Assembly: GCA_030827125.1 (NCBI GenBank)
Contig: JAURFD010000003.1
Span: forward strand, 193,607 to 257,606
DNA: 64,000 nt
DNA from: Candidatus Nanopelagicales bacterium
GTDB taxonomy: Bacteria > Actinomycetota > Actinomycetes > S36-B12
Direction of reading: 5' to 3'
Positions 1-64,000 of this stretch are shown one piece after another. Numbering within the stretch: the stretch's first letter is position 1; each line of letters starts with the position of its first letter. The notes below the pieces were generated by a model. The model worked only from the letters and a program-made list of their open reading frames with translations, did not search any database and was not told the origin of the DNA. Position numbers and translations under genes: made by a program.

Positions 1-6
1 GCTGCG

Positions 7-1044
7 TCACTCCGCGACGCGGACGATCACCTTCATCGCGGCGGGATCTTCACGCGAGTAGGTCAGGGCGGCTTCCACGTGATCGAGACCGAAGGTCTTC
101 GACACCAGTGCGTCGAGATCTACGGCGCCGGACGCCACCAGCGCGACCGCCTTCGGATAGGTGTGCGCATAGCGGAAGGTGCCGGTGAGCCATAGTTCGC
201 GACTCTGGATGACACCCACCGGCAGTTCGACCATGGCGTTCGGGGACATACCGACCAGCACGACCTTGCCTGCGGGAACGACACAACGAATCCCGTCGGC
301 AATGGCCGATGGAGCACCGCTGCACTCGAGCAGGACATCGGCGTCAACGATCCCCGGGAGCGACTCGTCCGCCGCGTTGATCACCGTGAATCCCAACTCG
401 GCAGCACGGGCAAGGCGCTGCGGATTGACATCGCTGATGGTCACCTCGGTGGCGCCGTTTGCTCGCGCGACGAGGCCGGCCATGACTCCGACCGGGCCCG
501 CGCCGGTGATGAGGACTCGCGTGCCGAGTCGCACGTCGCCCTTTTCGCAGGCCCACACGCCAACGGAGAGCGGCTCGAGGAGCGCGGCCGCGTCGAAAGA
601 CACGTGATCGGGGACGGGATGGACGAAGGCACTCGGCAACGTGACGTATTCGGCAAAGGCGCCATCGACCGGCGGAGTAGCGAAGAACTGCACATCGGGG
701 CAGAGGTTGTAGCGACCGAGGCGGCATTGCTCGCATGCGCCGCATGGCACGCCCGGCTCCATCGCCACCCGATCACCCACCGCGATGCCAGTAACGCCTT
801 CGCCGAGGGCCACGACCTCGCCGGAGGCCTCATGGCCGAGCACAAGCGGAGACTCGACGATGAAGTCCGCGATGCGGCCGTGTTCGAAGTAGTGGATGTC
901 GCTGCCGCATACGCCGACCGACCGCACGCGGACGAGCACCTCCCCCGGACCGGGCTCGGGGACGGGCCGTTCCTCGACGCGGAGCGTCAACTCCGTGTCG
1001 AGGACGCTGACGCGCTGGGCGGACGGACGATCATGACCACTCAC
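7..1044 (-). CDS. Zn-dependent NAD(P) alcohol/polyol dehydrogenase (MDR family, sorbitol/L-idonate dehydrogenase-like)
   Basis: 345-aa ORF. Catalytic-Zn motifs GVCGSDIHY and GHEASGEV, structural-Zn cluster CGACEQCRLGRYNLC, Rossmann ITGAGPVG. GTG start overlaps the upstream stop by 14 nt. Confidence 0.85.
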   Translation of the reverse strand: MSGHDRPSAQRVSVLDTELTLRVEERPVPEPGPGEVLVRVRSVGVCGSDIHYFEHGRIADFIVESPLVLGHEASGEVVALGEGVTGIAVGDRVAMEPGVPCGACEQCRLGRYNLCPDVQFFATPPVDGAFAEYVTLPSAFVHPVPDHVSFDAAALLEPLSVGVWACEKGDVRLGTRVLITGAGPVGVMAGLVARANGATEVTISDVNPQRLARAAELGFTVINAADESLPGIVDADVLLECSGAPSAIADGIRCVVPAGKVVLVGMSPNAMVELPVGVIQSRELWLTGTFRYAHTYPKAVALVASGAVDLDALVSKTFGLDHVEAALTYSREDPAAMKVIVRVAE

Positions 1045-1975
1045 GGTGGCTCCTCTCCGCGTGGGCCGGGCCAGCGGATCGTGGCCGGTGCCCCGTCAGT
1101 ATGCCGACTCCTGGTCGAAGGCTCTGCGCCAGAGCCGTGAGCGTGGCGATCACGCGCCCACGCAGCGGCGCGGTGTCTTCCATGAGCAGCCGCTGCTCAT
1201 GCGCATACTCCTGCCGCCCCTCGGGTGTCTCGACGCGAATGGCGGTCAGCCCAAAGCGCGTCACGTCATACGGAGAGGACCGCATGTCGAGTTCCCGCGC
1301 GCGTGCCGCGTTGGCGAAGCAGTCGACGACGAGATCCGATGGGACCAGCGGCGAGAACCAGAAGGCGTACTTGTACAGATCCATCGCCGCGTGTATACAG
1401 CCGGGCTGTTCGTGGTCTACCTGCGTGTCCCGCGTCGGTGTCACGGTATTGAGGGGCACCGCGGGAGCCGTGAAGAATCTGTAGGCGTCAAGATGTGTGC
1501 AACGCAGCCCGAGATTCTCGATGGTCTCGCCGATGACCTCGGGCGAGACACGCAAAGGCAGGGCGGAGTGACGCAACTCCTCCTGGGTCAGGCGGTACGT
1601 CATGGCCCACTCGTGTAGTGCGAAGCACCCTCGCACCGGCGGGCGAGTTGCCGTGGCGCGAAGTATGGCGATCGCCTGCTCAAGTCGCTCACGGCGTCGC
1701 GCCAGCCACGCGATGTCGGCGGTCACCCCGTCGCCTTCGGCTCGATAGCCTGACAGAGCGAGATACTGGCGCGCCTGCGTCCCTTCGAGGATGACGCCGT
1801 ATCCCGGATGCCAGGTGGACAGTTTGCCCGGCGAATACGGGTAGTAGTCGAAGAGGAAGTCCTCGACCGCGTTCTTGTCACCGCGGGGTTGGCGTTCGAG
1901 TCGGCCCGAGACCCACGGCTCGACCCGCTCGCGATGCGCCTGCGCCAGCGGCAACCACTCCGAAGGGTGCATCAC
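1031..1975 (-). CDS. Conserved actinobacterial protein of unknown function (from memory, a family often auto-annotated as 3-methyladenine DNA glycosylase; not verifiable here)
   Basis: 314-aa ORF with coding-like composition. Motifs FLFDYYPYSPG and HEWAM. Start abuts the sulfotransferase stop with no gap. Confidence 0.55.
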   Translation of the reverse strand: MMHPSEWLPLAQAHRERVEPWVSGRLERQPRGDKNAVEDFLFDYYPYSPGKLSTWHPGYGVILEGTQARQYLALSGYRAEGDGVTADIAWLARRRERLEQAIAILRATATRPPVRGCFALHEWAMTYRLTQEELRHSALPLRVSPEVIGETIENLGLRCTHLDAYRFFTAPAVPLNTVTPTRDTQVDHEQPGCIHAAMDLYKYAFWFSPLVPSDLVVDCFANAARARELDMRSSPYDVTRFGLTAIRVETPEGRQEYAHEQRLLMEDTAPLRGRVIATLTALAQSLRPGVGILTGHRPRSAGPAHAERSHREWS

Positions 1976-2860
1976 TCAGGCGGGACGCGGCACGCCTGCA
2001 GCGTCGAGTTCGGCGAGGATCTCCTCATAGCGCCGATCGATGCGCTGAGCCGTGGCGTCGTCGTAGTCGCGTCGCCACCGACCCACGTGGGCCTGCTCGG
2101 GCACCACCTTGGCGTCGAACCACTCACGCATACGCCGATCCTCGCGCAGTTCCAGGCCGGTGCAGATGCGCTCGAGGGTCCCCTCGCGGTCAGTCACCGC
2201 AAGTTCATGCAAATCCACGCGGATCACCGAGCCCGGCGGGCAGGCCTGCTCGGCGCGGTGCGCCTCGATCATGCGCTCACGCCAGGCCTCGAGCGCTTCA
2301 AAGACATCGGCCGGCCCGAACGGCTTGGAGACAAAGGAGGCGGCGACATCGCGCCCGTCACGCATCATGTGCACGACCTTGCCCTCCGGGAATAGCGCGA
2401 GGACGCGATCGGCAGCTCGAGCGTTCGCCGGTGTCGTGTCGACCCATCGACCCTCCGGATCACGGCGCACGTGCGAGGACACGATCGTCTCGACGAACCT
2501 GCGTGACGCGATGAACGGGTCCCCGGTGAACTCCCCCAGATAGACGTCACATACCTGTTGCATCGCTGTGCGATCGAAGCGACGGAAAAGCCCCGAGGTG
2601 GCGCCGGAGGGCTTGGTGCGGATGTACCAGTGATCCCACAGATTGGTGACGACCTGCTGCGGGGAGACAAGTCCGGCGTAGGCGTCTGCCACACCCCCGG
2701 TCGACGCCACAAAGCGCAACTCACGGGGATTCGTCGAACCTACATCCCGGTGGTGGCCGAGAAGTCGCCCGGCAATCGTGGTCCCACTGCGCCCGGTCCC
2801 CCCGACGAAGATCGGCAGGTAGGGGGCGTCCCGAACGACGACCTCGCTGAGATCCTTCAC
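1976..2860 (-). CDS. Sulfotransferase family protein (PAPS-dependent type)
   Basis: 294 aa. 5'-phosphosulfate-binding loop GGTGRSGTT near the N-terminus and 3'-phosphate motif [14 protein letters not shown] start overlaps the secA TGA (GTGA). Confidence 0.7.
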
Positions 2861-5649
2861 TGCCGCTTGCGGTTGGCTCGCTGGGCACGACGACGTTCGG
2901 CGCGGCTGGCGTTCGGATCGATCTCGATTTCCTCCCCATCGCTCGCCAATTCCTCGCGGGTAACACCGCCGCCCTCCGACGGAGCGGAGTACTCCAGTCG
3001 CTGCGGCCGCTGCGGCCCTAGGCCGGGCGCGGTGACCTTCGGGGCCACCTTCGGAGCCGCTTGCGCGGCGGCGGCGATCGACTGCACCGCGGCGGACGTG
3101 GTGGCGTCCTGCACGGACTCCGCCACCTCGGCAGCATCCTCGGACACGGGAGCGGGCGACTGCACCTCAACGTGGAAGAGGAAGCCGACGGTCTCCTCCT
3201 TGATGCCGTCCATCATCGCGTTGAAGAGTTCGTAACCCTCGCGCTGGTACTCGATGAGTGGATCACGCTGGGCCATGGCGCGCAGGCCAATGCCGTCGCG
3301 CAGGTAGTCCATCTCGTAGAGGTGCTCGCGCCACTTGCGATCCAGCACAGACAAGATGACGCGGCGCTCAAGTTCACGCGTCACCTCGACGCCCAGCTCG
3401 GCTTCCCGCTGGTCGTAGGCGAGATGGATGTCGTTGGTGAGTTCGTCGACGAGGAACTCACCCGTCAGCCCCGCGCGACCGCCGCCGGATTGCTCCTCGA
3501 GTTCTTCAATGGTGACCTCGACCGGGTAGAGCTGGCTGAGAGCCGTCCACAGTTGCTCCAGATCCCAACTTTCTGGGTAGCCCTCCGCTGTGGCGGCCCG
3601 CACATATCCGGTGACGACGTCATCCATGAAGGTGCGGACCTGCTCGTGGATGTCCTCGCCCTCGAGCACGCGGCGGCGCTCGTCGTATACCACGAGCCGC
3701 TGACGGTTGAGGACGTCGTCGTACTTCAGGACGTCCTTGCGGATCTCGAAGTTCTGGGCCTCGACATTGGTCTGCGCCGAGCGAATGGCGTTGGTGACCA
3801 TCTTGGCCTCGATCGGCACATCGTCAGGGACGTTGAACCGGCGCAGGAAGGCGTCCACCATGTCGGCCTTGAACAGGCGCATGAGGTCGTCCTCGAGCGA
3901 GAGATAGAAACGGGTCTCACCAGGATCACCCTGGCGACCCGAGCGGCCGCGCAACTGGTTGTCGATGCGGCGGGACTCATGTCGCTCGGTGCCCAGGACA
4001 TACAGTCCGCCGAGTTCGACCACCTCATCGTGCTCGGCGCGCACGGATTCCTCTGCCGCCTTCAGGGCTTCGGGCCACGCAGCTTCGTAGGCCTCCGGCT
4101 CCTCCACCGGATCGAGTCCGCGACGCTCGAGCTCCTGCGCGGCACGGAACTCGGTGTTGCCGCCGAGCATGATGTCGGTTCCACGACCGGCCATGTTGGT
4201 GGCCACCACGACAGCGCCCTTGCGACCCGCTTCGGCAACGATGGCCGCCTCGCGCTCGTTGTTCTTGGCGTTGAGGACCTCGTGCCGCACGCCGCGCTTC
4301 TTGAGCTCATTCGAGATGATCTCGCTCTTCTGCACGCTGGTCGTGCCCACGAGAACCGGCTGCCCGAGTTCGTGGCGCTCCTCGATGTCGTCGATCACGG
4401 CGGAGTACTTGGCCGCCTCGGTGCGGTAGACCAAGTCGGGTTCGTCTAGGCGCACCATGGGCCGGTTCGTGGGAATGGGCACCACGCCGAGCGTGTAGAT
4501 CTGGTGGAACTCGGCCGCTTCGGTCATCGCGGTACCGGTCATGCCGGAGAGCTTGTCGTACAGACGAAAATAGTTTTGCAGCGTGACCGTGGCCAGCGTC
4601 TGGTTCTCCGCTTTGATCTCCACGCCCTCTTTGGCCTCGATGGCCTGATGAAGACCCTCGTTGTAGCGGCGGCCCTTTAAGAGGCGGCCGGTGTGTTCGT
4701 CGACGATGAGGATCTCGCCTTCGAGGATGACGTAGTCGCGGTCGCGCTTGAACAGTTCCTTGGCGCGGATGGCGTTGTTGAGGAAGCCCACGAGCGGGGT
4801 GTTGACCGTGTCGTACAGGTTGTCGATCCCGAGTTGGTCCTCGACCTTGTCGATCGCCGCCTCGAGGACACCGATGGTCTTCTTCTTCTCGTCAACCTCG
4901 TAGTCCTCGTCCTTCTTCAGCAGACGAGCGATGCGGGCGAACTCGGCGTACCACTTTGTGGGCTGGTCGGCCGGCCCGCTGATGATCAACGGTGTGCGGG
5001 CTTCGTCGATGAGGATGGAGTCGACCTCGTCGACCACCGCGAAGTTGTGGCCGCGCTGGACCATCTCTTCCGTCGACCAGGCCATGTTGTCGCGCAGATA
5101 GTCGAAGCCGAATTCGTTGTTGGTGCCGTAGGTGATGTCTGCGGCATAGGCCACCCGACGTTCGGCCGGCGTCATGTGCGCGAGGATGACCCCCACTTCG
5201 AGGCCGAGGAAGCGATGAATGCGCCCCATCCACTCCGAGTCGCGCTCAGCGAGGTAGTCGTTGACCGTGACGACGTGTACGCCGTTGCCGGTCAAGGCAT
5301 TGAGGTAGGACGGAAGCGTCGCGACCAGGGTCTTGCCCTCGCCGGTGCGCATCTCAGCGATATTGCCGAGGTGAAGTGCCGCTCCACCCATGATCTGGAC
5401 GTCGTAGTGGCGCTGGCCCAGGGTGCGGCGCGCCGCCTCCCGGACGGTGGCGAAGGCCTCGGGCAGCAGCTCGTCCAAGGACTCGCCCTCCGCGATGCGC
5501 TTCTTGTATTCACCCGTGAGGGCACGCAACTCCTCGTCGCTCATGGCGACGAAGTCGTCCTCGATGGCGTTCACCTGCCGAGCGATTCCATCGAGGGTGC
5601 GGAGGGTCTTGCCCTCACCGGCGCGGAGGATCTTGTCCAAAATGCCCAC
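2857..5649 (-). CDS. secA: Preprotein translocase ATPase SecA
   Basis: 930 aa. Canonical N-terminus [18 protein letters not shown]-like motor motifs MRTGEGKTL and [20 protein letters not shown], and a basic C-terminal tail. Confidence 0.97.
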
Positions 5650-5658
5650 CGGGTCATC

Positions 5659-6315
5659 CTACGGGGCGGCTCCAGCGGAAGCGTCGTGGTCACCCATGGA
5701 GACAATCCCCTCACGAGCACCGCGGACAACGGCCTCGGTGCGGGATCGGACGCCGAGTTTTTCGAACAGCCGACGTACATGGTTCTTGACGGTGTTTTCG
5801 CTGATCACGAGTTCATCGGCAATTGCCCGGTTGGTGAGCCCACGAGCGAGCGCCTGGAGCACCTGTTGCTCGCGACGCGTGAGTTCCGGTACCGGCGATC
5901 GGGCGCTTGATGTCATCGCTCGCCACAGGCCGCCGCGATGGTCGGCGAGGAGGACGGGGTTGCCGGCACGAACGGTTCGCACGGCCTCCACCAGCCCCAT
6001 CTCCTCGACGTCGCGATCGATGACACCGGTCGCACCCGCGGCAAGGACGGCCATGACATCGACCATCGAGCCGGGTCCTGCCACCACGAGGAACGACCAC
6101 GTAGGTCGTTGACCGACCCACCGCGTGAGCGCCGCGAGATCGGCCGGGTCCGTCGCGAGTCCCCAGAGGCACACCAATTGCTCGGAGTCGGGGAAGCGCG
6201 CGAGGTGCTGCTCATCCGGAACCGATACGACACGGACACCCGTCTCGGCGAGGATCGCCTGGACGCCGCGCCGGAAGACCGGCGAGGAGTCGAAGACCAG
6301 AACACTTGCCCGCAC
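5659..6315 (-). CDS. LuxR/NarL-family regulator with an atypical (pseudo-)receiver domain
   Basis: 218 aa. C-terminal HTH LTRREQQVLQALARGLTNRAIADELVISENTVKNHVRRLFEKLG. The N-terminal receiver-like fold has W-G (LVCLWGL) where the phospho-acceptor Asp is expected. Confidence 0.8.
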   Translation of the reverse strand: MRASVLVFDSSPVFRRGVQAILAETGVRVVSVPDEQHLARFPDSEQLVCLWGLATDPADLAALTRWVGQRPTWSFLVVAGPGSMVDVMAVLAAGATGVIDRDVEEMGLVEAVRTVRAGNPVLLADHRGGLWRAMTSSARSPVPELTRREQQVLQALARGLTNRAIADELVISENTVKNHVRRLFEKLGVRSRTEAVVRGAREGIVSMGDHDASAGAAP

Positions 6316-6374
6316 AGGACCACGTTCTCATTCACTCGCTCACCGCCGCGGGGTTCTGCAGGATCTGTTCAGGC

Positions 6375-7112
6375 TTAGTCGCGGCGGCGCTGTGTGGCCG
6401 CGATCGTGGCAGCAGCCGCCACCTCGGCACCCGCATCCCGCAGCGCTCGGGCTGACTCCGCCAGAGTCGCCCCCGTCGTCACCACATCGTCCACGAGAAT
6501 CACCGGTGTCCCGGGAGCGGGAGCTCGCACACACCTCAAAGCGTGATCCATGTTGCCACGCCGTTCGCGGGCGTTCAGCCCCGACTGATCGCGCGGAATT
6601 CGCTCATGGCTGAGCACGCCAAGCACCAGCGCCCGCGCGCTGAGATCCCTCGGAAGCACCCGGACCGCCAGGTGCGCCACCCGGAGCAGGACATCTTCTC
6701 CGCGACGCCGACGCGACGCCTGGCTCGACGGCACGGGCACCACCGCGATGGTGCGGTCCGACGGGATCTCCTCGAAAGCCTGGACGAGGGAGATGGCCAG
6801 CGCCTGGGCGAGCGGAAGGGCCACATCACGTCGGCCGTGGTCCTTCCACGCCACGATGGCCGCACGCGCCGGGCCGGCGTACCGAGCCGTCGACCGAATC
6901 AGGGGTAGACCGTCTGGAGCGGGCCGCGGCTGGTGCGCGAACGCCGGACCGGCGAGGTGTGCGGTGCACTCGGCACACCAGGCCTCATCAGGACGGCCAC
7001 ATCCGGCGCACAACCACGGCGTGGCAAGGCCGATCAGGTGCCGGGCTGCCACGGGGAGGCCGAGTCGCCATGGTTGCTGTCGGGGCTGCTGTTGCGGCGT
7101 TCGGGCGCGCAT
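6375..7112 (-). CDS. comF: ComF-family phosphoribosyltransferase-domain protein
   Basis: N-terminal Zn-finger CAGCGRPDEAWCAEC and PRPP-binding loop VILVDDVVTTGATL. The track ORF runs to 7262; I chose the internal ATG at 7112 by typical family length. Confidence 0.75.
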   Translation of the reverse strand: MRARTPQQQPRQQPWRLGLPVAARHLIGLATPWLCAGCGRPDEAWCAECTAHLAGPAFAHQPRPAPDGLPLIRSTARYAGPARAAIVAWKDHGRRDVALPLAQALAISLVQAFEEIPSDRTIAVVPVPSSQASRRRRGEDVLLRVAHLAVRVLPRDLSARALVLGVLSHERIPRDQSGLNARERRGNMDHALRCVRAPAPGTPVILVDDVVTTGATLAESARALRDAGAEVAAAATIAATQRRRD

Positions 7113-7318
7113 GGACCGAGCCCATCCGGGCGACGCATCACACGGAAGGGCCCGAGCGGTCGCTGGGGACGACCGGGGCGTGCTGCTCCTGGGGACGACG
7201 ATGTCCCGTTCGGCGGTTGTGCCGGTTGGCCGGTAGGGTGTGACCCACGCCCGGATGGCCATCGAAGCCTCGTGCCGCCGCCCGGCCCACCCGTTTGATC
7301 CTTTCGAGGTGCACAGTT

Positions 7319-8758
7319 ATGCCCACTCCCGATTTCAAGGTCGCTGACCTTTCCCTGGCCCGACTCGGGCGCGATGAGATCCGTTTGGCCGAGCATGAGA
7401 TGCCCGGCCTTATGGCCATGCGTGAGGAGTTCGGCCCGACAAAGCCGCTGAAGGGCGCCCGGATCACCGGCTCCCTGCACATGACGGTGCAGACGGCTGT
7501 TCTCATTGAGACCCTGGTGGAACTCGGCGCTGAGGTGCGCTGGGCCTCCTGCAACATCTTCTCGACCCAAGACCAGGCCGCTGCCGCCGTGGTCGTCGGT
7601 CCCGACGGCACCATCGACGACCCGCGTGGTGTCCCGGTCTACGCCTGGAAGGGCGAGACGCTCGAGGAGTACTGGTGGTGCACCGAGCAGGTGCTGCAGT
7701 GGCCCGATGGCGCCGGCCCCAACATGATCCTGGACGACGGCGGCGACGCCACGCTCCTGGTCCACAAGGGCGTCGAGTTCGAAGCCGCGGGCGTCGTGCC
7801 CAGCACCGATCCCACGGACTCTGAGGAGTACGCCGTCATCTTGGAGACGCTGCGTCGCAGCCTGGCCGCGGATCCGCAGCGCTGGACGACGATCGCCGCC
7901 GGCATTCGCGGTGTGACGGAGGAGACTACGACCGGTGTCCACCGCCTCTACGAGATGCTCAAGGAAGGCCGCCTGCTCTTCCCCGCCATCAACGTCAACG
8001 ACGCGGTGACGAAGTCGAAGTTCGACAACAAGTACGGCTGCCGGCACTCCCTCGTGGATGGCATCAACCGCGCCACCGACGTCCTCATCGGCGGCAAGGT
8101 TGCGGTGATCTGTGGCTACGGCGACGTGGGCAAGGGCAGCGCCGACTCATTGCGCGGTCAGGGCGCTCGCGTCATCGTCACCGAGATCGACCCCATCTGC
8201 GCGCTGCAGGCCGCGATGGACGGCTACCAGGTGGCGCGTATCGAGGATGTGCTCGATACGGCCGACATCTTCATCACGGCGACCGGCTGCAAGGACGTCA
8301 TCACGGCTGAGCACATGGGTCAGATGAAGCACCAGGCGATCGTCGGCAACATCGGGCACTTCGACAACGAGATCGACATGGCCGGGCTCGCCCAACTGTC
8401 CGGTGTCGAGCGCCGCACGATCAAGCCCCAGGTGGATGAGTTCGTGTTCCCGGACGGGCACTCGATCATCATCTTGTCCGAGGGTCGACTGCTCAACCTC
8501 GGCAATGCCACGGGGCATCCGTCGTTCGTCATGTCGAACTCCTTCACCAATCAGGTGCTCGCGCAGATCGAACTCTTCACCCGCCCGGATGAGTACCCCC
8601 TTGGGGTCTACATCCTGCCCAAGCACCTCGACGAGAAGGTCGCGCGCCTGCACCTCGATGCCCTGGGCGCCCGCCTCACCGAGCTTTCCAAGCAGCAGGC
8701 GGAATACATGGGCGTCGACGTTGCGGGGCCGTTCAAGCCCGAGCACTACCGCTACTGA
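7319..8758 (+). CDS. ahcY: Adenosylhomocysteinase (S-adenosyl-L-homocysteine hydrolase)
   Basis: N-terminus [30 protein letters not shown] and NAD site [13 protein letters not shown] at 7319 is preceded by GAGGTG; the track ORF starts 24 nt earlier at a TTG. Confidence 0.95.
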
Positions 8759-8774
8759 TCGACTGATTGACTGA

Positions 8775-9542
8775 TTGACGGTGACCTCCCTGGTGCCACG
8801 GGCCCGACCACCGGCCGACTATCGCGGCTGCCCCATCACGGTGGATCGGGCCCTGGCCCGGGGAGTTATTCTGCGCCCCCCGCGGTGGGGCATCCCTGAC
8901 GCGATCGTCGCCCTGCTCGGCTTCGTCGTGCTCTCGGTCATCGTGGCCGTGGTCGCCGGGCTGATCGGTCTGCCGTTCTGGGTCACCCTCCTGCTCGGTG
9001 TGTTTATCCCCTGGCTCGCCCTAGGTGGCTGGCCGCTCCTCACCACCGCCTTCCAGGGCAACGGTCCCATCATCGACTTGGGCATCATCGTGCGCTGGAA
9101 AGACGTCGGCTGGGGCCTCCTCGGCGGGGTCGCCGCACTTGTCGCGGGAAGTGTCGTGGCCCTCATCGTCCAGGCTGTCGCCGGGGATGTGAGTTCCGCG
9201 GCGGCCGACCTCGGCCAAGACCTACGCAGCGAAGCCGGCCTGATTCCCGTCCTCATCTTCGCCCTTGCCGTGGGCTTCGGCGCACCCATCGTGGAGGAGT
9301 TGGCCTTCCGCGGATTGGGCTACAACGCCCTCGTCAAGCGCGGTCTGCCCACCTACGCGGTCATCATCATCACGACGGTGGCCTTCTCGCTGTTCCACCT
9401 CGAGCCGGTCCGCATCCCCATCCTGCTGGCCAGCGGGGCGATCCTCGCGGTTCTGCGCTGGCAGACCCGCGGAGTCGGGGCCCCGATCGTGGCTCACATG
9501 GTCAACAACCTGCCAGGAGCAGCATTCCTGCTCTGGGGATGA
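8775..9542 (+). CDS. CPBP-family intramembrane glutamic endopeptidase (CAAX protease-like)
   Basis: Polytopic hydrophobic ORF carrying the three family motifs EELAFRG, FSLFH and HMVNN. Confidence 0.7.
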   Translation: MTVTSLVPRARPPADYRGCPITVDRALARGVILRPPRWGIPDAIVALLGFVVLSVIVAVVAGLIGLPFWVTLLLGVFIPWLALGGWPLLTTAFQGNGPIIDLGIIVRWKDVGWGLLGGVAALVAGSVVALIVQAVAGDVSSAAADLGQDLRSEAGLIPVLIFALAVGFGAPIVEELAFRGLGYNALVKRGLPTYAVIIITTVAFSLFHLEPVRIPILLASGAILAVLRWQTRGVGAPIVAHMVNNLPGAAFLLWG

Positions 9543-9554
9543 CACCATGGGGGC

Positions 9555-10232
9555 GTGAGAGGTCGAGTCCTAGTCGTCGATGACGACGTCGCATTGGCCG
9601 AGATGCTCGGCATCGTTCTCCGTGGCGAGGGTTTCGAGGCGACCTTCTGCAGCGACGGCGCCCAGGCCGTTCAGGCGTTCCACGACTCCCGCCCGGACAT
9701 CATCCTGCTGGATCTCATGCTGCCGGGGATGGACGGCATCGATGTGTGCCGTGCGATCCGTCAGGAGTCCGGAGTTCCGATCGTCATGCTGACGGCCAAG
9801 AACGACACGGTGGACGTCGTGCTCGGCCTCGAGTCCGGGGCAGACGACTACATCGTCAAGCCCTTCAAGCCCAAAGAACTCGTGGCTCGCCTGCGCGCAC
9901 GCATTCGCCGCAGCGAGGATCCGAGTGCCGGCACGCTCGAGATCGGTGATCTCACTATCGACGTGGCGGGTCACTCCGTCCGCCGCGGTGACGAACTCAT
10001 CGCACTGACACCGCTCGAGTTCGATCTCCTCGTGTGTCTCGCACGACGACCCGGCCAGGTCTTCAGTCGCGAAGCCCTGCTGCAGGAGGTCTGGGGATAC
10101 CGTCACTCCGCAGACACGCGACTGGTCAACGTCCACGTGCAGCGGCTGCGAGCCAAGATCGAGCACGACCCTGAGCATCCGACGATCGTGCTGACCATCC
10201 GCGGCGTCGGCTACAAGGCGGGACCACCATGA
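9555..10232 (+). CDS. mtrA: OmpR-family response regulator MtrA
   Basis: 225 aa. Receiver VLVVDDD...DIILLDLMLPGMDG...KPF plus a winged-helix C-terminus. Directly precedes mtrB-lpqB. Confidence 0.9.
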   Translation: MRGRVLVVDDDVALAEMLGIVLRGEGFEATFCSDGAQAVQAFHDSRPDIILLDLMLPGMDGIDVCRAIRQESGVPIVMLTAKNDTVDVVLGLESGADDYIVKPFKPKELVARLRARIRRSEDPSAGTLEIGDLTIDVAGHSVRRGDELIALTPLEFDLLVCLARRPGQVFSREALLQEVWGYRHSADTRLVNVHVQRLRAKIEHDPEHPTIVLTIRGVGYKAGPP

Positions 10233-10263
10233 CCGGCCGGCGTCGGTCAACCCGAGGCCGCGG

Positions 10264-11859
10264 ATGACGTCGCTGTGGCGACGTTCCCTCCTGGTGCGCA
10301 TCACTGCCACCACCTTGGCACTGTCGCTCGTGGTCATCGGCGTGCTGGTTGTCCTCCTTCTCTCCCGAATCACCAGTGGACTGTTGGAATCGGCGGAGCG
10401 CGCCTCACTGACCGAGGCCAGTGCTGGCCTGATCGACGCCCAACGTATCGCCAGTGTGAGTACCACGGGCACGGCGAGCACCTCGCCCTCGAGCATCGTC
10501 GACACCATCGTCGCCTCGCTCGCCAGCCGCGCCGGCTCTCCACCCCAGTACGACGTTCTGCTCCTCGCCGGTGACATCAGCGGCGCCGCTCCGGAACGCG
10601 GCACGAACCTCGTGACGGACGCCAGCGTGCCCCCGGCGTTGAGCGAGACCATCGCCGCGACCGGAACGCAGGCGTGGACCTATACCGAGATCCGCTACCT
10701 CGACGGTCGCACTGCTCCCGGCCTCGTCGTTGGTGCGCCCCTGACGATTCCCAGCGTCGGCCCCTACGAGCTCTACTACCTCTTTCCTCTTGTGGAGGAA
10801 CAGTCCACGTTGGACCTCGTGCGCAGTGCGGTCGTGGGTACCGGCGTGCTCCTCGTCCTCCTCCTTAGCGCCATCGCCCTCGTTGTCACCCGCCAGGTGG
10901 TGGCACCGGTGCGCTCGGCCGCCCGCGTCGCCGAGCAGTTTTCCGAGGGCCACCTGCGCGAGCGCATGACCGTGCGCGGTGAGGATGACCTGGCTCGACT
11001 CGCGACCTCCTTCAATGACATGGCGGCCAGCCTGGAGGACCAGATTCACCGACTCGAGAACCTCTCGGCCGTGCAGCAGCGCTTCGTCTCGGACGTGTCC
11101 CATGAGCTGCGCACCCCGTTGACCACGATCCGGATGGCGGCCGACCTGCTGTTCGAAGACCGCCGGCACTACGACGCGCCGACTGCGCGAGCGGCCGAAC
11201 TCCTGCAGACGCAACTTGATCGCTTCGAGACCCTCCTCACGGATCTGCTCGAGATCTCGCGCTACGACGCGGGGGCTGCCGCGCTCGACCTCGACACGGT
11301 CGACCTCTCAGCGTTGACTCGACGGGCCGTCGAGGCGATGCAGCCATTGGTGGATGACCACGGGACCGCCGTTCGACTGCACGTCCTCGCCGAGAACTGC
11401 TCGGCAGAGTGCGATCCCCGTCGCGTCGACCGCATCCTGCGCAATCTGTTGGGCAACGCCATCGAGCATGGTGAGTCCGAACCCATTGACGTCACCGTGG
11501 GTGGAGATGACGAAGCCGTAGCCATCACCGTGCGCGACCACGGTGTCGGTCTCAGCGACGAACAGATCACCCACGTCTTTGACCGGTTCTGGCGAGCCGA
11601 TCCGGCACGGGCGCGCACCACAGGAGGCACCGGTCTGGGCCTATCCATCGCCCAGGAGGACACCCGACTGCACGCCGGATGGCTCGAGGTCTGGGGGGTA
11701 CCGGGAGGCGGGGCCTGCTTCCGGCTCACCCTGCCGCGGCGTGCCGACGTCACCTTGACGACGTCACCACTCCCCCTCGTCCCCCCCGATGCTGCCGCGG
11801 AAGACCAGGATCCTGCCGAGGGGTCAGCCGCGCTCGGCGAGCCGCAGGGGGCCTCATGA
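10264..11859 (+). CDS. mtrB: Sensor histidine kinase MtrB
   Basis: Two TM segments and a HAMP domain. H-box FVSDVSHELRTPLT, N-box LLGNAIEHG, G-box GGTGLGLSIA. Confidence 0.9.
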   Translation: MTSLWRRSLLVRITATTLALSLVVIGVLVVLLLSRITSGLLESAERASLTEASAGLIDAQRIASVSTTGTASTSPSSIVDTIVASLASRAGSPPQYDVLLLAGDISGAAPERGTNLVTDASVPPALSETIAATGTQAWTYTEIRYLDGRTAPGLVVGAPLTIPSVGPYELYYLFPLVEEQSTLDLVRSAVVGTGVLLVLLLSAIALVVTRQVVAPVRSAARVAEQFSEGHLRERMTVRGEDDLARLATSFNDMAASLEDQIHRLENLSAVQQRFVSDVSHELRTPLTTIRMAADLLFEDRRHYDAPTARAAELLQTQLDRFETLLTDLLEISRYDAGAAALDLDTVDLSALTRRAVEAMQPLVDDHGTAVRLHVLAENCSAECDPRRVDRILRNLLGNAIEHGESEPIDVTVGGDDEAVAITVRDHGVGLSDEQITHVFDRFWRADPARARTTGGTGLGLSIAQEDTRLHAGWLEVWGVPGGGACFRLTLPRRADVTLTTSPLPLVPPDAAAEDQDPAEGSAALGEPQGAS

Positions 11860-13559
11860 GGCGCCGCAGGCTGACCTGGTCCGCCATGGCCATGGCTCTC
11901 AGCCCCCTCGTCGTCGCGTGCGCCGCGGTTCCCACCAGCGGTCCGATCTATCAGGGTGAGGACGTCGGGGTCGAAGAGCCGAACCAGGTGATTCGTGTCA
12001 TCGCCCGTCCACCACGACCGGGCATGACACCCACCGAAATCGTGTCGGGCTTCATCGAGGCCTCCGCATCGTTCGAAGACGATCACGCCGTCGCACGCCA
12101 GTACCTCACACCGTCCGCGGCTCTGACCTGGGATGCGGCTGCCGGGAGCGTCGTCTACGAGGGTGTTCCCACGGTTGTTCCGGACGGACTCACCACTGTC
12201 GGCCTGACCGCCACCGAGACGGGAAGGATTTCCGTGGACGGTCGCTATCAGGTCGCGGCGACCGGCCGCATCGTCGACCTGTCCTTCACGGTGGAGTTCC
12301 TCAACGGGGAGTGGCGAATCGCCAACCCACCTCCCGGTCTACTCCTGAGCCGCTCCGACGTCGACCGGGCGTACCGGCCCTATGACGTGTTCTTCTTCGA
12401 TCCGACCTACCAGACCCTCGTTCCCGATTCGCGCCTCTTCCCACTGTCCGGGCCCTCGGCGGCCACCGCGCTCGTGCGTGCGCTCGTGGCCGGACCCAGT
12501 GGGTGGCTCGCTCCAGCCGTCCGCAGCAGCCTGCCCGAGGGCACGACCTTGGCCGTGGATGCCGTCCCCGTCATCGAGGGGATCGCACGGGTGGACTTCG
12601 ATCCCGCGGTGCGCCTCGCCGACGATGCCACGCGCCAGGCGATCTCCGCCCAGGTGGTGTGGACGCTGCGCCAGGCTCCCGGGGTCCGCTTCATCGACAT
12701 CAATGCCGGGGGGCAGCCCCTCGACGTTCCGGGTGCGGCGAACCCGCAGCCCATCAACTCCTGGCCCGACGCCGACCCCAACAGCATGCCCGCAGGCGCC
12801 ACGCCGCACGGCGTCGTGTTCGGACGGGCCGTCAAACTTGATGGCACGGCACCGCTTCCGGTGCCCGGCGGTTCAGGCCTGGCGAGCCCACCACTCACCG
12901 GTATTGCCGTCTCTTTGGACACCTCGCTCGTCGCCGGCCTCGATGCGGATGCGCGGCTGTGGATCGCCCCGGTGTCGGCCGGCAGCACCGCGACCCTCGC
13001 CATCGACGAGGTCGGACTATCGCGGCCATCCTTTGGCGGCGGCGAGTCCCCCTGGGTCGTGAACTCCGAAGGGTCGGTGCTGCGCGCCGAGCCGGACGGC
13101 ACGACCTACACCGTGCCGATCGATGGACTCAGCGCAAAAGCCACGGTGGAGTCCATCGCCATCAGCCGCGACGGTACTCGCGCCGCCCTCATCGTGCGGC
13201 GCGGCGAGCGATCCTTTGTCATGGTGGCCGTCATTGCCTTGCGCGAAGGCCAGCCCCGGTTGCAGAGCCCGGTGCGCGTCGACAACCGGCTCAATTCCGT
13301 CACCGATGTGGCGTGGGCGGACTCCGACACCCTGGCGGTTCTCGGCGCGGACGGCGCCGCCACTCCCGCGGTCTATCTCATCGACATGGCGCGCTTGCAG
13401 GTGCGATCCATCGGTGCACCGGCCGAGCCGGTGCGGGTGGGCGCCGCTCCGGGTGCGGCCATCCTGTCAAGCACCGTCGAGGGGTGGATCTACACCTTCA
13501 CCAACGGTCCGTGGCTGCGCGAGGTTCGCGCCACGAGTCCGGCCTATCCGGGCAGCTGA
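11856..13559 (+). CDS. lpqB: Lipoprotein LpqB (MtrAB accessory)
   Basis: ATG at 11856 overlaps the mtrB TGA (ATGA). Signal peptide with lipobox LVVAC. Conserved position after mtrB. The track ORF is extended 177 nt upstream, inside mtrB. Confidence 0.85.
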   Translation: MRRRRLTWSAMAMALSPLVVACAAVPTSGPIYQGEDVGVEEPNQVIRVIARPPRPGMTPTEIVSGFIEASASFEDDHAVARQYLTPSAALTWDAAAGSVVYEGVPTVVPDGLTTVGLTATETGRISVDGRYQVAATGRIVDLSFTVEFLNGEWRIANPPPGLLLSRSDVDRAYRPYDVFFFDPTYQTLVPDSRLFPLSGPSAATALVRALVAGPSGWLAPAVRSSLPEGTTLAVDAVPVIEGIARVDFDPAVRLADDATRQAISAQVVWTLRQAPGVRFIDINAGGQPLDVPGAANPQPINSWPDADPNSMPAGATPHGVVFGRAVKLDGTAPLPVPGGSGLASPPLTGIAVSLDTSLVAGLDADARLWIAPVSAGSTATLAIDEVGLSRPSFGGGESPWVVNSEGSVLRAEPDGTTYTVPIDGLSAKATVESIAISRDGTRAALIVRRGERSFVMVAVIALREGQPRLQSPVRVDNRLNSVTDVAWADSDTLAVLGADGAATPAVYLIDMARLQVRSIGAPAEPVRVGAAPGAAILSSTVEGWIYTFTNGPWLREVRATSPAYPGS

Positions 13560-14146
13560 GACTCGCGATCGAGGTCGGGCTCGAGGAACACGTAGGTGGC
13601 CGTCGGCACGGCAGCGCGCAGCCGCTTCTCCGCATCGTCGATGCCCGCGGCAATCTGGCGGCCCGTGTCCTGATCGCCAATGGCGATCTTGGCCGCGACG
13701 AGCAACTCGTCAGGGCCAACGTGGAGGGTCCGCAGGTGAATGACGCGATCCACGAGCGGGGAGGACTGCAGCGCGGCCCGGATCGCCGCCTCTTCCTCGG
13801 GCAGAGCCGACTCACCCACGAGCATGGCGGCCATCTCGAAGGCGAGGAAGATGGCGATGACTACGAGCAGGGTCCCGACCGCCATCGCGCCGACGCCATC
13901 CCAGCGACCATCACCGGTGATCACCGCGGCTGAGACGCCCAGCAGCGCGAACACCAGCCCGACAACCCCGGCATCCTCGAGCAGGATCACCGGCAACTCC
14001 GGTTGCCGGGAATCGCGCACGAAGCCCAGCAGCGATCTCTTCCCGCGTGATCGGTTGGCCTCCTTCAGCGCCATTCAGAAGGACGAGCCCTCGAGCGCAA
14101 TCGCGATGCCGAGATTGGCGAATAGTGCCGCCAGGACGGCACGCAT
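13544..14146 (-). pseudogene. Decayed cation-diffusion-facilitator (CDF) transporter gene
   Basis: A 23-codon fragment (MRAVLAALFANLGIAIALEGSSF) is followed by an in-frame TGA at 14075-14077, then a 176-aa ORF in the same frame (ALKEANRS..ELPVILLED..C-terminal cytoplasmic domain). The total is about 200 codons against about 300 typical. The N-terminal TM helices are missing. Confidence 0.6.
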
Positions 14147-14160
14147 ACCGCCCTCGGTGC

Positions 14161-15240
14161 TCACACCACGGCCCCGGTCACGATGATCGCCGTTCCCTCC
14201 GGGGCGATCTCGAGATCTGATTCACCCGGGGCGATCACCGCGGCGAGACCCTCGGGCACGTGCCGGACCTCGTCCAGGGTGGCGACTCTCGTCGCGCCGT
14301 GCAGGGAGATCACGACGCGATGCCGACCTGTCGCCGAACGCGTCGGGTGGTCGGCCAGCACCAGATCGAAGGGCATGTCTGCGGGTCGCATGACCTCACC
14401 GGCAAACCCGTGCAGCACGGCCGGTGCGTGATCGGGCCGCAACGCTCCCAAGGCCTCGTCCACGGCGATGGGCTTGCTCGTGAGCCCAAACCGCAGAACG
14501 TTGTCCGACGAGGTCATCACCTCAACGCCGAGCCCATCCACGTACGAATGGATGACTCCCGCGGGCACGGCCATGCCCTGCCCGGGATCGAGCCGACCGT
14601 GATCGAGCAGAACGGTGACCAGCACCCCCGGATCGGCCGGATGGGTGGCCGCAACCCGGGCCAGGGCGGACACGGCCTCGGTCGACCAGCCGGCCGCGGT
14701 TGCCGCCGCAACAAGCCGCCGCTCAATGACGGCGCACTCTGCGACCGGCAACGCCAGGATGAGTCCGATCGCGTCGACGCGATCTCCGCGGGCCGCGGCT
14801 TCCACGATGGCCTCGGGCGCTCCAGCACGACGGAGCACTTCGGCGGCCGCCTGGGCATCTCGCCAGCCGGCATGAACGTCGAAGGTCGTGAGCGCGACGA
14901 GCATCTCGCACTTCTCGGTGGGGTCGGCGTAACGCCGGTCTTCCTCGGGCAGGGCCTGGTCCGCCGCCCAGCCCCGCGCTGCGTGCGCGGCGTCGGGGTG
15001 CACCTGCAGGGAGAGGGGGGTCGACGCGGCGAGAAGTTTGACCAGGGGAACACCGTGGTGCTCAGGAAGCTCATCGAGGCTGCGACCGGCATCGGCACCC
15101 TCGGTGACGATGGCCGCCCCCGCCGGGTGCGTGCCGAACCACAGTTCGGCCTGCGGATTGCCGGTGCGCCCACACCAGCGGGCGAGCCCGTCGACGACAC
15201 CCCAGTCGTATGCCTTGAGTGCTCCGCGAACAACGTGCAC
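14161..15240 (-). CDS. manA: Mannose-6-phosphate isomerase, class I
   Basis: KAYDWG, ELWFGTHP and Zn-ligand region LSLQVHPD. GTG at 15240 lies 1 nt after the upstream TGA. The track ORF extension to 15411 overlaps the Trm112-like gene. Confidence 0.85.
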   Translation of the reverse strand: MHVVRGALKAYDWGVVDGLARWCGRTGNPQAELWFGTHPAGAAIVTEGADAGRSLDELPEHHGVPLVKLLAASTPLSLQVHPDAAHAARGWAADQALPEEDRRYADPTEKCEMLVALTTFDVHAGWRDAQAAAEVLRRAGAPEAIVEAAARGDRVDAIGLILALPVAECAVIERRLVAAATAAGWSTEAVSALARVAATHPADPGVLVTVLLDHGRLDPGQGMAVPAGVIHSYVDGLGVEVMTSSDNVLRFGLTSKPIAVDEALGALRPDHAPAVLHGFAGEVMRPADMPFDLVLADHPTRSATGRHRVVISLHGATRVATLDEVRHVPEGLAAVIAPGESDLEIAPEGTAIIVTGAVV

Positions 15241-15241
15241 G

Positions 15242-15430
15242 TCAGGCGTCCGGCTCGATGGCCTCATCGAGCAGCATGACCGGGATGCCCCCGCGGACCG
15301 GGAAACCCCGACCACAGGCCCGGCACACGAGGAGGCCACGGTCGGCGTCGACATCGAGGGGGGAATGGTCCTCGCTCGGGCAGGCAAGAATTTCCAGCAG
15401 CAGCGGATCAAGGCCCAGGGTGTCGCTCAT
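15242..15430 (-). CDS. Trm112-family small zinc-ribbon protein
   Basis: 62 aa. ILACP...LVCRACGRGFPVRGGIPVMLLDEA is the family signature. Confidence 0.75.
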   Translation of the reverse strand: MSDTLGLDPLLLEILACPSEDHSPLDVDADRGLLVCRACGRGFPVRGGIPVMLLDEAIEPDA

Positions 15431-15435
15431 GGGCC

Positions 15436-16854
15436 CTAAGTCTGCCGTACGAGTCCCAGCACCTCATCGCGGATGGCGGTCATCGTCGCCGCGTCGGACG
15501 CTTCGGCATTCAGGCGCAGCAGCGGCTCGGTATTGCTCGGCCGCAGGTTGAACCACCCGCGAGGCAAGCTCACGGTGAGTCCGTCGAGGTCATCGATGGC
15601 GACCCCGTCCTCGTCGGCATAGGTCGCACGGACCAGGGCCAGCACCGAGGGGACGTCCTGGACGACGGAGTTGATCTCGCCGCTGGCGACATAGCGGTCA
15701 TAGGGCGCGAGCAGCTCCGAGAGTCGCGTCTCCGCCGACGTGCCACCGAGCGCAGCAAGGACGTGCATCGCCGCGAGGAGCCCAGAGTCGGCCCGCCAGA
15801 AATCAGCAAAATAGAAATGCCCCGAGTGCTCACCGCCGAAGATGGCACCGGTGCGGGCCATCTCGGCCTTGATATAGGAGTGGCCCACCCGCGTGCGCAC
15901 GGCCCGTCCCCCGCTCTCGCCGATCACCTCTGGGACGACCCGCGAACAAATGAGGTTGTGCAGGATCGTCGATCCCGGTACCCGGGCAAGTTCCCGCGCC
16001 GCGATGAGCGCGGTGATCACGGACGGTGACACCGGTTCGCCGCGTTCGTCCACGACAAAGCAACGGTCGGCATCGCCATCGAAGGCGAGGCCGAGATCAG
16101 CACCCGTCTCGATCACCGCGGCCTGCAGATCGCGGAGGTTCTCCGGATCGATGGGATTGGCCTCGTGGTGGGGGAAGGAGCCATCGAGTTCGAAATACAT
16201 CTCCTGCAGGGACAGTGGGAGCGCGGGCAGCCCGGCCGCGGTGCCGAGAACCGCGGGAACCGTGAGCCCCGCCATCCCGTTGCCCGCATCGACAACGACG
16301 CGCAGCGGACGAATCCCCTCCAGCGGCACAAGATCGCGGAGGAAACGCGCGTAGTCGGGCAACGCGTCCTCGTGGCGGACCGTCCCCCGCGGGCCGTCAT
16401 AGGGGGGTAGGTCGGACTCGATCAGCGCTCGAATCTGCGCGAGCCCTGTCTCGGTGCCCACCGGGGCTGCTTCAGCTCGGCAGAGCTTGATGCCGTTGTA
16501 TGCGGCTGGATTGTGGCTCGCCGTAAACATGGCCCCCGGCAACTGTCGAGCGCCCGAGGCGAAGTAGAGCTCGTCGGTGCTCGTCTGCCCGAGGGTGATG
16601 ACATCAACCCCGCGTGAGGTGACACCGTCACAGAACGCGCGCACGAGTTCACCTCCGGACTCGCGCATGTCCTGTCCCACGACGCAGGCACCAGGTCCGC
16701 CATCGCTCGCACGGATCTGGAGGACTTCGACGTAGGCGGAACCGATCGCCCGGGCCAGGTCACCATTGAACTGCTCGGGAACGATCCCGCGAATGTCGTA
16801 GGCCTTGATCACCGAATCGAGGAGTGCGGCGTCAAAGGTGTGGCCCGCGGCCAC
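15436..16854 (-). CDS. Phosphomannomutase/phosphoglucomutase
   Basis: Phosphoserine loop FTASHNPAAYNGIK and Mg site AFDGDADRCF. GTG at 16854 lies 4 nt after the DUF3499 stop. The track extension to 17016 overlaps that gene. Confidence 0.9.
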   Translation of the reverse strand: MAAGHTFDAALLDSVIKAYDIRGIVPEQFNGDLARAIGSAYVEVLQIRASDGGPGACVVGQDMRESGGELVRAFCDGVTSRGVDVITLGQTSTDELYFASGARQLPGAMFTASHNPAAYNGIKLCRAEAAPVGTETGLAQIRALIESDLPPYDGPRGTVRHEDALPDYARFLRDLVPLEGIRPLRVVVDAGNGMAGLTVPAVLGTAAGLPALPLSLQEMYFELDGSFPHHEANPIDPENLRDLQAAVIETGADLGLAFDGDADRCFVVDERGEPVSPSVITALIAARELARVPGSTILHNLICSRVVPEVIGESGGRAVRTRVGHSYIKAEMARTGAIFGGEHSGHFYFADFWRADSGLLAAMHVLAALGGTSAETRLSELLAPYDRYVASGEINSVVQDVPSVLALVRATYADEDGVAIDDLDGLTVSLPRGWFNLRPSNTEPLLRLNAEASDAATMTAIRDEVLGLVRQT

Positions 16855-16858
16855 GGAG

Positions 16859-17281
16859 TCAGCCGTCCTGACCGGGCAGCGCGCGAAGATGCCCGCGCCG
16901 CACACCCTCCGAACCCACCGCGGGTCGCTGCTCCACCTCGTCGAACAGCGTCGCGGACGTCGCCGGAGCAGCAGCAGCCTCGCGAACCGCGTTGGCGAGT
17001 GCCTCAAGATCGTCACCCGAAGGTCCGGCCGCGGGATCGGGTTCGAGGTGCATCACCTGCCAGCCACGTGGCGCGGTGAGCCGGTCGGAGTGGATCTCGC
17101 ACAGGTCATAGCTGTGGGGATCCGGCGCCGACGACAGGGGGCCCACCACAGCGGTTGAATCGGCGTAGACGTAGGTCAAGGTCGCGGTCGCGGCGCGTCC
17201 GCAGGTAATGCGCGAGCAGCGGCGTCGGTGTCCCACGAATGCGGACGCTACCGGCCGAAGCGGCGCGTCCGAGGTCGCCAC
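16859..17281 (-). CDS. DUF3499-domain protein
   Basis: 140 aa. CSRITCGRAATATLTYVYADSTAVVGPL...PHSYDLCEIHSDRLTAPRGW matches my memory of the DUF3499 signature. Conserved position beside pmm. Confidence 0.7.
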   Translation of the reverse strand: MATSDAPLRPVASAFVGHRRRCSRITCGRAATATLTYVYADSTAVVGPLSSAPDPHSYDLCEIHSDRLTAPRGWQVMHLEPDPAAGPSGDDLEALANAVREAAAAPATSATLFDEVEQRPAVGSEGVRRGHLRALPGQDG

Positions 17282-17308
17282 GCCGACAGGGGGAAATTGG
17301 ATCGGTCG

Positions 17309-19075
17309 TTAGGGGGCGGCGGGAAGGCCGAGCTGGGGTTCCACCACGGCTCGAGGGACCTCCGCCTGCGTGCGAAGTGGTCGCCAGGGGTAGCCGGTGA
17401 TGAGCGACCCGTTGGCGTTGCGCTTGAGCGCTTCATGGGCGATGACGACCTCGCCTCCCTCCGGCACGGCCTGGAGGGCGTACCAGGCGGCACCTTCCGG
17501 TCGGGGAATCTGTACCTCGACGAGCCGGTCGCGCGGCACGCTCACCACGATGTCCTCGGGTACGGGCAGCGGATTGCCCGACTCGTCCACGGGCAGTACA
17601 CGCAGGGTTACTTGAACCGGCGCAGCTTCTTCGATGTCCTGCGTCGACGTCGGGTCGGGTTCTTCTCCGGGAAGCGGCAGCGGTTCAGAACTGATCGTGC
17701 GTAACTCCCCCGGGGCGGTGATCCACACGGTGACACCGGTCGCCCGCTGCGCTGGAAGGCCTGTGACTGCAGCGACCGAGGTGAGGCGGACAGCTCCGGT
17801 CGCAAAGGAGATCTCGTCGAGGGCATCTTTGGTCGCGTCGATGCCCGGGTGCCGTTGGCGAACGCCGGCGAGGATCGGTTCGTCCGACACCAGATCGACG
17901 GTGACCGCCTGACCTTCGGCGGCCGCGTCGAGATCGACCTGCACGACGGTGCCACCGGGCACGGCCACTTCGCTCAGCGCTGAAGGAACGTAGGAGCCAC
18001 CCGCGGTGATGAGGCGCACCTGCACCCGCGCATCGAGGTCACCGGGGGCATAGACGAGGAGTTGGCGAGCCCCTTCACCCGGGATGACACCCGGCACGAG
18101 GACGCGAGTGGCCGGCTCGGCTGAGGCCGGAATCCAGTCCGCTCCGCGGGGGAAGAAACCGTCTGTCTCCCGGTCGGAGAGTGCGGCCACGATGCGGCCG
18201 GCCCGCACCTGCACATGCCAGGACACGTAGGGCAGGCGGGGCGCCTCACGGGTCAGGCGCACCACGGTGCGGCTGCGTGGCTCGACCACGATGCCGCGCA
18301 GTCGCGGTGTGGTCACCGGGCCCTCCGGTCCGCTGATCTGCACCTCGAGTTCGGCCGGGGTCGCCTCGGGGTTGACGAGCACGAGGTCACTGTCGCGTCC
18401 GGCCACGCTGCCGCCCCCGACGAACCACCAGGAGGTCGCGGGTCCGAGGCACGCGAGACTGGACAGTCCTCGGCCGTCGTTGTAGGAGTCGACGGTGGTC
18501 TGCGTGGCGACGAGCCCGGGAGCCAGCGAACCCTGGGTCCGAATCTCCAGCGGAGGAAGGCGCCGTGACTCCGCCACCACCGTGGCGGCATCGCCCGGTT
18601 GGGCGAGCACCGGCTTGGGGGCCTCCTCACCGGACTCGTCCACGAGGAGCGGATCATCCTCACCGCCGAGGAAGGTGATCTCCGCGCTTCCCTCGCGATC
18701 TTGGCCGGGCAGGTCGGGCAGGACCATCATCGTCGAGGTAGTGCGGGACAGGTCCACCGATCCCGGCTCAGGGCAGACGGCCGTGGAAGAGTCGACCGGC
18801 TCCACAGCCGGTGCGGGGCTCGCGGACTCAGGCGACTGCAGAAGGAGCGAACCCACAACGGCGAGGATCAGGAAGACGCCCACCACGACCGCGAGCGATT
18901 GCCAGCCGCGAGAGTCCGGGGGGATCACCGCGGTCCCGCGTCGGCGGCGTGGTCGTCGCGATTCCGAAGCGGTCTCCTCGGGGGCGGTCTCCTCGGGGGC
19001 GGTCTCCTCGGGGGCGGTCTCCTCGGTGGTGATGTCTTCCGGAGTGGTGTCCTCAGGAGTGTTCTCGTCGCTCAC
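17309..19075 (-). CDS. Membrane-anchored exported protein, DUF5719-like (family assignment from memory)
   Basis: 588 aa. Acidic pentapeptide-repeat N-terminus, a basic patch, one TM helix (WQSLAVVVGVFLILAVVGSLLL) and a large extracytoplasmic domain. GTG start overlaps the GT2 stop (GTGA). Confidence 0.65.
   Translation of the reverse strand: MSDENTPEDTTPEDITTEETAPEETAPEETAPEETASESRRPRRRRGTAVIPPDSRGWQSLAVVVGVFLILAVVGSLLLQSPESASPAPAVEPVDSSTAVCPEPGSVDLSRTTSTMMVLPDLPGQDREGSAEITFLGGEDDPLLVDESGEEAPKPVLAQPGDAATVVAESRRLPPLEIRTQGSLAPGLVATQTTVDSYNDGRGLSSLACLGPATSWWFVGGGSVAGRDSDLVLVNPEATPAELEVQISGPEGPVTTPRLRGIVVEPRSRTVVRLTREAPRLPYVSWHVQVRAGRIVAALSDRETDGFFPRGADWIPASAEPATRVLVPGVIPGEGARQLLVYAPGDLDARVQVRLITAGGSYVPSALSEVAVPGGTVVQVDLDAAAEGQAVTVDLVSDEPILAGVRQRHPGIDATKDALDEISFATGAVRLTSVAAVTGLPAQRATGVTVWITAPGELRTISSEPLPLPGEEPDPTSTQDIEEAAPVQVTLRVLPVDESGNPLPVPEDIVVSVPRDRLVEVQIPRPEGAAWYALQAVPEGGEVVIAHEALKRNANGSLITGYPWRPLRTQAEVPRAVVEPQLGLPAAP
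18971..19075. repeat. 15-bp tandem repeat: 3 perfect and 4 degenerate units
   Basis: ggtctcctcgggggc occurs 3 times exactly (18971-19015), followed by four diverged 15-mers up to the start codon. On the minus strand it encodes MSDEN-TPEDT-TPEDI-TTEET-APEET-APEET-APEET. Confidence 0.85.
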
Positions 19076-22000
19076 GGTGACACCTCCACTCCATCTTCAG
19101 CGAGCACGGCCACATCGTCCTCGTCGATCTCATCATCGGCGACGTCGTCGTCGCGGACATGTCGGCGCCCAGGGAGGGCGAGGACCACGACGACGATCAC
19201 CAGGATGAGTTCACTCCATAGCCACCGGGTGCGTTCCCCGCTGTCCGCCGAAACCACGAGCGCGCCCGATGACTCCGGCGGGAGGGTGAACGACTGCAAC
19301 CCGTCAACTTCCGCCGCCAACTCCGTAGTGACCAGGGTGGCTCGCCACCGAGGGTCAGCTGTTTGAGCGAGGCTCAACGTCCCGCTCTCCTCGACCAGCA
19401 GGCCGCGGGCCAGTGGATCACCGTCGCGATTGACGACCGCCACCGGCGATGTCGCGTCGTCCGAGTCAATGCGCACGCGTGCCGTCGGGAGGACCACTCG
19501 CCAGAGCACTTCACCATCCTGCCCAGCCACGCGTCGAAGGCCGGGGGCCGAATCAAGGGTTCTCGTCACGCTGTCGGCGCGCGGTCCCTCGGTTTGCAGG
19601 ATGACGTAGCGCACCGCGTATTGGGCGAGGCCAACGACCTCGTCACCGCCGCGTCCGGACACCAGGCCGGAGACCAAACGATCCAGGCGTTCCCAATCCT
19701 GGGCCGGAGGTGCCACCGATCCGTCGCCGAGAGTCGGACCGGTGCCGTTGATGAGGGTGTACCCGACGGAGTCGACGTCCGGTGCGAGCAGAAGCGTGCG
19801 CGGCGCCTCGGGTCCGATGACCTCAGCGACGACAAACGGGGGCAGCAGGGCCGGGTCCGCTCGGTGGACAGGTCCGGAAGCCCCGGTCAACCACACCGCC
19901 GCGTAGGCGATGGGGACGAGAACGGCGGCCGCGGTCGCCAGCAGCGATACCGGCTGGCGCCAACTGAACGTCGAACCGGCCATGGACGCGCGCAGGCCAT
20001 CACCGGCGATGGCGACGGCCACGATGAGTGCGGCGCCGAGGAGGGCCACCGCCATGCCCGGCCAGAGTCGGACCGGGTCGGGAACACTGGGAACGGTCAC
20101 CTGAATGCCGGACAGGATGAGCGCCAACAGATAGGCAGCCAACGCCACACCCCACGCGGTGACGATCGCCGCCCGCCGGTGCGGACGCAGGATGGCCAGC
20201 ATGGCGGCCACGACCAGCCCGGCACCGATGAAGGTGAGGCTGACGCCCGGTCCACCGGGATCGAGGAAGGCGAGCTGCACCGCGCCCGCCGAGGGCTCGA
20301 CCAACGCCGGATCGAAGGCACCAAATTCGCCGAGGAAGAGAATCGGGTTCGTGACGAGCCGGAAGGACCACGGCACCAGCAGGGCCAACGGAACGAGCAC
20401 GAGGGCAAAGGCGCGCAGGACGAGTGTCACCGACAGGCTCCGGCGCAGGACGGCGGCGATGAGCGCAGCCACCACAGCGACGACGACCCACAGCCACACG
20501 ACGGGAGCGCCGGCAATCGCCAGGGCCAGCAGAAGCGAGGCAATCCACGGCGTCCGACCGCTCGATGGGGCAAGGTCGGTGGCAACGCCCAGGGAGCGAA
20601 CAACGAAGCGCGCCGCCAACGGCAGCACCACGATGGACAGCAGGACGCCGAGGCGACCAGTGGCCATGCCCGCCGTCAGGGTTGGCAGCAGTGCGTACGT
20701 CGCAGCAGCCCAGAGCCGAACCGGCCGCGAGGAGATCACGCCGAACATCGCGGACCACGCCGACAGACCGGCGAGCGCGGACGCCAGCAGCAGCGATAGG
20801 CCCACCGTCAGTGAGGCCTTGCCCAGGAGGAGGGTGGAGAGGGCGGCGAGGACGGCGATGGCGGGGGCGGCGGGCTCGAACGAACCAGGACCCACGTCAT
20901 GCCAGGGCCGCAAGTAGGTCGACCACAGGTCTGCGGCCCCGTCCGGACTCGGCAGGAGCGCGCCGCCGAAGAGGGAACCCTCACCCCACCACAGGCTGCG
21001 CCCGGCAACCAAGGTCACCAGGACCAGGGCGAGCGTGAGTCCCACGGTGGGCCGGGTGAGCGTGCGACGCAACCAGTTGCCGGCCGGATCATCGAAGAGG
21101 TCGGCATCGTCGGAGACCGGACCTGACTCCAGTGCTCCGGCGCTCGCTCCCGAGCCACGGCCCGAGGCCATGATTCCCCCGAGCGCTTCGATCGCCGCGC
21201 GGGCCTGCGTCGAGGCCCGCGGTCGCAGATCGTGCACGGCCGCATGGGACGACATGACCGACGTCTCGGCGCAGGACCGCCGCGCCGTGCGCAGGCGTCC
21301 CGGATGCGCAATGAGGACCCCGAGTGCCGCGAGTTCGTCACCGGCCCGGCGCAGGTCCTTGCCGAGCAGGTAGAGCAGCGAACGCAGCAGGGTGCCGACC
21401 ACGAGTCGGACGGCGGTGAAAGGCGCACGCCAGGCGGGCGTCTGCACCATGAGGACGTGGAGTGCCGACCGTCGGTCGAGTCGGTGCCCGCGTCCTGGAG
21501 CCGAGGAGCCTTCTCGACGACCGTGGTACGAGGCCTCACGGTGGTGGATCACTGCCTGGGGAACGACACGCACCTCGTAACCGGCGCGCCAGACTCGCCA
21601 ACAGAAGTCCAGGTCATCGCGGTAAAGCGGCAGCGCGGGATCGAACCCGCCGAGCTGGTCCCACACATCGCGTCGGATGAGCATGCCGGCGGAGCCCACC
21701 GCGTGAACGGCGTCGCGATCATCGTGCTGTCCCTGATCGTGCTCTCGCCGTTCCAAGCCCGTGACGCGGCGGCCGGATCCGGTGATGCTGAAGCCCATCT
21801 CGAGCAACAGCCGGCGGTCATGCCAACCTCGCGACTTGGGACCGAGGACGGCCGCGGAGGGGTGGGCCTCGGCGGCGAGGAGCAGTTGTTCGAGACAGTC
21901 CGGGGCCGGAGCGGAGTCGTCGTGCAGCAGCCAGATCCACTCCGTGGTGTCGACATCAAAGGCCTCATCGACATCGCTGCGAAGGACACCCGAACCCAAA

Positions 22001-22179
22001 CCGGCGGCGACGGCCGCACCGAAGCCCACGGGATGGGTGGGATCGAGCGCGGCGACTCGATCGTGCCCAAGGGCCTCGTTCAGAATGGCGGGACTGGCGT
22101 CGGTCGAACCGGCGTCGACCCCGACGATGGCTTGCGGATGCCGAGTCTGCCCCCCGAGGACGGTGAGGACCGCGGGCAA
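19072..22179 (-). CDS. Family-2 glycosyltransferase fused to a large polytopic membrane domain
   Basis: GT-A region with LLHDDSAP (DxD-like) followed by more than 10 predicted TM helices. The first canonical start is TTG at 22179, but the conserved beta1 strand VTAVLVARDG lies in frame upstream (see findings). Confidence 0.85.
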   Translation of the reverse strand: MPAVLTVLGGQTRHPQAIVGVDAGSTDASPAILNEALGHDRVAALDPTHPVGFGAAVAAGLGSGVLRSDVDEAFDVDTTEWIWLLHDDSAPAPDCLEQLLLAAEAHPSAAVLGPKSRGWHDRRLLLEMGFSITGSGRRVTGLERREHDQGQHDDRDAVHAVGSAGMLIRRDVWDQLGGFDPALPLYRDDLDFCWRVWRAGYEVRVVPQAVIHHREASYHGRREGSSAPGRGHRLDRRSALHVLMVQTPAWRAPFTAVRLVVGTLLRSLLYLLGKDLRRAGDELAALGVLIAHPGRLRTARRSCAETSVMSSHAAVHDLRPRASTQARAAIEALGGIMASGRGSGASAGALESGPVSDDADLFDDPAGNWLRRTLTRPTVGLTLALVLVTLVAGRSLWWGEGSLFGGALLPSPDGAADLWSTYLRPWHDVGPGSFEPAAPAIAVLAALSTLLLGKASLTVGLSLLLASALAGLSAWSAMFGVISSRPVRLWAAATYALLPTLTAGMATGRLGVLLSIVVLPLAARFVVRSLGVATDLAPSSGRTPWIASLLLALAIAGAPVVWLWVVVAVVAALIAAVLRRSLSVTLVLRAFALVLVPLALLVPWSFRLVTNPILFLGEFGAFDPALVEPSAGAVQLAFLDPGGPGVSLTFIGAGLVVAAMLAILRPHRRAAIVTAWGVALAAYLLALILSGIQVTVPSVPDPVRLWPGMAVALLGAALIVAVAIAGDGLRASMAGSTFSWRQPVSLLATAAAVLVPIAYAAVWLTGASGPVHRADPALLPPFVVAEVIGPEAPRTLLLAPDVDSVGYTLINGTGPTLGDGSVAPPAQDWERLDRLVSGLVSGRGGDEVVGLAQYAVRYVILQTEGPRADSVTRTLDSAPGLRRVAGQDGEVLWRVVLPTARVRIDSDDATSPVAVVNRDGDPLARGLLVEESGTLSLAQTADPRWRATLVTTELAAEVDGLQSFTLPPESSGALVVSADSGERTRWLWSELILVIVVVVLALPGRRHVRDDDVADDEIDEDDVAVLAEDGVEVSP

Positions 22180-22232
22180 CCAGACCGCGCCATCACGGGC
22201 AACGAGGACTGCAGTGACGCGGTGGTTCCCGG

Positions 22233-22490
22233 TCAGACCGCCTGCTTCTTCAGCCGGCGACGCTCGCGCTCGGACAGGCCGCCCCAGATGCCGAAGCGCT
22301 CGTCATTGGCGAGGGCGTACTCCAGGCAGTCCCCGCGAACGTCGCACGACAGGCAGACCCGCTTGGCCTCTCGCGTGCTGCCGCCCTTCTCAGGGAAGAA
22401 GGCCTCCGGGTCAGTCTGGGCGCACAGGGCGCGCTCCTGCCACTCGGGTGCCTCAGCTTCGGTCAACGGCAGGAGAACAGGTTCACTCAC
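22233..22490 (-). CDS. whiB: WhiB-family [4Fe-4S] transcription factor (WhiB2/WhmD-like by synteny)
   Basis: 85 aa. Four Cys (C..C-x2-C-x5-C: ALCAQ...CLSCDVRGDC), GIWGG turn and basic tail RRRLKKQ. GTG start is preceded by GGGAGGAGGG. Confidence 0.9.
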   Translation of the reverse strand: MSEPVLLPLTEAEAPEWQERALCAQTDPEAFFPEKGGSTREAKRVCLSCDVRGDCLEYALANDERFGIWGGLSERERRRLKKQAV

Positions 22491-22593
22491 TGCCGGCCCT
22501 CCTCCCAGTGACGGACCCGTGGGCCCGGCGAATCACACCGGTGTCATTACATAGGTCATTGAGGCGTCCGTCAAGCCCATGCGATGAATCCGG

Positions 22594-25134
22594 TCAGGTG
22601 CGGGCGGTCAGGACCGGTGCCTGGTACGTCGTCCCGCGCTGCCTCGGCCGGCGTCCCGCCGACCGGATGAGGCCCTCCAAATCGGACACCGTTCGGGCAG
22701 ATCCGTGGCCGGATCCGGCCATCCGGCTGATGGTCTCCTCCATCAGGGTTCCACCCACATCGTCTGCGCCCGCGGCCAGGAGCGCTCGGCAACCGTCATC
22801 TCCCACCTTGACCCAGGAGCACTGCACGTGGTCGATGGCCCCGTGCAGCATGAGCCGCGCCATCGCATGGACGGCGAGGATGTCGCGGAACTCCGGACCC
22901 GGTCGAGCAACCCCGGCGAGATAGATCGGTGACTGGTGATGGACGAAGGGCAGGGGGACGAACTCGGTGAATCCGCCGGTGTCCTCCTGAAGGCCGCGGA
23001 TCGTCCGCAGATGGTCGACCCAGTGATACGGCGCGTCCACGTGGCCGAACATCATCGTGGCCGTTGACGGCAGGCCGACCTGATGGGCCGTGCGGACCAC
23101 ATCGATCCACGTCTGCGTCGACAACTTGCCCTTGGTGAGGATCCAGCGGACTTCATCATCGAGGATCTCGGCTGCCGTCCCCGGGATCGAATCCAACCCG
23201 GCCGCCTTGGCGTGCGTGAGCCACTCCCGGATCGACATATTGGCGCGGGTGGCACCGTTGACGATCTCCATGGGCGAGAAGGCATGGAGGTGCACCGCCG
23301 GCTCTGCTTCTTTCACAGCTCGGGCTAGATCGAAGTACGCCGTCCCGGGCAGGTCCGGATGGATACCGCCCTGCATGCAGATCTCCGTGGCGCCAGCGTC
23401 CACGGCCTCCCGCACTCGCTCGGCGATCTGCTGCGTCGACAGGGTGAAGGCGTCCGCGTCCTTCTCGCGCTGCGCGAACGCACAGAACCGGCAGCCGGTG
23501 TAACAGACGTTCGTGAAGTTGATATTGCGATTGACGACGTAGGTGACCTCGTCGCCCACGACGTCTGCACGAACCGCGTCTGCCAGGCCGGCCAGCGCCG
23601 CCAGGGCCTCGCCCTCCGCGCCCATGAGCGCCACCGCCGCCTGGTGATGCTCCGGCGCCGCCAGGAGTGCCGGATCTCGCTCAGCCAGGGCCAGTGCCGC
23701 CCGGAGGTCGTGATCGAGCCGCTCGGGGGCGCGCACGGCCCGCGCCCGCTCCCCCACCTCCTGCCAATCGCCGTAGACCTCGGCGATATCCGATCGAGTC
23801 TCGGTGCGACGTCCTTCAAGGTCGATATCGAGGTGGAGATCCACCCGGCCGCCAGCCTGCCGCTGGGCGAACTGCGCGTACGCATCCGCATCGGTGCCGG
23901 GCTCCTGCCAGGGCCGGCCCGCCGGTGCGCACGGCTGCCGGAGCAGGCCGTCTGCGTCGGCGAGGGCATCGACATGCTCACGCACCCGCGGGTCAATCCA
24001 GTCCTCGGTGGCGACGTACTCCGGGTGCACGGTCAACCGCGGACGCAGCCGGAAACCGGCGGCGGCAGTTGCCTCGGCCAGAGCGTCCAGATGCGGCCAC
24101 GGACGCTCGGGGTTGACGTGATCAGGTGTTACGGGGCTCACGCCACCCCAGTCATCGACGCCGGCACGCAGCAGATCAGCGAGTTCAGCGACATCGCTCA
24201 GGTTGGGCGGTGCCTGCAGGCGCACCGCGGGACCGAGCAGGATGCGGGCCGTCGCCAAGGTCGCCAGGTAGGACTCGCGGTCAAGGTCGGGCTCGCCGCG
24301 CATCGCCGTGTCGTCCTTGGCGCGGAAGTTCTGGACGATCACCTCCTGCAGGTGCCGGTGTCGTCGGTGGGTGGCCCGCAGCGCCATCAGCGCATCCACG
24401 CGCTCGTCGACGTTCTCACCGATTCCGACGAGGATGCCGGAGGTGAAGGGGACCCGGAGCCGACCGGCATCCTCGAGCACCTGCAACCGCACGCGCGGTT
24501 CCTTGTCCGGGCTCCCGAAGTGCGGCCCGCCGGGCTCGGACCACAGGCGCTCCGCGGTGGTCTCGAGCATCATGCCCATGCTCGGCGCCACCGGACGAAG
24601 TCGGCGCATCTCCTCCCACGACATGACGCCCGGATTGAGATGTGGCAGGAGCCCGGTCTCCTCCAGCACGCGGATCGCCATCGCGCGCACATAGGACAAC
24701 GTGTCGGGATATCCCGCCTCGTCCAACCACTCCCGAGCCGCCGGCCAGCGGTCCTCCGGTCGGTCCCCGAGCGTGAAGAGTGCCTCGGCGCAGCCACGAG
24801 CCGCACCGTCCCGGGCAATGTCGAGGATCTCGTCGGGCGACAGGTACGGCGCCGGCAATCGGTGCGGCACCGTCGCGAAGGTGCAGTAGTGGCATCGGTC
24901 ACGGCACAACCGGGTCACCGGGACGAAGACCTTCGGTGAGTAGGTCACCACTCCGGCGAGCCCACTGTCCCGTCGACCGCGGTCGCGCAGCTCCCCCGCC
25001 ACGTCGAGCAGGTCGGCCAGGGCGGCGCCCCGAGCCTCCGCGAGGGCCACCGCCTCATCATGGTCCAGGGTTTGCCCCTTGCGCGCCCGCGCGAGCGATC
25101 GCCGCAAGGCGTGGTCGTTCGTCGGGCTGCCCAC
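22594..25134 (-). CDS. fbiC: Bifunctional FO synthase (CofG+CofH), F420 chromophore biosynthesis
   Basis: 846 aa with two radical-SAM cluster motifs, [10 protein letters not shown] (N-terminal half) and [10 protein letters not shown] (C-terminal half). Confidence 0.93.
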
Positions 25135-25151
25135 CGTGACACCCTAAGGGA

Positions 25152-26156
25152 ATGAATAGGGGTACACCTCAACGGCTCGTCGTGCCGGCCGGCGGCATCG
25201 GTGGCGCTCGATTCCTGCAGGGCCTGCTCGCTCAGGTGGAGTCCGACACCGAGATCACGGTGATCGGCAACACCGGTGATGACATCTGGCTGCACGGGCT
25301 GCGCGTCTGCCCCGATCTCGACACGGTGATGTACACCCTGGGCGGCGGCATCAGCGTCGAGCGAGGCTGGGGCCGCGAGGGTGAGACCTTCACGGTCAAG
25401 GACGAGTTGGCGGCGTACGGCGTCGAGCCGACCTGGTTCGGCCTCGGCGACCGCGACATCGCCACCCATCTGGTCCGAACGCGCATGCTTCAGGCGGGCT
25501 ACCCCCTGTCCGCGGTCACCGAGGCCCTGTGCACGCGCTGGCAGCCCGGGGTTCGGCTGCTGCCCATGACCGATGACCGAGCGGAGACCCACGTCATCGT
25601 CGATGATCCCGACGGCGCCGTCGCCGACGACGGCAGTCCGCAGCGACGAGCGCTGCACTTCCAGGAGTGGTGGGTGCGCTACCGCGCGTCGCTCCCGGCG
25701 CACGAGATCGTGCTCGTGGGCGGCGACGAAGCCGGCCCCGCACCCGGAGTCCTCGAGGCCATCGCTACGGCCGATGCGATCATCCTGCCGCCATCCAATC
25801 CGGTGGTCTCGATCGGGACGATCCTGCAGGTACGGGGGCTGCGCGACGCGCTGCGCGACAGTGGCGCGCCGGTGGTTGGGGTGTCTCCCATCATTGGCGG
25901 CCGACCCGTGCGGGGTATGGCCGACGCGTGCCTGTCCGCCATCGGCGTCGAGACCAGCGCCCAGGCGGTGGGCGAGCACTACGGCTCTCGGCAGCACGGG
26001 GGCCTGCTGGACGGGTGGCTGGTCGACAGCGTCGACGACGAGGTGGCGATCCCCGATGTCATCGTGGAAGCGCTGCCGCTGCTCATGTCCGACCCCGAAT
26101 CCACCGGCCGCATCGCCGCGGCCGCCCTCCACCTCGCCGAGCGGTTGCGTCCATGA
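25152..26156 (+). CDS. fbiA: 2-phospho-L-lactate transferase (CofD)
   Basis: 334 aa. N-terminal [13 protein letters not shown] and [12 protein letters not shown] motifs. Followed by fbiB through an ATGA overlap. Confidence 0.92.
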
Positions 26157-27508
26157 GCGAAACCGTGACGATCCTGCCCCTGATCGGGATCGCAGAGATC
26201 ACCGAGGGTGCTGACCTGGGCGCGTTAGTCGCCGAGGCGGCGGCCAAAGTGGAGTGGCCCGACGGATCGACGGGTCTCGCCGATGGCGACATCGTCGTGG
26301 TGTCGAGCAAGGTGGTGAGCAAAGCCGAAGGTCGTTGGGTGCCGTCTGCCGACCGTGAACGAGCGATCGACGACGAGGCAATCGCCACGGTTGCCACGAA
26401 GCAAACCCCACACGGCGTCACGCGAATCGTGCGAACACGCACAGGTCTGGTCCTGGCCGCCGCGGGAATCGACGCCAGCGATGTGCCGGGTGATCGGGTG
26501 CTGCTGCTCCCCGTCGACCCCGATGCCTCGGCGCGCAGCATGCGTCAACGCATGTCCACGCTGAGCACCGCGCGCATCGGAGTCGTCATCACCGACACGC
26601 TCGGACGCGCGTGGCGCGATGGCCTCACCGACTGCGCGATCGGTGCGGCCGGGGTGATCCCGCTCATTGATCATCGGGGGCTTCCCGATCGCGAGGGTCG
26701 GATCATGGATGCGACGGTGATCGCGACCGCAGACGAGATTGCCTCCGCCGCCGATCTGGTCAAGGGCAAGGCGCAGGGCGTGCCTGCCGCAATCATCCGC
26801 GGTCTGGGTGCTCTCGTCACCGGCGAGGACGGCCCCGGCGCCGCGGCGATGGTGCGGCCCGAGGCGGAGGATCTGTTCACTCTGGGAACGGCGGAGGCCA
26901 TGACCATTGGTCGACGCGAGGCGGTCGCGGCACGACGTACGGTCCGAAGTTTTGCGGACCGGGACGTGCCCGACGAGATCATCGAAGCGGCGGTCGCCGC
27001 TGCGGTGACAGCGCCCTCACCGCATCACACGACCCCCTGGCACTTCGTCATCATCGACGATGACGACACCCGGACCACACTGCTCGACGCCATGCGTGAT
27101 GCGTGGATCGCCGATCTTCGCGGTCTCGACCAGTTCGACGAGGACGCGATCGCGCGTCGGGTGAAGCGTGGCGATGTGCTCCGTCGATCGCCGGTGCTCG
27201 TCCTTCCCTTCCTCGACCTTGCCGCGGCGATGCACGACTACCCCGATGAACGCCGACGCGGGGCCGAGCGCGATCTGTTCCTGCTCGCGGGTGGCGCGGC
27301 CGTGGAGAACTTCATGGTGGCGTTGGCCGCACATGATGTGGGCAGCGCCTGGATTTCGAGCACGGTCTTCTGTGCTGACACCGTCCAGCGTGTGCTCGAC
27401 CTGCCGGCGTCCTGGCAACCACTAGGGGGGATCGCGGTGGGATTTGCCGACGATCCAGCTGCGCCACGCGAACCCCGCGACCCGACGGGCTTCCTCCACC
27501 GAATCTGA
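26153..27508 (+). CDS. fbiB: F420-0:gamma-glutamyl ligase with C-terminal nitroreductase-like domain (CofE fusion)
   Basis: ATG at 26153 overlaps the fbiA TGA. CofE region ([13 protein letters not shown]) followed by a nitroreductase fold (RRTVRSF). The track ORF is extended 486 nt upstream, inside fbiA. Confidence 0.9.
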
Positions 27509-27528
27509 CGCGGAGTGGTAGCGAGAGC

Positions 27529-28605
27529 CTAGGCGTCGGTGGAGAAGCGGATCGAGGTGTCGGCCAACTCGACATCGGGCCAGATCCGAGCGCCACCGCG
27601 CAGTTCATTGCCCGATCCGATGCGGGCGCGATCCCCGATCACGGCGTCCTCGACGACCGCGGTTGCACCAACCACCGCATCCGCGCCCACCACCGACGAG
27701 ACGACTCGCGCGCCCGACTCGACGCTGGCCCCATCGAGAAGCACCGAGCCCACCACTTCGGCATCGGCGGCCACCGTCGCCCCTCGCCCGATGCACGATC
27801 CGGCGCTGACCCGCGCGGACCCCGCGACACTGCCTCCCTCGAGCACGAGCGCGTCCGCGGGCTCGTGCCCCGGCCAGGGGGCCCTACCGAGCACCAGATC
27901 TGCCGAGCCGCGGACGAAGTCCTGCGGGGTGCCGAGATCGAGCCAGTAGGCGTCATCAACGACGCCACGCACGAGTTCGTCGGCGGCGAGCAACTCCGGG
28001 AAGGTCTCGCGCTCCACCGACACGACACGTCCTGACGGAATGGTGTCGATCACCGAACGCCGGAAGACGTAGCAGCCCGCGTTGATCTGGTCGGTCACGA
28101 TTTCCTCGGGCGTTGTCGGCTTCTCGCGAAACTCCAACACGCGGCCGTGCGGATCGGTCGGCACCAGCCCATACCGCCGCGGGTCATCGACACGGGTGAG
28201 GTGGAGCGTGACCGCCGCATCCGCAGCCACGTGTCCAGCGATGAGAGCGGCATAGTCCACCCCGCTGAGGACATCGCCGTTGAGGACGGCGACGGGGTCG
28301 TCCGGTCCACTCACCAGCAGATCGGCGGCATGCCGGATCGCCCCGCCGGTGCCGAGCGGCTCGTCCTCCACGGCGTAGACGATCTCGACGCCAAGATCCG
28401 ATCCGTCGCCGAGACCCTCGGCGAACACGTCCGCCCGGTACGACGTGCCGAGGATCACGCGATCAATGCCCGCCGAGCGAAGCCGCTCGATCTGGTGCAC
28501 CGTGACCGGCACCCCTGCGACCTTGAGCATGGGCTTGGGAGTGGCGATGGTGAGGGGACGCAAACGTGTGCCCTGTCCGCCCACCAGCAGGATCGCTTCG
28601 CGCAT
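27529..28605 (-). CDS. Mannose-1-phosphate guanylyltransferase / NDP-sugar pyrophosphorylase with C-terminal left-handed beta-helix
   Basis: MREAILLVGGQGTRLRPLT signature with C-terminal hexapeptide repeats. I chose the ATG at 28605 (M11 of the track ORF). Confidence 0.85.
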   Translation of the reverse strand: MREAILLVGGQGTRLRPLTIATPKPMLKVAGVPVTVHQIERLRSAGIDRVILGTSYRADVFAEGLGDGSDLGVEIVYAVEDEPLGTGGAIRHAADLLVSGPDDPVAVLNGDVLSGVDYAALIAGHVAADAAVTLHLTRVDDPRRYGLVPTDPHGRVLEFREKPTTPEEIVTDQINAGCYVFRRSVIDTIPSGRVVSVERETFPELLAADELVRGVVDDAYWLDLGTPQDFVRGSADLVLGRAPWPGHEPADALVLEGGSVAGSARVSAGSCIGRGATVAADAEVVGSVLLDGASVESGARVVSSVVGADAVVGATAVVEDAVIGDRARIGSGNELRGGARIWPDVELADTSIRFSTDA

Positions 28606-28639
28606 GGCCCCATCCCACCACGGCGGGCCACACAAGACG

Positions 28640-28669
28640 GTGGGGCCCGGCCAATTGGCCGGGCCCCAC
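28640..28669 (-). terminator. Perfect GC-rich palindrome, likely terminator of the betaine operon
   Basis: GGGGCCCGGCC-AATT-GGCCGGGCCCC (28642-28667), extendable by flanking pairs. It lies 24 nt downstream of the opuAC stop on the minus strand. No U-tail. Confidence 0.5.
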
Positions 28670-28692
28670 TGGTTAGTGCGGGTGAGCGTCGA

Positions 28693-29727
28693 TCAGGACG
28701 CGCCGGTCCCTTCGAGCCACTTGGCAACGACATCAGGATGCGCGGCGATCCACTCCGCGGCCGCCTCCTCCGGAGTCATGCCACCTTCAATGTTGGCGGC
28801 AACCTGGTTCTGATCCTCGTTGGTCCACTCGAAGTTCTGGACCAGGACCGCGAACGGGCTGCCCGAATCCATCAGGGACAGCGTGGCGAGCTTGACCAGC
28901 GGCGTCTCCGGGTAGTCGGTCAGGCCGCTCGCCTCAGCAGCATCGGTCCAGTCATTGGCCGGGAAGTTGATGCGGCAAAGGGGGACCTGTGCCAGGAAGT
29001 TCTGCGGCTCGTAGAAGTAGCCGAGCACCGCAGTCTTATCCTCACTGCCCTTCGTGAAGACATCGATGAGGGCAGCCTCAGAACCGGTGTTGATGACCTT
29101 GAAGTTCAGGTCGTAGGCCTCGATGATCTTCTCGCCAATGGTGGTGTATCCGGGCGGGCCCTCGTACCAGGCACCCTTGTCGCCGCTCTCCGGCGTGACG
29201 AAGAGCTCGGCGTACTCGTTGAGCTTCGTGCCGTCGGTGATGTCCGGGTATTCGTCGCACATCCACTGCGGGACGAACATGCCAATGAGGCCGATGTTGC
29301 CGTTGTAGCCGACCTCGACGATGGCGCCGCGGTCAACCCACTCCTGCCAGCGACCACCGCCCCAGTCCTCGATGATGACGTCGACCGAGCCGGCCTCCAT
29401 GGCGTCATAGGTGACGCTGGCTTCGTCAAGCTGGGTCTGCGTGATGTCGCAGCCCAACTTCTCGCGCGCAACATCACTGAGAACCTGAGCGGAAGCGGTA
29501 TAGCCGACCCACGCGTGCATCGCAACACCCCAGGATCCGCAGTCGACCGGGGCGGCCTCCGATGAGGATTCCGAAGAACTTTCCGATGCTGACGAACTTG
29601 AACTCTCCGACGCCGAAGACGACGACGAGCCCGCATCCGAATTGACACCGCCGCCGCAGGCCGCGAGGGCCAGTCCGGCAGTGGCGAGCGCGACCATGAG
29701 GCCAGCACCCTTACCTACTCGTTTCAT
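28693..29727 (-). CDS. opuAC: Glycine betaine/choline-type ABC transporter substrate-binding lipoprotein
   Basis: Lipobox LALAAC and a Ser/Glu-rich linker (SSSSSASESSSSSASESSSESSSE), followed by a ProX/OpuAC-like domain with aromatic box residues (W..W..Y). Confidence 0.85.
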   Translation of the reverse strand: MKRVGKGAGLMVALATAGLALAACGGGVNSDAGSSSSSASESSSSSASESSSESSSEAAPVDCGSWGVAMHAWVGYTASAQVLSDVAREKLGCDITQTQLDEASVTYDAMEAGSVDVIIEDWGGGRWQEWVDRGAIVEVGYNGNIGLIGMFVPQWMCDEYPDITDGTKLNEYAELFVTPESGDKGAWYEGPPGYTTIGEKIIEAYDLNFKVINTGSEAALIDVFTKGSEDKTAVLGYFYEPQNFLAQVPLCRINFPANDWTDAAEASGLTDYPETPLVKLATLSLMDSGSPFAVLVQNFEWTNEDQNQVAANIEGGMTPEEAAAEWIAAHPDVVAKWLEGTGAS

Positions 29728-29864
29728 TGATCCTCCCCAGAGGCCACGATCGGTGATGGACCTCGATTGTTGTTGGAATCGTATGGACTTACCTTGGTCG
29801 TTGTCCCGGTCTCCCGGTAACGGATGCGTATCGACGACGATCCTGAGCTCCCACGATGCGGGAA

Positions 29865-31823
29865 TCAGTGCACTCCCTGCCGGCTCTTCTGCGGCCTCCC
29901 CTGGGCGATGCGGTCCAAAATCACGCCGAGCAGCACGATTGCGATGCCCGCGGCAAGGCCCTTGCCCGCCAGTTCGGGCTTGGACTGGCCGACGATCACG
30001 AGGTAGCCGAGGCCACCCGCGCCAACGAATCCTCCGATCACGACAACGGCGAGAACGAAGATGAGGCCCTGGTTGACGCCGAGCAGGATGGACCGCCTCG
30101 AAATCGGAAGTTGCACCTTGGTGATGACCTGCAGGTTCGTCGAGCCCGAAGCAACCGCCGCCTCGACCGTCTCTCTGGGCACTTTGCGAACCCCATCCGC
30201 GACGACACGGATGACGAACGGGGAGGCGTAGACGACACCGAGGACGATGGCGGCGAACCGTGTCGGGCCAAAGAGTGCGAGGACAGGGACGAGATACACG
30301 AAGGCGGGCATTGTCTGCCCCGCGTCCAGGAACGGCTTGAGGAACAGTTCCACGCGCCTACTGCGTCCGGCCCAGACCCCTAGGACGATGCCGATGAGGA
30401 CCACGAATCCGGTAGCAATGAGGATCATCGTGAGGGTCAGCATGGTGTCGTTCCATAGGCCCGTGCCCATGACGAGCGCGAGCAGAATGAACACCAGGAT
30501 GCCTACCGTGCGTCCGGCCAGGATGAAGGCCAGGGCAGTAATGGCGATGAGAGTCAGCCACCAGGGTGAATTGGCGAGGACGTTTTGGAGCGGGTTAAGG
30601 ACGAACAACGTGAACTGTTCACTTCCCGTGACCGTCAGGAATCCGAAGGTGTCCGTAATCCACTCCGAAAGCGCATTGGCCGCATTCGCTATTGGCTCGC
30701 GGAAGTCGAGGCTTTCGGGGAAGACCGCGAACCACAACACAAACCGAGACAGGTAGATAGCGATGACGGTAAACACGGCGAAAATCGCCAGCCCGATGCG
30801 ACGACGAACTTTGACCGCTTCGGCCGCGGCGTAGCCGGACTTGTCTCGGTTGACGGCTGCCGCGGTGGATCGGTCCAGCATGATCGCGAGGAAGACGACC
30901 GCCAGACCGGCCACAACACCGTCGCCCACGTTGCGGATCGTCAGCGCCTCGATCACCGGCTTGCCAAGTCCGGGAGCGCCAATCAAGGCCGCGATCACCA
31001 CGAAGGAAAGAGCGGCCAGTGTGGTCTGGTTGATCGCGAGGATGATGGTGCTCTTGGCCATGGGCAATTGCACCTTGGTGAGCACTTGCCAGCGGGTGGA
31101 GCCGGCCGACTGCGCCGCCTCAATTGGTCCGTCACGCAAAGACTTGATGGCGTGAGCCGTGATACGGATGCAGATGGGGATCGAGTAGATCATCGTGGCG
31201 ATCGTCGCCGAGGCGATACCAATGAGGAAAACCAGCGCGAGCGGCGCAAGATAGACCAGGGTCGGCAGCACCTGCGCCAGGTCAAGCCAGGGCCGCAGGA
31301 CGGACATGACCCGATCGCTTAATCCGGCCCACACCCCAAGAGGCAAGGCGACCGCCAGGGAGAGAACAACGGCACCGATCGTCATGGCCAGCGTCTCCAT
31401 GGTGAGGAGCCACATGCCCAGCATCCCGCACAGCAGGAGCATGAACATGCTGAACAGCGCCATCCGCAGCGTCGAGGTCGCGTAGACGATAAGACCGATC
31501 ACCGCCATCGCACCGAACCAGCCGAGCATGGGGATCACATCGCCCTTGGCGGGGACGGCGATGACACCCATGAAGATCTCGATGAATCCCGAGATGAAGG
31601 CTCGGATCGGATTCAAGAAGTAGAGAAAGATCGGGCTGTCGGCGCGATTGCCGCGAATAGTTGAGGCGACCTCACGCAGGAAAGCCGTGAAGGGCGAGTC
31701 GGACGCCGTCGAAAGTTCCTGAGTCTGCACGCCCTTGAGCACGGTAGCAGTGGCAAACCACACCACGAGGACGATGACGGCCTGGACCCACCGTCGATGC
31801 AAGGCCTCGGCAATTTTCACCAT
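29865..31823 (-). CDS. opuAB: Betaine ABC transporter permease, tandem-fused double permease
   Basis: 652 aa with two ProW-like halves. Each half carries an EAA loop: IEAAQSAGSTRWQVLTKVQLPMA and VEAAVASGSTNLQVITKVQLPIS. Confidence 0.85.
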   Translation of the reverse strand: MVKIAEALHRRWVQAVIVLVVWFATATVLKGVQTQELSTASDSPFTAFLREVASTIRGNRADSPIFLYFLNPIRAFISGFIEIFMGVIAVPAKGDVIPMLGWFGAMAVIGLIVYATSTLRMALFSMFMLLLCGMLGMWLLTMETLAMTIGAVVLSLAVALPLGVWAGLSDRVMSVLRPWLDLAQVLPTLVYLAPLALVFLIGIASATIATMIYSIPICIRITAHAIKSLRDGPIEAAQSAGSTRWQVLTKVQLPMAKSTIILAINQTTLAALSFVVIAALIGAPGLGKPVIEALTIRNVGDGVVAGLAVVFLAIMLDRSTAAAVNRDKSGYAAAEAVKVRRRIGLAIFAVFTVIAIYLSRFVLWFAVFPESLDFREPIANAANALSEWITDTFGFLTVTGSEQFTLFVLNPLQNVLANSPWWLTLIAITALAFILAGRTVGILVFILLALVMGTGLWNDTMLTLTMILIATGFVVLIGIVLGVWAGRSRRVELFLKPFLDAGQTMPAFVYLVPVLALFGPTRFAAIVLGVVYASPFVIRVVADGVRKVPRETVEAAVASGSTNLQVITKVQLPISRRSILLGVNQGLIFVLAVVVIGGFVGAGGLGYLVIVGQSKPELAGKGLAAGIAIVLLGVILDRIAQGRPQKSRQGVH

Positions 31824-31838
31824 CGGTCGCCCCTCAGA

Positions 31839-32912
31839 TCAATCGCCAAGTTCCGGCGAGCGCTCGCCCGCGATCAGAGCAAGGACGTCATCGCTCGACA
31901 CATAGCCCACCATCGTGCCCTTCTTCACGACGCGGATCGGCGGGACCGACGAAATGATGACCGGAGTCGCCTCCTTGATGATCATTGCCGCCTCAAGGGT
32001 CGGCCCGTCATCGGCTTCTCCCTCTCGCAGGGGTCGCGCAATCACCTCCAACGTAAGGACGTGACTCTTGGGAATATCGCGCAGGAAGTCGGCAACGTAG
32101 TCATCGACCGGGTTGAGCACGAGATCCATGGCCGTGCCCATCTGGACAATCGCGCCATCGCGCATGATCGCAATGCGATCACCGAGTTTCATCGCCTCAG
32201 CGAGATCGTGAGTGATGAACACCATGGTCTTTCCGAGTTCTTGGTGCAGGCGTTTTACCTCTGCCTGCATGTCGCGTCGAATCAGGGGGTCCAGTGCGCT
32301 GAACGGCTCATCAAGGAACATCACATCGGGATCCACCGCGAGAGCTCGAGCAAGGCCAACACGCTGCTGCATGCCGCCGGACAGCTGCTCAGGGTAGGAG
32401 GATCCGTACCCGGCCAGTCCAACGAGTTGGATGACCTCCTCGGCGCGGGCATAGCGGACATCCTTCTTGACGCCCTGGATCTCCAGTGGGTACGCGATGT
32501 TGTCGATGACCTTGCGGTGCGGCAGCAGCCCGAAGTGCTGGAAGACCATGGAGAACTCGGTGCGGCGCAAGTGCCGCAACTGCTTCTCATTGGCAGCGAG
32601 GATGTCGTCACCCTCGATGAGCACCTCACCTGAGGTGGATTCGATGAGCCGAGTCAGGCAGCGTACAAGGGTCGACTTGCCCGAGCCCGACAGACCCATC
32701 ACGACGAAGACCTCACCATTGTCGACATCGAAGGTGACGTCCCGGACGGCGGCGGTACAGCCAGTTTCGGCGAGGAGCTCGTCCCGGCTGAGATTTGCCA
32801 GCGGTGTGCCCACCACCTTGTCCGCCTGCGGCCCGAAGACCTTCCACAGATTGCGGACGGAAATGGCGGGGCCCGCCCCGGTCGTGGACTCACTCACCAG
32901 GTCCTCCTTCAA
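31839..32912 (-). CDS. opuAA: Betaine/proline ABC transporter ATP-binding protein
   Basis: Walker [10 protein letters not shown], signature LSGGMQQR, Walker [12 protein letters not shown], and a C-terminal regulatory extension. Confidence 0.9.
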
Positions 32913-34398
32913 ACCAGCCGCTGGGAGCAGCGTTCAGGCGTCGATAGACGTGCTTGGCTTCGAGGTACTCGTGGAAGCCTGTGGGTCCGAGTTCGCGGCC
33001 GACCCCGGACTGCTTGAAGCCACCCCATTCAGCCTGCGGGAGATAGGGGTGGAAGTCGTTGATCCAGATGGTTCCGTGGCGCAGCGAAGCGGCCACTCGC
33101 TCGGCCTTGCCCGCGTCATTCGTCCACACCGCGCCGGCAAGTCCATACATGGTGTCGTTGCCCAGAGCGATCGCCTCATCCTCGGTCCTGAACGTCTCCA
33201 CGGTGAGCACCGGCCCGAATGACTCGTCTTGGACGCAGGTCATCTCGGTGCGGCATCCGTCAAGCACGGTGGGACGGTAGTAGTGCCCGTCGGCGAGCGC
33301 GGGGAATTCGATCGAATTGGGACGTTCACCACCGCACCGAAGAACCGCGCCCTCGGCGAGTGCGGACGCCACGTAGGCCTCGATCTTCGCCAGATGCTGC
33401 GCTGAGATGAGCGGACCGGTCTCCGCGGCCTCATCGAACGGGCCGCCCAGTCGGATGCGCTGTGCTCGCCGCACGACCTCATCGACGACGACGTCGTGCA
33501 CCGACTCCTCCACGAGGAGTCGAGCTCCCGCCGAACACACCTGACCGCTATGGAGGAACACGGCCGTGAGCGCGTTGTCGATGGCCGCATCAAGATCGGC
33601 GTCGGCGAAGACGATGTTGGGATTCTTGCCACCGAGTTCGAGTGCGACCTTCTTCACCGTAGCGGCCGCATCGGCCATGATGCGGCGGCCTGTGAGGAGC
33701 CCTCCCGTGAACGACACCATGTCGACATCCGGGTGAGTCGCGAGCGGGGCACCTGCCGTGACGCCCGCCCCGAGGACGAGGTTGCCGACCCCCGGAGGAA
33801 GCCCGGCCTCGGCCAGCAGTGTGACCAGATGGATGGTCGTGCTCGGGGTGAGTTCGCTGGGCTTGAGCACGAAGGTCGTGCCCGCAGCAAGAGCCGGCGC
33901 CACCTTCCAGGCTGCCTGGAGCAGTGGGTAGTTCCAGGGCGTAATCAGGCCACAGACACCGACCGGCGAGTACTCAATCCGCGATCGCACTCCGGGGTCC
34001 GCCACATCCACGACGCGGCCGCCCACGGCATCGCCGCAGGCCAAGCCGGCGAAGTAGCGGAAACAACTCGCGACGTCGGCCACGTCGTAGCGAGACTCGA
34101 CGATGCGCTTGCCCGTGTCGAGCGACTCAAGCCGTGCGATCTCTTCGGTGTCACGCTCCAGCAGATCTGCCACCCGCGCTAGGAGCTGACCACGCTCGGA
34201 GAGCGGGACGGACGACCAGCGGCCGTCGTCAAAGGCCCGGCGGGCTGCCTCGATGGCACGCACCGTGTCGACGCTGGTGGCCTCGTCGACCACGCGGACA
34301 AGGTCGCCGTTGGCCGGGCAACGAATCTCGCGGGTGCCGCCCTCTGCAGCGGTCACCCACTCGCCATCAATGAACAGGTCAGGCATGCGTGTCAGCAT
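32890..34398 (-). CDS. betB: Betaine-aldehyde dehydrogenase (ALDH family)
   Basis: Catalytic Glu LELGGKNP and catalytic Cys GQVCSAG. Overlaps betA at its start and opuAA at its end. Confidence 0.85.
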
Positions 34399-36058
34399 TC
34401 TCGCGACGGCGCCGATAGAACGGCACGTGTTCGGCGGGTAGCGGCGTGTTGCCCTTGATGATGTCGGCCGCCTTCTCCGCCATCATCATCACCGGCGCAT
34501 AGATATTGCCGTTGGTCACATAGGGCATGACGGAGGCGTCGACGACACGCAGACCCGCCGTGCCATGCACCCGCATCGTGAGGGGATCCACGACGGCCAT
34601 GTCATCGATGCCCATCTTGGCCGTGCAGGAAGGGTGATATGCCGTCTCGCCGTCGCGGCGGACCCACTCGAGGATCTCCTCGTCAGAACTCACCTCGTGC
34701 CCTGGTGAGATCTCTCCACCGCTGTACGGTGCGAAGGCGGGCTGCTCAAGAATCTCCCGCGTCTTGCGAATCGCCTCGACCCACTCGCGCCGATCCTGCT
34801 CGGTCGAGAGGTAGTTGAACGTGAAGGCGGGCTCGGCGAAGGGGTCCGGGCTGGTGATCCGCAACGAGCCGCGGGCGTCGGAATACATCGGCCCGACATG
34901 CACCTGGTAGCCGTGTCCCTCCGCGATGGAGGTGCCGTCGTACCGCACCGCGATCGGCAGGAAGTGGTACATGAGGTTGGGGTACTCCACGTCCTCGTTG
35001 CTCCGGATGAAGCCGCCCGCCTCGAAGTGGTTGGACGCGCCCGGACCGGATCGCAGGAACAGCCACTGCGCGCCGATAAAGGGTCGCCGCCAGAACTGCA
35101 GGTTGGGATTCAGCGACACCGGCTGGGTGCAGGCGTGCTGAACATAAACCTCGAGGTGGTCTTGGAGGTTCTCCCCCACTCCCGGCAGGTCGTGGATCGG
35201 ATCGACGCCGACAGCGCGGAGATCATCGGCCGGTCCGATGCCGGACAGTTGCAGGAGCATGGGCGAGTTGAAGGCACCACCGCACAGGATCACCTCGGAA
35301 CCACGTACGGCGATCGGGCGCTTGCCGCCGAGGGCAACTTCGACGCCGCGGGCGGTCGGAGTGCCGCTCGAGGTGTCCATGATGATGCGCGTGACATGCG
35401 CCCGCGTCTTGACGGTGAGGTTGGGCCGCGACATGGCCGGCCTGAGGTATGCCTTGGCGGCTGAGTAGCGACGACCGTTGTGCAAGGTGCCGTCGAAGGC
35501 CGCAAAGCCTTCCTGCTTGTAGCCATTGACGTCGGCCGTGAGTTCATGACCGGCTTCCTGCACGGCTTCAAAGAACGCGGAGAAGAGGGGATTCTCCACC
35601 TTGCCGCGCTCGAGGATCAGCGGACCGTCCTTGCCGCGCCACTCGTCAGCCCCGGCGCGACAGTCCTCCATCTTCTTGAAGTAGGGCAGGCAGTTCGCGT
35701 AGCTCCACGAATCCATGCCCGGGTCAGCGGCCCAGCGTTCGTAGTCCAGCGGATTGCCCCGCTGGAAGATCATCCCGTTGATGCTGCTCGAACCCCCGAG
35801 AACCTTGCCACGGCCGTGATAGACGCGGCGACCGTTCATGAACGGCTCGGGCTGGGACGAGTACATCCAGTCGTAGTACTTGTTGCCGATGGGGAACGTC
35901 AGCGCCGCCGGCATATGGATGTAGACATCAAAGGGATAGTCCGGTCGTCCCGCCTCCAGGACCAAAACCGTGGTGCCCGGGTCCTCTGTGAGCCTCGCGG
36001 CGAGCGCCGAGCCGGCTGAGCCGCCCCCGACAATGATGTAGTCGTATCCCTTCGGCAT
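34379..36058 (-). CDS. betA: Choline dehydrogenase (GMC flavoprotein)
   Basis: [22 protein letters not shown] fold, [18 protein letters not shown], and C-terminal GMC signature with the active-site His region. Confidence 0.88.
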
Positions 36059-36086
36059 CCCGCAACCCTAGTAAGACCGTGGTCCG

Positions 36087-37526
36087 TCAGTCCCCGAGTT
36101 CCGCACGCCGGCGTACGACGTACTCGTGCAACTCCTCGCGGATCGCCTCATCGAGAGGCGGGGGCTCGTACTCCTCGAGTCGCTTCTCGTAGATCTCGCG
36201 AGCTCGCTCCTCGGTATCGCGTGCCCCGAGTCGAGTCCAGCGCTCAAAGTTGTCGCAGTTCCACAGCCAGGGCCGATAGAAGCAAGTGCGGAACCGCTCC
36301 ATCGTGTGTTCGGCGCCGAGGAAGTGCCCGCCGGAGCCCACCTCCTCATGCGCGCCGAAGGCAAGCTCCTCATCGCTGAAATGCACCGGAGTGAATTCAT
36401 GCTGGAGGGACTCAAGCGCCTGGGTGTCCATGACGTACTTCTCGAAGGAGGAGACGAGTCCACCCTCGAGCCATCCAGCCGCATGCATGACGACATTCGT
36501 GCCAGCGAGGAATGTCGGCAAGAGCGTCATCAGGGTCTCGAATGCCGCCTGCGCGTCGGGCACCTGAGCCGAGTTCATGCCCCCGCCGGTGCGGAACGGC
36601 AGCCCGAAGTGCCGAGCAATCTGGCCGGTGCAGAGCAAGCCGATCGCGGACTCCGGGGTGCCGAACTGCGGAGCCCCTGACTGCATGTCGATATTGGACA
36701 GGAAGGAGCCGAAGACCACCGGCGCACCCGGATTGATCAGTTGCGTCAGAGCGATGCCGGTGAGGGTCTCCGCAATCTGTTGCGCCAGGGTGGCGGGGAT
36801 GGAGACCGGCGACATGGCACCCATGAGGAGGAACGGCGACAAGATGACGGGCTGGCGAGCCCGGGCGTAGGCGAACTGCGCCTCAAGCATGCGGTCGTCC
36901 CAGCGCAGCGGCGAATTGCAGTTGATGAGGGAAATGCAGACCGGGGTCTCCTCGATCGCCTCTCGCCCGCCGAAGAGAATTTCGCTCATGCGAATCGTGT
37001 CTTCTGCGCGTTCCCCGCTGACAACATTTCCCATGTAGAACTTGTCGGTAAGGGTCATGGCGGCATAGAGCATGTCGAGGTGGCGTGAATCCAGCGGCGC
37101 ATCGTTGGGCTCACACACGACGCCGCCCACGCTGTCCATCACGTCGAAGGACTGAGCGAGCTTCGCGAAGTCGCGGAAGTCCTCCATCGTGCCGTCGGCT
37201 CGCCGGTCTCCACGCCGGACGAACGGAGGGCCGTAAACGCTCGAGAACACCATGCTGTCGCCACCGACATGCACACTGCGCTCCGGGTTGCGCGCCTGGA
37301 GGTCGAATTCGCGCGGAGCCTTCGCGACCTGCTCAAGGACGAACTCAGGATCGAAGAAGACCTTGTCGCCGTCAGTGCGCATTCCCGCAGCGGCAAAAAT
37401 TTGCACCGCCTCCGGTGCCATGAACTCGACGCCGAGTTCGGACACAATGCGTCGCCATCCACGATCGAGGACAGCCATGGAGTCCTCGGAGAGGATCTCG
37501 TAGCGGGGCATGGTGTTCCGGAACAT
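36087..37526 (-). CDS. MttB-superfamily (trimethylamine methyltransferase family) substrate:corrinoid methyltransferase, non-pyrrolysine, MtgB-like
   Basis: Uninterrupted 479-aa ORF with no in-frame TAG. Family-typical length and sequence blocks (LINCNSPLRWD, GAMSPVS, GWLEGGL). GAGGAG RBS 7 nt upstream. First gene of the bet/opu operon. Confidence 0.88.
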   Translation of the reverse strand: MFRNTMPRYEILSEDSMAVLDRGWRRIVSELGVEFMAPEAVQIFAAAGMRTDGDKVFFDPEFVLEQVAKAPREFDLQARNPERSVHVGGDSMVFSSVYGPPFVRRGDRRADGTMEDFRDFAKLAQSFDVMDSVGGVVCEPNDAPLDSRHLDMLYAAMTLTDKFYMGNVVSGERAEDTIRMSEILFGGREAIEETPVCISLINCNSPLRWDDRMLEAQFAYARARQPVILSPFLLMGAMSPVSIPATLAQQIAETLTGIALTQLINPGAPVVFGSFLSNIDMQSGAPQFGTPESAIGLLCTGQIARHFGLPFRTGGGMNSAQVPDAQAAFETLMTLLPTFLAGTNVVMHAAGWLEGGLVSSFEKYVMDTQALESLQHEFTPVHFSDEELAFGAHEEVGSGGHFLGAEHTMERFRTCFYRPWLWNCDNFERWTRLGARDTEERAREIYEKRLEEYEPPPLDEAIREELHEYVVRRRAELGD

Positions 37527-37584
37527 GGCAACTCCTCGAAACGGGCCTCTTGACCGACTTGTCGCGCGATCCTACACTCGACTT

Positions 37585-37602
37585 ATGGAATACTGCTTCC
37601 AT
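37585..37602. promoter_or_regulatory. Candidate operator: perfect inverted repeat ATGGAA-N6-TTCCAT
   Basis: Sits centrally in the 130-bp divergent mttB/iclR intergenic region, the most AT-rich stretch I noticed in the window. It overlaps TANNNT-type -10 candidates on both strands. Confidence 0.4.
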
Positions 37603-37656
37603 ATTGTGAAACATTTTTTGGCCGGAATCTCGGACGACTGAATCGGGAGTCATCAG

Positions 37657-38442
37657 GTGGCAAGCCCCACGGGTACGCAGGCGGTCGATCGGGCCGGTTC
37701 GCTGCTCGTCTACGTGCTCGCGGCCAGCGAGCCCGTGCCGTTCGGCGAACTCGTCATCGCCACCGAGTTGCCCAAGAGCACCCTGTCTCGGCTGCTGTCG
37801 AGTCTGGAGCGCAACGGGCTCGTACAACGGACGACCACCGGTGCCGTTCAGCCCGGTCCACGTATCACCGACTACGCGCTCTCCGTGCGACCCGAGGACG
37901 ATCTCATCCGAATCGCGCAGCCCTACCTCGACGAGCTTGGCGCGCTGACCGGTGAGACCGTCAACCTCGCCGTCGCGGTCGGCAGCGAGGTGCGTCAGAT
38001 CGCCCAGGTTGACTCGACGTACCTACTCGGTGCCGTGAACTGGATGGATCGGCCCGTCCCCTTCCACTGCAGCGCGCTCGGACGGGCTCTCATTGCCTTC
38101 GGCGGCACCCTGCCGCGCGGTCGGCTCAAGGCCTTCACCGATACCACCATCACATCGCGGCGGATGCTGGATACCGAACTTGAGCGAGTACGCCGGACAC
38201 GGATCTCGATCGTCGACTCCGAGCTCGAGCCAGGCCTGGTGGCGGTCGCCGCACCGATTCTCAACGGAGAGCGCATCGCGATCGCTGCGGTCAGCGTCTC
38301 CGGTCCCAGCGTGCGCATGACGCCGGAGCAGATAGCCTCCGTCGCTGACGCGGTCACGCTCACTGCCCAGGGCATCAGCGATGCCGTTCGCCTGAACACT
38401 CGCCCCTCGTCACCCCTTCCCGGAAAGGCTGGAGCCGCATGA
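37657..38442 (+). CDS. IclR-family transcriptional regulator
   Basis: 261 aa. N-terminal wHTH (AVDRAGSLLVYV...FGELVIATELPKSTLSRLLSSLERNGLV) plus a C-terminal effector domain. Its stop overlaps the next ATG (ATGA). Confidence 0.85.
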   Translation: MASPTGTQAVDRAGSLLVYVLAASEPVPFGELVIATELPKSTLSRLLSSLERNGLVQRTTTGAVQPGPRITDYALSVRPEDDLIRIAQPYLDELGALTGETVNLAVAVGSEVRQIAQVDSTYLLGAVNWMDRPVPFHCSALGRALIAFGGTLPRGRLKAFTDTTITSRRMLDTELERVRRTRISIVDSELEPGLVAVAAPILNGERIAIAAVSVSGPSVRMTPEQIASVADAVTLTAQGISDAVRLNTRPSSPLPGKAGAA

Positions 38443-39095
38443 CCAACGACGAGATCCTCAAGGGCCTCTACGACGAGACCATGGTCGGCAACAAGCCGGC
38501 CGTGGTCGAGTTGACCCAGCAAGGTCTTGACTCAGGCCTCACTCCCGAGCAGCTGCTCTTCGAGGCTCTCATCCCATCACTGGAAGAGGTGGGGGCTCGC
38601 TTCGAGCGCGGGGACTGGTTCGTGCCGGAGATGCTCATCGCCGGCAAGGCGATGTCGGCCGCGCTGGATCTGCTCCGGCCGCTGCTGGCGCAGACCGGTG
38701 TGGAGAGCGTCGGCACCTTCCTCATGGGCACCGTGAAGGGTGATGTGCACGACATCGGCAAGAACCTCGTCAACATCATGCTCGAGGGCGCGGGCTTCAC
38801 GGTCATCGACCTCGGAGTCCAGGTGCCGCCGGAGAAGTTCGTCGCGGCGATCGAGGAGCACAAGCCCGACATTGTCGGGATGTCCGCGTTCCTCACCACG
38901 ACGATGCCGATGTTCAAGGCGAACATCAACGCGATCGAGAAAGCCGGACTACGTGACTCCGTTGTCATCATGGTCGGTGGGGCGCCCGTCACCCAGGAGT
39001 ACGCCGACGTCTGCGGCGCCGATGGCTACGCCGCAGATGCCGCGACCGCCGTCCGAAAGGCCAAGGAGTTCGTCGTCGCGAAGCGAGCTGGCTAG
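38439..39095 (+). CDS. Cobalamin-binding corrinoid protein (B12-binding cap plus Rossmann domain)
   Basis: 218 aa. DxHxxG = DVHDIGKN, SxL = SAFL, GG = VGGAPV. Confidence 0.9.
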   Translation: MTNDEILKGLYDETMVGNKPAVVELTQQGLDSGLTPEQLLFEALIPSLEEVGARFERGDWFVPEMLIAGKAMSAALDLLRPLLAQTGVESVGTFLMGTVKGDVHDIGKNLVNIMLEGAGFTVIDLGVQVPPEKFVAAIEEHKPDIVGMSAFLTTTMPMFKANINAIEKAGLRDSVVIMVGGAPVTQEYADVCGADGYAADAATAVRKAKEFVVAKRAG

Positions 39096-39098
39096 CTC

Positions 39099-39551
39099 AT
39101 GAAGCGCCTCATCCCCCTCTTCGAGCACGCGGTCAAAAAGCCCGTGTGGGACTGCCGCATGTGTGGCCAGTGCGTTCTGCACTCGACGGGGATGACGTGC
39201 CCAATGACGTGCCCCAAGACCTTGCGCAACGGGCCCTGCGGCGGAGTACGCGAGGACGGTGGCTGTGAGGTCAAGCCGGAGATGACGTGCGTATGGCTCA
39301 AGGCCGAGCGCCGCAGCCACTCCCCGATCAATCCCGGCCGCTGGGAGGCGGAACTCAATCACCTGCGCCCTCCGGTCAACAATCAGCTCAAGGACACCTC
39401 CTCCTGGATCAACCTCCTCTCCGGGGCCGACCGTCGCGCACCCGCGGGTTGGACCGGGGAGATTGTCGAAGACTCCGCGGACCTCCTCGTAGGAGCAGCG
39501 CTCGTCGAGATCGACGATCCATCGTCCCTCCCGGAAGGCTTCCATTCATGA
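39099..39551 (+). CDS. MTHFR C-terminal-domain protein (MetV-like Cys-rich small subunit)
   Basis: 150 aa with 8 Cys in the first ~75 residues (CRMCGQCV...CPMTCPKTLRNGPCGG...CEVKPEMTC). Its stop overlaps the metF ATG (ATGA). Confidence 0.7.
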   Translation: MKRLIPLFEHAVKKPVWDCRMCGQCVLHSTGMTCPMTCPKTLRNGPCGGVREDGGCEVKPEMTCVWLKAERRSHSPINPGRWEAELNHLRPPVNNQLKDTSSWINLLSGADRRAPAGWTGEIVEDSADLLVGAALVEIDDPSSLPEGFHS

Positions 39552-40495
39552 GCCGCCTATCCGAGTTGCTCGCCAGCGGTACACGTCCGGTGGTCACCGC
39601 CGAGTTCCCGAGCATCGACGGTGGTGGCCTCGCCGCTGTCGAGCGGGCCGTCGCCGACCTCAAGCCGTATGTGGATGCGGTCAACGCCACGGACAACCCG
39701 GCGGCGCATGCGCATGCGTCGAATACGTCGATCGCCATTGCTATGCATCAGTTCGGCCTCGAACCGGTCCTGCAGGTGGTCTGCCGAGACAAGAACCGCC
39801 TCGCGATGCAGGCCGACATCATGGGCGCGGCCCTGCACGGCGTGGAGAACGTTGCCCTACTGACCGGAGACGATGTCACCGCCGGCGACGAGCCGGAGGC
39901 TCGGCGAGTATTCGATCTCGACAGCATCCAGATGGTCAAGGTCGCCGGCGGTCTCGCCGAAGGGCACTACCTCTCAGGAAGGGCCATCAAGGAGCCCCCC
40001 ACACTCTTTATCGGCGCCGTTGAGAATCCGTTCGCGCCGCCCCTGGGCTATCGGGTCGAGCGGGCGAAGAAGAAGGCCGACGCAGGGGCCCGATTCCTCC
40101 AATTGCAGATCGGCTACCACCCCGACCGCCTCGAAGACTTCGTGCGCGGCTGCGTGGAGATGGGCGTCGCCGAGACGACCGCGCTACTCCCGACCATCGT
40201 TCTCACCAAGACCGGACGAGCCCTGTCCTTTATGAACGACTCTGTCCCGGGCATATCTATCCCGCAAGCCACCATCGATCGCGTGGCCGGCGCCGGTGAC
40301 AAGGAAGCGGTCGCGGAGGCCTCCTACGAGGTGACTGTCGAACTCGCCCAGCACGCCCTATCCCTGCCTGGCGTCTCCGGGCTGCACATCACTGACTTCC
40401 GCCATGACGGCAGCCTCGCTCGACTCGTTGAGGACCTGCGCATCGGCCCATCACAGATCAAGGAGCAGCATGCACACCGTCCTCAGCTCGTCTAG
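39548..40495 (+). CDS. metF: Methylenetetrahydrofolate reductase (MetF family)
   Basis: 315 aa, TIM-barrel MTHFR blocks (VNATDNP, VCRDKNR, LLTGDD, GAVENPF, FLQLQIGY). The track ORF is extended 261 nt upstream. Confidence 0.85.
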   Translation: MSRLSELLASGTRPVVTAEFPSIDGGGLAAVERAVADLKPYVDAVNATDNPAAHAHASNTSIAIAMHQFGLEPVLQVVCRDKNRLAMQADIMGAALHGVENVALLTGDDVTAGDEPEARRVFDLDSIQMVKVAGGLAEGHYLSGRAIKEPPTLFIGAVENPFAPPLGYRVERAKKKADAGARFLQLQIGYHPDRLEDFVRGCVEMGVAETTALLPTIVLTKTGRALSFMNDSVPGISIPQATIDRVAGAGDKEAVAEASYEVTVELAQHALSLPGVSGLHITDFRHDGSLARLVEDLRIGPSQIKEQHAHRPQLV

Positions 40496-41333
40496 CGCGT
40501 CCATAACGATCGGCCCCGATCAGCCGTTCTGCATCATCGGCGAGCGCATCAACCCCACCGGGCGCAAGAAGTTCCAGGAGGAACTTCGCGCCAACGACCT
40601 GAGTTCGGTCGAGGTCGACGTGGCCCAGCAGATCGCCGGAGGTGCCATGATGCTCGACGTCAACATGGGCGCCCCGCTCGTCGACGAGGCCAGGCTCCTC
40701 GGCGAAGCCGTGACGCTGGTGCAGTCGCTCACCGATGTGCCCCTGTGCATTGACTCCTCCGTCGTCGAAGCCCTCGAGGCCGGCCTCGCTGCCTACCAGG
40801 GCAAGGCGCTCGTGAACTCGGTCACCATGGAGCGCGAGCGCATCGACCTCATCCTGCCGCTGGTCAAGCGGTACGGCGCCGCGGTGATCGCCCTGCCCAA
40901 CGACGAGGAGGCCATCCCGGAGGATCCGCATCGCCGCCTCGAGTTGGCGAAGCAACTCGTCGGCATCGCCACGGATGAATTCGGTATTCCCATCGAAGAC
41001 ATCGTGGTCGATCCACTAGCGATGCCCGTGGGTGCTGATCACACTCTTGCCCTGAAGACGATGGAGGCCATCCACCTCATCTCCACGGAGATCGGCGTCA
41101 ACACGACGCTCGGCGCCTCCAATGTGTCCTTCGGCATGCCGGACCGCCACACGCTCAATGCCGTGTTCCTCCCCATGGCCATTCAGGCGGGCCTCACGTC
41201 CGCCATTATGGACGCGCGCACAGACCAGATCGTGACAGCGGTGAAGGGGGCCGACCTCATGCGCGGCAATGACGAATGGGGGGCCACCTGGATCTCGCGC
41301 CACCGGGCGAAGCAGGCGGCCGCCGGCGGATGA
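40470..41333 (+). CDS. Methyl-THF:corrinoid methyltransferase (pterin-binding domain, MtgA/AcsE/MetH-like)
   Basis: IIGERINPTGRKKF, LDVNMG, LCIDSS, ALVNSV and GASNVSFG blocks. ATG at 40470 is preceded by AAGGAG and overlaps the metF end by 26 nt. Confidence 0.85.
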   Translation: MHTVLSSSSASITIGPDQPFCIIGERINPTGRKKFQEELRANDLSSVEVDVAQQIAGGAMMLDVNMGAPLVDEARLLGEAVTLVQSLTDVPLCIDSSVVEALEAGLAAYQGKALVNSVTMERERIDLILPLVKRYGAAVIALPNDEEAIPEDPHRRLELAKQLVGIATDEFGIPIEDIVVDPLAMPVGADHTLALKTMEAIHLISTEIGVNTTLGASNVSFGMPDRHTLNAVFLPMAIQAGLTSAIMDARTDQIVTAVKGADLMRGNDEWGATWISRHRAKQAAAGG

Positions 41334-43186
41334 CAGCTTCGCATCACGACGACCTACCCGCCCGGATCACGCTGCGCTACGAACCGGCGGGCAAGTCGGT
41401 TCGTGTCCCCAACGGCGTTAGCGTCTTCGACGCGGCACTGTGGAATGGCGTCGCGGTGGACTCCACCTGCGGTGGGCACGGAACCTGCCGCAAGTGCAAG
41501 GTACGGATCGTCGATTCCGAGACGCCTGTCGCTGCGGCCGACGAGCGCGCCTTCACCCCCGAGCAGTTGGCTGACGGTTGGCGGCTGGCCTGTCTGACCA
41601 CCGCGCATCACGATCTCGTCATTGACGTCCCTGAACTCACCACTCGGCCCAAGGCAGCCACCGTCGGCGTCGGCCGACAGGTCATCCTGCGGCCCGCCGT
41701 ACAAAAGCGCTTCCTCGAGTTGGACGAGCCCACGCTCGCCGATCAACGCACCGACATCCAACGCGTGCGCGACGCCATGGACGACCTCGAGCTCGCCGTC
41801 GATATCGAGGTGTTGCGAACGCTCGGTCGAGATCTGCGCGCGGCGAATTGGGCAGTCACCGCCGTCGTCGTCGGGACGCACCTCGTCGCCCTGGAGGCCG
41901 GCGACACCACCGACCGGCGGTTCGGCGTCGCCATCGACCTTGGCACCACCACGGCCGTAGCGACTCTCATGGATCTGTCCACCGGGGCACCCGTGGCCGT
42001 GTCATCGATGCTCAACCGCCAGCAGCCGTTCGGAGCCGACGTCATCAGTCGCATCAGTGCCACCATGCTCGATCCCGAAGCCCTCGGCCGGCTTCGCGAC
42101 CTCGCGCAGTCGACACTGGCCGATCTCACGGTCGACGTCCTCGTCGAGGCGCGCGTCACCCCCGACGAGGTGTACGAGGTGGCGCTCGCTGGCAACGCCA
42201 CCATGATGCAACTGCTCCTCGGGATCGATCCTGAGCCGCTGGGCGTGGCCCCTTTCATCCTGGCCAGCGCCCACTTCGAAGGCCTGCGGGCCGCAGACCT
42301 CGGCGTACCGATTCATCCGCGGGCGCGAGCAACGGTCTTCCCTGCGCTGGGCGCCTACGTGGGAGGCGACATCGTCGCCGGGGCACTCGCCGCAGGGATG
42401 GATCGCGACAAGCGACTGCGCCTGTTCATCGACATCGGGACGAACTGCGAAATCATCCTCGCCGACGGTGAGCGCCTCGTGTGCACGGCGGCGCCGGCCG
42501 GACCGGCGTTCGAGGCCGCATCCATCTCCAGCGGCATGCGCGCTGCGCCCGGTGCTATCGAGGTCGTGACGATCGACGACGAGGGACTGCATCTCGAGGT
42601 CATCGGTGGCGAGGCACCCGTCGGCCTATGCGGATCGGGCCTGGTCGACGTGGTCGCCGAGCTCGCGCGCGTCGGCTGCATCGATCCCTCCGGGCGCTTC
42701 CTCAGCGATGAGCGGCTCGCCGAGGTGCATCCGGCCCTTGCTCCGCGCTTCATCAATCGTGACGGCGAACGCGTCTTCGTTCTCGCCACAGCTGAGGAGT
42801 CCGGCGACGGCAGTCAAGTGGTCCTGAGTCAGCGGGACGTGCGGGAACTGCAGTTTGCCAAGGCCGCGATCTCCACCGGTTGGCGCTTGCTCGCAGAGGA
42901 AATTGGCGTTGAGGCCAACGACATCCAGCAGGTACTCCTGGCCGGATCCTTCGGCACGTACCTCTCGGCCAAGAGTGCGATCACCATCGGCCTGGTGCCC
43001 AAGATCCCGGCAGCGCGCATCGTCAGCGCGGGGAATGTCGCCGGCGAGGGCGCGAAGATGGCGTTGCTGTCCGAACCGGAGCGGCACGGTGCGCTCGCTC
43101 TCATCGACGAGATCGACTACGTCGAGTTATCTGACCGCACCGACTTCAACGATCGGTTCGTCGATGAGCTCGCCTTCCCCGTCTGA
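41330..43186 (+). CDS. Corrinoid reductive activase (N-terminal 2Fe-2S ferredoxin plus ASKHA ATPase, RamA/RACo-like)
   Basis: CGGHGTCRKCKV..C ferredoxin motif followed by a ~500-aa ASKHA-type domain (DLGTTT, DIGTNCE). ATG overlaps the preceding TGA. Confidence 0.85.
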   Translation: MTASHHDDLPARITLRYEPAGKSVRVPNGVSVFDAALWNGVAVDSTCGGHGTCRKCKVRIVDSETPVAAADERAFTPEQLADGWRLACLTTAHHDLVIDVPELTTRPKAATVGVGRQVILRPAVQKRFLELDEPTLADQRTDIQRVRDAMDDLELAVDIEVLRTLGRDLRAANWAVTAVVVGTHLVALEAGDTTDRRFGVAIDLGTTTAVATLMDLSTGAPVAVSSMLNRQQPFGADVISRISATMLDPEALGRLRDLAQSTLADLTVDVLVEARVTPDEVYEVALAGNATMMQLLLGIDPEPLGVAPFILASAHFEGLRAADLGVPIHPRARATVFPALGAYVGGDIVAGALAAGMDRDKRLRLFIDIGTNCEIILADGERLVCTAAPAGPAFEAASISSGMRAAPGAIEVVTIDDEGLHLEVIGGEAPVGLCGSGLVDVVAELARVGCIDPSGRFLSDERLAEVHPALAPRFINRDGERVFVLATAEESGDGSQVVLSQRDVRELQFAKAAISTGWRLLAEEIGVEANDIQQVLLAGSFGTYLSAKSAITIGLVPKIPAARIVSAGNVAGEGAKMALLSEPERHGALALIDEIDYVELSDRTDFNDRFVDELAFPV

Positions 43187-43778
43187 GAGCCGACCGCGAG
43201 CGCACGCGTCGCGCGCCATCATCACCTGCGGCGCCATCGGGCGCGAGGCCCTGGACTGGGCAGCGGGTCAGGACGTTGCGGTTTATCCACTCCCCCCGGT
43301 CATGCACAACCATCCCGAACAGATCGCGCCCGCCGTCGAGGCCGAGATCATCCGACTGCGCGACCTACATGACGAGATCGCTATCGCGTACGCCGACTGC
43401 GGAACCTACGGCGCCCTCGATGAGGTGTGCACTCGGCACGGAATCACGCGCCTACCCGAACGGCACTGCTACGACCTGCTGTCGACACCCGACGCGCTGG
43501 ACGCGCAGTGGGCCGCCGAGCCCGGCACCTTCGTGCTCATCGACTTCACCGTGGTGGCCTTCGACCGGATGATTTGGCGCGAACTCGGACTTGATCGCCA
43601 TCCGGAACTTCGCGACGACTACTTCGGCCACTTCACCAAGGTCGTCTGGCTGGCGGGTCGGCGTACCCCCGAGATGGAGCGGGCAGCCCACCGGGCGGCG
43701 GAGCGCCTCGAACTCCCGCTGGAGATCTGGCCGGTCGGGGCCGCCCTGGACAACCACCTGACCGAGTTGTTCACCTGA
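43164..43778 (+). CDS. DUF1638-domain protein (function unknown; family assignment from memory)
   Basis: About 204 aa. Last gene of the corrinoid operon, overlapping the activase end by 23 nt. Start choice is uncertain. Confidence 0.65.
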   Translation: MSSPSPSESRPRAHASRAIITCGAIGREALDWAAGQDVAVYPLPPVMHNHPEQIAPAVEAEIIRLRDLHDEIAIAYADCGTYGALDEVCTRHGITRLPERHCYDLLSTPDALDAQWAAEPGTFVLIDFTVVAFDRMIWRELGLDRHPELRDDYFGHFTKVVWLAGRRTPEMERAAHRAAERLELPLEIWPVGAALDNHLTELFT

Positions 43779-43816
43779 CGCTTATTCCTCCGATCCGAAT
43801 CTCCCGCTCGGCGGGA

Positions 43817-43836
43817 CACATGGGACAGACCATGTG
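43817..43836. promoter_or_regulatory. Inverted repeat CACATGG-N6-CCATGTG upstream of gntR
   Basis: Perfect 7-bp arms, 40 nt upstream of the gntR ATG, in a relatively AT-rich 97-bp spacer. Confidence 0.3.
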
Positions 43837-43875
43837 GGAATCTGATGTACAAAGCCCGACATAACTGATATATCT

Positions 43876-44550
43876 ATGTCCGTGACGGCCATTCCCCTCG
43901 TTCAACCCGACCTCGCCGAAGGGGCCTCCCAGGCGGATCGGGCCTACCAGGAGATCCGCGCGCTCATCGTCACCGGCGAACTCGGCCCCGGCTCGTTGAT
44001 CAGCGAACCGGACCTCCAAGGGCAACTTGGTCTGGGCCGCACCCCGATTCGCGAGGCCCTGCGCACCCTCGCGCATGAGCGACTCGTCGAGGTCTACCCC
44101 CGCCGCGGCATGTTCGTTGCCGCACTCGATCCGCGCGACCTTTCGGCCCTGTCCGAGGTCCGTGAGGAGAGTGAGCCCTTCGCGGCCCGCCTCGCCGCCG
44201 AACGACGCACCGAGGAAGACCTAGCCGAGATCGAGCAACTCCTGCTCACCATCGACGTCATGGCGTCCGCGCCCGACGCGCGCGGTCTCATCGAACTTGA
44301 CCAGCGCATCCACCATCAGGTCTACCGGTGGGCGCACAACGACTTCCTGCAAGCCGTATGCGCCCAGCACTACATGCACGCACTGCGCATTTGGTTCCTC
44401 GCGCTCGACCGCGTGCCCAATCTCAACGAGGCGGTCACCGAACATCGCGACCTCCTCCTTGCCATCCGCGACGGCGACCCCGAAGTCGCCGCCGAAGTCA
44501 TGTCCCGCCACGTGCGCGGATTCGAAGCAGAGATCCGCCGCGCCATCTGA
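43876..44550 (+). CDS. GntR-family regulator (FadR/FCD subfamily)
   Basis: wHTH SEPDLQGQLGLGRTPIREALRTLAHERLV plus an all-helical C-terminal FCD-like domain. Confidence 0.85.
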   Translation: MSVTAIPLVQPDLAEGASQADRAYQEIRALIVTGELGPGSLISEPDLQGQLGLGRTPIREALRTLAHERLVEVYPRRGMFVAALDPRDLSALSEVREESEPFAARLAAERRTEEDLAEIEQLLLTIDVMASAPDARGLIELDQRIHHQVYRWAHNDFLQAVCAQHYMHALRIWFLALDRVPNLNEAVTEHRDLLLAIRDGDPEVAAEVMSRHVRGFEAEIRRAI

Positions 44551-44589
44551 AACCACCGCACAACCCGAGTGACAACGAAAGAGGAAGCA

Positions 44590-47097
44590 ATGAGCAGTCT
44601 CCCGAGCAAAGCCAAGTGCGTCGTCATCGGCGCCGGCATTGTGGGCAACTCGATGGTCTACCACCTGGCGCGTCTGGGCTGGACCGACATCGTCCAGATC
44701 GACAAGGGTCCGCTGCCCAACCCGGGCGGCTCCACCGGTCACGCGTCGAACTTCATCTTCCTCGTCGATCACAACAAGGAGATGGCCCAGCTCACCCTGG
44801 ACAGCCTTCGCCAATACATCGAACTCGACACCTTCTTCGAGTCCGGTGGCATTGAGGTGGCCCGCACCGCCGAGCGCATGCAGGAGTTGAACCGCCGCGT
44901 GACCTCCGGCAAGTCCTGGGGCGTCGATGGCATGGCCATTTTGACCCCCGATGAGGTCAAGGGGATGGTGCCCTTCATCGATGAAAGCGTCATCCTGGGC
45001 GGCTTCTACACCAAGGGTGTCGGAGTCTGCGATTCATTGCGCGCAGGCACGCTCATGCGAGAGAAGGCCATTGAGATGGGGGCCCTGCAGTCCTTCGCGA
45101 ATGTCGAGGTCAAGGACCTCACGGTCGAAGATGGCCACATCAAGGCCGTGGTCACCGATCAGGGCACCATCGAGGCCGACTACGTCGTCATCGCGACCGG
45201 CTGCTGGAGCCGCCAACTTGCCGCCATGGCCGGGGCCAACATCCCGCTCACCCCTGCCGTTCACCAGATGAAGGACATCGGACCCGTAGCGATGTTCGCC
45301 GACGCCAAGGGTGACCTCGAATACCCGATCGTCCGCGACATGGACACCAACATGTACGAGCGTCAGCACGGCACCGGCCTGGAGATCGGCTCCTACGCCC
45401 ACCGACCGATCCTGTACGACGCCGAGGAGATCCCTTCGAACGCCGAGGCTGCCCTCTCCCCCACCGAGTTCCCGTTCACCCCCGACGACTTCGCCGACCA
45501 GGACGAGCACGCCCTTGAGCTCATGCCCGAAATCGTCGGCGACGAGGGCGCCCAGGAGAAGTACGCCATCAACGGCCTGCTCTCCCTCACCCCGGACGGC
45601 ATGCCGATCCTTGGCGAGACCCCGGAGGTCAAGGGTCTGTGGTCCGCCGCCGCCGTGTGGGTCAAGGAGGGCCCGGGTGTCGGTCGTGCGCTGGCGGAGT
45701 GGATGGTCCTCGGTGAGCCCGAGATCGACCTGCACGCCTCCGATATCGCCCGCTTCTACCCCGAGCAGACCACGACCAAGCACATCAAGGATCGTGCGAA
45801 CGAGGGCTTCAACAAGACCTACGGCATCGTCCACCCGGCCGAGCAGTGGTCCTCGAACCGTGGCGTGCGCAAATCGCCGTACTACGACCGCGAGGCCGAC
45901 CTCGGCGCTGTCTTCTACGAGACCGTGCTGTGGGAGCGTCCTTTCTGGTATGCGTCCAACGCCGGCCTAGTGGAGAAGTACGGCGACGCCGTGATGCCAC
46001 GCACCGCCGAGTGGGAGTCGCGCTGGTGGTCGCCGATCATCAACGCCGAGCACCTGCAGATGCGCGAGACGGCCGGTTTGGTCGACCTCACGGCCTTCGC
46101 CCTCTTCGACATCACCGGCCCCGGCGCCCTGGCGACCGTCCAAGGCGTGTGCATGCGGCAGATGGATGTCGCCGTCGGCAAGGTCGTTTACACCCCCGTC
46201 CTGCTGCCCAGCGGCGGGTGGCGCTCTGACCTCACCGTCATGCGGTTGGGCGAAGACCACTTCCGCGTCGTCACCGGTGGCGCGCACGGCATGTCGGACT
46301 TCAAGTGGTTCAAGGACCACGCGGCCGAGGGCGCGACGTTCACCAACCTCACCGACGACATCTCCACCCTCGGTGTCTGGGGCCCGAACGCCCGCGCCAT
46401 CGTGTCCGCGGTGACCGACGCCGACATGAGCAACGAAGGCTTCCCCTTCGGCACCTGCCGCGAGATCACCATCGCTGGCAAATCCGTCCTCGCCTCGCGC
46501 ATCTCCTACGTCGGTGACCTCGGTTGGGAGCTCTACGTCTCCATGGCCGACGGTCCGGCGGTGTGGGACGCCATCTGGGCGGCGGGTCAAGAGCACGGCC
46601 TCATCCCCGTCGGCATCGGCGTGTACGGCACGACCGGTCGCCTGGAGAAGGCCTACCGCGCGTACGGACCCGAACTCGAGGGCGACTTCAACGTCATCGA
46701 GGCTGGCATGGCCACCAAGAAGGTCAAGGACGCCGACTTCGTCGGCAAGGAGTCCTACCTGCGTCACCGCGAAGAGGAGCCCGCAGCGACGCTGTGCGTT
46801 CTCACCGTCGATGACCACACCTCCTCGACAGGCGAGAAGCGCTACATGATGGGTGGTGAGCCGATCCTCACGCTCGAGGGCGAGTCGATCGTCGATCCGC
46901 ATGGCCGTATCTCGTACGTCACCTCCGCTGGCTCGGCCCCATCGGTCGGCAAGCACATCCTGATGACGTACCTCCCTGCCGAATACTCCACACCCGGCAC
47001 CAAGTTGGCTGTGGAGTACCTCGGCGAGCAGTACCCGGTGACCGTAACCGGCTCCGGCGCACTCTTCGACCCGAACAACGAACGGATCTTGTCGTAA
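44590..47097 (+). CDS. Dimethylglycine/sarcosine dehydrogenase-family enzyme (FAD oxidoreductase fused to a GcvT-like folate-binding domain)
   Basis: VVIGAGIVGNS FAD fold and GGSTGHA (covalent-FAD His region). C-terminal aminomethyltransferase-type domain. ATG at 44590 follows GAAAGAGGAAG. Confidence 0.88.
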   Translation: MSSLPSKAKCVVIGAGIVGNSMVYHLARLGWTDIVQIDKGPLPNPGGSTGHASNFIFLVDHNKEMAQLTLDSLRQYIELDTFFESGGIEVARTAERMQELNRRVTSGKSWGVDGMAILTPDEVKGMVPFIDESVILGGFYTKGVGVCDSLRAGTLMREKAIEMGALQSFANVEVKDLTVEDGHIKAVVTDQGTIEADYVVIATGCWSRQLAAMAGANIPLTPAVHQMKDIGPVAMFADAKGDLEYPIVRDMDTNMYERQHGTGLEIGSYAHRPILYDAEEIPSNAEAALSPTEFPFTPDDFADQDEHALELMPEIVGDEGAQEKYAINGLLSLTPDGMPILGETPEVKGLWSAAAVWVKEGPGVGRALAEWMVLGEPEIDLHASDIARFYPEQTTTKHIKDRANEGFNKTYGIVHPAEQWSSNRGVRKSPYYDREADLGAVFYETVLWERPFWYASNAGLVEKYGDAVMPRTAEWESRWWSPIINAEHLQMRETAGLVDLTAFALFDITGPGALATVQGVCMRQMDVAVGKVVYTPVLLPSGGWRSDLTVMRLGEDHFRVVTGGAHGMSDFKWFKDHAAEGATFTNLTDDISTLGVWGPNARAIVSAVTDADMSNEGFPFGTCREITIAGKSVLASRISYVGDLGWELYVSMADGPAVWDAIWAAGQEHGLIPVGIGVYGTTGRLEKAYRAYGPELEGDFNVIEAGMATKKVKDADFVGKESYLRHREEEPAATLCVLTVDDHTSSTGEKRYMMGGEPILTLEGESIVDPHGRISYVTSAGSAPSVGKHILMTYLPAEYSTPGTKLAVEYLGEQYPVTVTGSGALFDPNNERILS

Positions 47098-47861
47098 TGG
47101 ATATCGCTGTCTGCATCAAGCGCGTACCCCTATCGCCGGGGCGGTGGACCCTCACCGCCGACGGCACCGAGATCGATACCAGCAGCAGTGCGATGGGCTG
47201 GACACTCAGCCCGCACGAGGAATGCGCCACAGAGGCCGCCGTCCAGCTCAAGGAGACGGACGGTGGCACCGTGACGGCATTCACTCTCGGCACACCGGAG
47301 TCCAGCGAGCAGATCCGCGAACTTATGGCGGTCGGCGTGGACCGCGGCGTACTGCTCGAGACCGACGGCGCCGAGTGGGATGCCCAGGCCACGGCCGCGG
47401 CACTCGCCGAGGCGATCCGCGCCGACGAGACCGACTTCTCGGCTGTCATCTTGGGCACTGAGTCGGCCGACGTCTCTGGCTATCAGGTGGGTGTGCGACT
47501 CGCCCACGCGCTTGGCTGGCCCATCGTCACCAACGTCAAGGGCCTGTCGGTGAGCAACGGCGTCGCTCGATGCGAGCGCGTCGTCGGCTCCGAGCGCGAG
47601 GTCTACGAGGTCTCCCTGCCCGCGGTCATCGCGGTCAAGGACGGCGTCAACATCCCGCGTTATCCGTCGGTGCCGGGCCGCATCAAGGCGCGCAAGAAGC
47701 CCATCGACACCGCGAACCCGACCCGCTCGGATCCACGCGTGGAGAAGGTGAGCCTGGCCCTCCCGCCGCAGGAGGCGGGCACCGCCGAGATCATCGGCAA
47801 CGGTCCGGACGCGGCTCCCCGCGTCGTGGAAATTCTCAAAGAGATCGGAGTGCTCGCATGA
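47097..47861 (+). CDS. etfB: Electron transfer flavoprotein beta subunit
   Basis: MDIAVCIKRVP start. ATG overlaps the dehydrogenase TAA by 1 nt (TAATG). Confidence 0.9.
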   Translation: MDIAVCIKRVPLSPGRWTLTADGTEIDTSSSAMGWTLSPHEECATEAAVQLKETDGGTVTAFTLGTPESSEQIRELMAVGVDRGVLLETDGAEWDAQATAAALAEAIRADETDFSAVILGTESADVSGYQVGVRLAHALGWPIVTNVKGLSVSNGVARCERVVGSEREVYEVSLPAVIAVKDGVNIPRYPSVPGRIKARKKPIDTANPTRSDPRVEKVSLALPPQEAGTAEIIGNGPDAAPRVVEILKEIGVLA

Positions 47862-48817
47862 TCCTCGTTTACGTCGACCACGATCGAGGCACTCTCGACG
47901 AACTCTCCCTGCAGGCGATCACCGCGGCCCGCGGGCTGGACTCCGACGTCCAGGCCGTCATGGTCGGGGCGGATGCCGTGGCCCTGGCACCGCGACTCGG
48001 TGAGTTCGGTGTAGGCACCGTGCACGTGGCCGTGGATCCGAGGATCACCGACTACACGCCCATGGCCTGCGGTCGAGCCCTGGCGAGTGTCGCGCAGCAA
48101 TTCCACCCGGCAGCCGTCCTGGCAGTGGGTTCCCCGCGCGGCAACGAGGTGCTCGCGCACGCGGCGGCCATCCTCGACGAGCCCTTCGCGGCCGAGTGCA
48201 CCGAGATCTCCCTTGGTGGCGACGTCGCCACGGTGACGCGCAATCGCTGGGCCGGCAACGTCCTCGAGACGGCCCGAGTGCATGCGTCGATGCTCATCGC
48301 CTCCGTCACCGCCCATGCCTTCGCAGCGGAGAGCATCCCGGGCGCGGCGCCAGCGGCTGTCGTGGAGTTCTCCCCCGAGCTCACCGAGGCTGATCTGGCC
48401 GTACGCGTTATCGATCGCGTCGGCAGCGGTGGTGGTGGGGTGAGCCTCGCTGAGGCCAAGGTGGTCGTCAGTGGCGGCCGCGGGGTCGGCGAAGGCGGCT
48501 TTGGCCCGCTGGAGGAACTCGCCGAACTACTCGGTGGCACCGTCGGCTGCTCGCGAGTCGTCACCTCGGCTGGTTGGCGCCCGCATGCCGAGCAGGTGGG
48601 GCAGACCGGCACCAAGGTCGCCCCCGAGCTCTACTTCGCGATCGGCATCAGCGGTGCGACACAGCACATTGCCGGCTGCAAGAACGCAAAGACGATGATC
48701 GCGATCAACACCGATCCTGAGGCGACGATCATGTCGTACGCCGACTACGCCATCGTCGGCGACGCCGGGCAGATCATGCCCGCGATCGTTGACGCCGTAC
48801 GCGCCGCGAAAGGCTAG
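47858..48817 (+). CDS. etfA: Electron transfer flavoprotein alpha subunit
   Basis: ATGA overlap with etfB. C-terminal FAD signature [34 protein letters not shown]. The track ORF is extended 288 nt upstream. Confidence 0.9.
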
Positions 48818-48819
48818 AC

Positions 48820-50487
48820 ATGCCCTCTGATATCGAGATCGCACAAGCGACCACCATGGACCCGATCATCGCGGTCGCTGCCGGACTCGGGATCCCCGAT
48901 TCAGCGTTGGAACCGTACGGTCACTACAAGGCCAAGGTGTCCAACTCCTACCTTGATGGGTTGCCCGAACGGCCTGAGGTGAAGTTGATCCTCGTGACCG
49001 CCATCAGCCCCACCCCTGCCGGTGAGGGCAAGACGACCACCACAGTCGGTCTTGGTGATGGCCTTCGCCAGATCGGCAAGAACGCGATGATCTGCCTGCG
49101 CGAGCCGTCGTTGGGCCCCGTCTTCGGCATGAAGGGCGGAGCCGCCGGTGGGGGCTACGCGCAGGTCGTCCCGATGGAGGACATCAACCTGCACTTCACC
49201 GGGGACTTCGGGGCGATCGGGCTGGCCAACAATCTGCTAGCGGCACTGATCGACAATCACATCCACCACGGCAACGCTCTCGGGATCGACGTGCGGCGGG
49301 TGACGTGGAAGCGTGTCGTCGACATGAACGACCGCGCGCTGCGCGACATCGTCGTCGGCCTCGGCGGTCCAGGCAATGGCTACCCGCGCGAGGATGGCTT
49401 CGACATCGTCGTAGCGTCCGAAGTCATGGCGATCTTCTGCCTGGCCACCTCGCTGGAGGATCTCCAGCAGCGCCTCGGCGACATCGTCGTCGCCTACGAC
49501 CGCGACAAGCAGCCGATCCGTGCACGTGACCTCGACGCCGACGGCGCCATGACGGTCCTGCTCAAGGACGCCTTCGCACCGAACCTCGTGCAGACCCTTG
49601 AGCACACTCCGGCGTTCGTCCACGGTGGCCCCTTCGCCAATATCGCGCACGGCTGCAACACGGTCGTCGCTACGCGCGGCGCGCTGAAGTTGGCCGAATA
49701 CGTCGTGACGGAGGCTGGCTTCGGCGCCGACCTCGGCGCGGAGAAGTTCGTCGACATCAAGTGCCGCAAGTCCGGCCTGCGTCCCTCGGCCGCGGTGATC
49801 GTGGCCACCATTCGGGCACTGAAATACCACGGTGGTGCCGATCTGAAGACGATCACCGAGGAAGACCTCGGCGCCCTGGAGAAGGGCATGGTTAACCTTC
49901 GCCGTCATATCGAGAACGTTCGCGATGTCTACGGCATCCCCTGTGTGGTGTCGATCAACCAGTTCGTGTCCGACACCGACGCCGAGATCGATCTCCTCCG
50001 CCGCCTTACGGCTGAGGCGGGTGCTGAAGTCGTGCTCGCGAGCCACTGGGCCAACGGTGGAGCAGGCGCGACCGACCTGGCGCACAAGGTGGTCGAGTTG
50101 TGTGAGCAGCCCAGCGAGGTCACCTTCGTCTACCCCGACGATCTCTCCCTGTGGGAGAAGGTCGAGGCGGTTGCCAAGCGCGTCTATCGTGCGAGCGAGG
50201 TCACGGCCAACGCCAAGGTCCGCGCACGACTGCGCGAGTTGCAGGACGAGGGCTACGGCAATCTGCCGGTCTGCATTGCCAAGACGCAGTACTCCTTCTC
50301 CACCGACGCGGCCCTACGCGGTGCGCCCGAGGGGCACGTGCTCGACATCCGCGAGGTGCGACTGTCGGCCGGCGCCGAGTTCGTCGTCGTCGTGTGTGGC
50401 GACATCATGACGATGCCCGGTCTGCCGAAAGCTCCGGCCGCGCAGAAGATCAACCTCGTCGACGGAGCGGTGGTCGGCCTCTTCTAG
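48820..50487 (+). CDS. fhs: Formate--tetrahydrofolate ligase
   Basis: 555 aa. P-loop [15 protein letters not shown] and family blocks throughout. Starts 2 nt after the etfA stop. Confidence 0.95.
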
Positions 50488-50502
50488 CGCACGGCCAACC
50501 GA

Positions 50503-50555
50503 CCGTTTTTTGGGCAGATCTGGGGTCTAAGCCCCTTGATCTGCCCAAAGAACGG
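50503..50555. terminator. Long hairpin: 18-bp stem plus an inner GGGG/CCCC stem
   Basis: CCGTTTTTTGGGCAGATC (50503-50520) pairs with GATCTGCCCAAAGAACGG (50538-50555) with a single G.U position. The loop tGGGGtctaagCCCCtt can extend the stem. It lies 16 nt after the fhs stop. No 3' U-tail. Confidence 0.5.
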
Positions 50556-50613
50556 CCGGCGGTCCCGTCGTAGCGGCACCGCGGCCCAGCGATAACCTGT
50601 GGTCTCGCACGTT

Positions 50614-50685
50614 GCCCCTGTAGCTCAGTGGTAGAGCAACCGCCTTGTAAGCGGTAGGTCGTCAGTTCAATCCTGACCGGGGGCT
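50614..50685 (+). tRNA. tRNA-Thr (anticodon UGU)
   Basis: Hand-folded cloverleaf: acceptor GCCCCTG/CGGGGGC, D-arm GCTC-AGTGGTA-GAGC, anticodon arm ACCGC-CTTGTAA-GCGGT, T-arm GTCAG-TTCAATC-CTGAC, discriminator T. CCA is not encoded. Confidence 0.9.
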
Positions 50686-50687
50686 CT

Positions 50688-50699
50688 GTTTCATGAAAC
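50688..50699. promoter_or_regulatory. Perfect 12-bp palindrome GTTTCATGAAAC, candidate LacI-type operator
   Basis: Lies 3 nt after the tRNA 3' end and 38 nt upstream of the LacI-family gene. It is followed by the imperfect repeat GAAACGG-N7-CCGTTCC. Confidence 0.35.
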
Positions 50700-50736
50700 G
50701 GTTGCAGGCCGTTCCACGGGCAGCCACAATTCCCCC

Positions 50737-51759
50737 ATGACGATCACCATTCGCGATGTCGCTTCCGCCGCGGGCGTGTCCCCGGCCACCGTCTCGCGAG
50801 CCCTGCGCGGGCTGCCCAATGTCGATAACGCCACCCGCGCGCGCGTCCAGAAGGTCGCCGCCGACCTCGACTACGTCGTGAGCCCCAGCGCCTCGCGCCT
50901 CGCCTCTGGACGCACCGGCTCAATCGCGGTCCTCACCCCCTACATCTCCCGCTGGTACTTCTCCACCGTTCTCTCCGGGGTCGAGAGCGTGATCCAGGCC
51001 TCGGGGATGGATCTGCTGCTGCAGTGCGTCGATGACCACATCCCCGGGCACTTCCGTTCGACGCCGGCGAGTCGACTGCGGCGACGCGTGGATGGTGTTC
51101 TCGTCATTGCGATGCCCCCGGAGAGCGAGCAGTTGCTCGAGGTGATCGACCTCGGAATGCCCACAGCGCTGATCAGCGTCAACGTCGGCGACACGCCCAG
51201 CGTCACCATCGACGATACCGAGGCGGCGCGTCAGGCAACCCGCCACCTGGTCAACCTCGGGCACACCCGGATCGGCCTGATCAACGGCGATCCCGCGATC
51301 AACGCCTTCACCGCGGAATTCAACCGGGAGGCCGGATACAGCTCGGTGATCGAGGAGTACTCCCTGGATGATGATCCGCTGCTCCGGGCCTCCGGCTACT
51401 ACACGATTTCCGGAGGTGAGCAGGCCATGACGGCGCTGCTCACCCAGCGAAACCCACCCACCGCGGTGTTCTGCATGAGCGACGAGATGGCCTTTGGAGC
51501 CTTACGTTCCCTCGCTCGGCATGGGCTGACGCCCGGCAAGGACATCTCGATCGTGGGGATCGACGGACACGATATGAGCGAGCACCTGGACCTCACGACG
51601 ATCGAGCAACCGGTCTACGATCTCGGACGCATCGCCGCCGAATCGCTCCTGGCGCAGATCAATCCGCTGCCTGAGGCTGAGCCGATGCCGACCAGCGTGC
51701 GGGTGCCCACACGCCTGGTCGTGCGGGGATCGACTCGCCCGCTCAGCCACGATCGATAG
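50737..51759 (+). CDS. LacI-family transcriptional regulator
   Basis: HTH MTITIRDVASAAGVSPATVSRALRG plus a periplasmic-binding-protein-like effector domain. Confidence 0.88.
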   Translation: MTITIRDVASAAGVSPATVSRALRGLPNVDNATRARVQKVAADLDYVVSPSASRLASGRTGSIAVLTPYISRWYFSTVLSGVESVIQASGMDLLLQCVDDHIPGHFRSTPASRLRRRVDGVLVIAMPPESEQLLEVIDLGMPTALISVNVGDTPSVTIDDTEAARQATRHLVNLGHTRIGLINGDPAINAFTAEFNREAGYSSVIEEYSLDDDPLLRASGYYTISGGEQAMTALLTQRNPPTAVFCMSDEMAFGALRSLARHGLTPGKDISIVGIDGHDMSEHLDLTTIEQPVYDLGRIAAESLLAQINPLPEAEPMPTSVRVPTRLVVRGSTRPLSHDR

Positions 51760-51771
51760 ACGCGTGACCCA

Positions 51772-52845
51772 TCAGCCCAGTCGGAGCTGATCCCCTTCGG
51801 TATCGAAGATGTAGTGGAGTTCTGGGGCGACGCGAATCTCCGCGCCCGGGCGAATCCCCGAGCCCGGGCCGGTCCTCGCCACCATGTCGGTCGCCCCGGA
51901 CGGCAGGGCGACAGTGCCATGGATATACGTGTCCGCACCGAGATCCTCCACGAGGGTCACCGACATCGCCGCTCCGATGTCACCGACCCGCAACGCCTCC
52001 GGACGCACTCCCAAGATGACCTCCGACCCCGATGACTTGGCAAGGACATCACGCTCCACCGGCACGTGGTGGCCGCCGAAATCGACGCCGCCATCGGTGA
52101 TCGGAACGCGGGCGAGGTTCATCGACGGAGAGCCGATGAATGTGGCGACGAATGCGTTGACCGGCTCCTCATACAGCGTGCCCGGTGCCGCCACCTGCTG
52201 CAGGATGCCCTCCTTGAGCACCGCGACGCGGTCACCCATCGTCATCGCTTCCACTTGGTCGTGCGTCACATAGACCGTCGTGGTGCCCAGGCGACGCTGC
52301 AGTGCGGCAATCTGCGTGCGTGTCTGCACACGCAACTTGGCGTCGAGGTTCGACAGCGGCTCATCCATGAGGAAGACCTGGGGCTCGCGAACGATCGCGC
52401 GCCCCATGGCCACACGCTGGCGCTGGCCACCGGACAGTGCCTTGGGCTTGCGTTCGAGGTACTGCTCCAGGTCGAGCAGTGTCGCGGCTTCATTGACACG
52501 TCGGGTGATCTCATCCTTGGACACCTTCGCGATCTTCAGCGCGAAGCCCATGTTCTCCGCCACCGTCATATGCGGGTAGAGCGCGTAGTTCTGGAAGACC
52601 ATGGCGATATCCCGATCCTTGGCGGGGACATTCGTGACGTCGCGATCTCCGATGCGGATCCGGCCGCTGGTGATGGGCTCGAGGCCGGCGAGCATCCGCA
52701 AGGTCGTGGACTTGCCACACCCGGAGGGGCCGACGAGGACGAGGAATTCACCCTGAGCAATTTCCAGATTGATCGAATTGACCGCCGGGCGCGTCATACC
52801 GGGGTAGACGAGGGTCGCGTCTTGATAGGTGACGGGCTGAGACAT
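51772..52845 (-). CDS. Carbohydrate ABC transporter ATP-binding protein (MsiK/UgpC/MalK-like), with no adjacent permease or binding-protein genes
   Basis: Walker A GPSGCGKST, signature LSGGQRQRVAMGRA, Walker B FLMDEPLSNLD, and a C-terminal TOBE-like domain. Confidence 0.9.
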   Translation of the reverse strand: MSQPVTYQDATLVYPGMTRPAVNSINLEIAQGEFLVLVGPSGCGKSTTLRMLAGLEPITSGRIRIGDRDVTNVPAKDRDIAMVFQNYALYPHMTVAENMGFALKIAKVSKDEITRRVNEAATLLDLEQYLERKPKALSGGQRQRVAMGRAIVREPQVFLMDEPLSNLDAKLRVQTRTQIAALQRRLGTTTVYVTHDQVEAMTMGDRVAVLKEGILQQVAAPGTLYEEPVNAFVATFIGSPSMNLARVPITDGGVDFGGHHVPVERDVLAKSSGSEVILGVRPEALRVGDIGAAMSVTLVEDLGADTYIHGTVALPSGATDMVARTGPGSGIRPGAEIRVAPELHYIFDTEGDQLRLG

Positions 52846-52943
52846 GCTAAATCGATCCTCCCACCGGCAGGTACGTGCCGGACGATCCGTAGTAGGTGGT
52901 GACGCGACCGTCGGTCGCTGGTGTCGAGGCTAGCGAAGGAACC

Positions 52944-52964
52944 GGCGGGGCGGTAGGCCCCGCC
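52944..52964 (-). terminator. GC hairpin GGCGGGGC-GGTAG-GCCCCGCC
   Basis: 8-bp perfect stem, 34 nt downstream (minus strand) of the acidic-protein stop and upstream of the ABC ATPase gene. No U-tail. Confidence 0.35.
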
Positions 52965-52997
52965 TCACGGCAATCAGCCCAGCCTCACCAAACCGGA

Positions 52998-53249
52998 CTA
53001 GCCCTCAATGATTTGGGTGCCGGCCTCAGCGATCAGGTTGCCGTCAGCGTCGTAGATGTCCACGACTTCCTCCTCAGCGACGAGGTTGCCCTCGGCGTCG
53101 AAGACGTCGATCGTCTCATCGACGATGCTGCCCGTTTCGCCGGTCACCACGACGACGTCGTCGACAACAGTGCCCAGGACGGCTCCCGACTCGTCTACGA
53201 GTTCGGTGATCGCGATGTCCTCGCCGATCTCGATGTCGTCGTCTGCCAT
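52998..53249 (-). CDS. Hyper-acidic 83-aa protein of unknown function with internal repeats
   Basis: ATG at 53249 is preceded by GAGGAG with a 5-nt spacer. 13 Asp and 12 Glu, no Lys/Arg/His. Repeated [VI][FY]DA[ED]GNL[VI]AE units. The track ORF (99 aa) starts 48 nt further upstream. Confidence 0.5.
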   Translation of the reverse strand: MADDDIEIGEDIAITELVDESGAVLGTVVDDVVVVTGETGSIVDETIDVFDAEGNLVAEEEVVDIYDADGNLIAEAGTQIIEG

Positions 53250-53329
53250 GAATTCTCCTCGTTTGGGGCACCGATGGATCGGCTGCCGGGTGCTCATCTA
53301 ATCCTGTTGTCGCTCTGGGCGCTAGTAGT

Positions 53330-54085
53330 TCACTCCAGCACACGATGAACTTTGTGCTGCGCCGACTGCGCGACGGGACGCATGACCATGAGGTCGATGT
53401 CGACGTGAGACGGCAGTGTGGCCACCCAGCCGACTGCCTCGGCGATGTCCTCGGCCACGAGGGGCTCAGCGACCCCCTCGTAGACCTTCGCCGCCTTGGC
53501 CGCATCTCCAAACCGGTTCACCGCAAACTCGTCGGTGCGCACCATGCCCGGTGCGATCTCGGTCACCCGCACGGGCTGACCACACAGTTCCAAGCGCAGC
53601 GTGCCGGCGAGGGCGTGCTCGGCGTGCTTGGCCGCGGTGTAGCTGCCGCCGCTTTCGTAGACGACCTGGCCGGCGGTGGAGCCCATCAGAACGATGAGTC
53701 CGCGGCCGGACCTCACTAACTGCGGGAGCAGGGCGCGGATGACACGGACCGAACCCACCACGTTGATCTCGAAGGTGCGCTGCCAACTCTCGATGTCGGC
53801 GGCTGCCACGGTGGTGGCGTCAAATGCGCCGCCCGCGTTCGACACAACAGTGGTGAGATCGACGTCCTTGAGGTGCTCAGCCAGGGCTTCCACACTGCTC
53901 TGGTCGGTGACGTCAAGCACCCATGGACGGATTCGCTCATCCTCGACCGCCAACGCCTCCAGGCGATCCTGGCGCCGCGCCGCCGCAACCACCTCGAAGC
54001 CTGCAGCCGCGAGGCGCCGAGCAGTGGCAGCACCGATACCTGAACTTGCCCCGGTGACGAGAGCGGTGCCTCGACTCACCGTCAC
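53330..54085 (-). CDS. Short-chain dehydrogenase/reductase
   Basis: TGASSGIGAATA cofactor motif and catalytic YTAAK. GTG at 54085 overlaps the fdsD TGA (GTGA). Confidence 0.85.
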   Translation of the reverse strand: MTVSRGTALVTGASSGIGAATARRLAAAGFEVVAAARRQDRLEALAVEDERIRPWVLDVTDQSSVEALAEHLKDVDLTTVVSNAGGAFDATTVAAADIESWQRTFEINVVGSVRVIRALLPQLVRSGRGLIVLMGSTAGQVVYESGGSYTAAKHAEHALAGTLRLELCGQPVRVTEIAPGMVRTDEFAVNRFGDAAKAAKVYEGVAEPLVAEDIAEAVGWVATLPSHVDIDLMVMRPVAQSAQHKVHRVLE

Positions 54086-54282
54086 GACTCCAGTGCCGCG
54101 CGAACCACCGGATCGACGGCGTCCGGGTGTTCGGTGACGTACGCCGTGAAATCCCGACGCATGGCCGGGGTCCAAAACGATCGCAAGTGGTCAGCGACCC
54201 GACGAGTGGCCTCATCCTCGGGGAAAACCCCGTTGTTGACCGCGATCTCCTGCGCCATGCGCGTGAGGGTTTCGATCCGCAC
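54082..54282 (-). CDS. fdsD: Formate dehydrogenase delta subunit (FdsD-like)
   Basis: 66 aa, LTRMAQEIAVNN...ADHLRSFWTPAMRRDF. GTG at 54282 lies 2 nt after the fdsA TAG. The track ORF extension overlaps fdsA. Confidence 0.7.
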   Translation of the reverse strand: MRIETLTRMAQEIAVNNGVFPEDEATRRVADHLRSFWTPAMRRDFTAYVTEHPDAVDPVVRAALES

Positions 54283-54284
54283 GC

Positions 54285-57092
54285 CTACCTCATGACCGCG
54301 GCCGGTGACGACGACGCCCAGTCGGGAGCGGCGAGCGTCGGAGACACCTCTACCGCCGTGACCTTGTACTCGGGGCAATTCGTGGCCCAGTCGGAGTATT
54401 CGGTCGTCACAACATTGGCGCCGCTCTCCGGGTAATGGAAGGTCGTGTAGACGACACCCGGCGGCACGCGATCGGTGATGCGCGCGCGCATCACTGTGGA
54501 CCCGACCCGGCTCGCGAGGGTCACCCATGAACCGTCCGTGATGCCCCGCATCTCGGCGTCGGACTCGTGGATGTCGATGACATCCTCGTCATGCCACGTC
54601 ACATTGGCCGTTCTGCGCGTCTGCGCCCCTACGTTGTATTGGCTGAGGATGCGCCCGGTGGTGAGCAACAGCGGGAACCGTCGAGTGCTGCGCTCCTCGG
54701 TCGGCACGAACGGCGTCACCTGGAAGGCCCCCATGCCACGGACGAAGCCATCCACATGCATGATCGGCGTGCCGAGAGGGTGGTCGGCGTTGCACGGCCA
54801 CTGGACACTCCCCACCTGATCAAGGAGGTCGAAGGAGACCCCCGCGAAGGTCGGCGTGAGCTCGGCGATCTCATCCATGATCTGACTGGCCGAGTCATAG
54901 TGCATCGGATAGCCGAGAGCGGTGGCCAGATCACACACGACCTCCCACTCGGCTTTGCCCGTGCGCGACGACATGACCGGCCGGACACGATTGATTCGCC
55001 GTTCGGCGTTGGTGAAGGTGCCGTCCTTCTCCAGGAAGGACGTGCCGGGTAGGAACACGTGCGCAAAACGGGCCGTCTCGTTGAGGAAGAGATCTTGCAC
55101 AATGACCAGATCCATCGCCGAGAGCGCCGCCTCGACGTGCCGCGTATTGGGGTCCGACTGGGCGATGTCCTCACCCTGGATGAACAGTGCGCGGAATTCC
55201 CCAGTGACCGCGGCATCGAGCATGTTCGGGATGCGCAGACCGGGCTCTTGCTGGATGGTCACGCCCCACAGCGCCTCGAACTGCTCACGCACAACATCGT
55301 CGGAGACATGCCGATAGCCGGGCAATTCGTGGGGGAAGGAACCCATGTCGCAGGATCCCTGAACATTGTTCTGTCCGCGCAGAGGGTTTACGCCCACGCC
55401 GTCGCGACCAATATTGCCCGTTGCCATCGCGAGGTTGGCCATGGCCATCACCATGGTGGATCCCTGACTGTGCTCGGTCACGCCGAGGCCGTAGTAGATC
55501 GCCGAGTTGGGGCCGGCGGCGTAGAGGCGTGCAGCGGCCCGAATCTCCCCGGCCGGCACTCCGCTGGAGCGCTCCGCAGCCTCGGGGGAATTCTCCTCGC
55601 CTCGAATGAACTCCTCCCACGCGGCGAAACTCACCGGATCGCAGCGCTCGGAAACGAACTCACGGTCGATCAGACCCTCGGTCGCCACAACGTGCCCCAT
55701 GGCGTTGATCACCGCGACGTTGGTGCCGGGCTGCAGCGGGAGGTGGTAGTCAGCCTCGATATGGGGTGAGCGAACCAGATCGGTCTTGCGGGGGTCGACG
55801 ACGATGAGATGCGCGCCCTCGCGCAGGCGTCGCTTCATACGCGATCCGAACACCGGATGGGCATCGGTGGGGTTGGCACCGATCACCATGATGACGTCGG
55901 ACTCAGCCACCGACTTGAAGTCCTGGGTGCCCGCTGACGTGCCGAAGGTCTGCTTCAGTCCGTACCCGGTGGGCGAGTGGCACACGCGCGCGCACGTGTC
56001 GACGTTGTTGGTGCCGAAGGCCGCACGGACCATCTTCTGGACGACGAACACCTCTTCATTGGTGCACCGCGAGGAGGTGATACCCCCGATGCTGTCCACG
56101 CCGTGCCGAGCCTGGACATCGCGCAGCCGTTCGGCCGCGTAGGTGAGCGCTTCCTCCCAGCTCGCCTCACGCCACGGATCGTCGATGGACTCACGAACCA
56201 TGGGCACCGTGACGCGGTCGGCATGGGTTGCGTAGCCCCAGGCGAAACGGCCCTTGACGCATGAGTGGCCCTCGTTGGCGCCGCCCGCCTTCTCCGGGAC
56301 CATGCGCACGAGTTCGTCTCCGCGCAGTTCGGCCTTGAAGGAGCAGCCCACTCCGCAGTAGGCGCAGGTGGTGAGCACGGTGCGGGTGGGCATCCCCAGG
56401 TCGATGACCGACTTCTCTTCCAAGGTCGACGTGGGGCATGCCTGGACACAGGCCCCACACGAGACGCACTCGCTGGAGAGGAAATCACGGCCGCCGGGGC
56501 TCACCTTGGAATCGAAGCCTCGACCTTCGATCGTGAGCGCCAGCGTGCCCTGGACTTCATCACAGGCGCGCACACAACGACTGCAGACGATGCACTTGGA
56601 GCCGTCGAAGGAGAAGTACGGATTGGACGCATCCGTCGGCTCATCGAGGTGATTCGCACCGTCGCTGCCGAAGCGAACGTCGCGCAGGCCGACGACACCG
56701 GCCATGTCCTGCAACTCGCAGTCGCCGTTCGCCGGGCAGGTCAGACAGTCCAGTGGGTGATCGGAGATGTAGAGCTCCATCACTCCGCGACGCAACTTCT
56801 CCAGCCGGGGAGTCTGCGTGCGAACTGACATGCCCGGCTCGCACGGTGTCGTGCAGGAAGCGGGCGTGCCCTTCTTGCCGTCGATCTCGACGAGGCACAG
56901 GCGACACGATCCGAAGGGCTGGAGGGAGTCGGTGGCGCACAGTTTGGGGACCGTCATGCCGGCTTCCGCCGCGGCGCGCATCACCGACGTGCCTGCCGGC
57001 ACCTGGACCGCGACCCCGTCGATGAGGACCTCGACCGACTCCGCCGACCTGCTGGCCGGGGTCCCGAAATCTGGTTCGTGCAAGAGCGTCAT
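54285..57092 (-). CDS. fdsA: NAD-dependent formate dehydrogenase alpha subunit (molybdopterin, Cys type)
   Basis: N-terminal 2Fe-2S and 4Fe-4S Cys clusters, and a MopB domain with DTCARVCHSPTG (Cys ligand, no in-frame TGA). ATG at 57092 overlaps the fdsB TGA. Confidence 0.93.
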   Translation of the reverse strand: MTLLHEPDFGTPASRSAESVEVLIDGVAVQVPAGTSVMRAAAEAGMTVPKLCATDSLQPFGSCRLCLVEIDGKKGTPASCTTPCEPGMSVRTQTPRLEKLRRGVMELYISDHPLDCLTCPANGDCELQDMAGVVGLRDVRFGSDGANHLDEPTDASNPYFSFDGSKCIVCSRCVRACDEVQGTLALTIEGRGFDSKVSPGGRDFLSSECVSCGACVQACPTSTLEEKSVIDLGMPTRTVLTTCAYCGVGCSFKAELRGDELVRMVPEKAGGANEGHSCVKGRFAWGYATHADRVTVPMVRESIDDPWREASWEEALTYAAERLRDVQARHGVDSIGGITSSRCTNEEVFVVQKMVRAAFGTNNVDTCARVCHSPTGYGLKQTFGTSAGTQDFKSVAESDVIMVIGANPTDAHPVFGSRMKRRLREGAHLIVVDPRKTDLVRSPHIEADYHLPLQPGTNVAVINAMGHVVATEGLIDREFVSERCDPVSFAAWEEFIRGEENSPEAAERSSGVPAGEIRAAARLYAAGPNSAIYYGLGVTEHSQGSTMVMAMANLAMATGNIGRDGVGVNPLRGQNNVQGSCDMGSFPHELPGYRHVSDDVVREQFEALWGVTIQQEPGLRIPNMLDAAVTGEFRALFIQGEDIAQSDPNTRHVEAALSAMDLVIVQDLFLNETARFAHVFLPGTSFLEKDGTFTNAERRINRVRPVMSSRTGKAEWEVVCDLATALGYPMHYDSASQIMDEIAELTPTFAGVSFDLLDQVGSVQWPCNADHPLGTPIMHVDGFVRGMGAFQVTPFVPTEERSTRRFPLLLTTGRILSQYNVGAQTRRTANVTWHDEDVIDIHESDAEMRGITDGSWVTLASRVGSTVMRARITDRVPPGVVYTTFHYPESGANVVTTEYSDWATNCPEYKVTAVEVSPTLAAPDWASSSPAAVMR

Positions 57093-58636
57093 GACGACAC
57101 CTCCGCGTTGCGATGGAAGTCCTCCGTGAAGTGGTTCAGTGCGCTGCGGACGGGGAGCGGAGTCAGTCCACCCATCGCGCACAACGATCCGTCCGTCATC
57201 GTGTCGCACAAGTCCTCGAGGAGTTCGAGGTTGTCCTGCCGGTCGACTCCGGCCACGATGCGGTCGATGACCTCCACCCCGCGGACCGATCCGATCCGGC
57301 AGGGCGTGCACTTGCCGCAGGATTCGGCGGCGCAAAAGGCCATCGCGAATCTCGCTTGCGCGGCCATGTCGACCGTGTCGTCGAACACCACAACTCCGCC
57401 GTGGCCGAGCATGCCGCCGACCTCCACGAGGGACTCGTAGTCGAGTGAGACATCCATCGCGGTCTCGGGCAGGTAGGCCCCGAGCGGTCCGCCCACCTGC
57501 ACGGCCCGCACGGGTCGACCACTCCGTGTCCCGCCGCCGTACTCCTCGACGAGTTCCCGCAGCGTGAGCCCGAAGCCGCGCTCCACGATGCCACCATGCG
57601 CGACGTTGCCCGCAAGTTGGAATACCTGGGTGCCGCGGGAACGATCAACGCCGAGAGCCTGGTAGTGGCCGGCGCCCTCAGCGAGGATGCCCGGAACGGC
57701 CGCCATCGTGAGGACGTTGTGGACGAGCGTGGGCCGACCGAAAAGTCCGGCGAGCGCAGGGATGGGCGGCTTGGCGCGCACCATGCCGCGCTTGCCCTCC
57801 AAACTCTCCAGCATCGCGGTCTCTTCGCCGCAGACATAGGAGCCCGCTCCCACGGCGACCCGGACATCAAAGGCGAGCCCGGATCCGAGTACATCGGCAC
57901 CGAGCCAGCCATCGAGACGTGCGATGTCGATCGCGGTCCGCATTGTGGCAATGGCATCGGGATATTCCGAGCGGATGTAGACGATGCCCTCGGACGCGCC
58001 CACGGTGACTCCGGCGATGACCATGCCCTCGAGCAAGGTGAAGGGATCGCCCTCCATGAGCATGCGATCGGCGAAGGTTCCGCTATCTCCCTCATCGGCG
58101 TTGACGACGACGTACTTCGTCGCGTCTGACGCCTCGAGAACCGTGCGCCACTTGATGCCGGCGGGGAAGCCGGCGCCGCCGCGGCCACGCAGGCCGGACG
58201 CGAGAACTTCGGCGACCGCCTGATCTCCGCCGAGTTCAAGAGCGCGGGTCAGGCCGCGCAGGCCGCCGGTTGCCCGGTAGGACTCGAGGTCGAGGGGGTC
58301 GAACAGGCCCATCCGGGCGAACGTGACGCGCTGCTGGCTGGCCAACCAGGGCAGGTCATCGACAAAGCCGACCCGAAGCGGGTGGTCACCGCCATTGAAG
58401 AAATCCGCTGCGATCAGGCCGGGTACGTCATCAACCGTGACCGGGCCATAGCCGATCCGTCCCTGTGGTGTCTGCACCTCGACGAGCGGCTCCAGCCACA
58501 GCGCGCCGCGCGAACCGTTGCGCACCAATTCAAGGTCGACGTGCTCGGCGACCGCCCATTCCGCAATGCGGTGGGCCACCTCATCGGCACCCACCGAGCG
58601 GGCAGCGCTGTCGCGCGGGACATAGATGGTGATCAT
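57089..58636 (-). CDS. fdsB: Formate dehydrogenase beta subunit (NuoF-like, FMN/NAD-binding)
   Basis: GRGGAGFPAGIKW and the 4Fe-4S motif ESCGKCTPCR. Confidence 0.9.
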   Translation of the reverse strand: MITIYVPRDSAARSVGADEVAHRIAEWAVAEHVDLELVRNGSRGALWLEPLVEVQTPQGRIGYGPVTVDDVPGLIAADFFNGGDHPLRVGFVDDLPWLASQQRVTFARMGLFDPLDLESYRATGGLRGLTRALELGGDQAVAEVLASGLRGRGGAGFPAGIKWRTVLEASDATKYVVVNADEGDSGTFADRMLMEGDPFTLLEGMVIAGVTVGASEGIVYIRSEYPDAIATMRTAIDIARLDGWLGADVLGSGLAFDVRVAVGAGSYVCGEETAMLESLEGKRGMVRAKPPIPALAGLFGRPTLVHNVLTMAAVPGILAEGAGHYQALGVDRSRGTQVFQLAGNVAHGGIVERGFGLTLRELVEEYGGGTRSGRPVRAVQVGGPLGAYLPETAMDVSLDYESLVEVGGMLGHGGVVVFDDTVDMAAQARFAMAFCAAESCGKCTPCRIGSVRGVEVIDRIVAGVDRQDNLELLEDLCDTMTDGSLCAMGGLTPLPVRSALNHFTEDFHRNAEVSS

Positions 58637-59169
58637 GCGCTCACCGCCGCTCGCACCGAGTCAACCGTGCATCGACCGCGCAACCGTCCATTGATCATCG
58701 CTGCCGGACCGAGCGCGCAGTCACCAAGACAGAACACCTCACTGATTTCGACGTCGCCGTTCGTTTCCCCCATGCGTACGCCGTATGCGTCCTCGACCGC
58801 GGCGACCAACTCGCGCGAACCCTGCGCCTGACACGCTTCTGCCACGCACAGCGCGATCACGGTCTGCGGGGGCGGGGTACGCCGGAGGTCGTGATAGTAG
58901 GTGAGGACTCCATAGACCTCAGCGCGAGTCACGTTCAACGTGTCCGCGATGAGGTCGAGCGACTCGTCGGGGACATAGCCGAACGTCTCTTGCAGGACTT
59001 GAAGAGCGGGGAGCACCAGGCGTTGGTGGGGCGCGAGCGCTGTGAGCACGACCTGCGCCTGCGATGCCGACCAGGGGGCGTGACCGGACACGGGCACTGC
59101 TCCTTCGCGAAGACGGCGGATGGCATCAGCAACTGCTGCGATGTCCTCTAAGGGTAGGCGACACGGCAC
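58633..59169 (-). CDS. fdsG: Formate dehydrogenase gamma subunit (NuoE-like 2Fe-2S)
   Basis: CVAEACQAQG...CLGDCALGPA cluster motif. I chose the GTG at 59169; the track ORF extension to 59445 overlaps the fdhD region. Confidence 0.78.
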   Translation of the reverse strand: MPCRLPLEDIAAVADAIRRLREGAVPVSGHAPWSASQAQVVLTALAPHQRLVLPALQVLQETFGYVPDESLDLIADTLNVTRAEVYGVLTYYHDLRRTPPPQTVIALCVAEACQAQGSRELVAAVEDAYGVRMGETNGDVEISEVFCLGDCALGPAAMINGRLRGRCTVDSVRAAVSA

Positions 59170-59227
59170 GCGCGGGAAAGGGGGTACGCCCCCTAGGCTG
59201 GCAGCGAATACCGAAGGGAGAGTCCGC

Positions 59228-60052
59228 ATGGGATCCACACAGCGCCGGCGCGTCGTGCACGTGCGCGAGGGCGCTGCCCACGCCGCTCCCGACGCGCTCG
59301 CCCTGGAGGAACCCCTAGAAATCGAGGTCGATGGGGCCACCGCCTCGACAACGATGCGCACACCGGACCACGATGTGGAACTTGCGCTCGGTTGGTTGGT
59401 CTCCGAGGGGGTTATCGCCCATCGCGACGACATCGCCGAGGCCAAGGAATGCTTCGATCGCGCCGGGGACTCAGACGAGGACGAGGTACGCCGGATCGTC
59501 CAGGTCCGTGGCCGCCTCCCCCTTCAGGTAACGCCTCGATTGCATGCCACGTCCAGCGCGTGCGGAATCTGCGGCTCTGACCTCATCGATCTCACCCAAC
59601 GGACACGACGCTGGCCACTTGACACCGACGACACACGCTTCACGCTTGAAGCTGTGCTCGCTCAGCCGGAGGCACTCCTGGCCGCCCAACGCGGCTTCAC
59701 TGCCTCCGGTGGTCTGCACGCGGCTGGGCTCTTCGACCTCGACGGCGAACTCGTCTGCGCGCGCGAAGACGTCGGGCGTCACAATGCCGTCGACAAGGTC
59801 ATCGGATGGGCGCTCCTCGAAGACCGCCTGCCACTGCGGGGACACTCTCTGCAGGTCAGTGGACGCGCATCGGCGGAGCTGGTCCACAAGGCCGTCGTTG
59901 CGGGAATCCCTCTGCTGGCCTCGGTGTCGGCGCCGACGACCCTCGCAGTCGACCTCGCACGCGAAACCGGTCTGACCCTGGTCGGCTTCGTCCGAAACGG
60001 CAACCTCAACGTGTACTCGGGCGGGCAGCGACTCGGGATCGCCGCCGACTAG
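59228..60052 (+). CDS. fdhD: Formate dehydrogenase accessory sulfurtransferase FdhD
   Basis: SSACGICG catalytic Cys loop and GRHNAVDKVIG. ATG at 59228. Divergent from fdsG with a 58-nt spacer. Confidence 0.88.
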   Translation: MGSTQRRRVVHVREGAAHAAPDALALEEPLEIEVDGATASTTMRTPDHDVELALGWLVSEGVIAHRDDIAEAKECFDRAGDSDEDEVRRIVQVRGRLPLQVTPRLHATSSACGICGSDLIDLTQRTRRWPLDTDDTRFTLEAVLAQPEALLAAQRGFTASGGLHAAGLFDLDGELVCAREDVGRHNAVDKVIGWALLEDRLPLRGHSLQVSGRASAELVHKAVVAGIPLLASVSAPTTLAVDLARETGLTLVGFVRNGNLNVYSGGQRLGIAAD

Positions 60053-60080
60053 TCAACGGGCGATGTCGTCACCCGTTGAC
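60052..60080. terminator. Hairpin between convergent genes
   Basis: GTCAACGGG-N11-CCCGTTGAC, a 9-bp perfect stem filling the 32-nt gap between the fdhD stop and the 60085 ORF stop. Confidence 0.45.
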
Positions 60081-60084
60081 GTCG

Positions 60085-60480
60085 TCACTCGTCGATGTCC
60101 CGCAGCTCAGCCAAGAGGTCGAGTCGCACATTCGATTGCGCCGCCTCGTGCGACACACGCGCGGGCGGCGCCGGACGTGAATCCAGTTCCTGTGTCGCCA
60201 CCGATCCCTCTGACTCACTCAACTCTGGCGCGTACATCCTGATGAGATCGAGGTCAGCGTCTGCCTGCTCGGGATGGACCCGAAGTTCCGGAGCGATGTC
60301 ATCGAGAGAGGAGGCATGGCCAGCTGCCGCCGCGAACCAGTCCGGGGTGCTCGACCGCAGGATCGGGAAGTGTCGATCACCGGCTCCGGTCGCGATTTGG
60401 TCGAGGGGAATGCCCTGGCGCAGCGCGACGAGCGCAAACGCCGACTGTGTCATGGCCGCATAGACCGTCCCGGCCTCCAC
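60085..60480 (-). CDS. Hypothetical protein, last gene of the ParA-like operon
   Basis: 131 aa. GTG start overlaps the ParA-like TAG by 1 nt. Acidic, with the C-terminal amphipathic tail LDLLAELRDIDE. I recognise no family. Confidence 0.45.
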   Translation of the reverse strand: MEAGTVYAAMTQSAFALVALRQGIPLDQIATGAGDRHFPILRSSTPDWFAAAAGHASSLDDIAPELRVHPEQADADLDLIRMYAPELSESEGSVATQELDSRPAPPARVSHEAAQSNVRLDLLAELRDIDE

Positions 60481-61991
60481 TAGTTGCCCCAGCGGAAGAG
60501 CCCGCGCTTGCGTGCCGCCTCACCACCGGGATCGGTGGGCAGCGTCGGGGCCGCCGGCACTTCACCGTCATCGCTGTCGACGTACGACTCGGCAAGTTCG
60601 GCCTGGGGCAGACACGCGCGAGCAAGTTGGTTGTAGGCCGGACCGAGGAGCGGGTGGTTCACCAACTCGTGCATACGGTGAAGATTCATGGCGGTAAGGA
60701 CGTCCTTCGTCGCCAGCGGGATCACACCGACAACCGGCACACCGAGACCCGCCGCGAGGATCTGCTCGCGCTCCATGCCGACGTTGGCGAGGGACTGGTT
60801 GACGATGATGCCGATCTTGTCGCGCGGGATTCCGAGGCCAGACTCGTCGACGGGTGCGGTGATCTCGCGAAGAGCACGCGCCATGCCTTGCACCGCGGTC
60901 GAGGCAAGTGTCGTGACGAAGAGGATCTCGTCGGCCTCCTTGAGCGCCACATCCGCGATGAGTGGATCGAGGTACTGCACCGAAGTGTCGATGACGACCA
61001 CGTCGTACATCCGCTGCAGGCTCCGGACGATGGCGCGGTAGAACTCAGGGCCCACCGTGTCCGCCGTGCGCGGACGGATCGGCGCGAGGAGGGTGTCGAT
61101 CCCAATGTCCTCGGCGGGCACGAGATTGCGCCGAATGCGCTCCTCATCCCAGACCGGCTGGACCCGGATATTCAACGCGGTCGGCATGAAGCGGCCAATG
61201 AGGGAGGCCACCTGGCCGTCACGGGTGTCGAGGTCGACCAGGCAAACCGATAGAGGGTTGCCGGCTTCGCGGGAGGCTCGCGCGATGGTCGCCGCGAGCA
61301 GCATGGACGCCGTCGACTTGCCCGATCCACCCTTGCTGGACGTGACGGTAATGGTGACCTGACCGGGCAAGCGCGGCCGGCTCAGTAGGTCCATGCTCGC
61401 CGCTGCCGGGTAGCCCGAGTCGGTGACGACGTCACCCTGGGGGTCGGGCTCAGGCATGCCCGTGATGGGTGGCAGCGATGGCACGTTGGATCCGGGGGCT
61501 TGCACGCTGGCCCGCCGCTCCTGCAGCAGGTCGACATCGCACTCCGGTGGCCAGTCCTCCGGGAAATCGACAAACTCATTCGTCTGCGCGCGCACCGCAT
61601 CAAGGAAGAGGCGACCACCCTGCTGCGCGGGCAGCAGGTGATAGGTGAGGTCGCTCTCCGACAATCCCTGCGCCGAGGCTGCTGCCGCGATGGCATCCCG
61701 CAAGGCATCAATGTCTTCGGGTTTCCATACCACAACGAAGACCGACGCACCCGCATTGGCCATGGCGACGATGGCTCGTGCTGTCTGCGCGCGCTCGTCG
61801 GACCGGTCGTCGCCGAGGGCGTCGGAGAAGACCAGGATGCGTGACTTGACGTCGAGCTGGCCGGTGGAGAGTGCCTGCCACATCGACGCGACATTGGGCT
61901 GGCGATCCTGCACATTCCACTGCGCGCCAGAGGAGCGGAGAACTTCGTGGATGACCGGTTCGGCGACCACGATCACACCGGGGGCGGTCAC
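60480..61991 (-). CDS. ParA/MinD-superfamily ATPase with an N-terminal receiver-like domain (CpaE/TadZ-like architecture)
   Basis: 503 aa. An alpha/beta N-terminal region of about 200 aa, a Pro-rich linker, deviant Walker A SSKGGSGKST, and Walker B-like VVVIDT. Confidence 0.8.
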   Translation of the reverse strand: MTAPGVIVVAEPVIHEVLRSSGAQWNVQDRQPNVASMWQALSTGQLDVKSRILVFSDALGDDRSDERAQTARAIVAMANAGASVFVVVWKPEDIDALRDAIAAAASAQGLSESDLTYHLLPAQQGGRLFLDAVRAQTNEFVDFPEDWPPECDVDLLQERRASVQAPGSNVPSLPPITGMPEPDPQGDVVTDSGYPAAASMDLLSRPRLPGQVTITVTSSKGGSGKSTASMLLAATIARASREAGNPLSVCLVDLDTRDGQVASLIGRFMPTALNIRVQPVWDEERIRRNLVPAEDIGIDTLLAPIRPRTADTVGPEFYRAIVRSLQRMYDVVVIDTSVQYLDPLIADVALKEADEILFVTTLASTAVQGMARALREITAPVDESGLGIPRDKIGIIVNQSLANVGMEREQILAAGLGVPVVGVIPLATKDVLTAMNLHRMHELVNHPLLGPAYNQLARACLPQAELAESYVDSDDGEVPAAPTLPTDPGGEAARKRGLFRWGN

Positions 61992-62212
61992 CGCGTTGCT
62001 CCAATGCCGGCGGGCCCGTACAACACGAATTCCTTGCGGGCTGCGGGCGACTCATCGGCGAGTCCCGGGGGGCCGTCCGTGTGGGTGTCGTCCACGACGG
62101 GGTCGGCCGCGAAGAAGTTGGATTCGACCGGATCCTCGTTTACGAGATCAAGATTGGCCAGGATGGCCTGCTGATCAACCTGTCCGAATGCCGAGCGCTT
62201 CGCTTCAGGCAT
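61988..62212 (-). CDS. Small hypothetical protein (about 74 aa)
   Basis: The ATG at 62212 overlaps the upstream gene end by 8 nt, and its TGA overlaps the ParA-like GTG (GTGA). Acidic, with no hydrophobic segment. Confidence 0.35.
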   Translation of the reverse strand: MPEAKRSAFGQVDQQAILANLDLVNEDPVESNFFAADPVVDDTHTDGPPGLADESPAARKEFVLYGPAGIGATR

Positions 62213-62636
62213 CGAGCGCCTCGGTCGATTCGAGGAGCGGGGCCGCCTCGTCGACCGCGGCAAATGCCACGAGCGTGCTGTGCGTGTCTACGCGCAGGTC
62301 CAAGGCTTCCAACGGGATATCCGCTGGGATGCCCTCATGGCGATGCCACTCCATGGACCAGTCCACCATCTGTCCGGTGGATTCCGCCGACCGCACGTCC
62401 GTGAGGTAGGGGTGGCCGGAGGGGATTCGCGCCTGGACAGTCGTGCGTAGGGAAGCAGACCAGTGAGGGGGCAGCTCGCAGAGGATCTCCACGAGGAATT
62501 GACCGTCACCGACCGGGGCCACGGCGCTGACTCGACCGCGGCCCTCGCGTACCAGGAACTGCCGACCGGCCTGGTCGACATCCACCCAGGAGCGCAACGG
62601 GACGTCCTTCCTCGCAGCATGCGGCAGCCGCCTCAT
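62205..62636 (-). CDS. Hypothetical protein (143 aa)
   Basis: ATG start in the same-strand operon context. I recognise no family. Confidence 0.45.
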   Translation of the reverse strand: MRRLPHAARKDVPLRSWVDVDQAGRQFLVREGRGRVSAVAPVGDGQFLVEILCELPPHWSASLRTTVQARIPSGHPYLTDVRSAESTGQMVDWSMEWHRHEGIPADIPLEALDLRVDTHSTLVAFAAVDEAAPLLESTEALDA

Positions 62637-62694
62637 GCTTCCGCTTAGGGTATCGGCTCAGCTCGCCTCACGCCGCCCCCTGAGCGCAGGTGGA

Positions 62695-63141
62695 TTATCG
62701 AGCGTTCGGGGCACCGAGGACCGGGCTCGTGGCCACGTGGCCCGGAGCCTCGTCAGTGGCGAGCAGCCAGGCACCCTCGACTCGGCGCAGGAGGGAATCC
62801 ACACCCTCACCCGGCTGCAGCAGGGCCACGCCGGCATTGGGCTGGGGCTCCGCCAGTCCCGAGACCAAACGCCGTACGACATCTGCCGCCGTGGGTAGAT
62901 CGCCCACACCGGTCAGCAGCAGCACGACGCGGTCAGGGCTCCCCCGCCAGATCCAGATCCGGTCTCCATCGCGCAGGACGGCACTCAGTGACTGGGCATC
63001 GACCTCGGCACTCCACGCGCCGTGACCGGCCAGAAGGGCGAGCCCATGCCGTTCGCCCCGACGCTGGGCACGCTCGAGCCACACCGATAGCTCCGGTCGA
63101 GGATCGAAGTCGGCGATGGGCGGTAGTGGCGCGTCACTCAC
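62695..63141 (-). CDS. Hypothetical protein (148 aa), possibly a degenerate GGDEF-like fold
   Basis: GTG start 27 nt after the prepilin peptidase stop. The segment LRDGDRIWIWRGSPDRVVLLL...NAGVALL...LLRRVEGAWLLA follows the spacing of the GGDEF core but lacks GG[DE]EF. Confidence 0.45.
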   Translation of the reverse strand: MSDAPLPPIADFDPRPELSVWLERAQRRGERHGLALLAGHGAWSAEVDAQSLSAVLRDGDRIWIWRGSPDRVVLLLTGVGDLPTAADVVRRLVSGLAEPQPNAGVALLQPGEGVDSLLRRVEGAWLLATDEAPGHVATSPVLGAPNAR

Positions 63142-63168
63142 GGGACCCCCAGCATCTCGGCATCTGCG

Positions 63169-63975
63169 TCATCCGACGACTCCGCCCCAGTATGCCGCGG
63201 CGATGGGCTCACCGACGAGAACCCCGATCAGCGTGCCGAGCAGAAGGAACGGCCCGAAGGCGATCCGAGAGCCGCGCCCAGCCCGATGCGCAATCATCAG
63301 CGCGATCCCCGCGAGGGCACCGACAATGAAGGCGGCCAGGAGACCGACGACCGCGCTGCCGAGGCTGATCCACCCCAGCAGGGCGCCCAGGGAGGGCGCA
63401 AGTTTGACGTCACCGAGGCCCATTCCTCGCCCGCGGCTCAGGGCCCACAAACCGCCCACCACCCCGAGCCAGATCACGACCCCCCAGGCCGCCGCCAGCC
63501 AACTGCCCGGATCGCCGAGGAGTTGAGCAAGAAGCAGGCCGCCCGCGGTCACGGCGAGCATGGGCAGCGTCAACGCGTCGGGCAGTCGATGGTGGTCGAC
63601 GTCGATCATGGCCAAGCACAGTCCGACCAGTCCCCAGGCCAGCAGCAAGGGCAACAGACCGAGCCGATCGGCCTGCCAGGCCCACCACCCGAGGGCGACG
63701 AAGAGGATTCCAGCGGTGAGTTCCACGAGCGGGTAGCGAGCGGAGATGTGCGCACCGCACGCGCGACAACGGGCGCGCAGGAGCAGCCAGGAGATCACCG
63801 GGATGTTGTCGCGGCCGAGGATCTGGGCACCGCACGACGGGCATGCCGAGCGAGGGCGGACGACGGATCGACTCTCGGGCACGCGGGCGATGACGACGTT
63901 GCCGAAGGAACCGAAGATGAGACCCAACCCGAAGAGCAGAACGGCGGCAAAGGCCAGGGTTGCCGCGTCACTCAC
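63169..63975 (-). CDS. Prepilin peptidase (A24 family aspartic protease)
   Basis: N-terminal Zn-knuckle CPSCGAQI...CRACGAHI. Catalytic Asp regions MIDVDHHRLPD and GMGLGDVKL. Polytopic membrane protein. Confidence 0.85.
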   Translation of the reverse strand: MSDAATLAFAAVLLFGLGLIFGSFGNVVIARVPESRSVVRPRSACPSCGAQILGRDNIPVISWLLLRARCRACGAHISARYPLVELTAGILFVALGWWAWQADRLGLLPLLLAWGLVGLCLAMIDVDHHRLPDALTLPMLAVTAGGLLLAQLLGDPGSWLAAAWGVVIWLGVVGGLWALSRGRGMGLGDVKLAPSLGALLGWISLGSAVVGLLAAFIVGALAGIALMIAHRAGRGSRIAFGPFLLLGTLIGVLVGEPIAAAYWGGVVG

Positions 63976-64000
63976 TTGCGCGACTCATTGATCTGCTCCG

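Follow-up and report, generated by a model that had tools for sequence, protein, structure and literature searches.

A MinD/ParA-class ATPase and small acidic proteins encoded behind the prepilin peptidase gene of an actinobacterial type IVa pilus locus

Introduction

ParA/MinD genes commonly adjoin the genes of their cargo (PMC10241942), and for the positioning of a type IV filament machine by an ATPase of this class, TadZ is the precedent (bioRxiv 10.64898/2026.07.08.737194). In TadZ and CpaE, a receiver-like alpha/beta domain at the N-terminus is joined by a linker to a P-loop domain of the ParA/MinD kind; their genes lie within type IV filament loci, and they have a presumed role in placement or assembly of the machine. 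FlhG/FleN is a MinD-class ATPase dedicated to another surface appendage, the flagellum. In flagellar clusters, flhG occurs adjacent to fliA. WhiG homologues of Actinomycetota are reported, in passages of PMC12871210, to target type IV pilus genes.

Here we place a MinD/ParA-type ATPase and three small-protein families of unknown kind in a type IVa pilus locus, the hosts of such loci being uncultured freshwater actinobacteria. The ATPase gene lies near the end of the window, the whole stretch of 64 kb that was analysed, where the original prediction had seen an orphan, self-contained operon behind a prepilin peptidase.

Results

The window ends within a type IVa pilus locus

The six predicted genes were confirmed on the minus strand: those for the PilD-type A24 prepilin peptidase (268 aa, 63169..63975), p148 (148 aa, 62695..63141), p143 (143 aa, 62205..62636), p74 (74 aa, 61988..62212), the ATPase (503 aa, 60480..61991) and, directly downstream of it, p131 (131 aa, 60085..60480). 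All junctions are as predicted, with gaps of 27 nt (PilD/p148) and 58 nt (p148/p143), an 8-nt overlap ATGCCTGA (p143/p74), a 4-nt GTGA overlap (p74/ATPase) and a 1-nt overlap (ATPase/p131). The coding pattern GC1 > GC2 < GC3 holds in all six ORFs. PilD matches Pfam A24_N_bact (9.2e-33) and Peptidase_A24 (5.9e-13) and has about eight hydrophobic segments; no canonical pilus gene follows it in the locus, and its position is kept in every related locus with sufficient flank.

Contigs carrying the identical ATPase match window positions 60001-64000 at 3989/4000 (99.7%) and extend further upstream. Past the window edge, the gene order is minor-pilin-like genes, PilM/N/O, PilT, PilB, a second PilT, PilC and pilin, and four soluble proteins are encoded between pilin and PilD. 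PilB was identified by its MshEN and T2SSE domains, PilT by TIGR01420 (354 bits, above the cut-off of 319), PilC by T2SSF (1e-64) and PilM by TIGR01175 (126 bits); a PilO-like gene, an N_methyl pilin with a class-III signal and the minor-pilin-like genes are also present. The locus contains neither TadA/B/C nor Flp. A type IVa pilus (T4aP) locus of about 21 kb, from an uncultured Nanopelagicales-like actinobacterium, has its 3' end at 60085-63975, and PilD and the genes behind it are members of this locus. That no pilus machinery was in sight is correct for the window itself but was an artefact of its edge, as PilC, both PilT, PilB, PilM/N/O and pilin follow just upstream. With a complete type IVa locus starting just beyond 64 kb, the ATPase operon is not an orphan, and the link to the peptidase, which had appeared unclear, is that of genes in one pilus locus. 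The original prediction had allowed for tad or pil genes upstream that would make this an ordinary Tad locus tail; pil genes are there, Tad genes are not.

The synteny PilB...PilD-p143-(p74)-ATPase-p131 is kept in about 25 related GTDB MAG species with ATPase identities of 57-86%, within a set of 29 GTDB loci that were all retrieved via the ATPase. The downstream fdhD gene is common to the closest relative only, and the downstream neighbour otherwise varies. In two species (L027 and L028), p131 adjoins a 298-aa ATPase that lacks the N-terminal domain, and the 10 kb upstream contain no pil genes; the ATPase-p131 pair can thus exist away from a pilus locus.

The ATPase is a MinD/ParA-class protein with an extra N-terminal domain

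The ATPase matches Pfam AAA_31 (8e-9), CbiA and MipZ. Every NCBIfam match (TadZ/Ssd, MinD, ParA) stays below its cut-off, the top-scoring model being MinD TIGR01968 (44.5 bits, cut-off 212.9); Ssd/CpaE_hom_Actino reaches 22.9 bits (cut-off 154.45). Its 426 relatives are without name or auto-named 'BcsQ'. For the AlphaFold2 (AF2) model (pLDDT 79.7), the top Foldseek matches are MinD (4v02, 1hyq, 3q9l), HypB, ParA (3ea0) and Soj with E-values of 2e-8 to 5e-6. The TadZ structure 3FKQ is absent from the PDB sequence matches and from the top 50 fold matches.

Residues 1-160 (61512..61991, minus strand) form a (beta-alpha)5 domain of receiver/flavodoxin-like topology with pLDDT > 90 and the order E5-9, H12-19, H34-43, E52-56, H64-79, E83-88, H91-107, E117-121, H122-137. 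W38, G44, S50, D57 and M77 are invariant, D57 ending strand 3. Comparison with receivers gave an hhalign probability of 1%, and none of the 16 members tried matched Response_reg. The Pro-rich, disordered linker (residues 161-210, 61362..61511, minus strand, pLDDT 42-68) differs in length among orthologues. It leads to the deviant Walker A motif KGGSGKST (residues 220-227, 61311..61334, minus strand), in which both the signature lysine and the P-loop lysine are kept; K220, G221, G222, S223, G224, K225, S226 and T227 are invariant across 42 sequences, as are D253/D255 and D335 at the Walker A'/B positions. Behind an acidic disordered spacer, the protein ends in the basic-hydrophobic tail RKRGLFRWGN (60483..60512, minus strand). 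The family consensus, RRRGLFRR, is at the extreme C-terminus in nearly all of the 42 members, with G497, F499, R500 and R501 near-invariant; in the AF2 model the tail is disordered. We take its resemblance to the membrane-targeting tail of MinD as a lead only. The protein belongs to the MinD/ParA class of P-loop ATPases; its nucleotide-binding residues are all intact, and it carries an additional (beta-alpha)5 domain at the N-terminus. The Walker A motif, the linker and the TadZ/CpaE-like architecture had been recognized correctly.

Comparison with described systems

Like TadZ/CpaE, the ATPase has two domains joined by a linker, its gene is part of a type IV filament locus, and its sequence agrees with the K/RGGxGxS/T motif given for TadZ (bioRxiv 10.64898/2026.07.08.737194). 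The locus, however, is of the PilB/PilT/PilC/PilMNO type, and the ATPase differs by its full MinD-type Walker A including the P-loop lysine, its low CpaE_hom_Actino score, its RRGLFRR tail and its three dedicated small partners, which do not occur in Tad loci. The locus does not encode a Tad system. MinD provides the closest solved folds (E about 1e-8 to 1e-6, target TM 0.68-0.73) and shares with the ATPase the Walker A motif KGGxGK[ST]T and a basic-hydrophobic extreme C-terminus, but the ATPase has a 210-residue N-terminal extension, is set among pilus genes and lies far from the TIGR01968 cut-off, and MinC/MinE are missing. FlhG/FleN proteins give the best PDB profile matches, although this similarity is near noise (E 0.007-0.25), and short-peptide partners are plausible in both cases; in contrast to FlhG/FleN, the ATPase has the extra N-terminal domain and its locus contains neither flagellar genes nor FlhF.

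Small proteins of the module

The four small proteins are soluble and acidic, as had been noted (pI 4.2-5.3, no hydrophobic segment). Their proposed status as partners fits p143, p74 and p131, which are conserved and of unknown family, but not p148, an ORF found in the nearest relative only and placed ahead of the promoter motif from which the module itself begins.

p131 adjoins the ATPase in each locus examined (28/29 GTDB loci, including the two without pil genes); in the 29th, L031, it was matched by tblastn and the locus was not extracted. Its motifs are TPxWFAAAA, APEL, DLIxVYAPE and the C-terminal LGLLKELxxLD (60088-60123), and the tail LDLLAELRDIDE, already highlighted in the original prediction, is a motif kept across 26 orthologues. 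P46, W48, F49, A51-53, P64, E65, L66, D78, L79, Y83, L122 and L123 are invariant. Neither PDB nor Pfam gave a match.

The largely disordered p74 has 13 aligned orthologues of 69-144 aa with a variable middle, and orthologous ORFs were found within gaps of related loci. Conservation is seen in an N-terminal S(V/A)FGxVDQ...SxFF and a C-terminal RxxFILxGP motif, with F9, D27, R59, F62, L64, G66 and P67 invariant.

p143 is a small beta-rich protein from a narrow family, with only about 45 clusters in a set of 1.84 billion representatives. Its AF2 model (pLDDT 90.2, pTM 0.80) is predicted to be OB-like, the best PDB folds being OB folds of SSB, the LysRS N-domain and AB5 B-subunits (E about 0.02, TM 0.35-0.41). 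W17, R30, G32, W93, W97, P104 and D117 are invariant. While its ORF coordinates stand, the true start is probably TTG 62597, which would give 130 aa, because the Shine-Dalgarno sequence AGGAAGGA precedes it and orthologues begin there.

A sigma-28/WhiG-type promoter motif precedes the module

The 58-nt gap ahead of p143 contains CCGATAC (62650..62656, minus strand), a sigma-28/WhiG-type -10 element and one of only four such sites in the 64-kb window. CCGA[TA]A is found upstream of p143 in 17 of 18 orthologous loci and upstream of the pilin gene in all 18, in many of them with GGTTCA 16-17 nt further upstream. In locus L036, 5 of 14 CCGATA sites are intergenic, intergenic DNA making up 4% (P = 1.8e-4). 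p143, p74, the ATPase and p131 form a translationally coupled unit behind the same promoter motif as that ahead of the major pilin gene.

In 11/29 loci, a genuine whiG/fliA sigma gene (TIGR02479, 222 bits) separates p74 from the ATPase; neither the window organism nor the other 18/29 loci have it at this position. In relatives bearing the inserted whiG, the ATPase has a separate TAGAGT-type promoter motif, so that co-regulation with pilin is not universal. Two further proteins of the pilus locus are p357, with profile matches to sigma-WhiG structures 6PFV/6PFJ (E 5e-4) and to FliA, and p255, with weak wHTH and PATAN-like matches. The sigma-28-type -10 element upstream of pilus genes and the whiG-type gene agree with WhiG control of T4P loci as reported or predicted for Rubrobacter, Actinoplanes, Cellulomonadaceae and others; passages of PMC12871210 concerned with these name neither a ParA/MinD ATPase nor the small proteins described here.

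Discussion

From genomic context and motifs, we lean slightly towards the module being a TadZ/FlhG-like organizer of the type IVa pilus machine. ATP would induce sandwich dimerization of the ATPase via the signature lysine K220, and the near-invariant RRGLFRR tail could anchor the dimer to the membrane or to a partner. Through its N-domain and linker, the dimer may attach to a landmark or to one of the cytoplasmic pilus components PilM, PilB, PilT and PilC. For the small acidic proteins, we propose that they would serve as adaptors or ATPase stimulators through their conserved short motifs, comparable to the action of MinE, ParB or the FliM N-peptide on their ATPases, with p131 as putative obligate partner and p74 and the OB-like p143 as likely links to the pilus machine. 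The module might thereby determine the site of T4aP machine assembly, and perhaps the number of machines, the same job as that of TadZ/CpaE for Tad pili and FlhG for flagella.

A role in expression rather than position is rather unlikely: the ATPase with p131, p74 and p143 would then, like FleN/FlhG, act on the sigma-28-like factors encoded there, the embedded WhiG/FliA and the divergent, sigma-like p357, and in this way control pilus gene expression or number. The whiG/fliA adjacency and the presence of p357 and p255 in the same operon speak for it, as do the best PDB profile matches, FlhG 4RZ2 (E 0.0068) and FleN 5J1J, but these cover mostly the P-loop, a FleQ-like enhancer-binding protein is absent, and most loci, including that of the window organism, have no whiG at this position. 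The MinD-type tail and the intact dimerization lysine fit a membrane-cycling organizer at least equally well.

Improbable in our view is the original reading of a self-contained ParA-type positioning module, here with a cargo unrelated to pili and a place beside pil genes by inheritance only. The two loci without pil genes and the housekeeping-type -10 motif of the ATPase-p131 pair in many loci are consistent with it; against it stand the pil linkage, kept in about 25 species despite a varying flank on the other side, the p143 promoter motif common to the pilin gene, the translational coupling in this genome, and the lack of genes for ParB, carboxysome, chemotaxis or cellulose synthase as other cargo in the locus. 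An actinobacterial Ssd/MinD-type division-site or septum regulator that reached the end of a pilus locus by chance can hardly be expected: MinD is the nearest fold and gives the top NCBIfam score, followed more weakly by Ssd/CpaE_hom_Actino, but both scores are far under their cut-offs, minC, minE and division genes are absent near the ATPase, and context and promoter motif tie it to pilus genes.

For p148, there is a considerable chance, somewhat short of even, that it is no functional part of the module but an ORF that is young, restricted to its clade or even spurious. Its only tblastn match is in the closest relative, L007, at 64% identity compared with 85-88% for its neighbours; other loci have just about 100-150 nt of promoter DNA at this site, gene callers disagree on its start (129 aa), and its best family match is a weak GGDEF_2 (E 0.043). 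On the other hand, its GC pattern is of coding type (GC1 0.83, GC2 0.54, GC3 0.73), and it stays an intact ORF in two lineages. The transcription unit p255-PilD probably ends with it.

The hairpin predicted to close the operon opposite fdhD is real: with a 12-bp stem (60052..60080; MFE -26.5 kcal/mol, z -2.61 against shuffles), it fills the space between the convergent stops of p131 and fdhD. It lacks a T-run and is not among the results of the T-run terminator scan, and is a candidate for a bidirectional terminator of the kind without T-run.

The type IVa pilus locus

The six minus-strand ORFs that close the window (60085–63975) were confirmed at the positions first assigned to them. They encode a PilD-type A24 prepilin peptidase (A24_N_bact 9e-33, Peptidase_A24 6e-13), the small proteins p148, p143 and p74 (named by their length in residues), an ATPase of 503 residues and a last small protein, p131. 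Their junctions, gaps of 27 and 58 nt, an 8-nt overlap (ATGCCTGA), a GTGA overlap and a 1-nt overlap, are as originally described. All six ORFs have the codon-position pattern of real genes, GC1 > GC2 < GC3, in a genome of 66% G+C. All four small proteins are acidic, and in none of them was a hydrophobic segment found, also in agreement with the original prediction. The hairpin proposed to close the operon is real: it has 12 bp (60052–60080; −26.5 kcal/mol, z −2.6) and fills the 32 nt separating the convergent stop codons of p131 and fdhD. The hairpin was not reported by a scan for T-run terminators, and no RNA family from Rfam was found in window 59000–64000 at E ≤ 0.1.

It had further been claimed that the ATPase operon is an 'orphan' with no pilus machinery in sight. 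An identical 503-residue ATPase is encoded on 22 metagenomic contigs. Contig L003, which runs past the window edge, has 3989 of 4000 bases in common with window 60001–64000, and the contig and window versions of PilD differ in one residue. We read the locus from L003 and its upstream continuation, contig L036, with family scans. It encodes a 541-residue protein with a prepilin N-terminus, which together with the ORFs that follow it (207, 706 and 244 residues) gives minor-pilin/GspK-like hints. Further genes encode a divergent PilM (Pfam PilM_2; TIGR01175 at 126 bits, slightly short of the cut-off of 133), a 249-residue ORF located between pilM and a PilO/GspM-like gene with a weak match, PilT (TIGR01420 354 bits, cut-off 319.1), PilB (MshEN and T2SSE), PilC (T2SSF 1.2e-64) and a pilin of 147 residues (N_methyl 5.9e-8). 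The locus encodes two PilT-class ATPases, the second of which (455 residues; L003:1625–2992) carries a Pro/Ala-rich N-terminal extension of about 100 residues. Four soluble proteins, p142, p357, p238 and p255, are encoded between the pilin gene and pilD.

PilB, PilT, PilC, PilM/N/O, a pilin with class III signal and PilD, the features of a type IVa pilus locus, are found together, and the region almost certainly belongs to such a locus. The pil genes lie on contigs that extend past the window, so that the orphan status is an artefact of the window edge; the observation was real, its interpretation is refuted, and the practical lesson is where the label came from. The genes directly upstream are those of a Pil locus, a result that the original note had itself listed as refuting its claim. 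A Tad locus could be ruled out, as PilB/PilT/PilC/PilMNO occur with a 147-residue N_methyl pilin, and neither paired platform genes nor Flp are present.

Three of the four soluble proteins deserve separate mention. The p357 gene (L003:5374–6447), in the same operon and outside the window, is kept in all loci. The 200 residues at the C-terminus of p357 match the sigma-WhiG structures 6PFV/6PFJ (E 5e-4) and FliA and are preceded by an N-terminal extension of about 150 residues; the pilus operon may thus encode a sigma-28-like factor that has degenerated. p255 (L003:7253–8020) shows weak wHTH matches at the C-terminus and a weak match at the N-terminus to DUF4388, which we take to be PATAN-like. 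Conservation of p238 (L003:6444–7160) is high, with a mean column identity of 67%, and an invariant pattern of Cys and His at its end (C206, H219, C225, H228) suggests a metal site. p255 and p238 had no PDB or Pfam match, a PDB profile search giving nothing for p255 and only noise at E ≤ 1 for p238.

Conservation in related genomes

A single genome scan with the ATPase as sole query revealed 29 species-level loci, all from MAGs labelled Nanopelagicales, Actinomycetes or Actinomycetota. ATPase identities are 57–86%, so these are close relatives only (at least 57%), and as all loci were found via the ATPase, the counts say nothing on type IVa pilus loci without the module. Wherever the flank suffices (about 25 loci), tblastn with all locus proteins gave the order PilB-PilT2-PilC-pilin-p142-p357-p238-p255-PilD-p143-(p74)-ATPase-p131. 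BLAST often fails to detect the p74 gene, but ORFs that carry its terminal motifs are present. The p131 gene is located directly 3' of the ATPase gene in every locus examined (28/29 GTDB loci), while p148 was matched by tblastn in the nearest relative only.

By the same method fdhD is common only to the nearest relative, and the linkage therefore holds towards the pil genes, not towards the opposite flank. The convergent neighbour (window 54285–60052) is a formate dehydrogenase cluster, with fdhD on the plus strand and genes for NuoE-like and NuoF-like proteins, an FdsA-like molybdopterin subunit of about 935 residues and FdsD on the minus strand. Because it is common only to the closest relative, this cluster shows where the pilus locus ends.

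Two loci differ in arrangement. In L027 (10193–11490) and L028 (481–1838) an ATPase of just 298 residues, without N-domain or linker, is followed by p131. The neighbours are unrelated (a W/Y/P-rich membrane protein and a lipase-like protein), and no pil genes were found within 10 kb upstream of the ATPase. The minimal unit is therefore the pair of ATPase and p131, which is able to leave the locus.

The ATPase

Pfam assigned only generic ParA/MinD-type domains to the ATPase (AAA_31 8e-9, CbiA, MipZ), and no NCBIfam model reached its cut-off. In an alignment of 42 sequences, K220-G-G-S-G-K225-S-T (KGGSGKST), D253/D255 and D335 are invariant. Conservation of K220–T227 and of these Asp residues indicates a working ATPase with deviant Walker A; by analogy to the ParA/MinD family, it may also be capable of ATP-sandwich dimerisation. 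The AF2 model (pLDDT 79.7) consists of an N-domain (residues 1–160), a disordered Pro-rich linker and a MinD-like domain. The best Foldseek matches in the PDB were MinD (4v02, 1hyq, 3q9l), HypB, ParA 3ea0 and Soj.

TadZ/CpaE proteins, which are needed to place the pilus machine at the pole, are encoded in tad loci with TadA, TadB/TadC and Flp, whereas the ATPase locus has none of that context. The curated actinobacterial CpaE/Ssd model (CpaE_hom_Actino, TIGR03815) was not matched (22.9 versus 154.45 bits), and TadZ was absent from the top 50 fold matches and from the PDB profile matches. KGGSGKST fits the Walker-A-like K/RGGxGxS/T of TadZ/CpaE, but as it is also a full MinD/ParA deviant Walker A, the fit does not discriminate. 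TadZ/CpaE have an atypical receiver N-domain. The N-domain found here is modelled very confidently as (beta-alpha)5 and has an invariant Asp where strand 3 ends, yet its comparison with CheY by hhalign gave a probability of 1%. A Pfam scan of 16 N-domains detected Response_reg in none and returned scattered weak matches, with VWA_CoxE in four.

The C-terminus consists of an acidic disordered spacer and, at the extreme end, a near-invariant RRRGLFRR. We take this tail, which is very short, to recall the amphipathic membrane-targeting sequence of MinD.

Two other assignments were rejected. For a role in plasmid or chromosome partition, the score with the ParA partition model NF041546 is far too low (31.7 versus 180 bits), and the locus has no ParB-like gene. 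A role in cellulose synthesis goes back to BcsQ, an automatic JGI name; the locus has no bcs genes.

Promoter elements

Promoters of sigma-28 (FliA/SigD/WhiG) have GCCGATAA as their −10 consensus. A similar −10 element, conserved in orthologues, is located upstream of the unit, as in members of a sigma-28 regulon; use of the promoter is predicted. Such sigma-28/WhiG-like −10 elements of the GGTCCGATAC type are found at L036:930–960, 8680–8700 (minus strand), 14300–14325, 17235–17260 and 19360–19380, and at window 62650–62656 (minus strand). The latter, CCGATAC ahead of p143, is one of just four CCGATAC sites in 64 kb. CCGA[TA]A is present upstream of the pilin gene in 18 of 18 loci and upstream of p143 in 17 of 18, in many loci with GGTTCA 16–17 nt further upstream. 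Five of the 14 CCGATA sites in L036 are intergenic, though intergenic sequence makes up 4% of the DNA (binomial P = 1.8e-4), and each of the five points at the gene downstream (the minor-pilin operon, pilM, the pilin gene, p255 and p143). The ATPase module is thus apparently co-regulated with the pilin via a sigma-28/WhiG-type promoter. A sigma-70 promoter scan found none.

In 11 of the 29 loci, p74 and the ATPase gene are separated by an insert on the opposite strand, a bona fide sigma gene of the FliA/WhiG family (TIGR02479 at 222 bits, cut-off 189.6). These loci are L030 (8920–9747, minus strand) and, with the insert at the equivalent place, L009, L010, L012, L013, L016, L018, L029, L032, L033 and L035. 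The window organism has no such gene at this position. In many loci in which p74 does not overlap the ATPase gene, with or without the whiG insert, the conserved motif TAGAGT/TACAGT occurs instead of CCGATA at 60–130 nt upstream of the ATPase start (L009, L010, L013–L018, L020, L021, L025). This −10-like motif suggests that ATPase-p131 is transcribed separately, in the manner of housekeeping genes. For several families of actinobacteria, control of type IV pilus genes by WhiG homologues has been reported or predicted (PMC12871210).

The small partner proteins

No match to Pfam, NCBIfam or PDB sequences was obtained for p143, p74 or p131, and profiles of p143 and p131 found nothing among PDB sequences at E ≤ 10. 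The p143 family is narrow. A word-indexed search gave seven matches, and an exhaustive search of 1.84 billion representatives revealed about 45 clusters and a usable alignment. The predicted fold of p143 is a small beta-barrel with one helix (pLDDT 90), its best PDB matches being weak similarities to OB folds (E about 0.02, TM 0.35–0.41). The annotated ATG is just 13 nt past the −10-like element (window 62595–62636). The TTG at 62597 (codon 14) lies behind a AGGAAGGA Shine-Dalgarno sequence, provides a normal leader and agrees with the N-termini of orthologues and with a database entry of 130 residues; p143 probably starts there and would have 130 residues, not 143.

p131 has the invariant motifs TPxWFAAAA, APEL and DLIxVYAPE, followed by an acidic spacer and a C-terminal LGLLKELxxLD helix. 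p74 consists of two short motifs, SVFGxVDQ...SxFF at the N-terminus and RxxFILGGP at the C-terminus, joined by a variable acidic linker.

Possible function of the module

What remains is a ParA/MinD ATPase that would serve a type IV filament machine of its own, in a monoderm type IVa locus, with three partner families that lack a family match. ParA/MinD genes usually adjoin the genes of their cargo (PMC10241942). On the best-supported reading, which we favour with some reserve, the type IVa pilus machine has a TadZ/FlhG-like organiser. Its core would be the MinD-type ATPase, p131 would be the obligate partner, and p74 and p143 would act as adaptors. The arrangement in L027 and L028, where pil genes are missing upstream, speaks against this reading. 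The ATPase might instead resemble FleN and regulate the sigma-28-type factors of the locus. The PDB profile search did return FlhG 4RZ2 (E 0.0068) and FleN 5J1J (E 0.25), but these matches are weak, the locus has no flagellar genes and the adjacency of fliA/whiG in some loci is the sole resemblance to FlhG/FleN systems that we noted; we consider this reading rather unlikely. A positioning module unrelated to pili, which would suit a pair able to leave the locus, is improbable beside a linkage that follows the pil genes. A division regulator has the MinD-like fold on its side, yet the ATPase scored 44.5 versus 212.9 bits with the MinD model TIGR01968, and neither minC nor minE was found at the window end or in the upstream 20 kb; we give this explanation very little credence.

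TadZ is the precedent for a ParA/MinD ATPase at pili, and a recent preprint (bioRxiv 10.64898/2026.07.08.737194) says of ATPases of this kind that, as far as type IV pilus machines are concerned, they are 'uniquely found in Tad systems'. A counterpart in a type IVa locus is therefore modestly novel. To go further than the organiser reading, actinobacterial type IVa pili might own a ParA/MinD-based organiser with receiver-like N-domain and the p143/p74/p131 families, wired to WhiG/sigma-28 and independent of TadZ; this we advance tentatively, with slightly more doubt than belief. If true, dedicated ParA/MinD positioning of a pilus machine would not be unique to Tad, and this version would have evolved independently of TadZ.

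Placement of type IVa pili in monoderm bacteria has been little understood so far, and a conserved MinD-class ATPase with small partners in such a locus is a concrete, testable candidate for it. A literature search for Nanopelagicales and type IV pili matched papers on Methylophilaceae only. Nanopelagicales-like actinobacteria of fresh water and estuaries, to which the host belongs, are abundant but uncultured.
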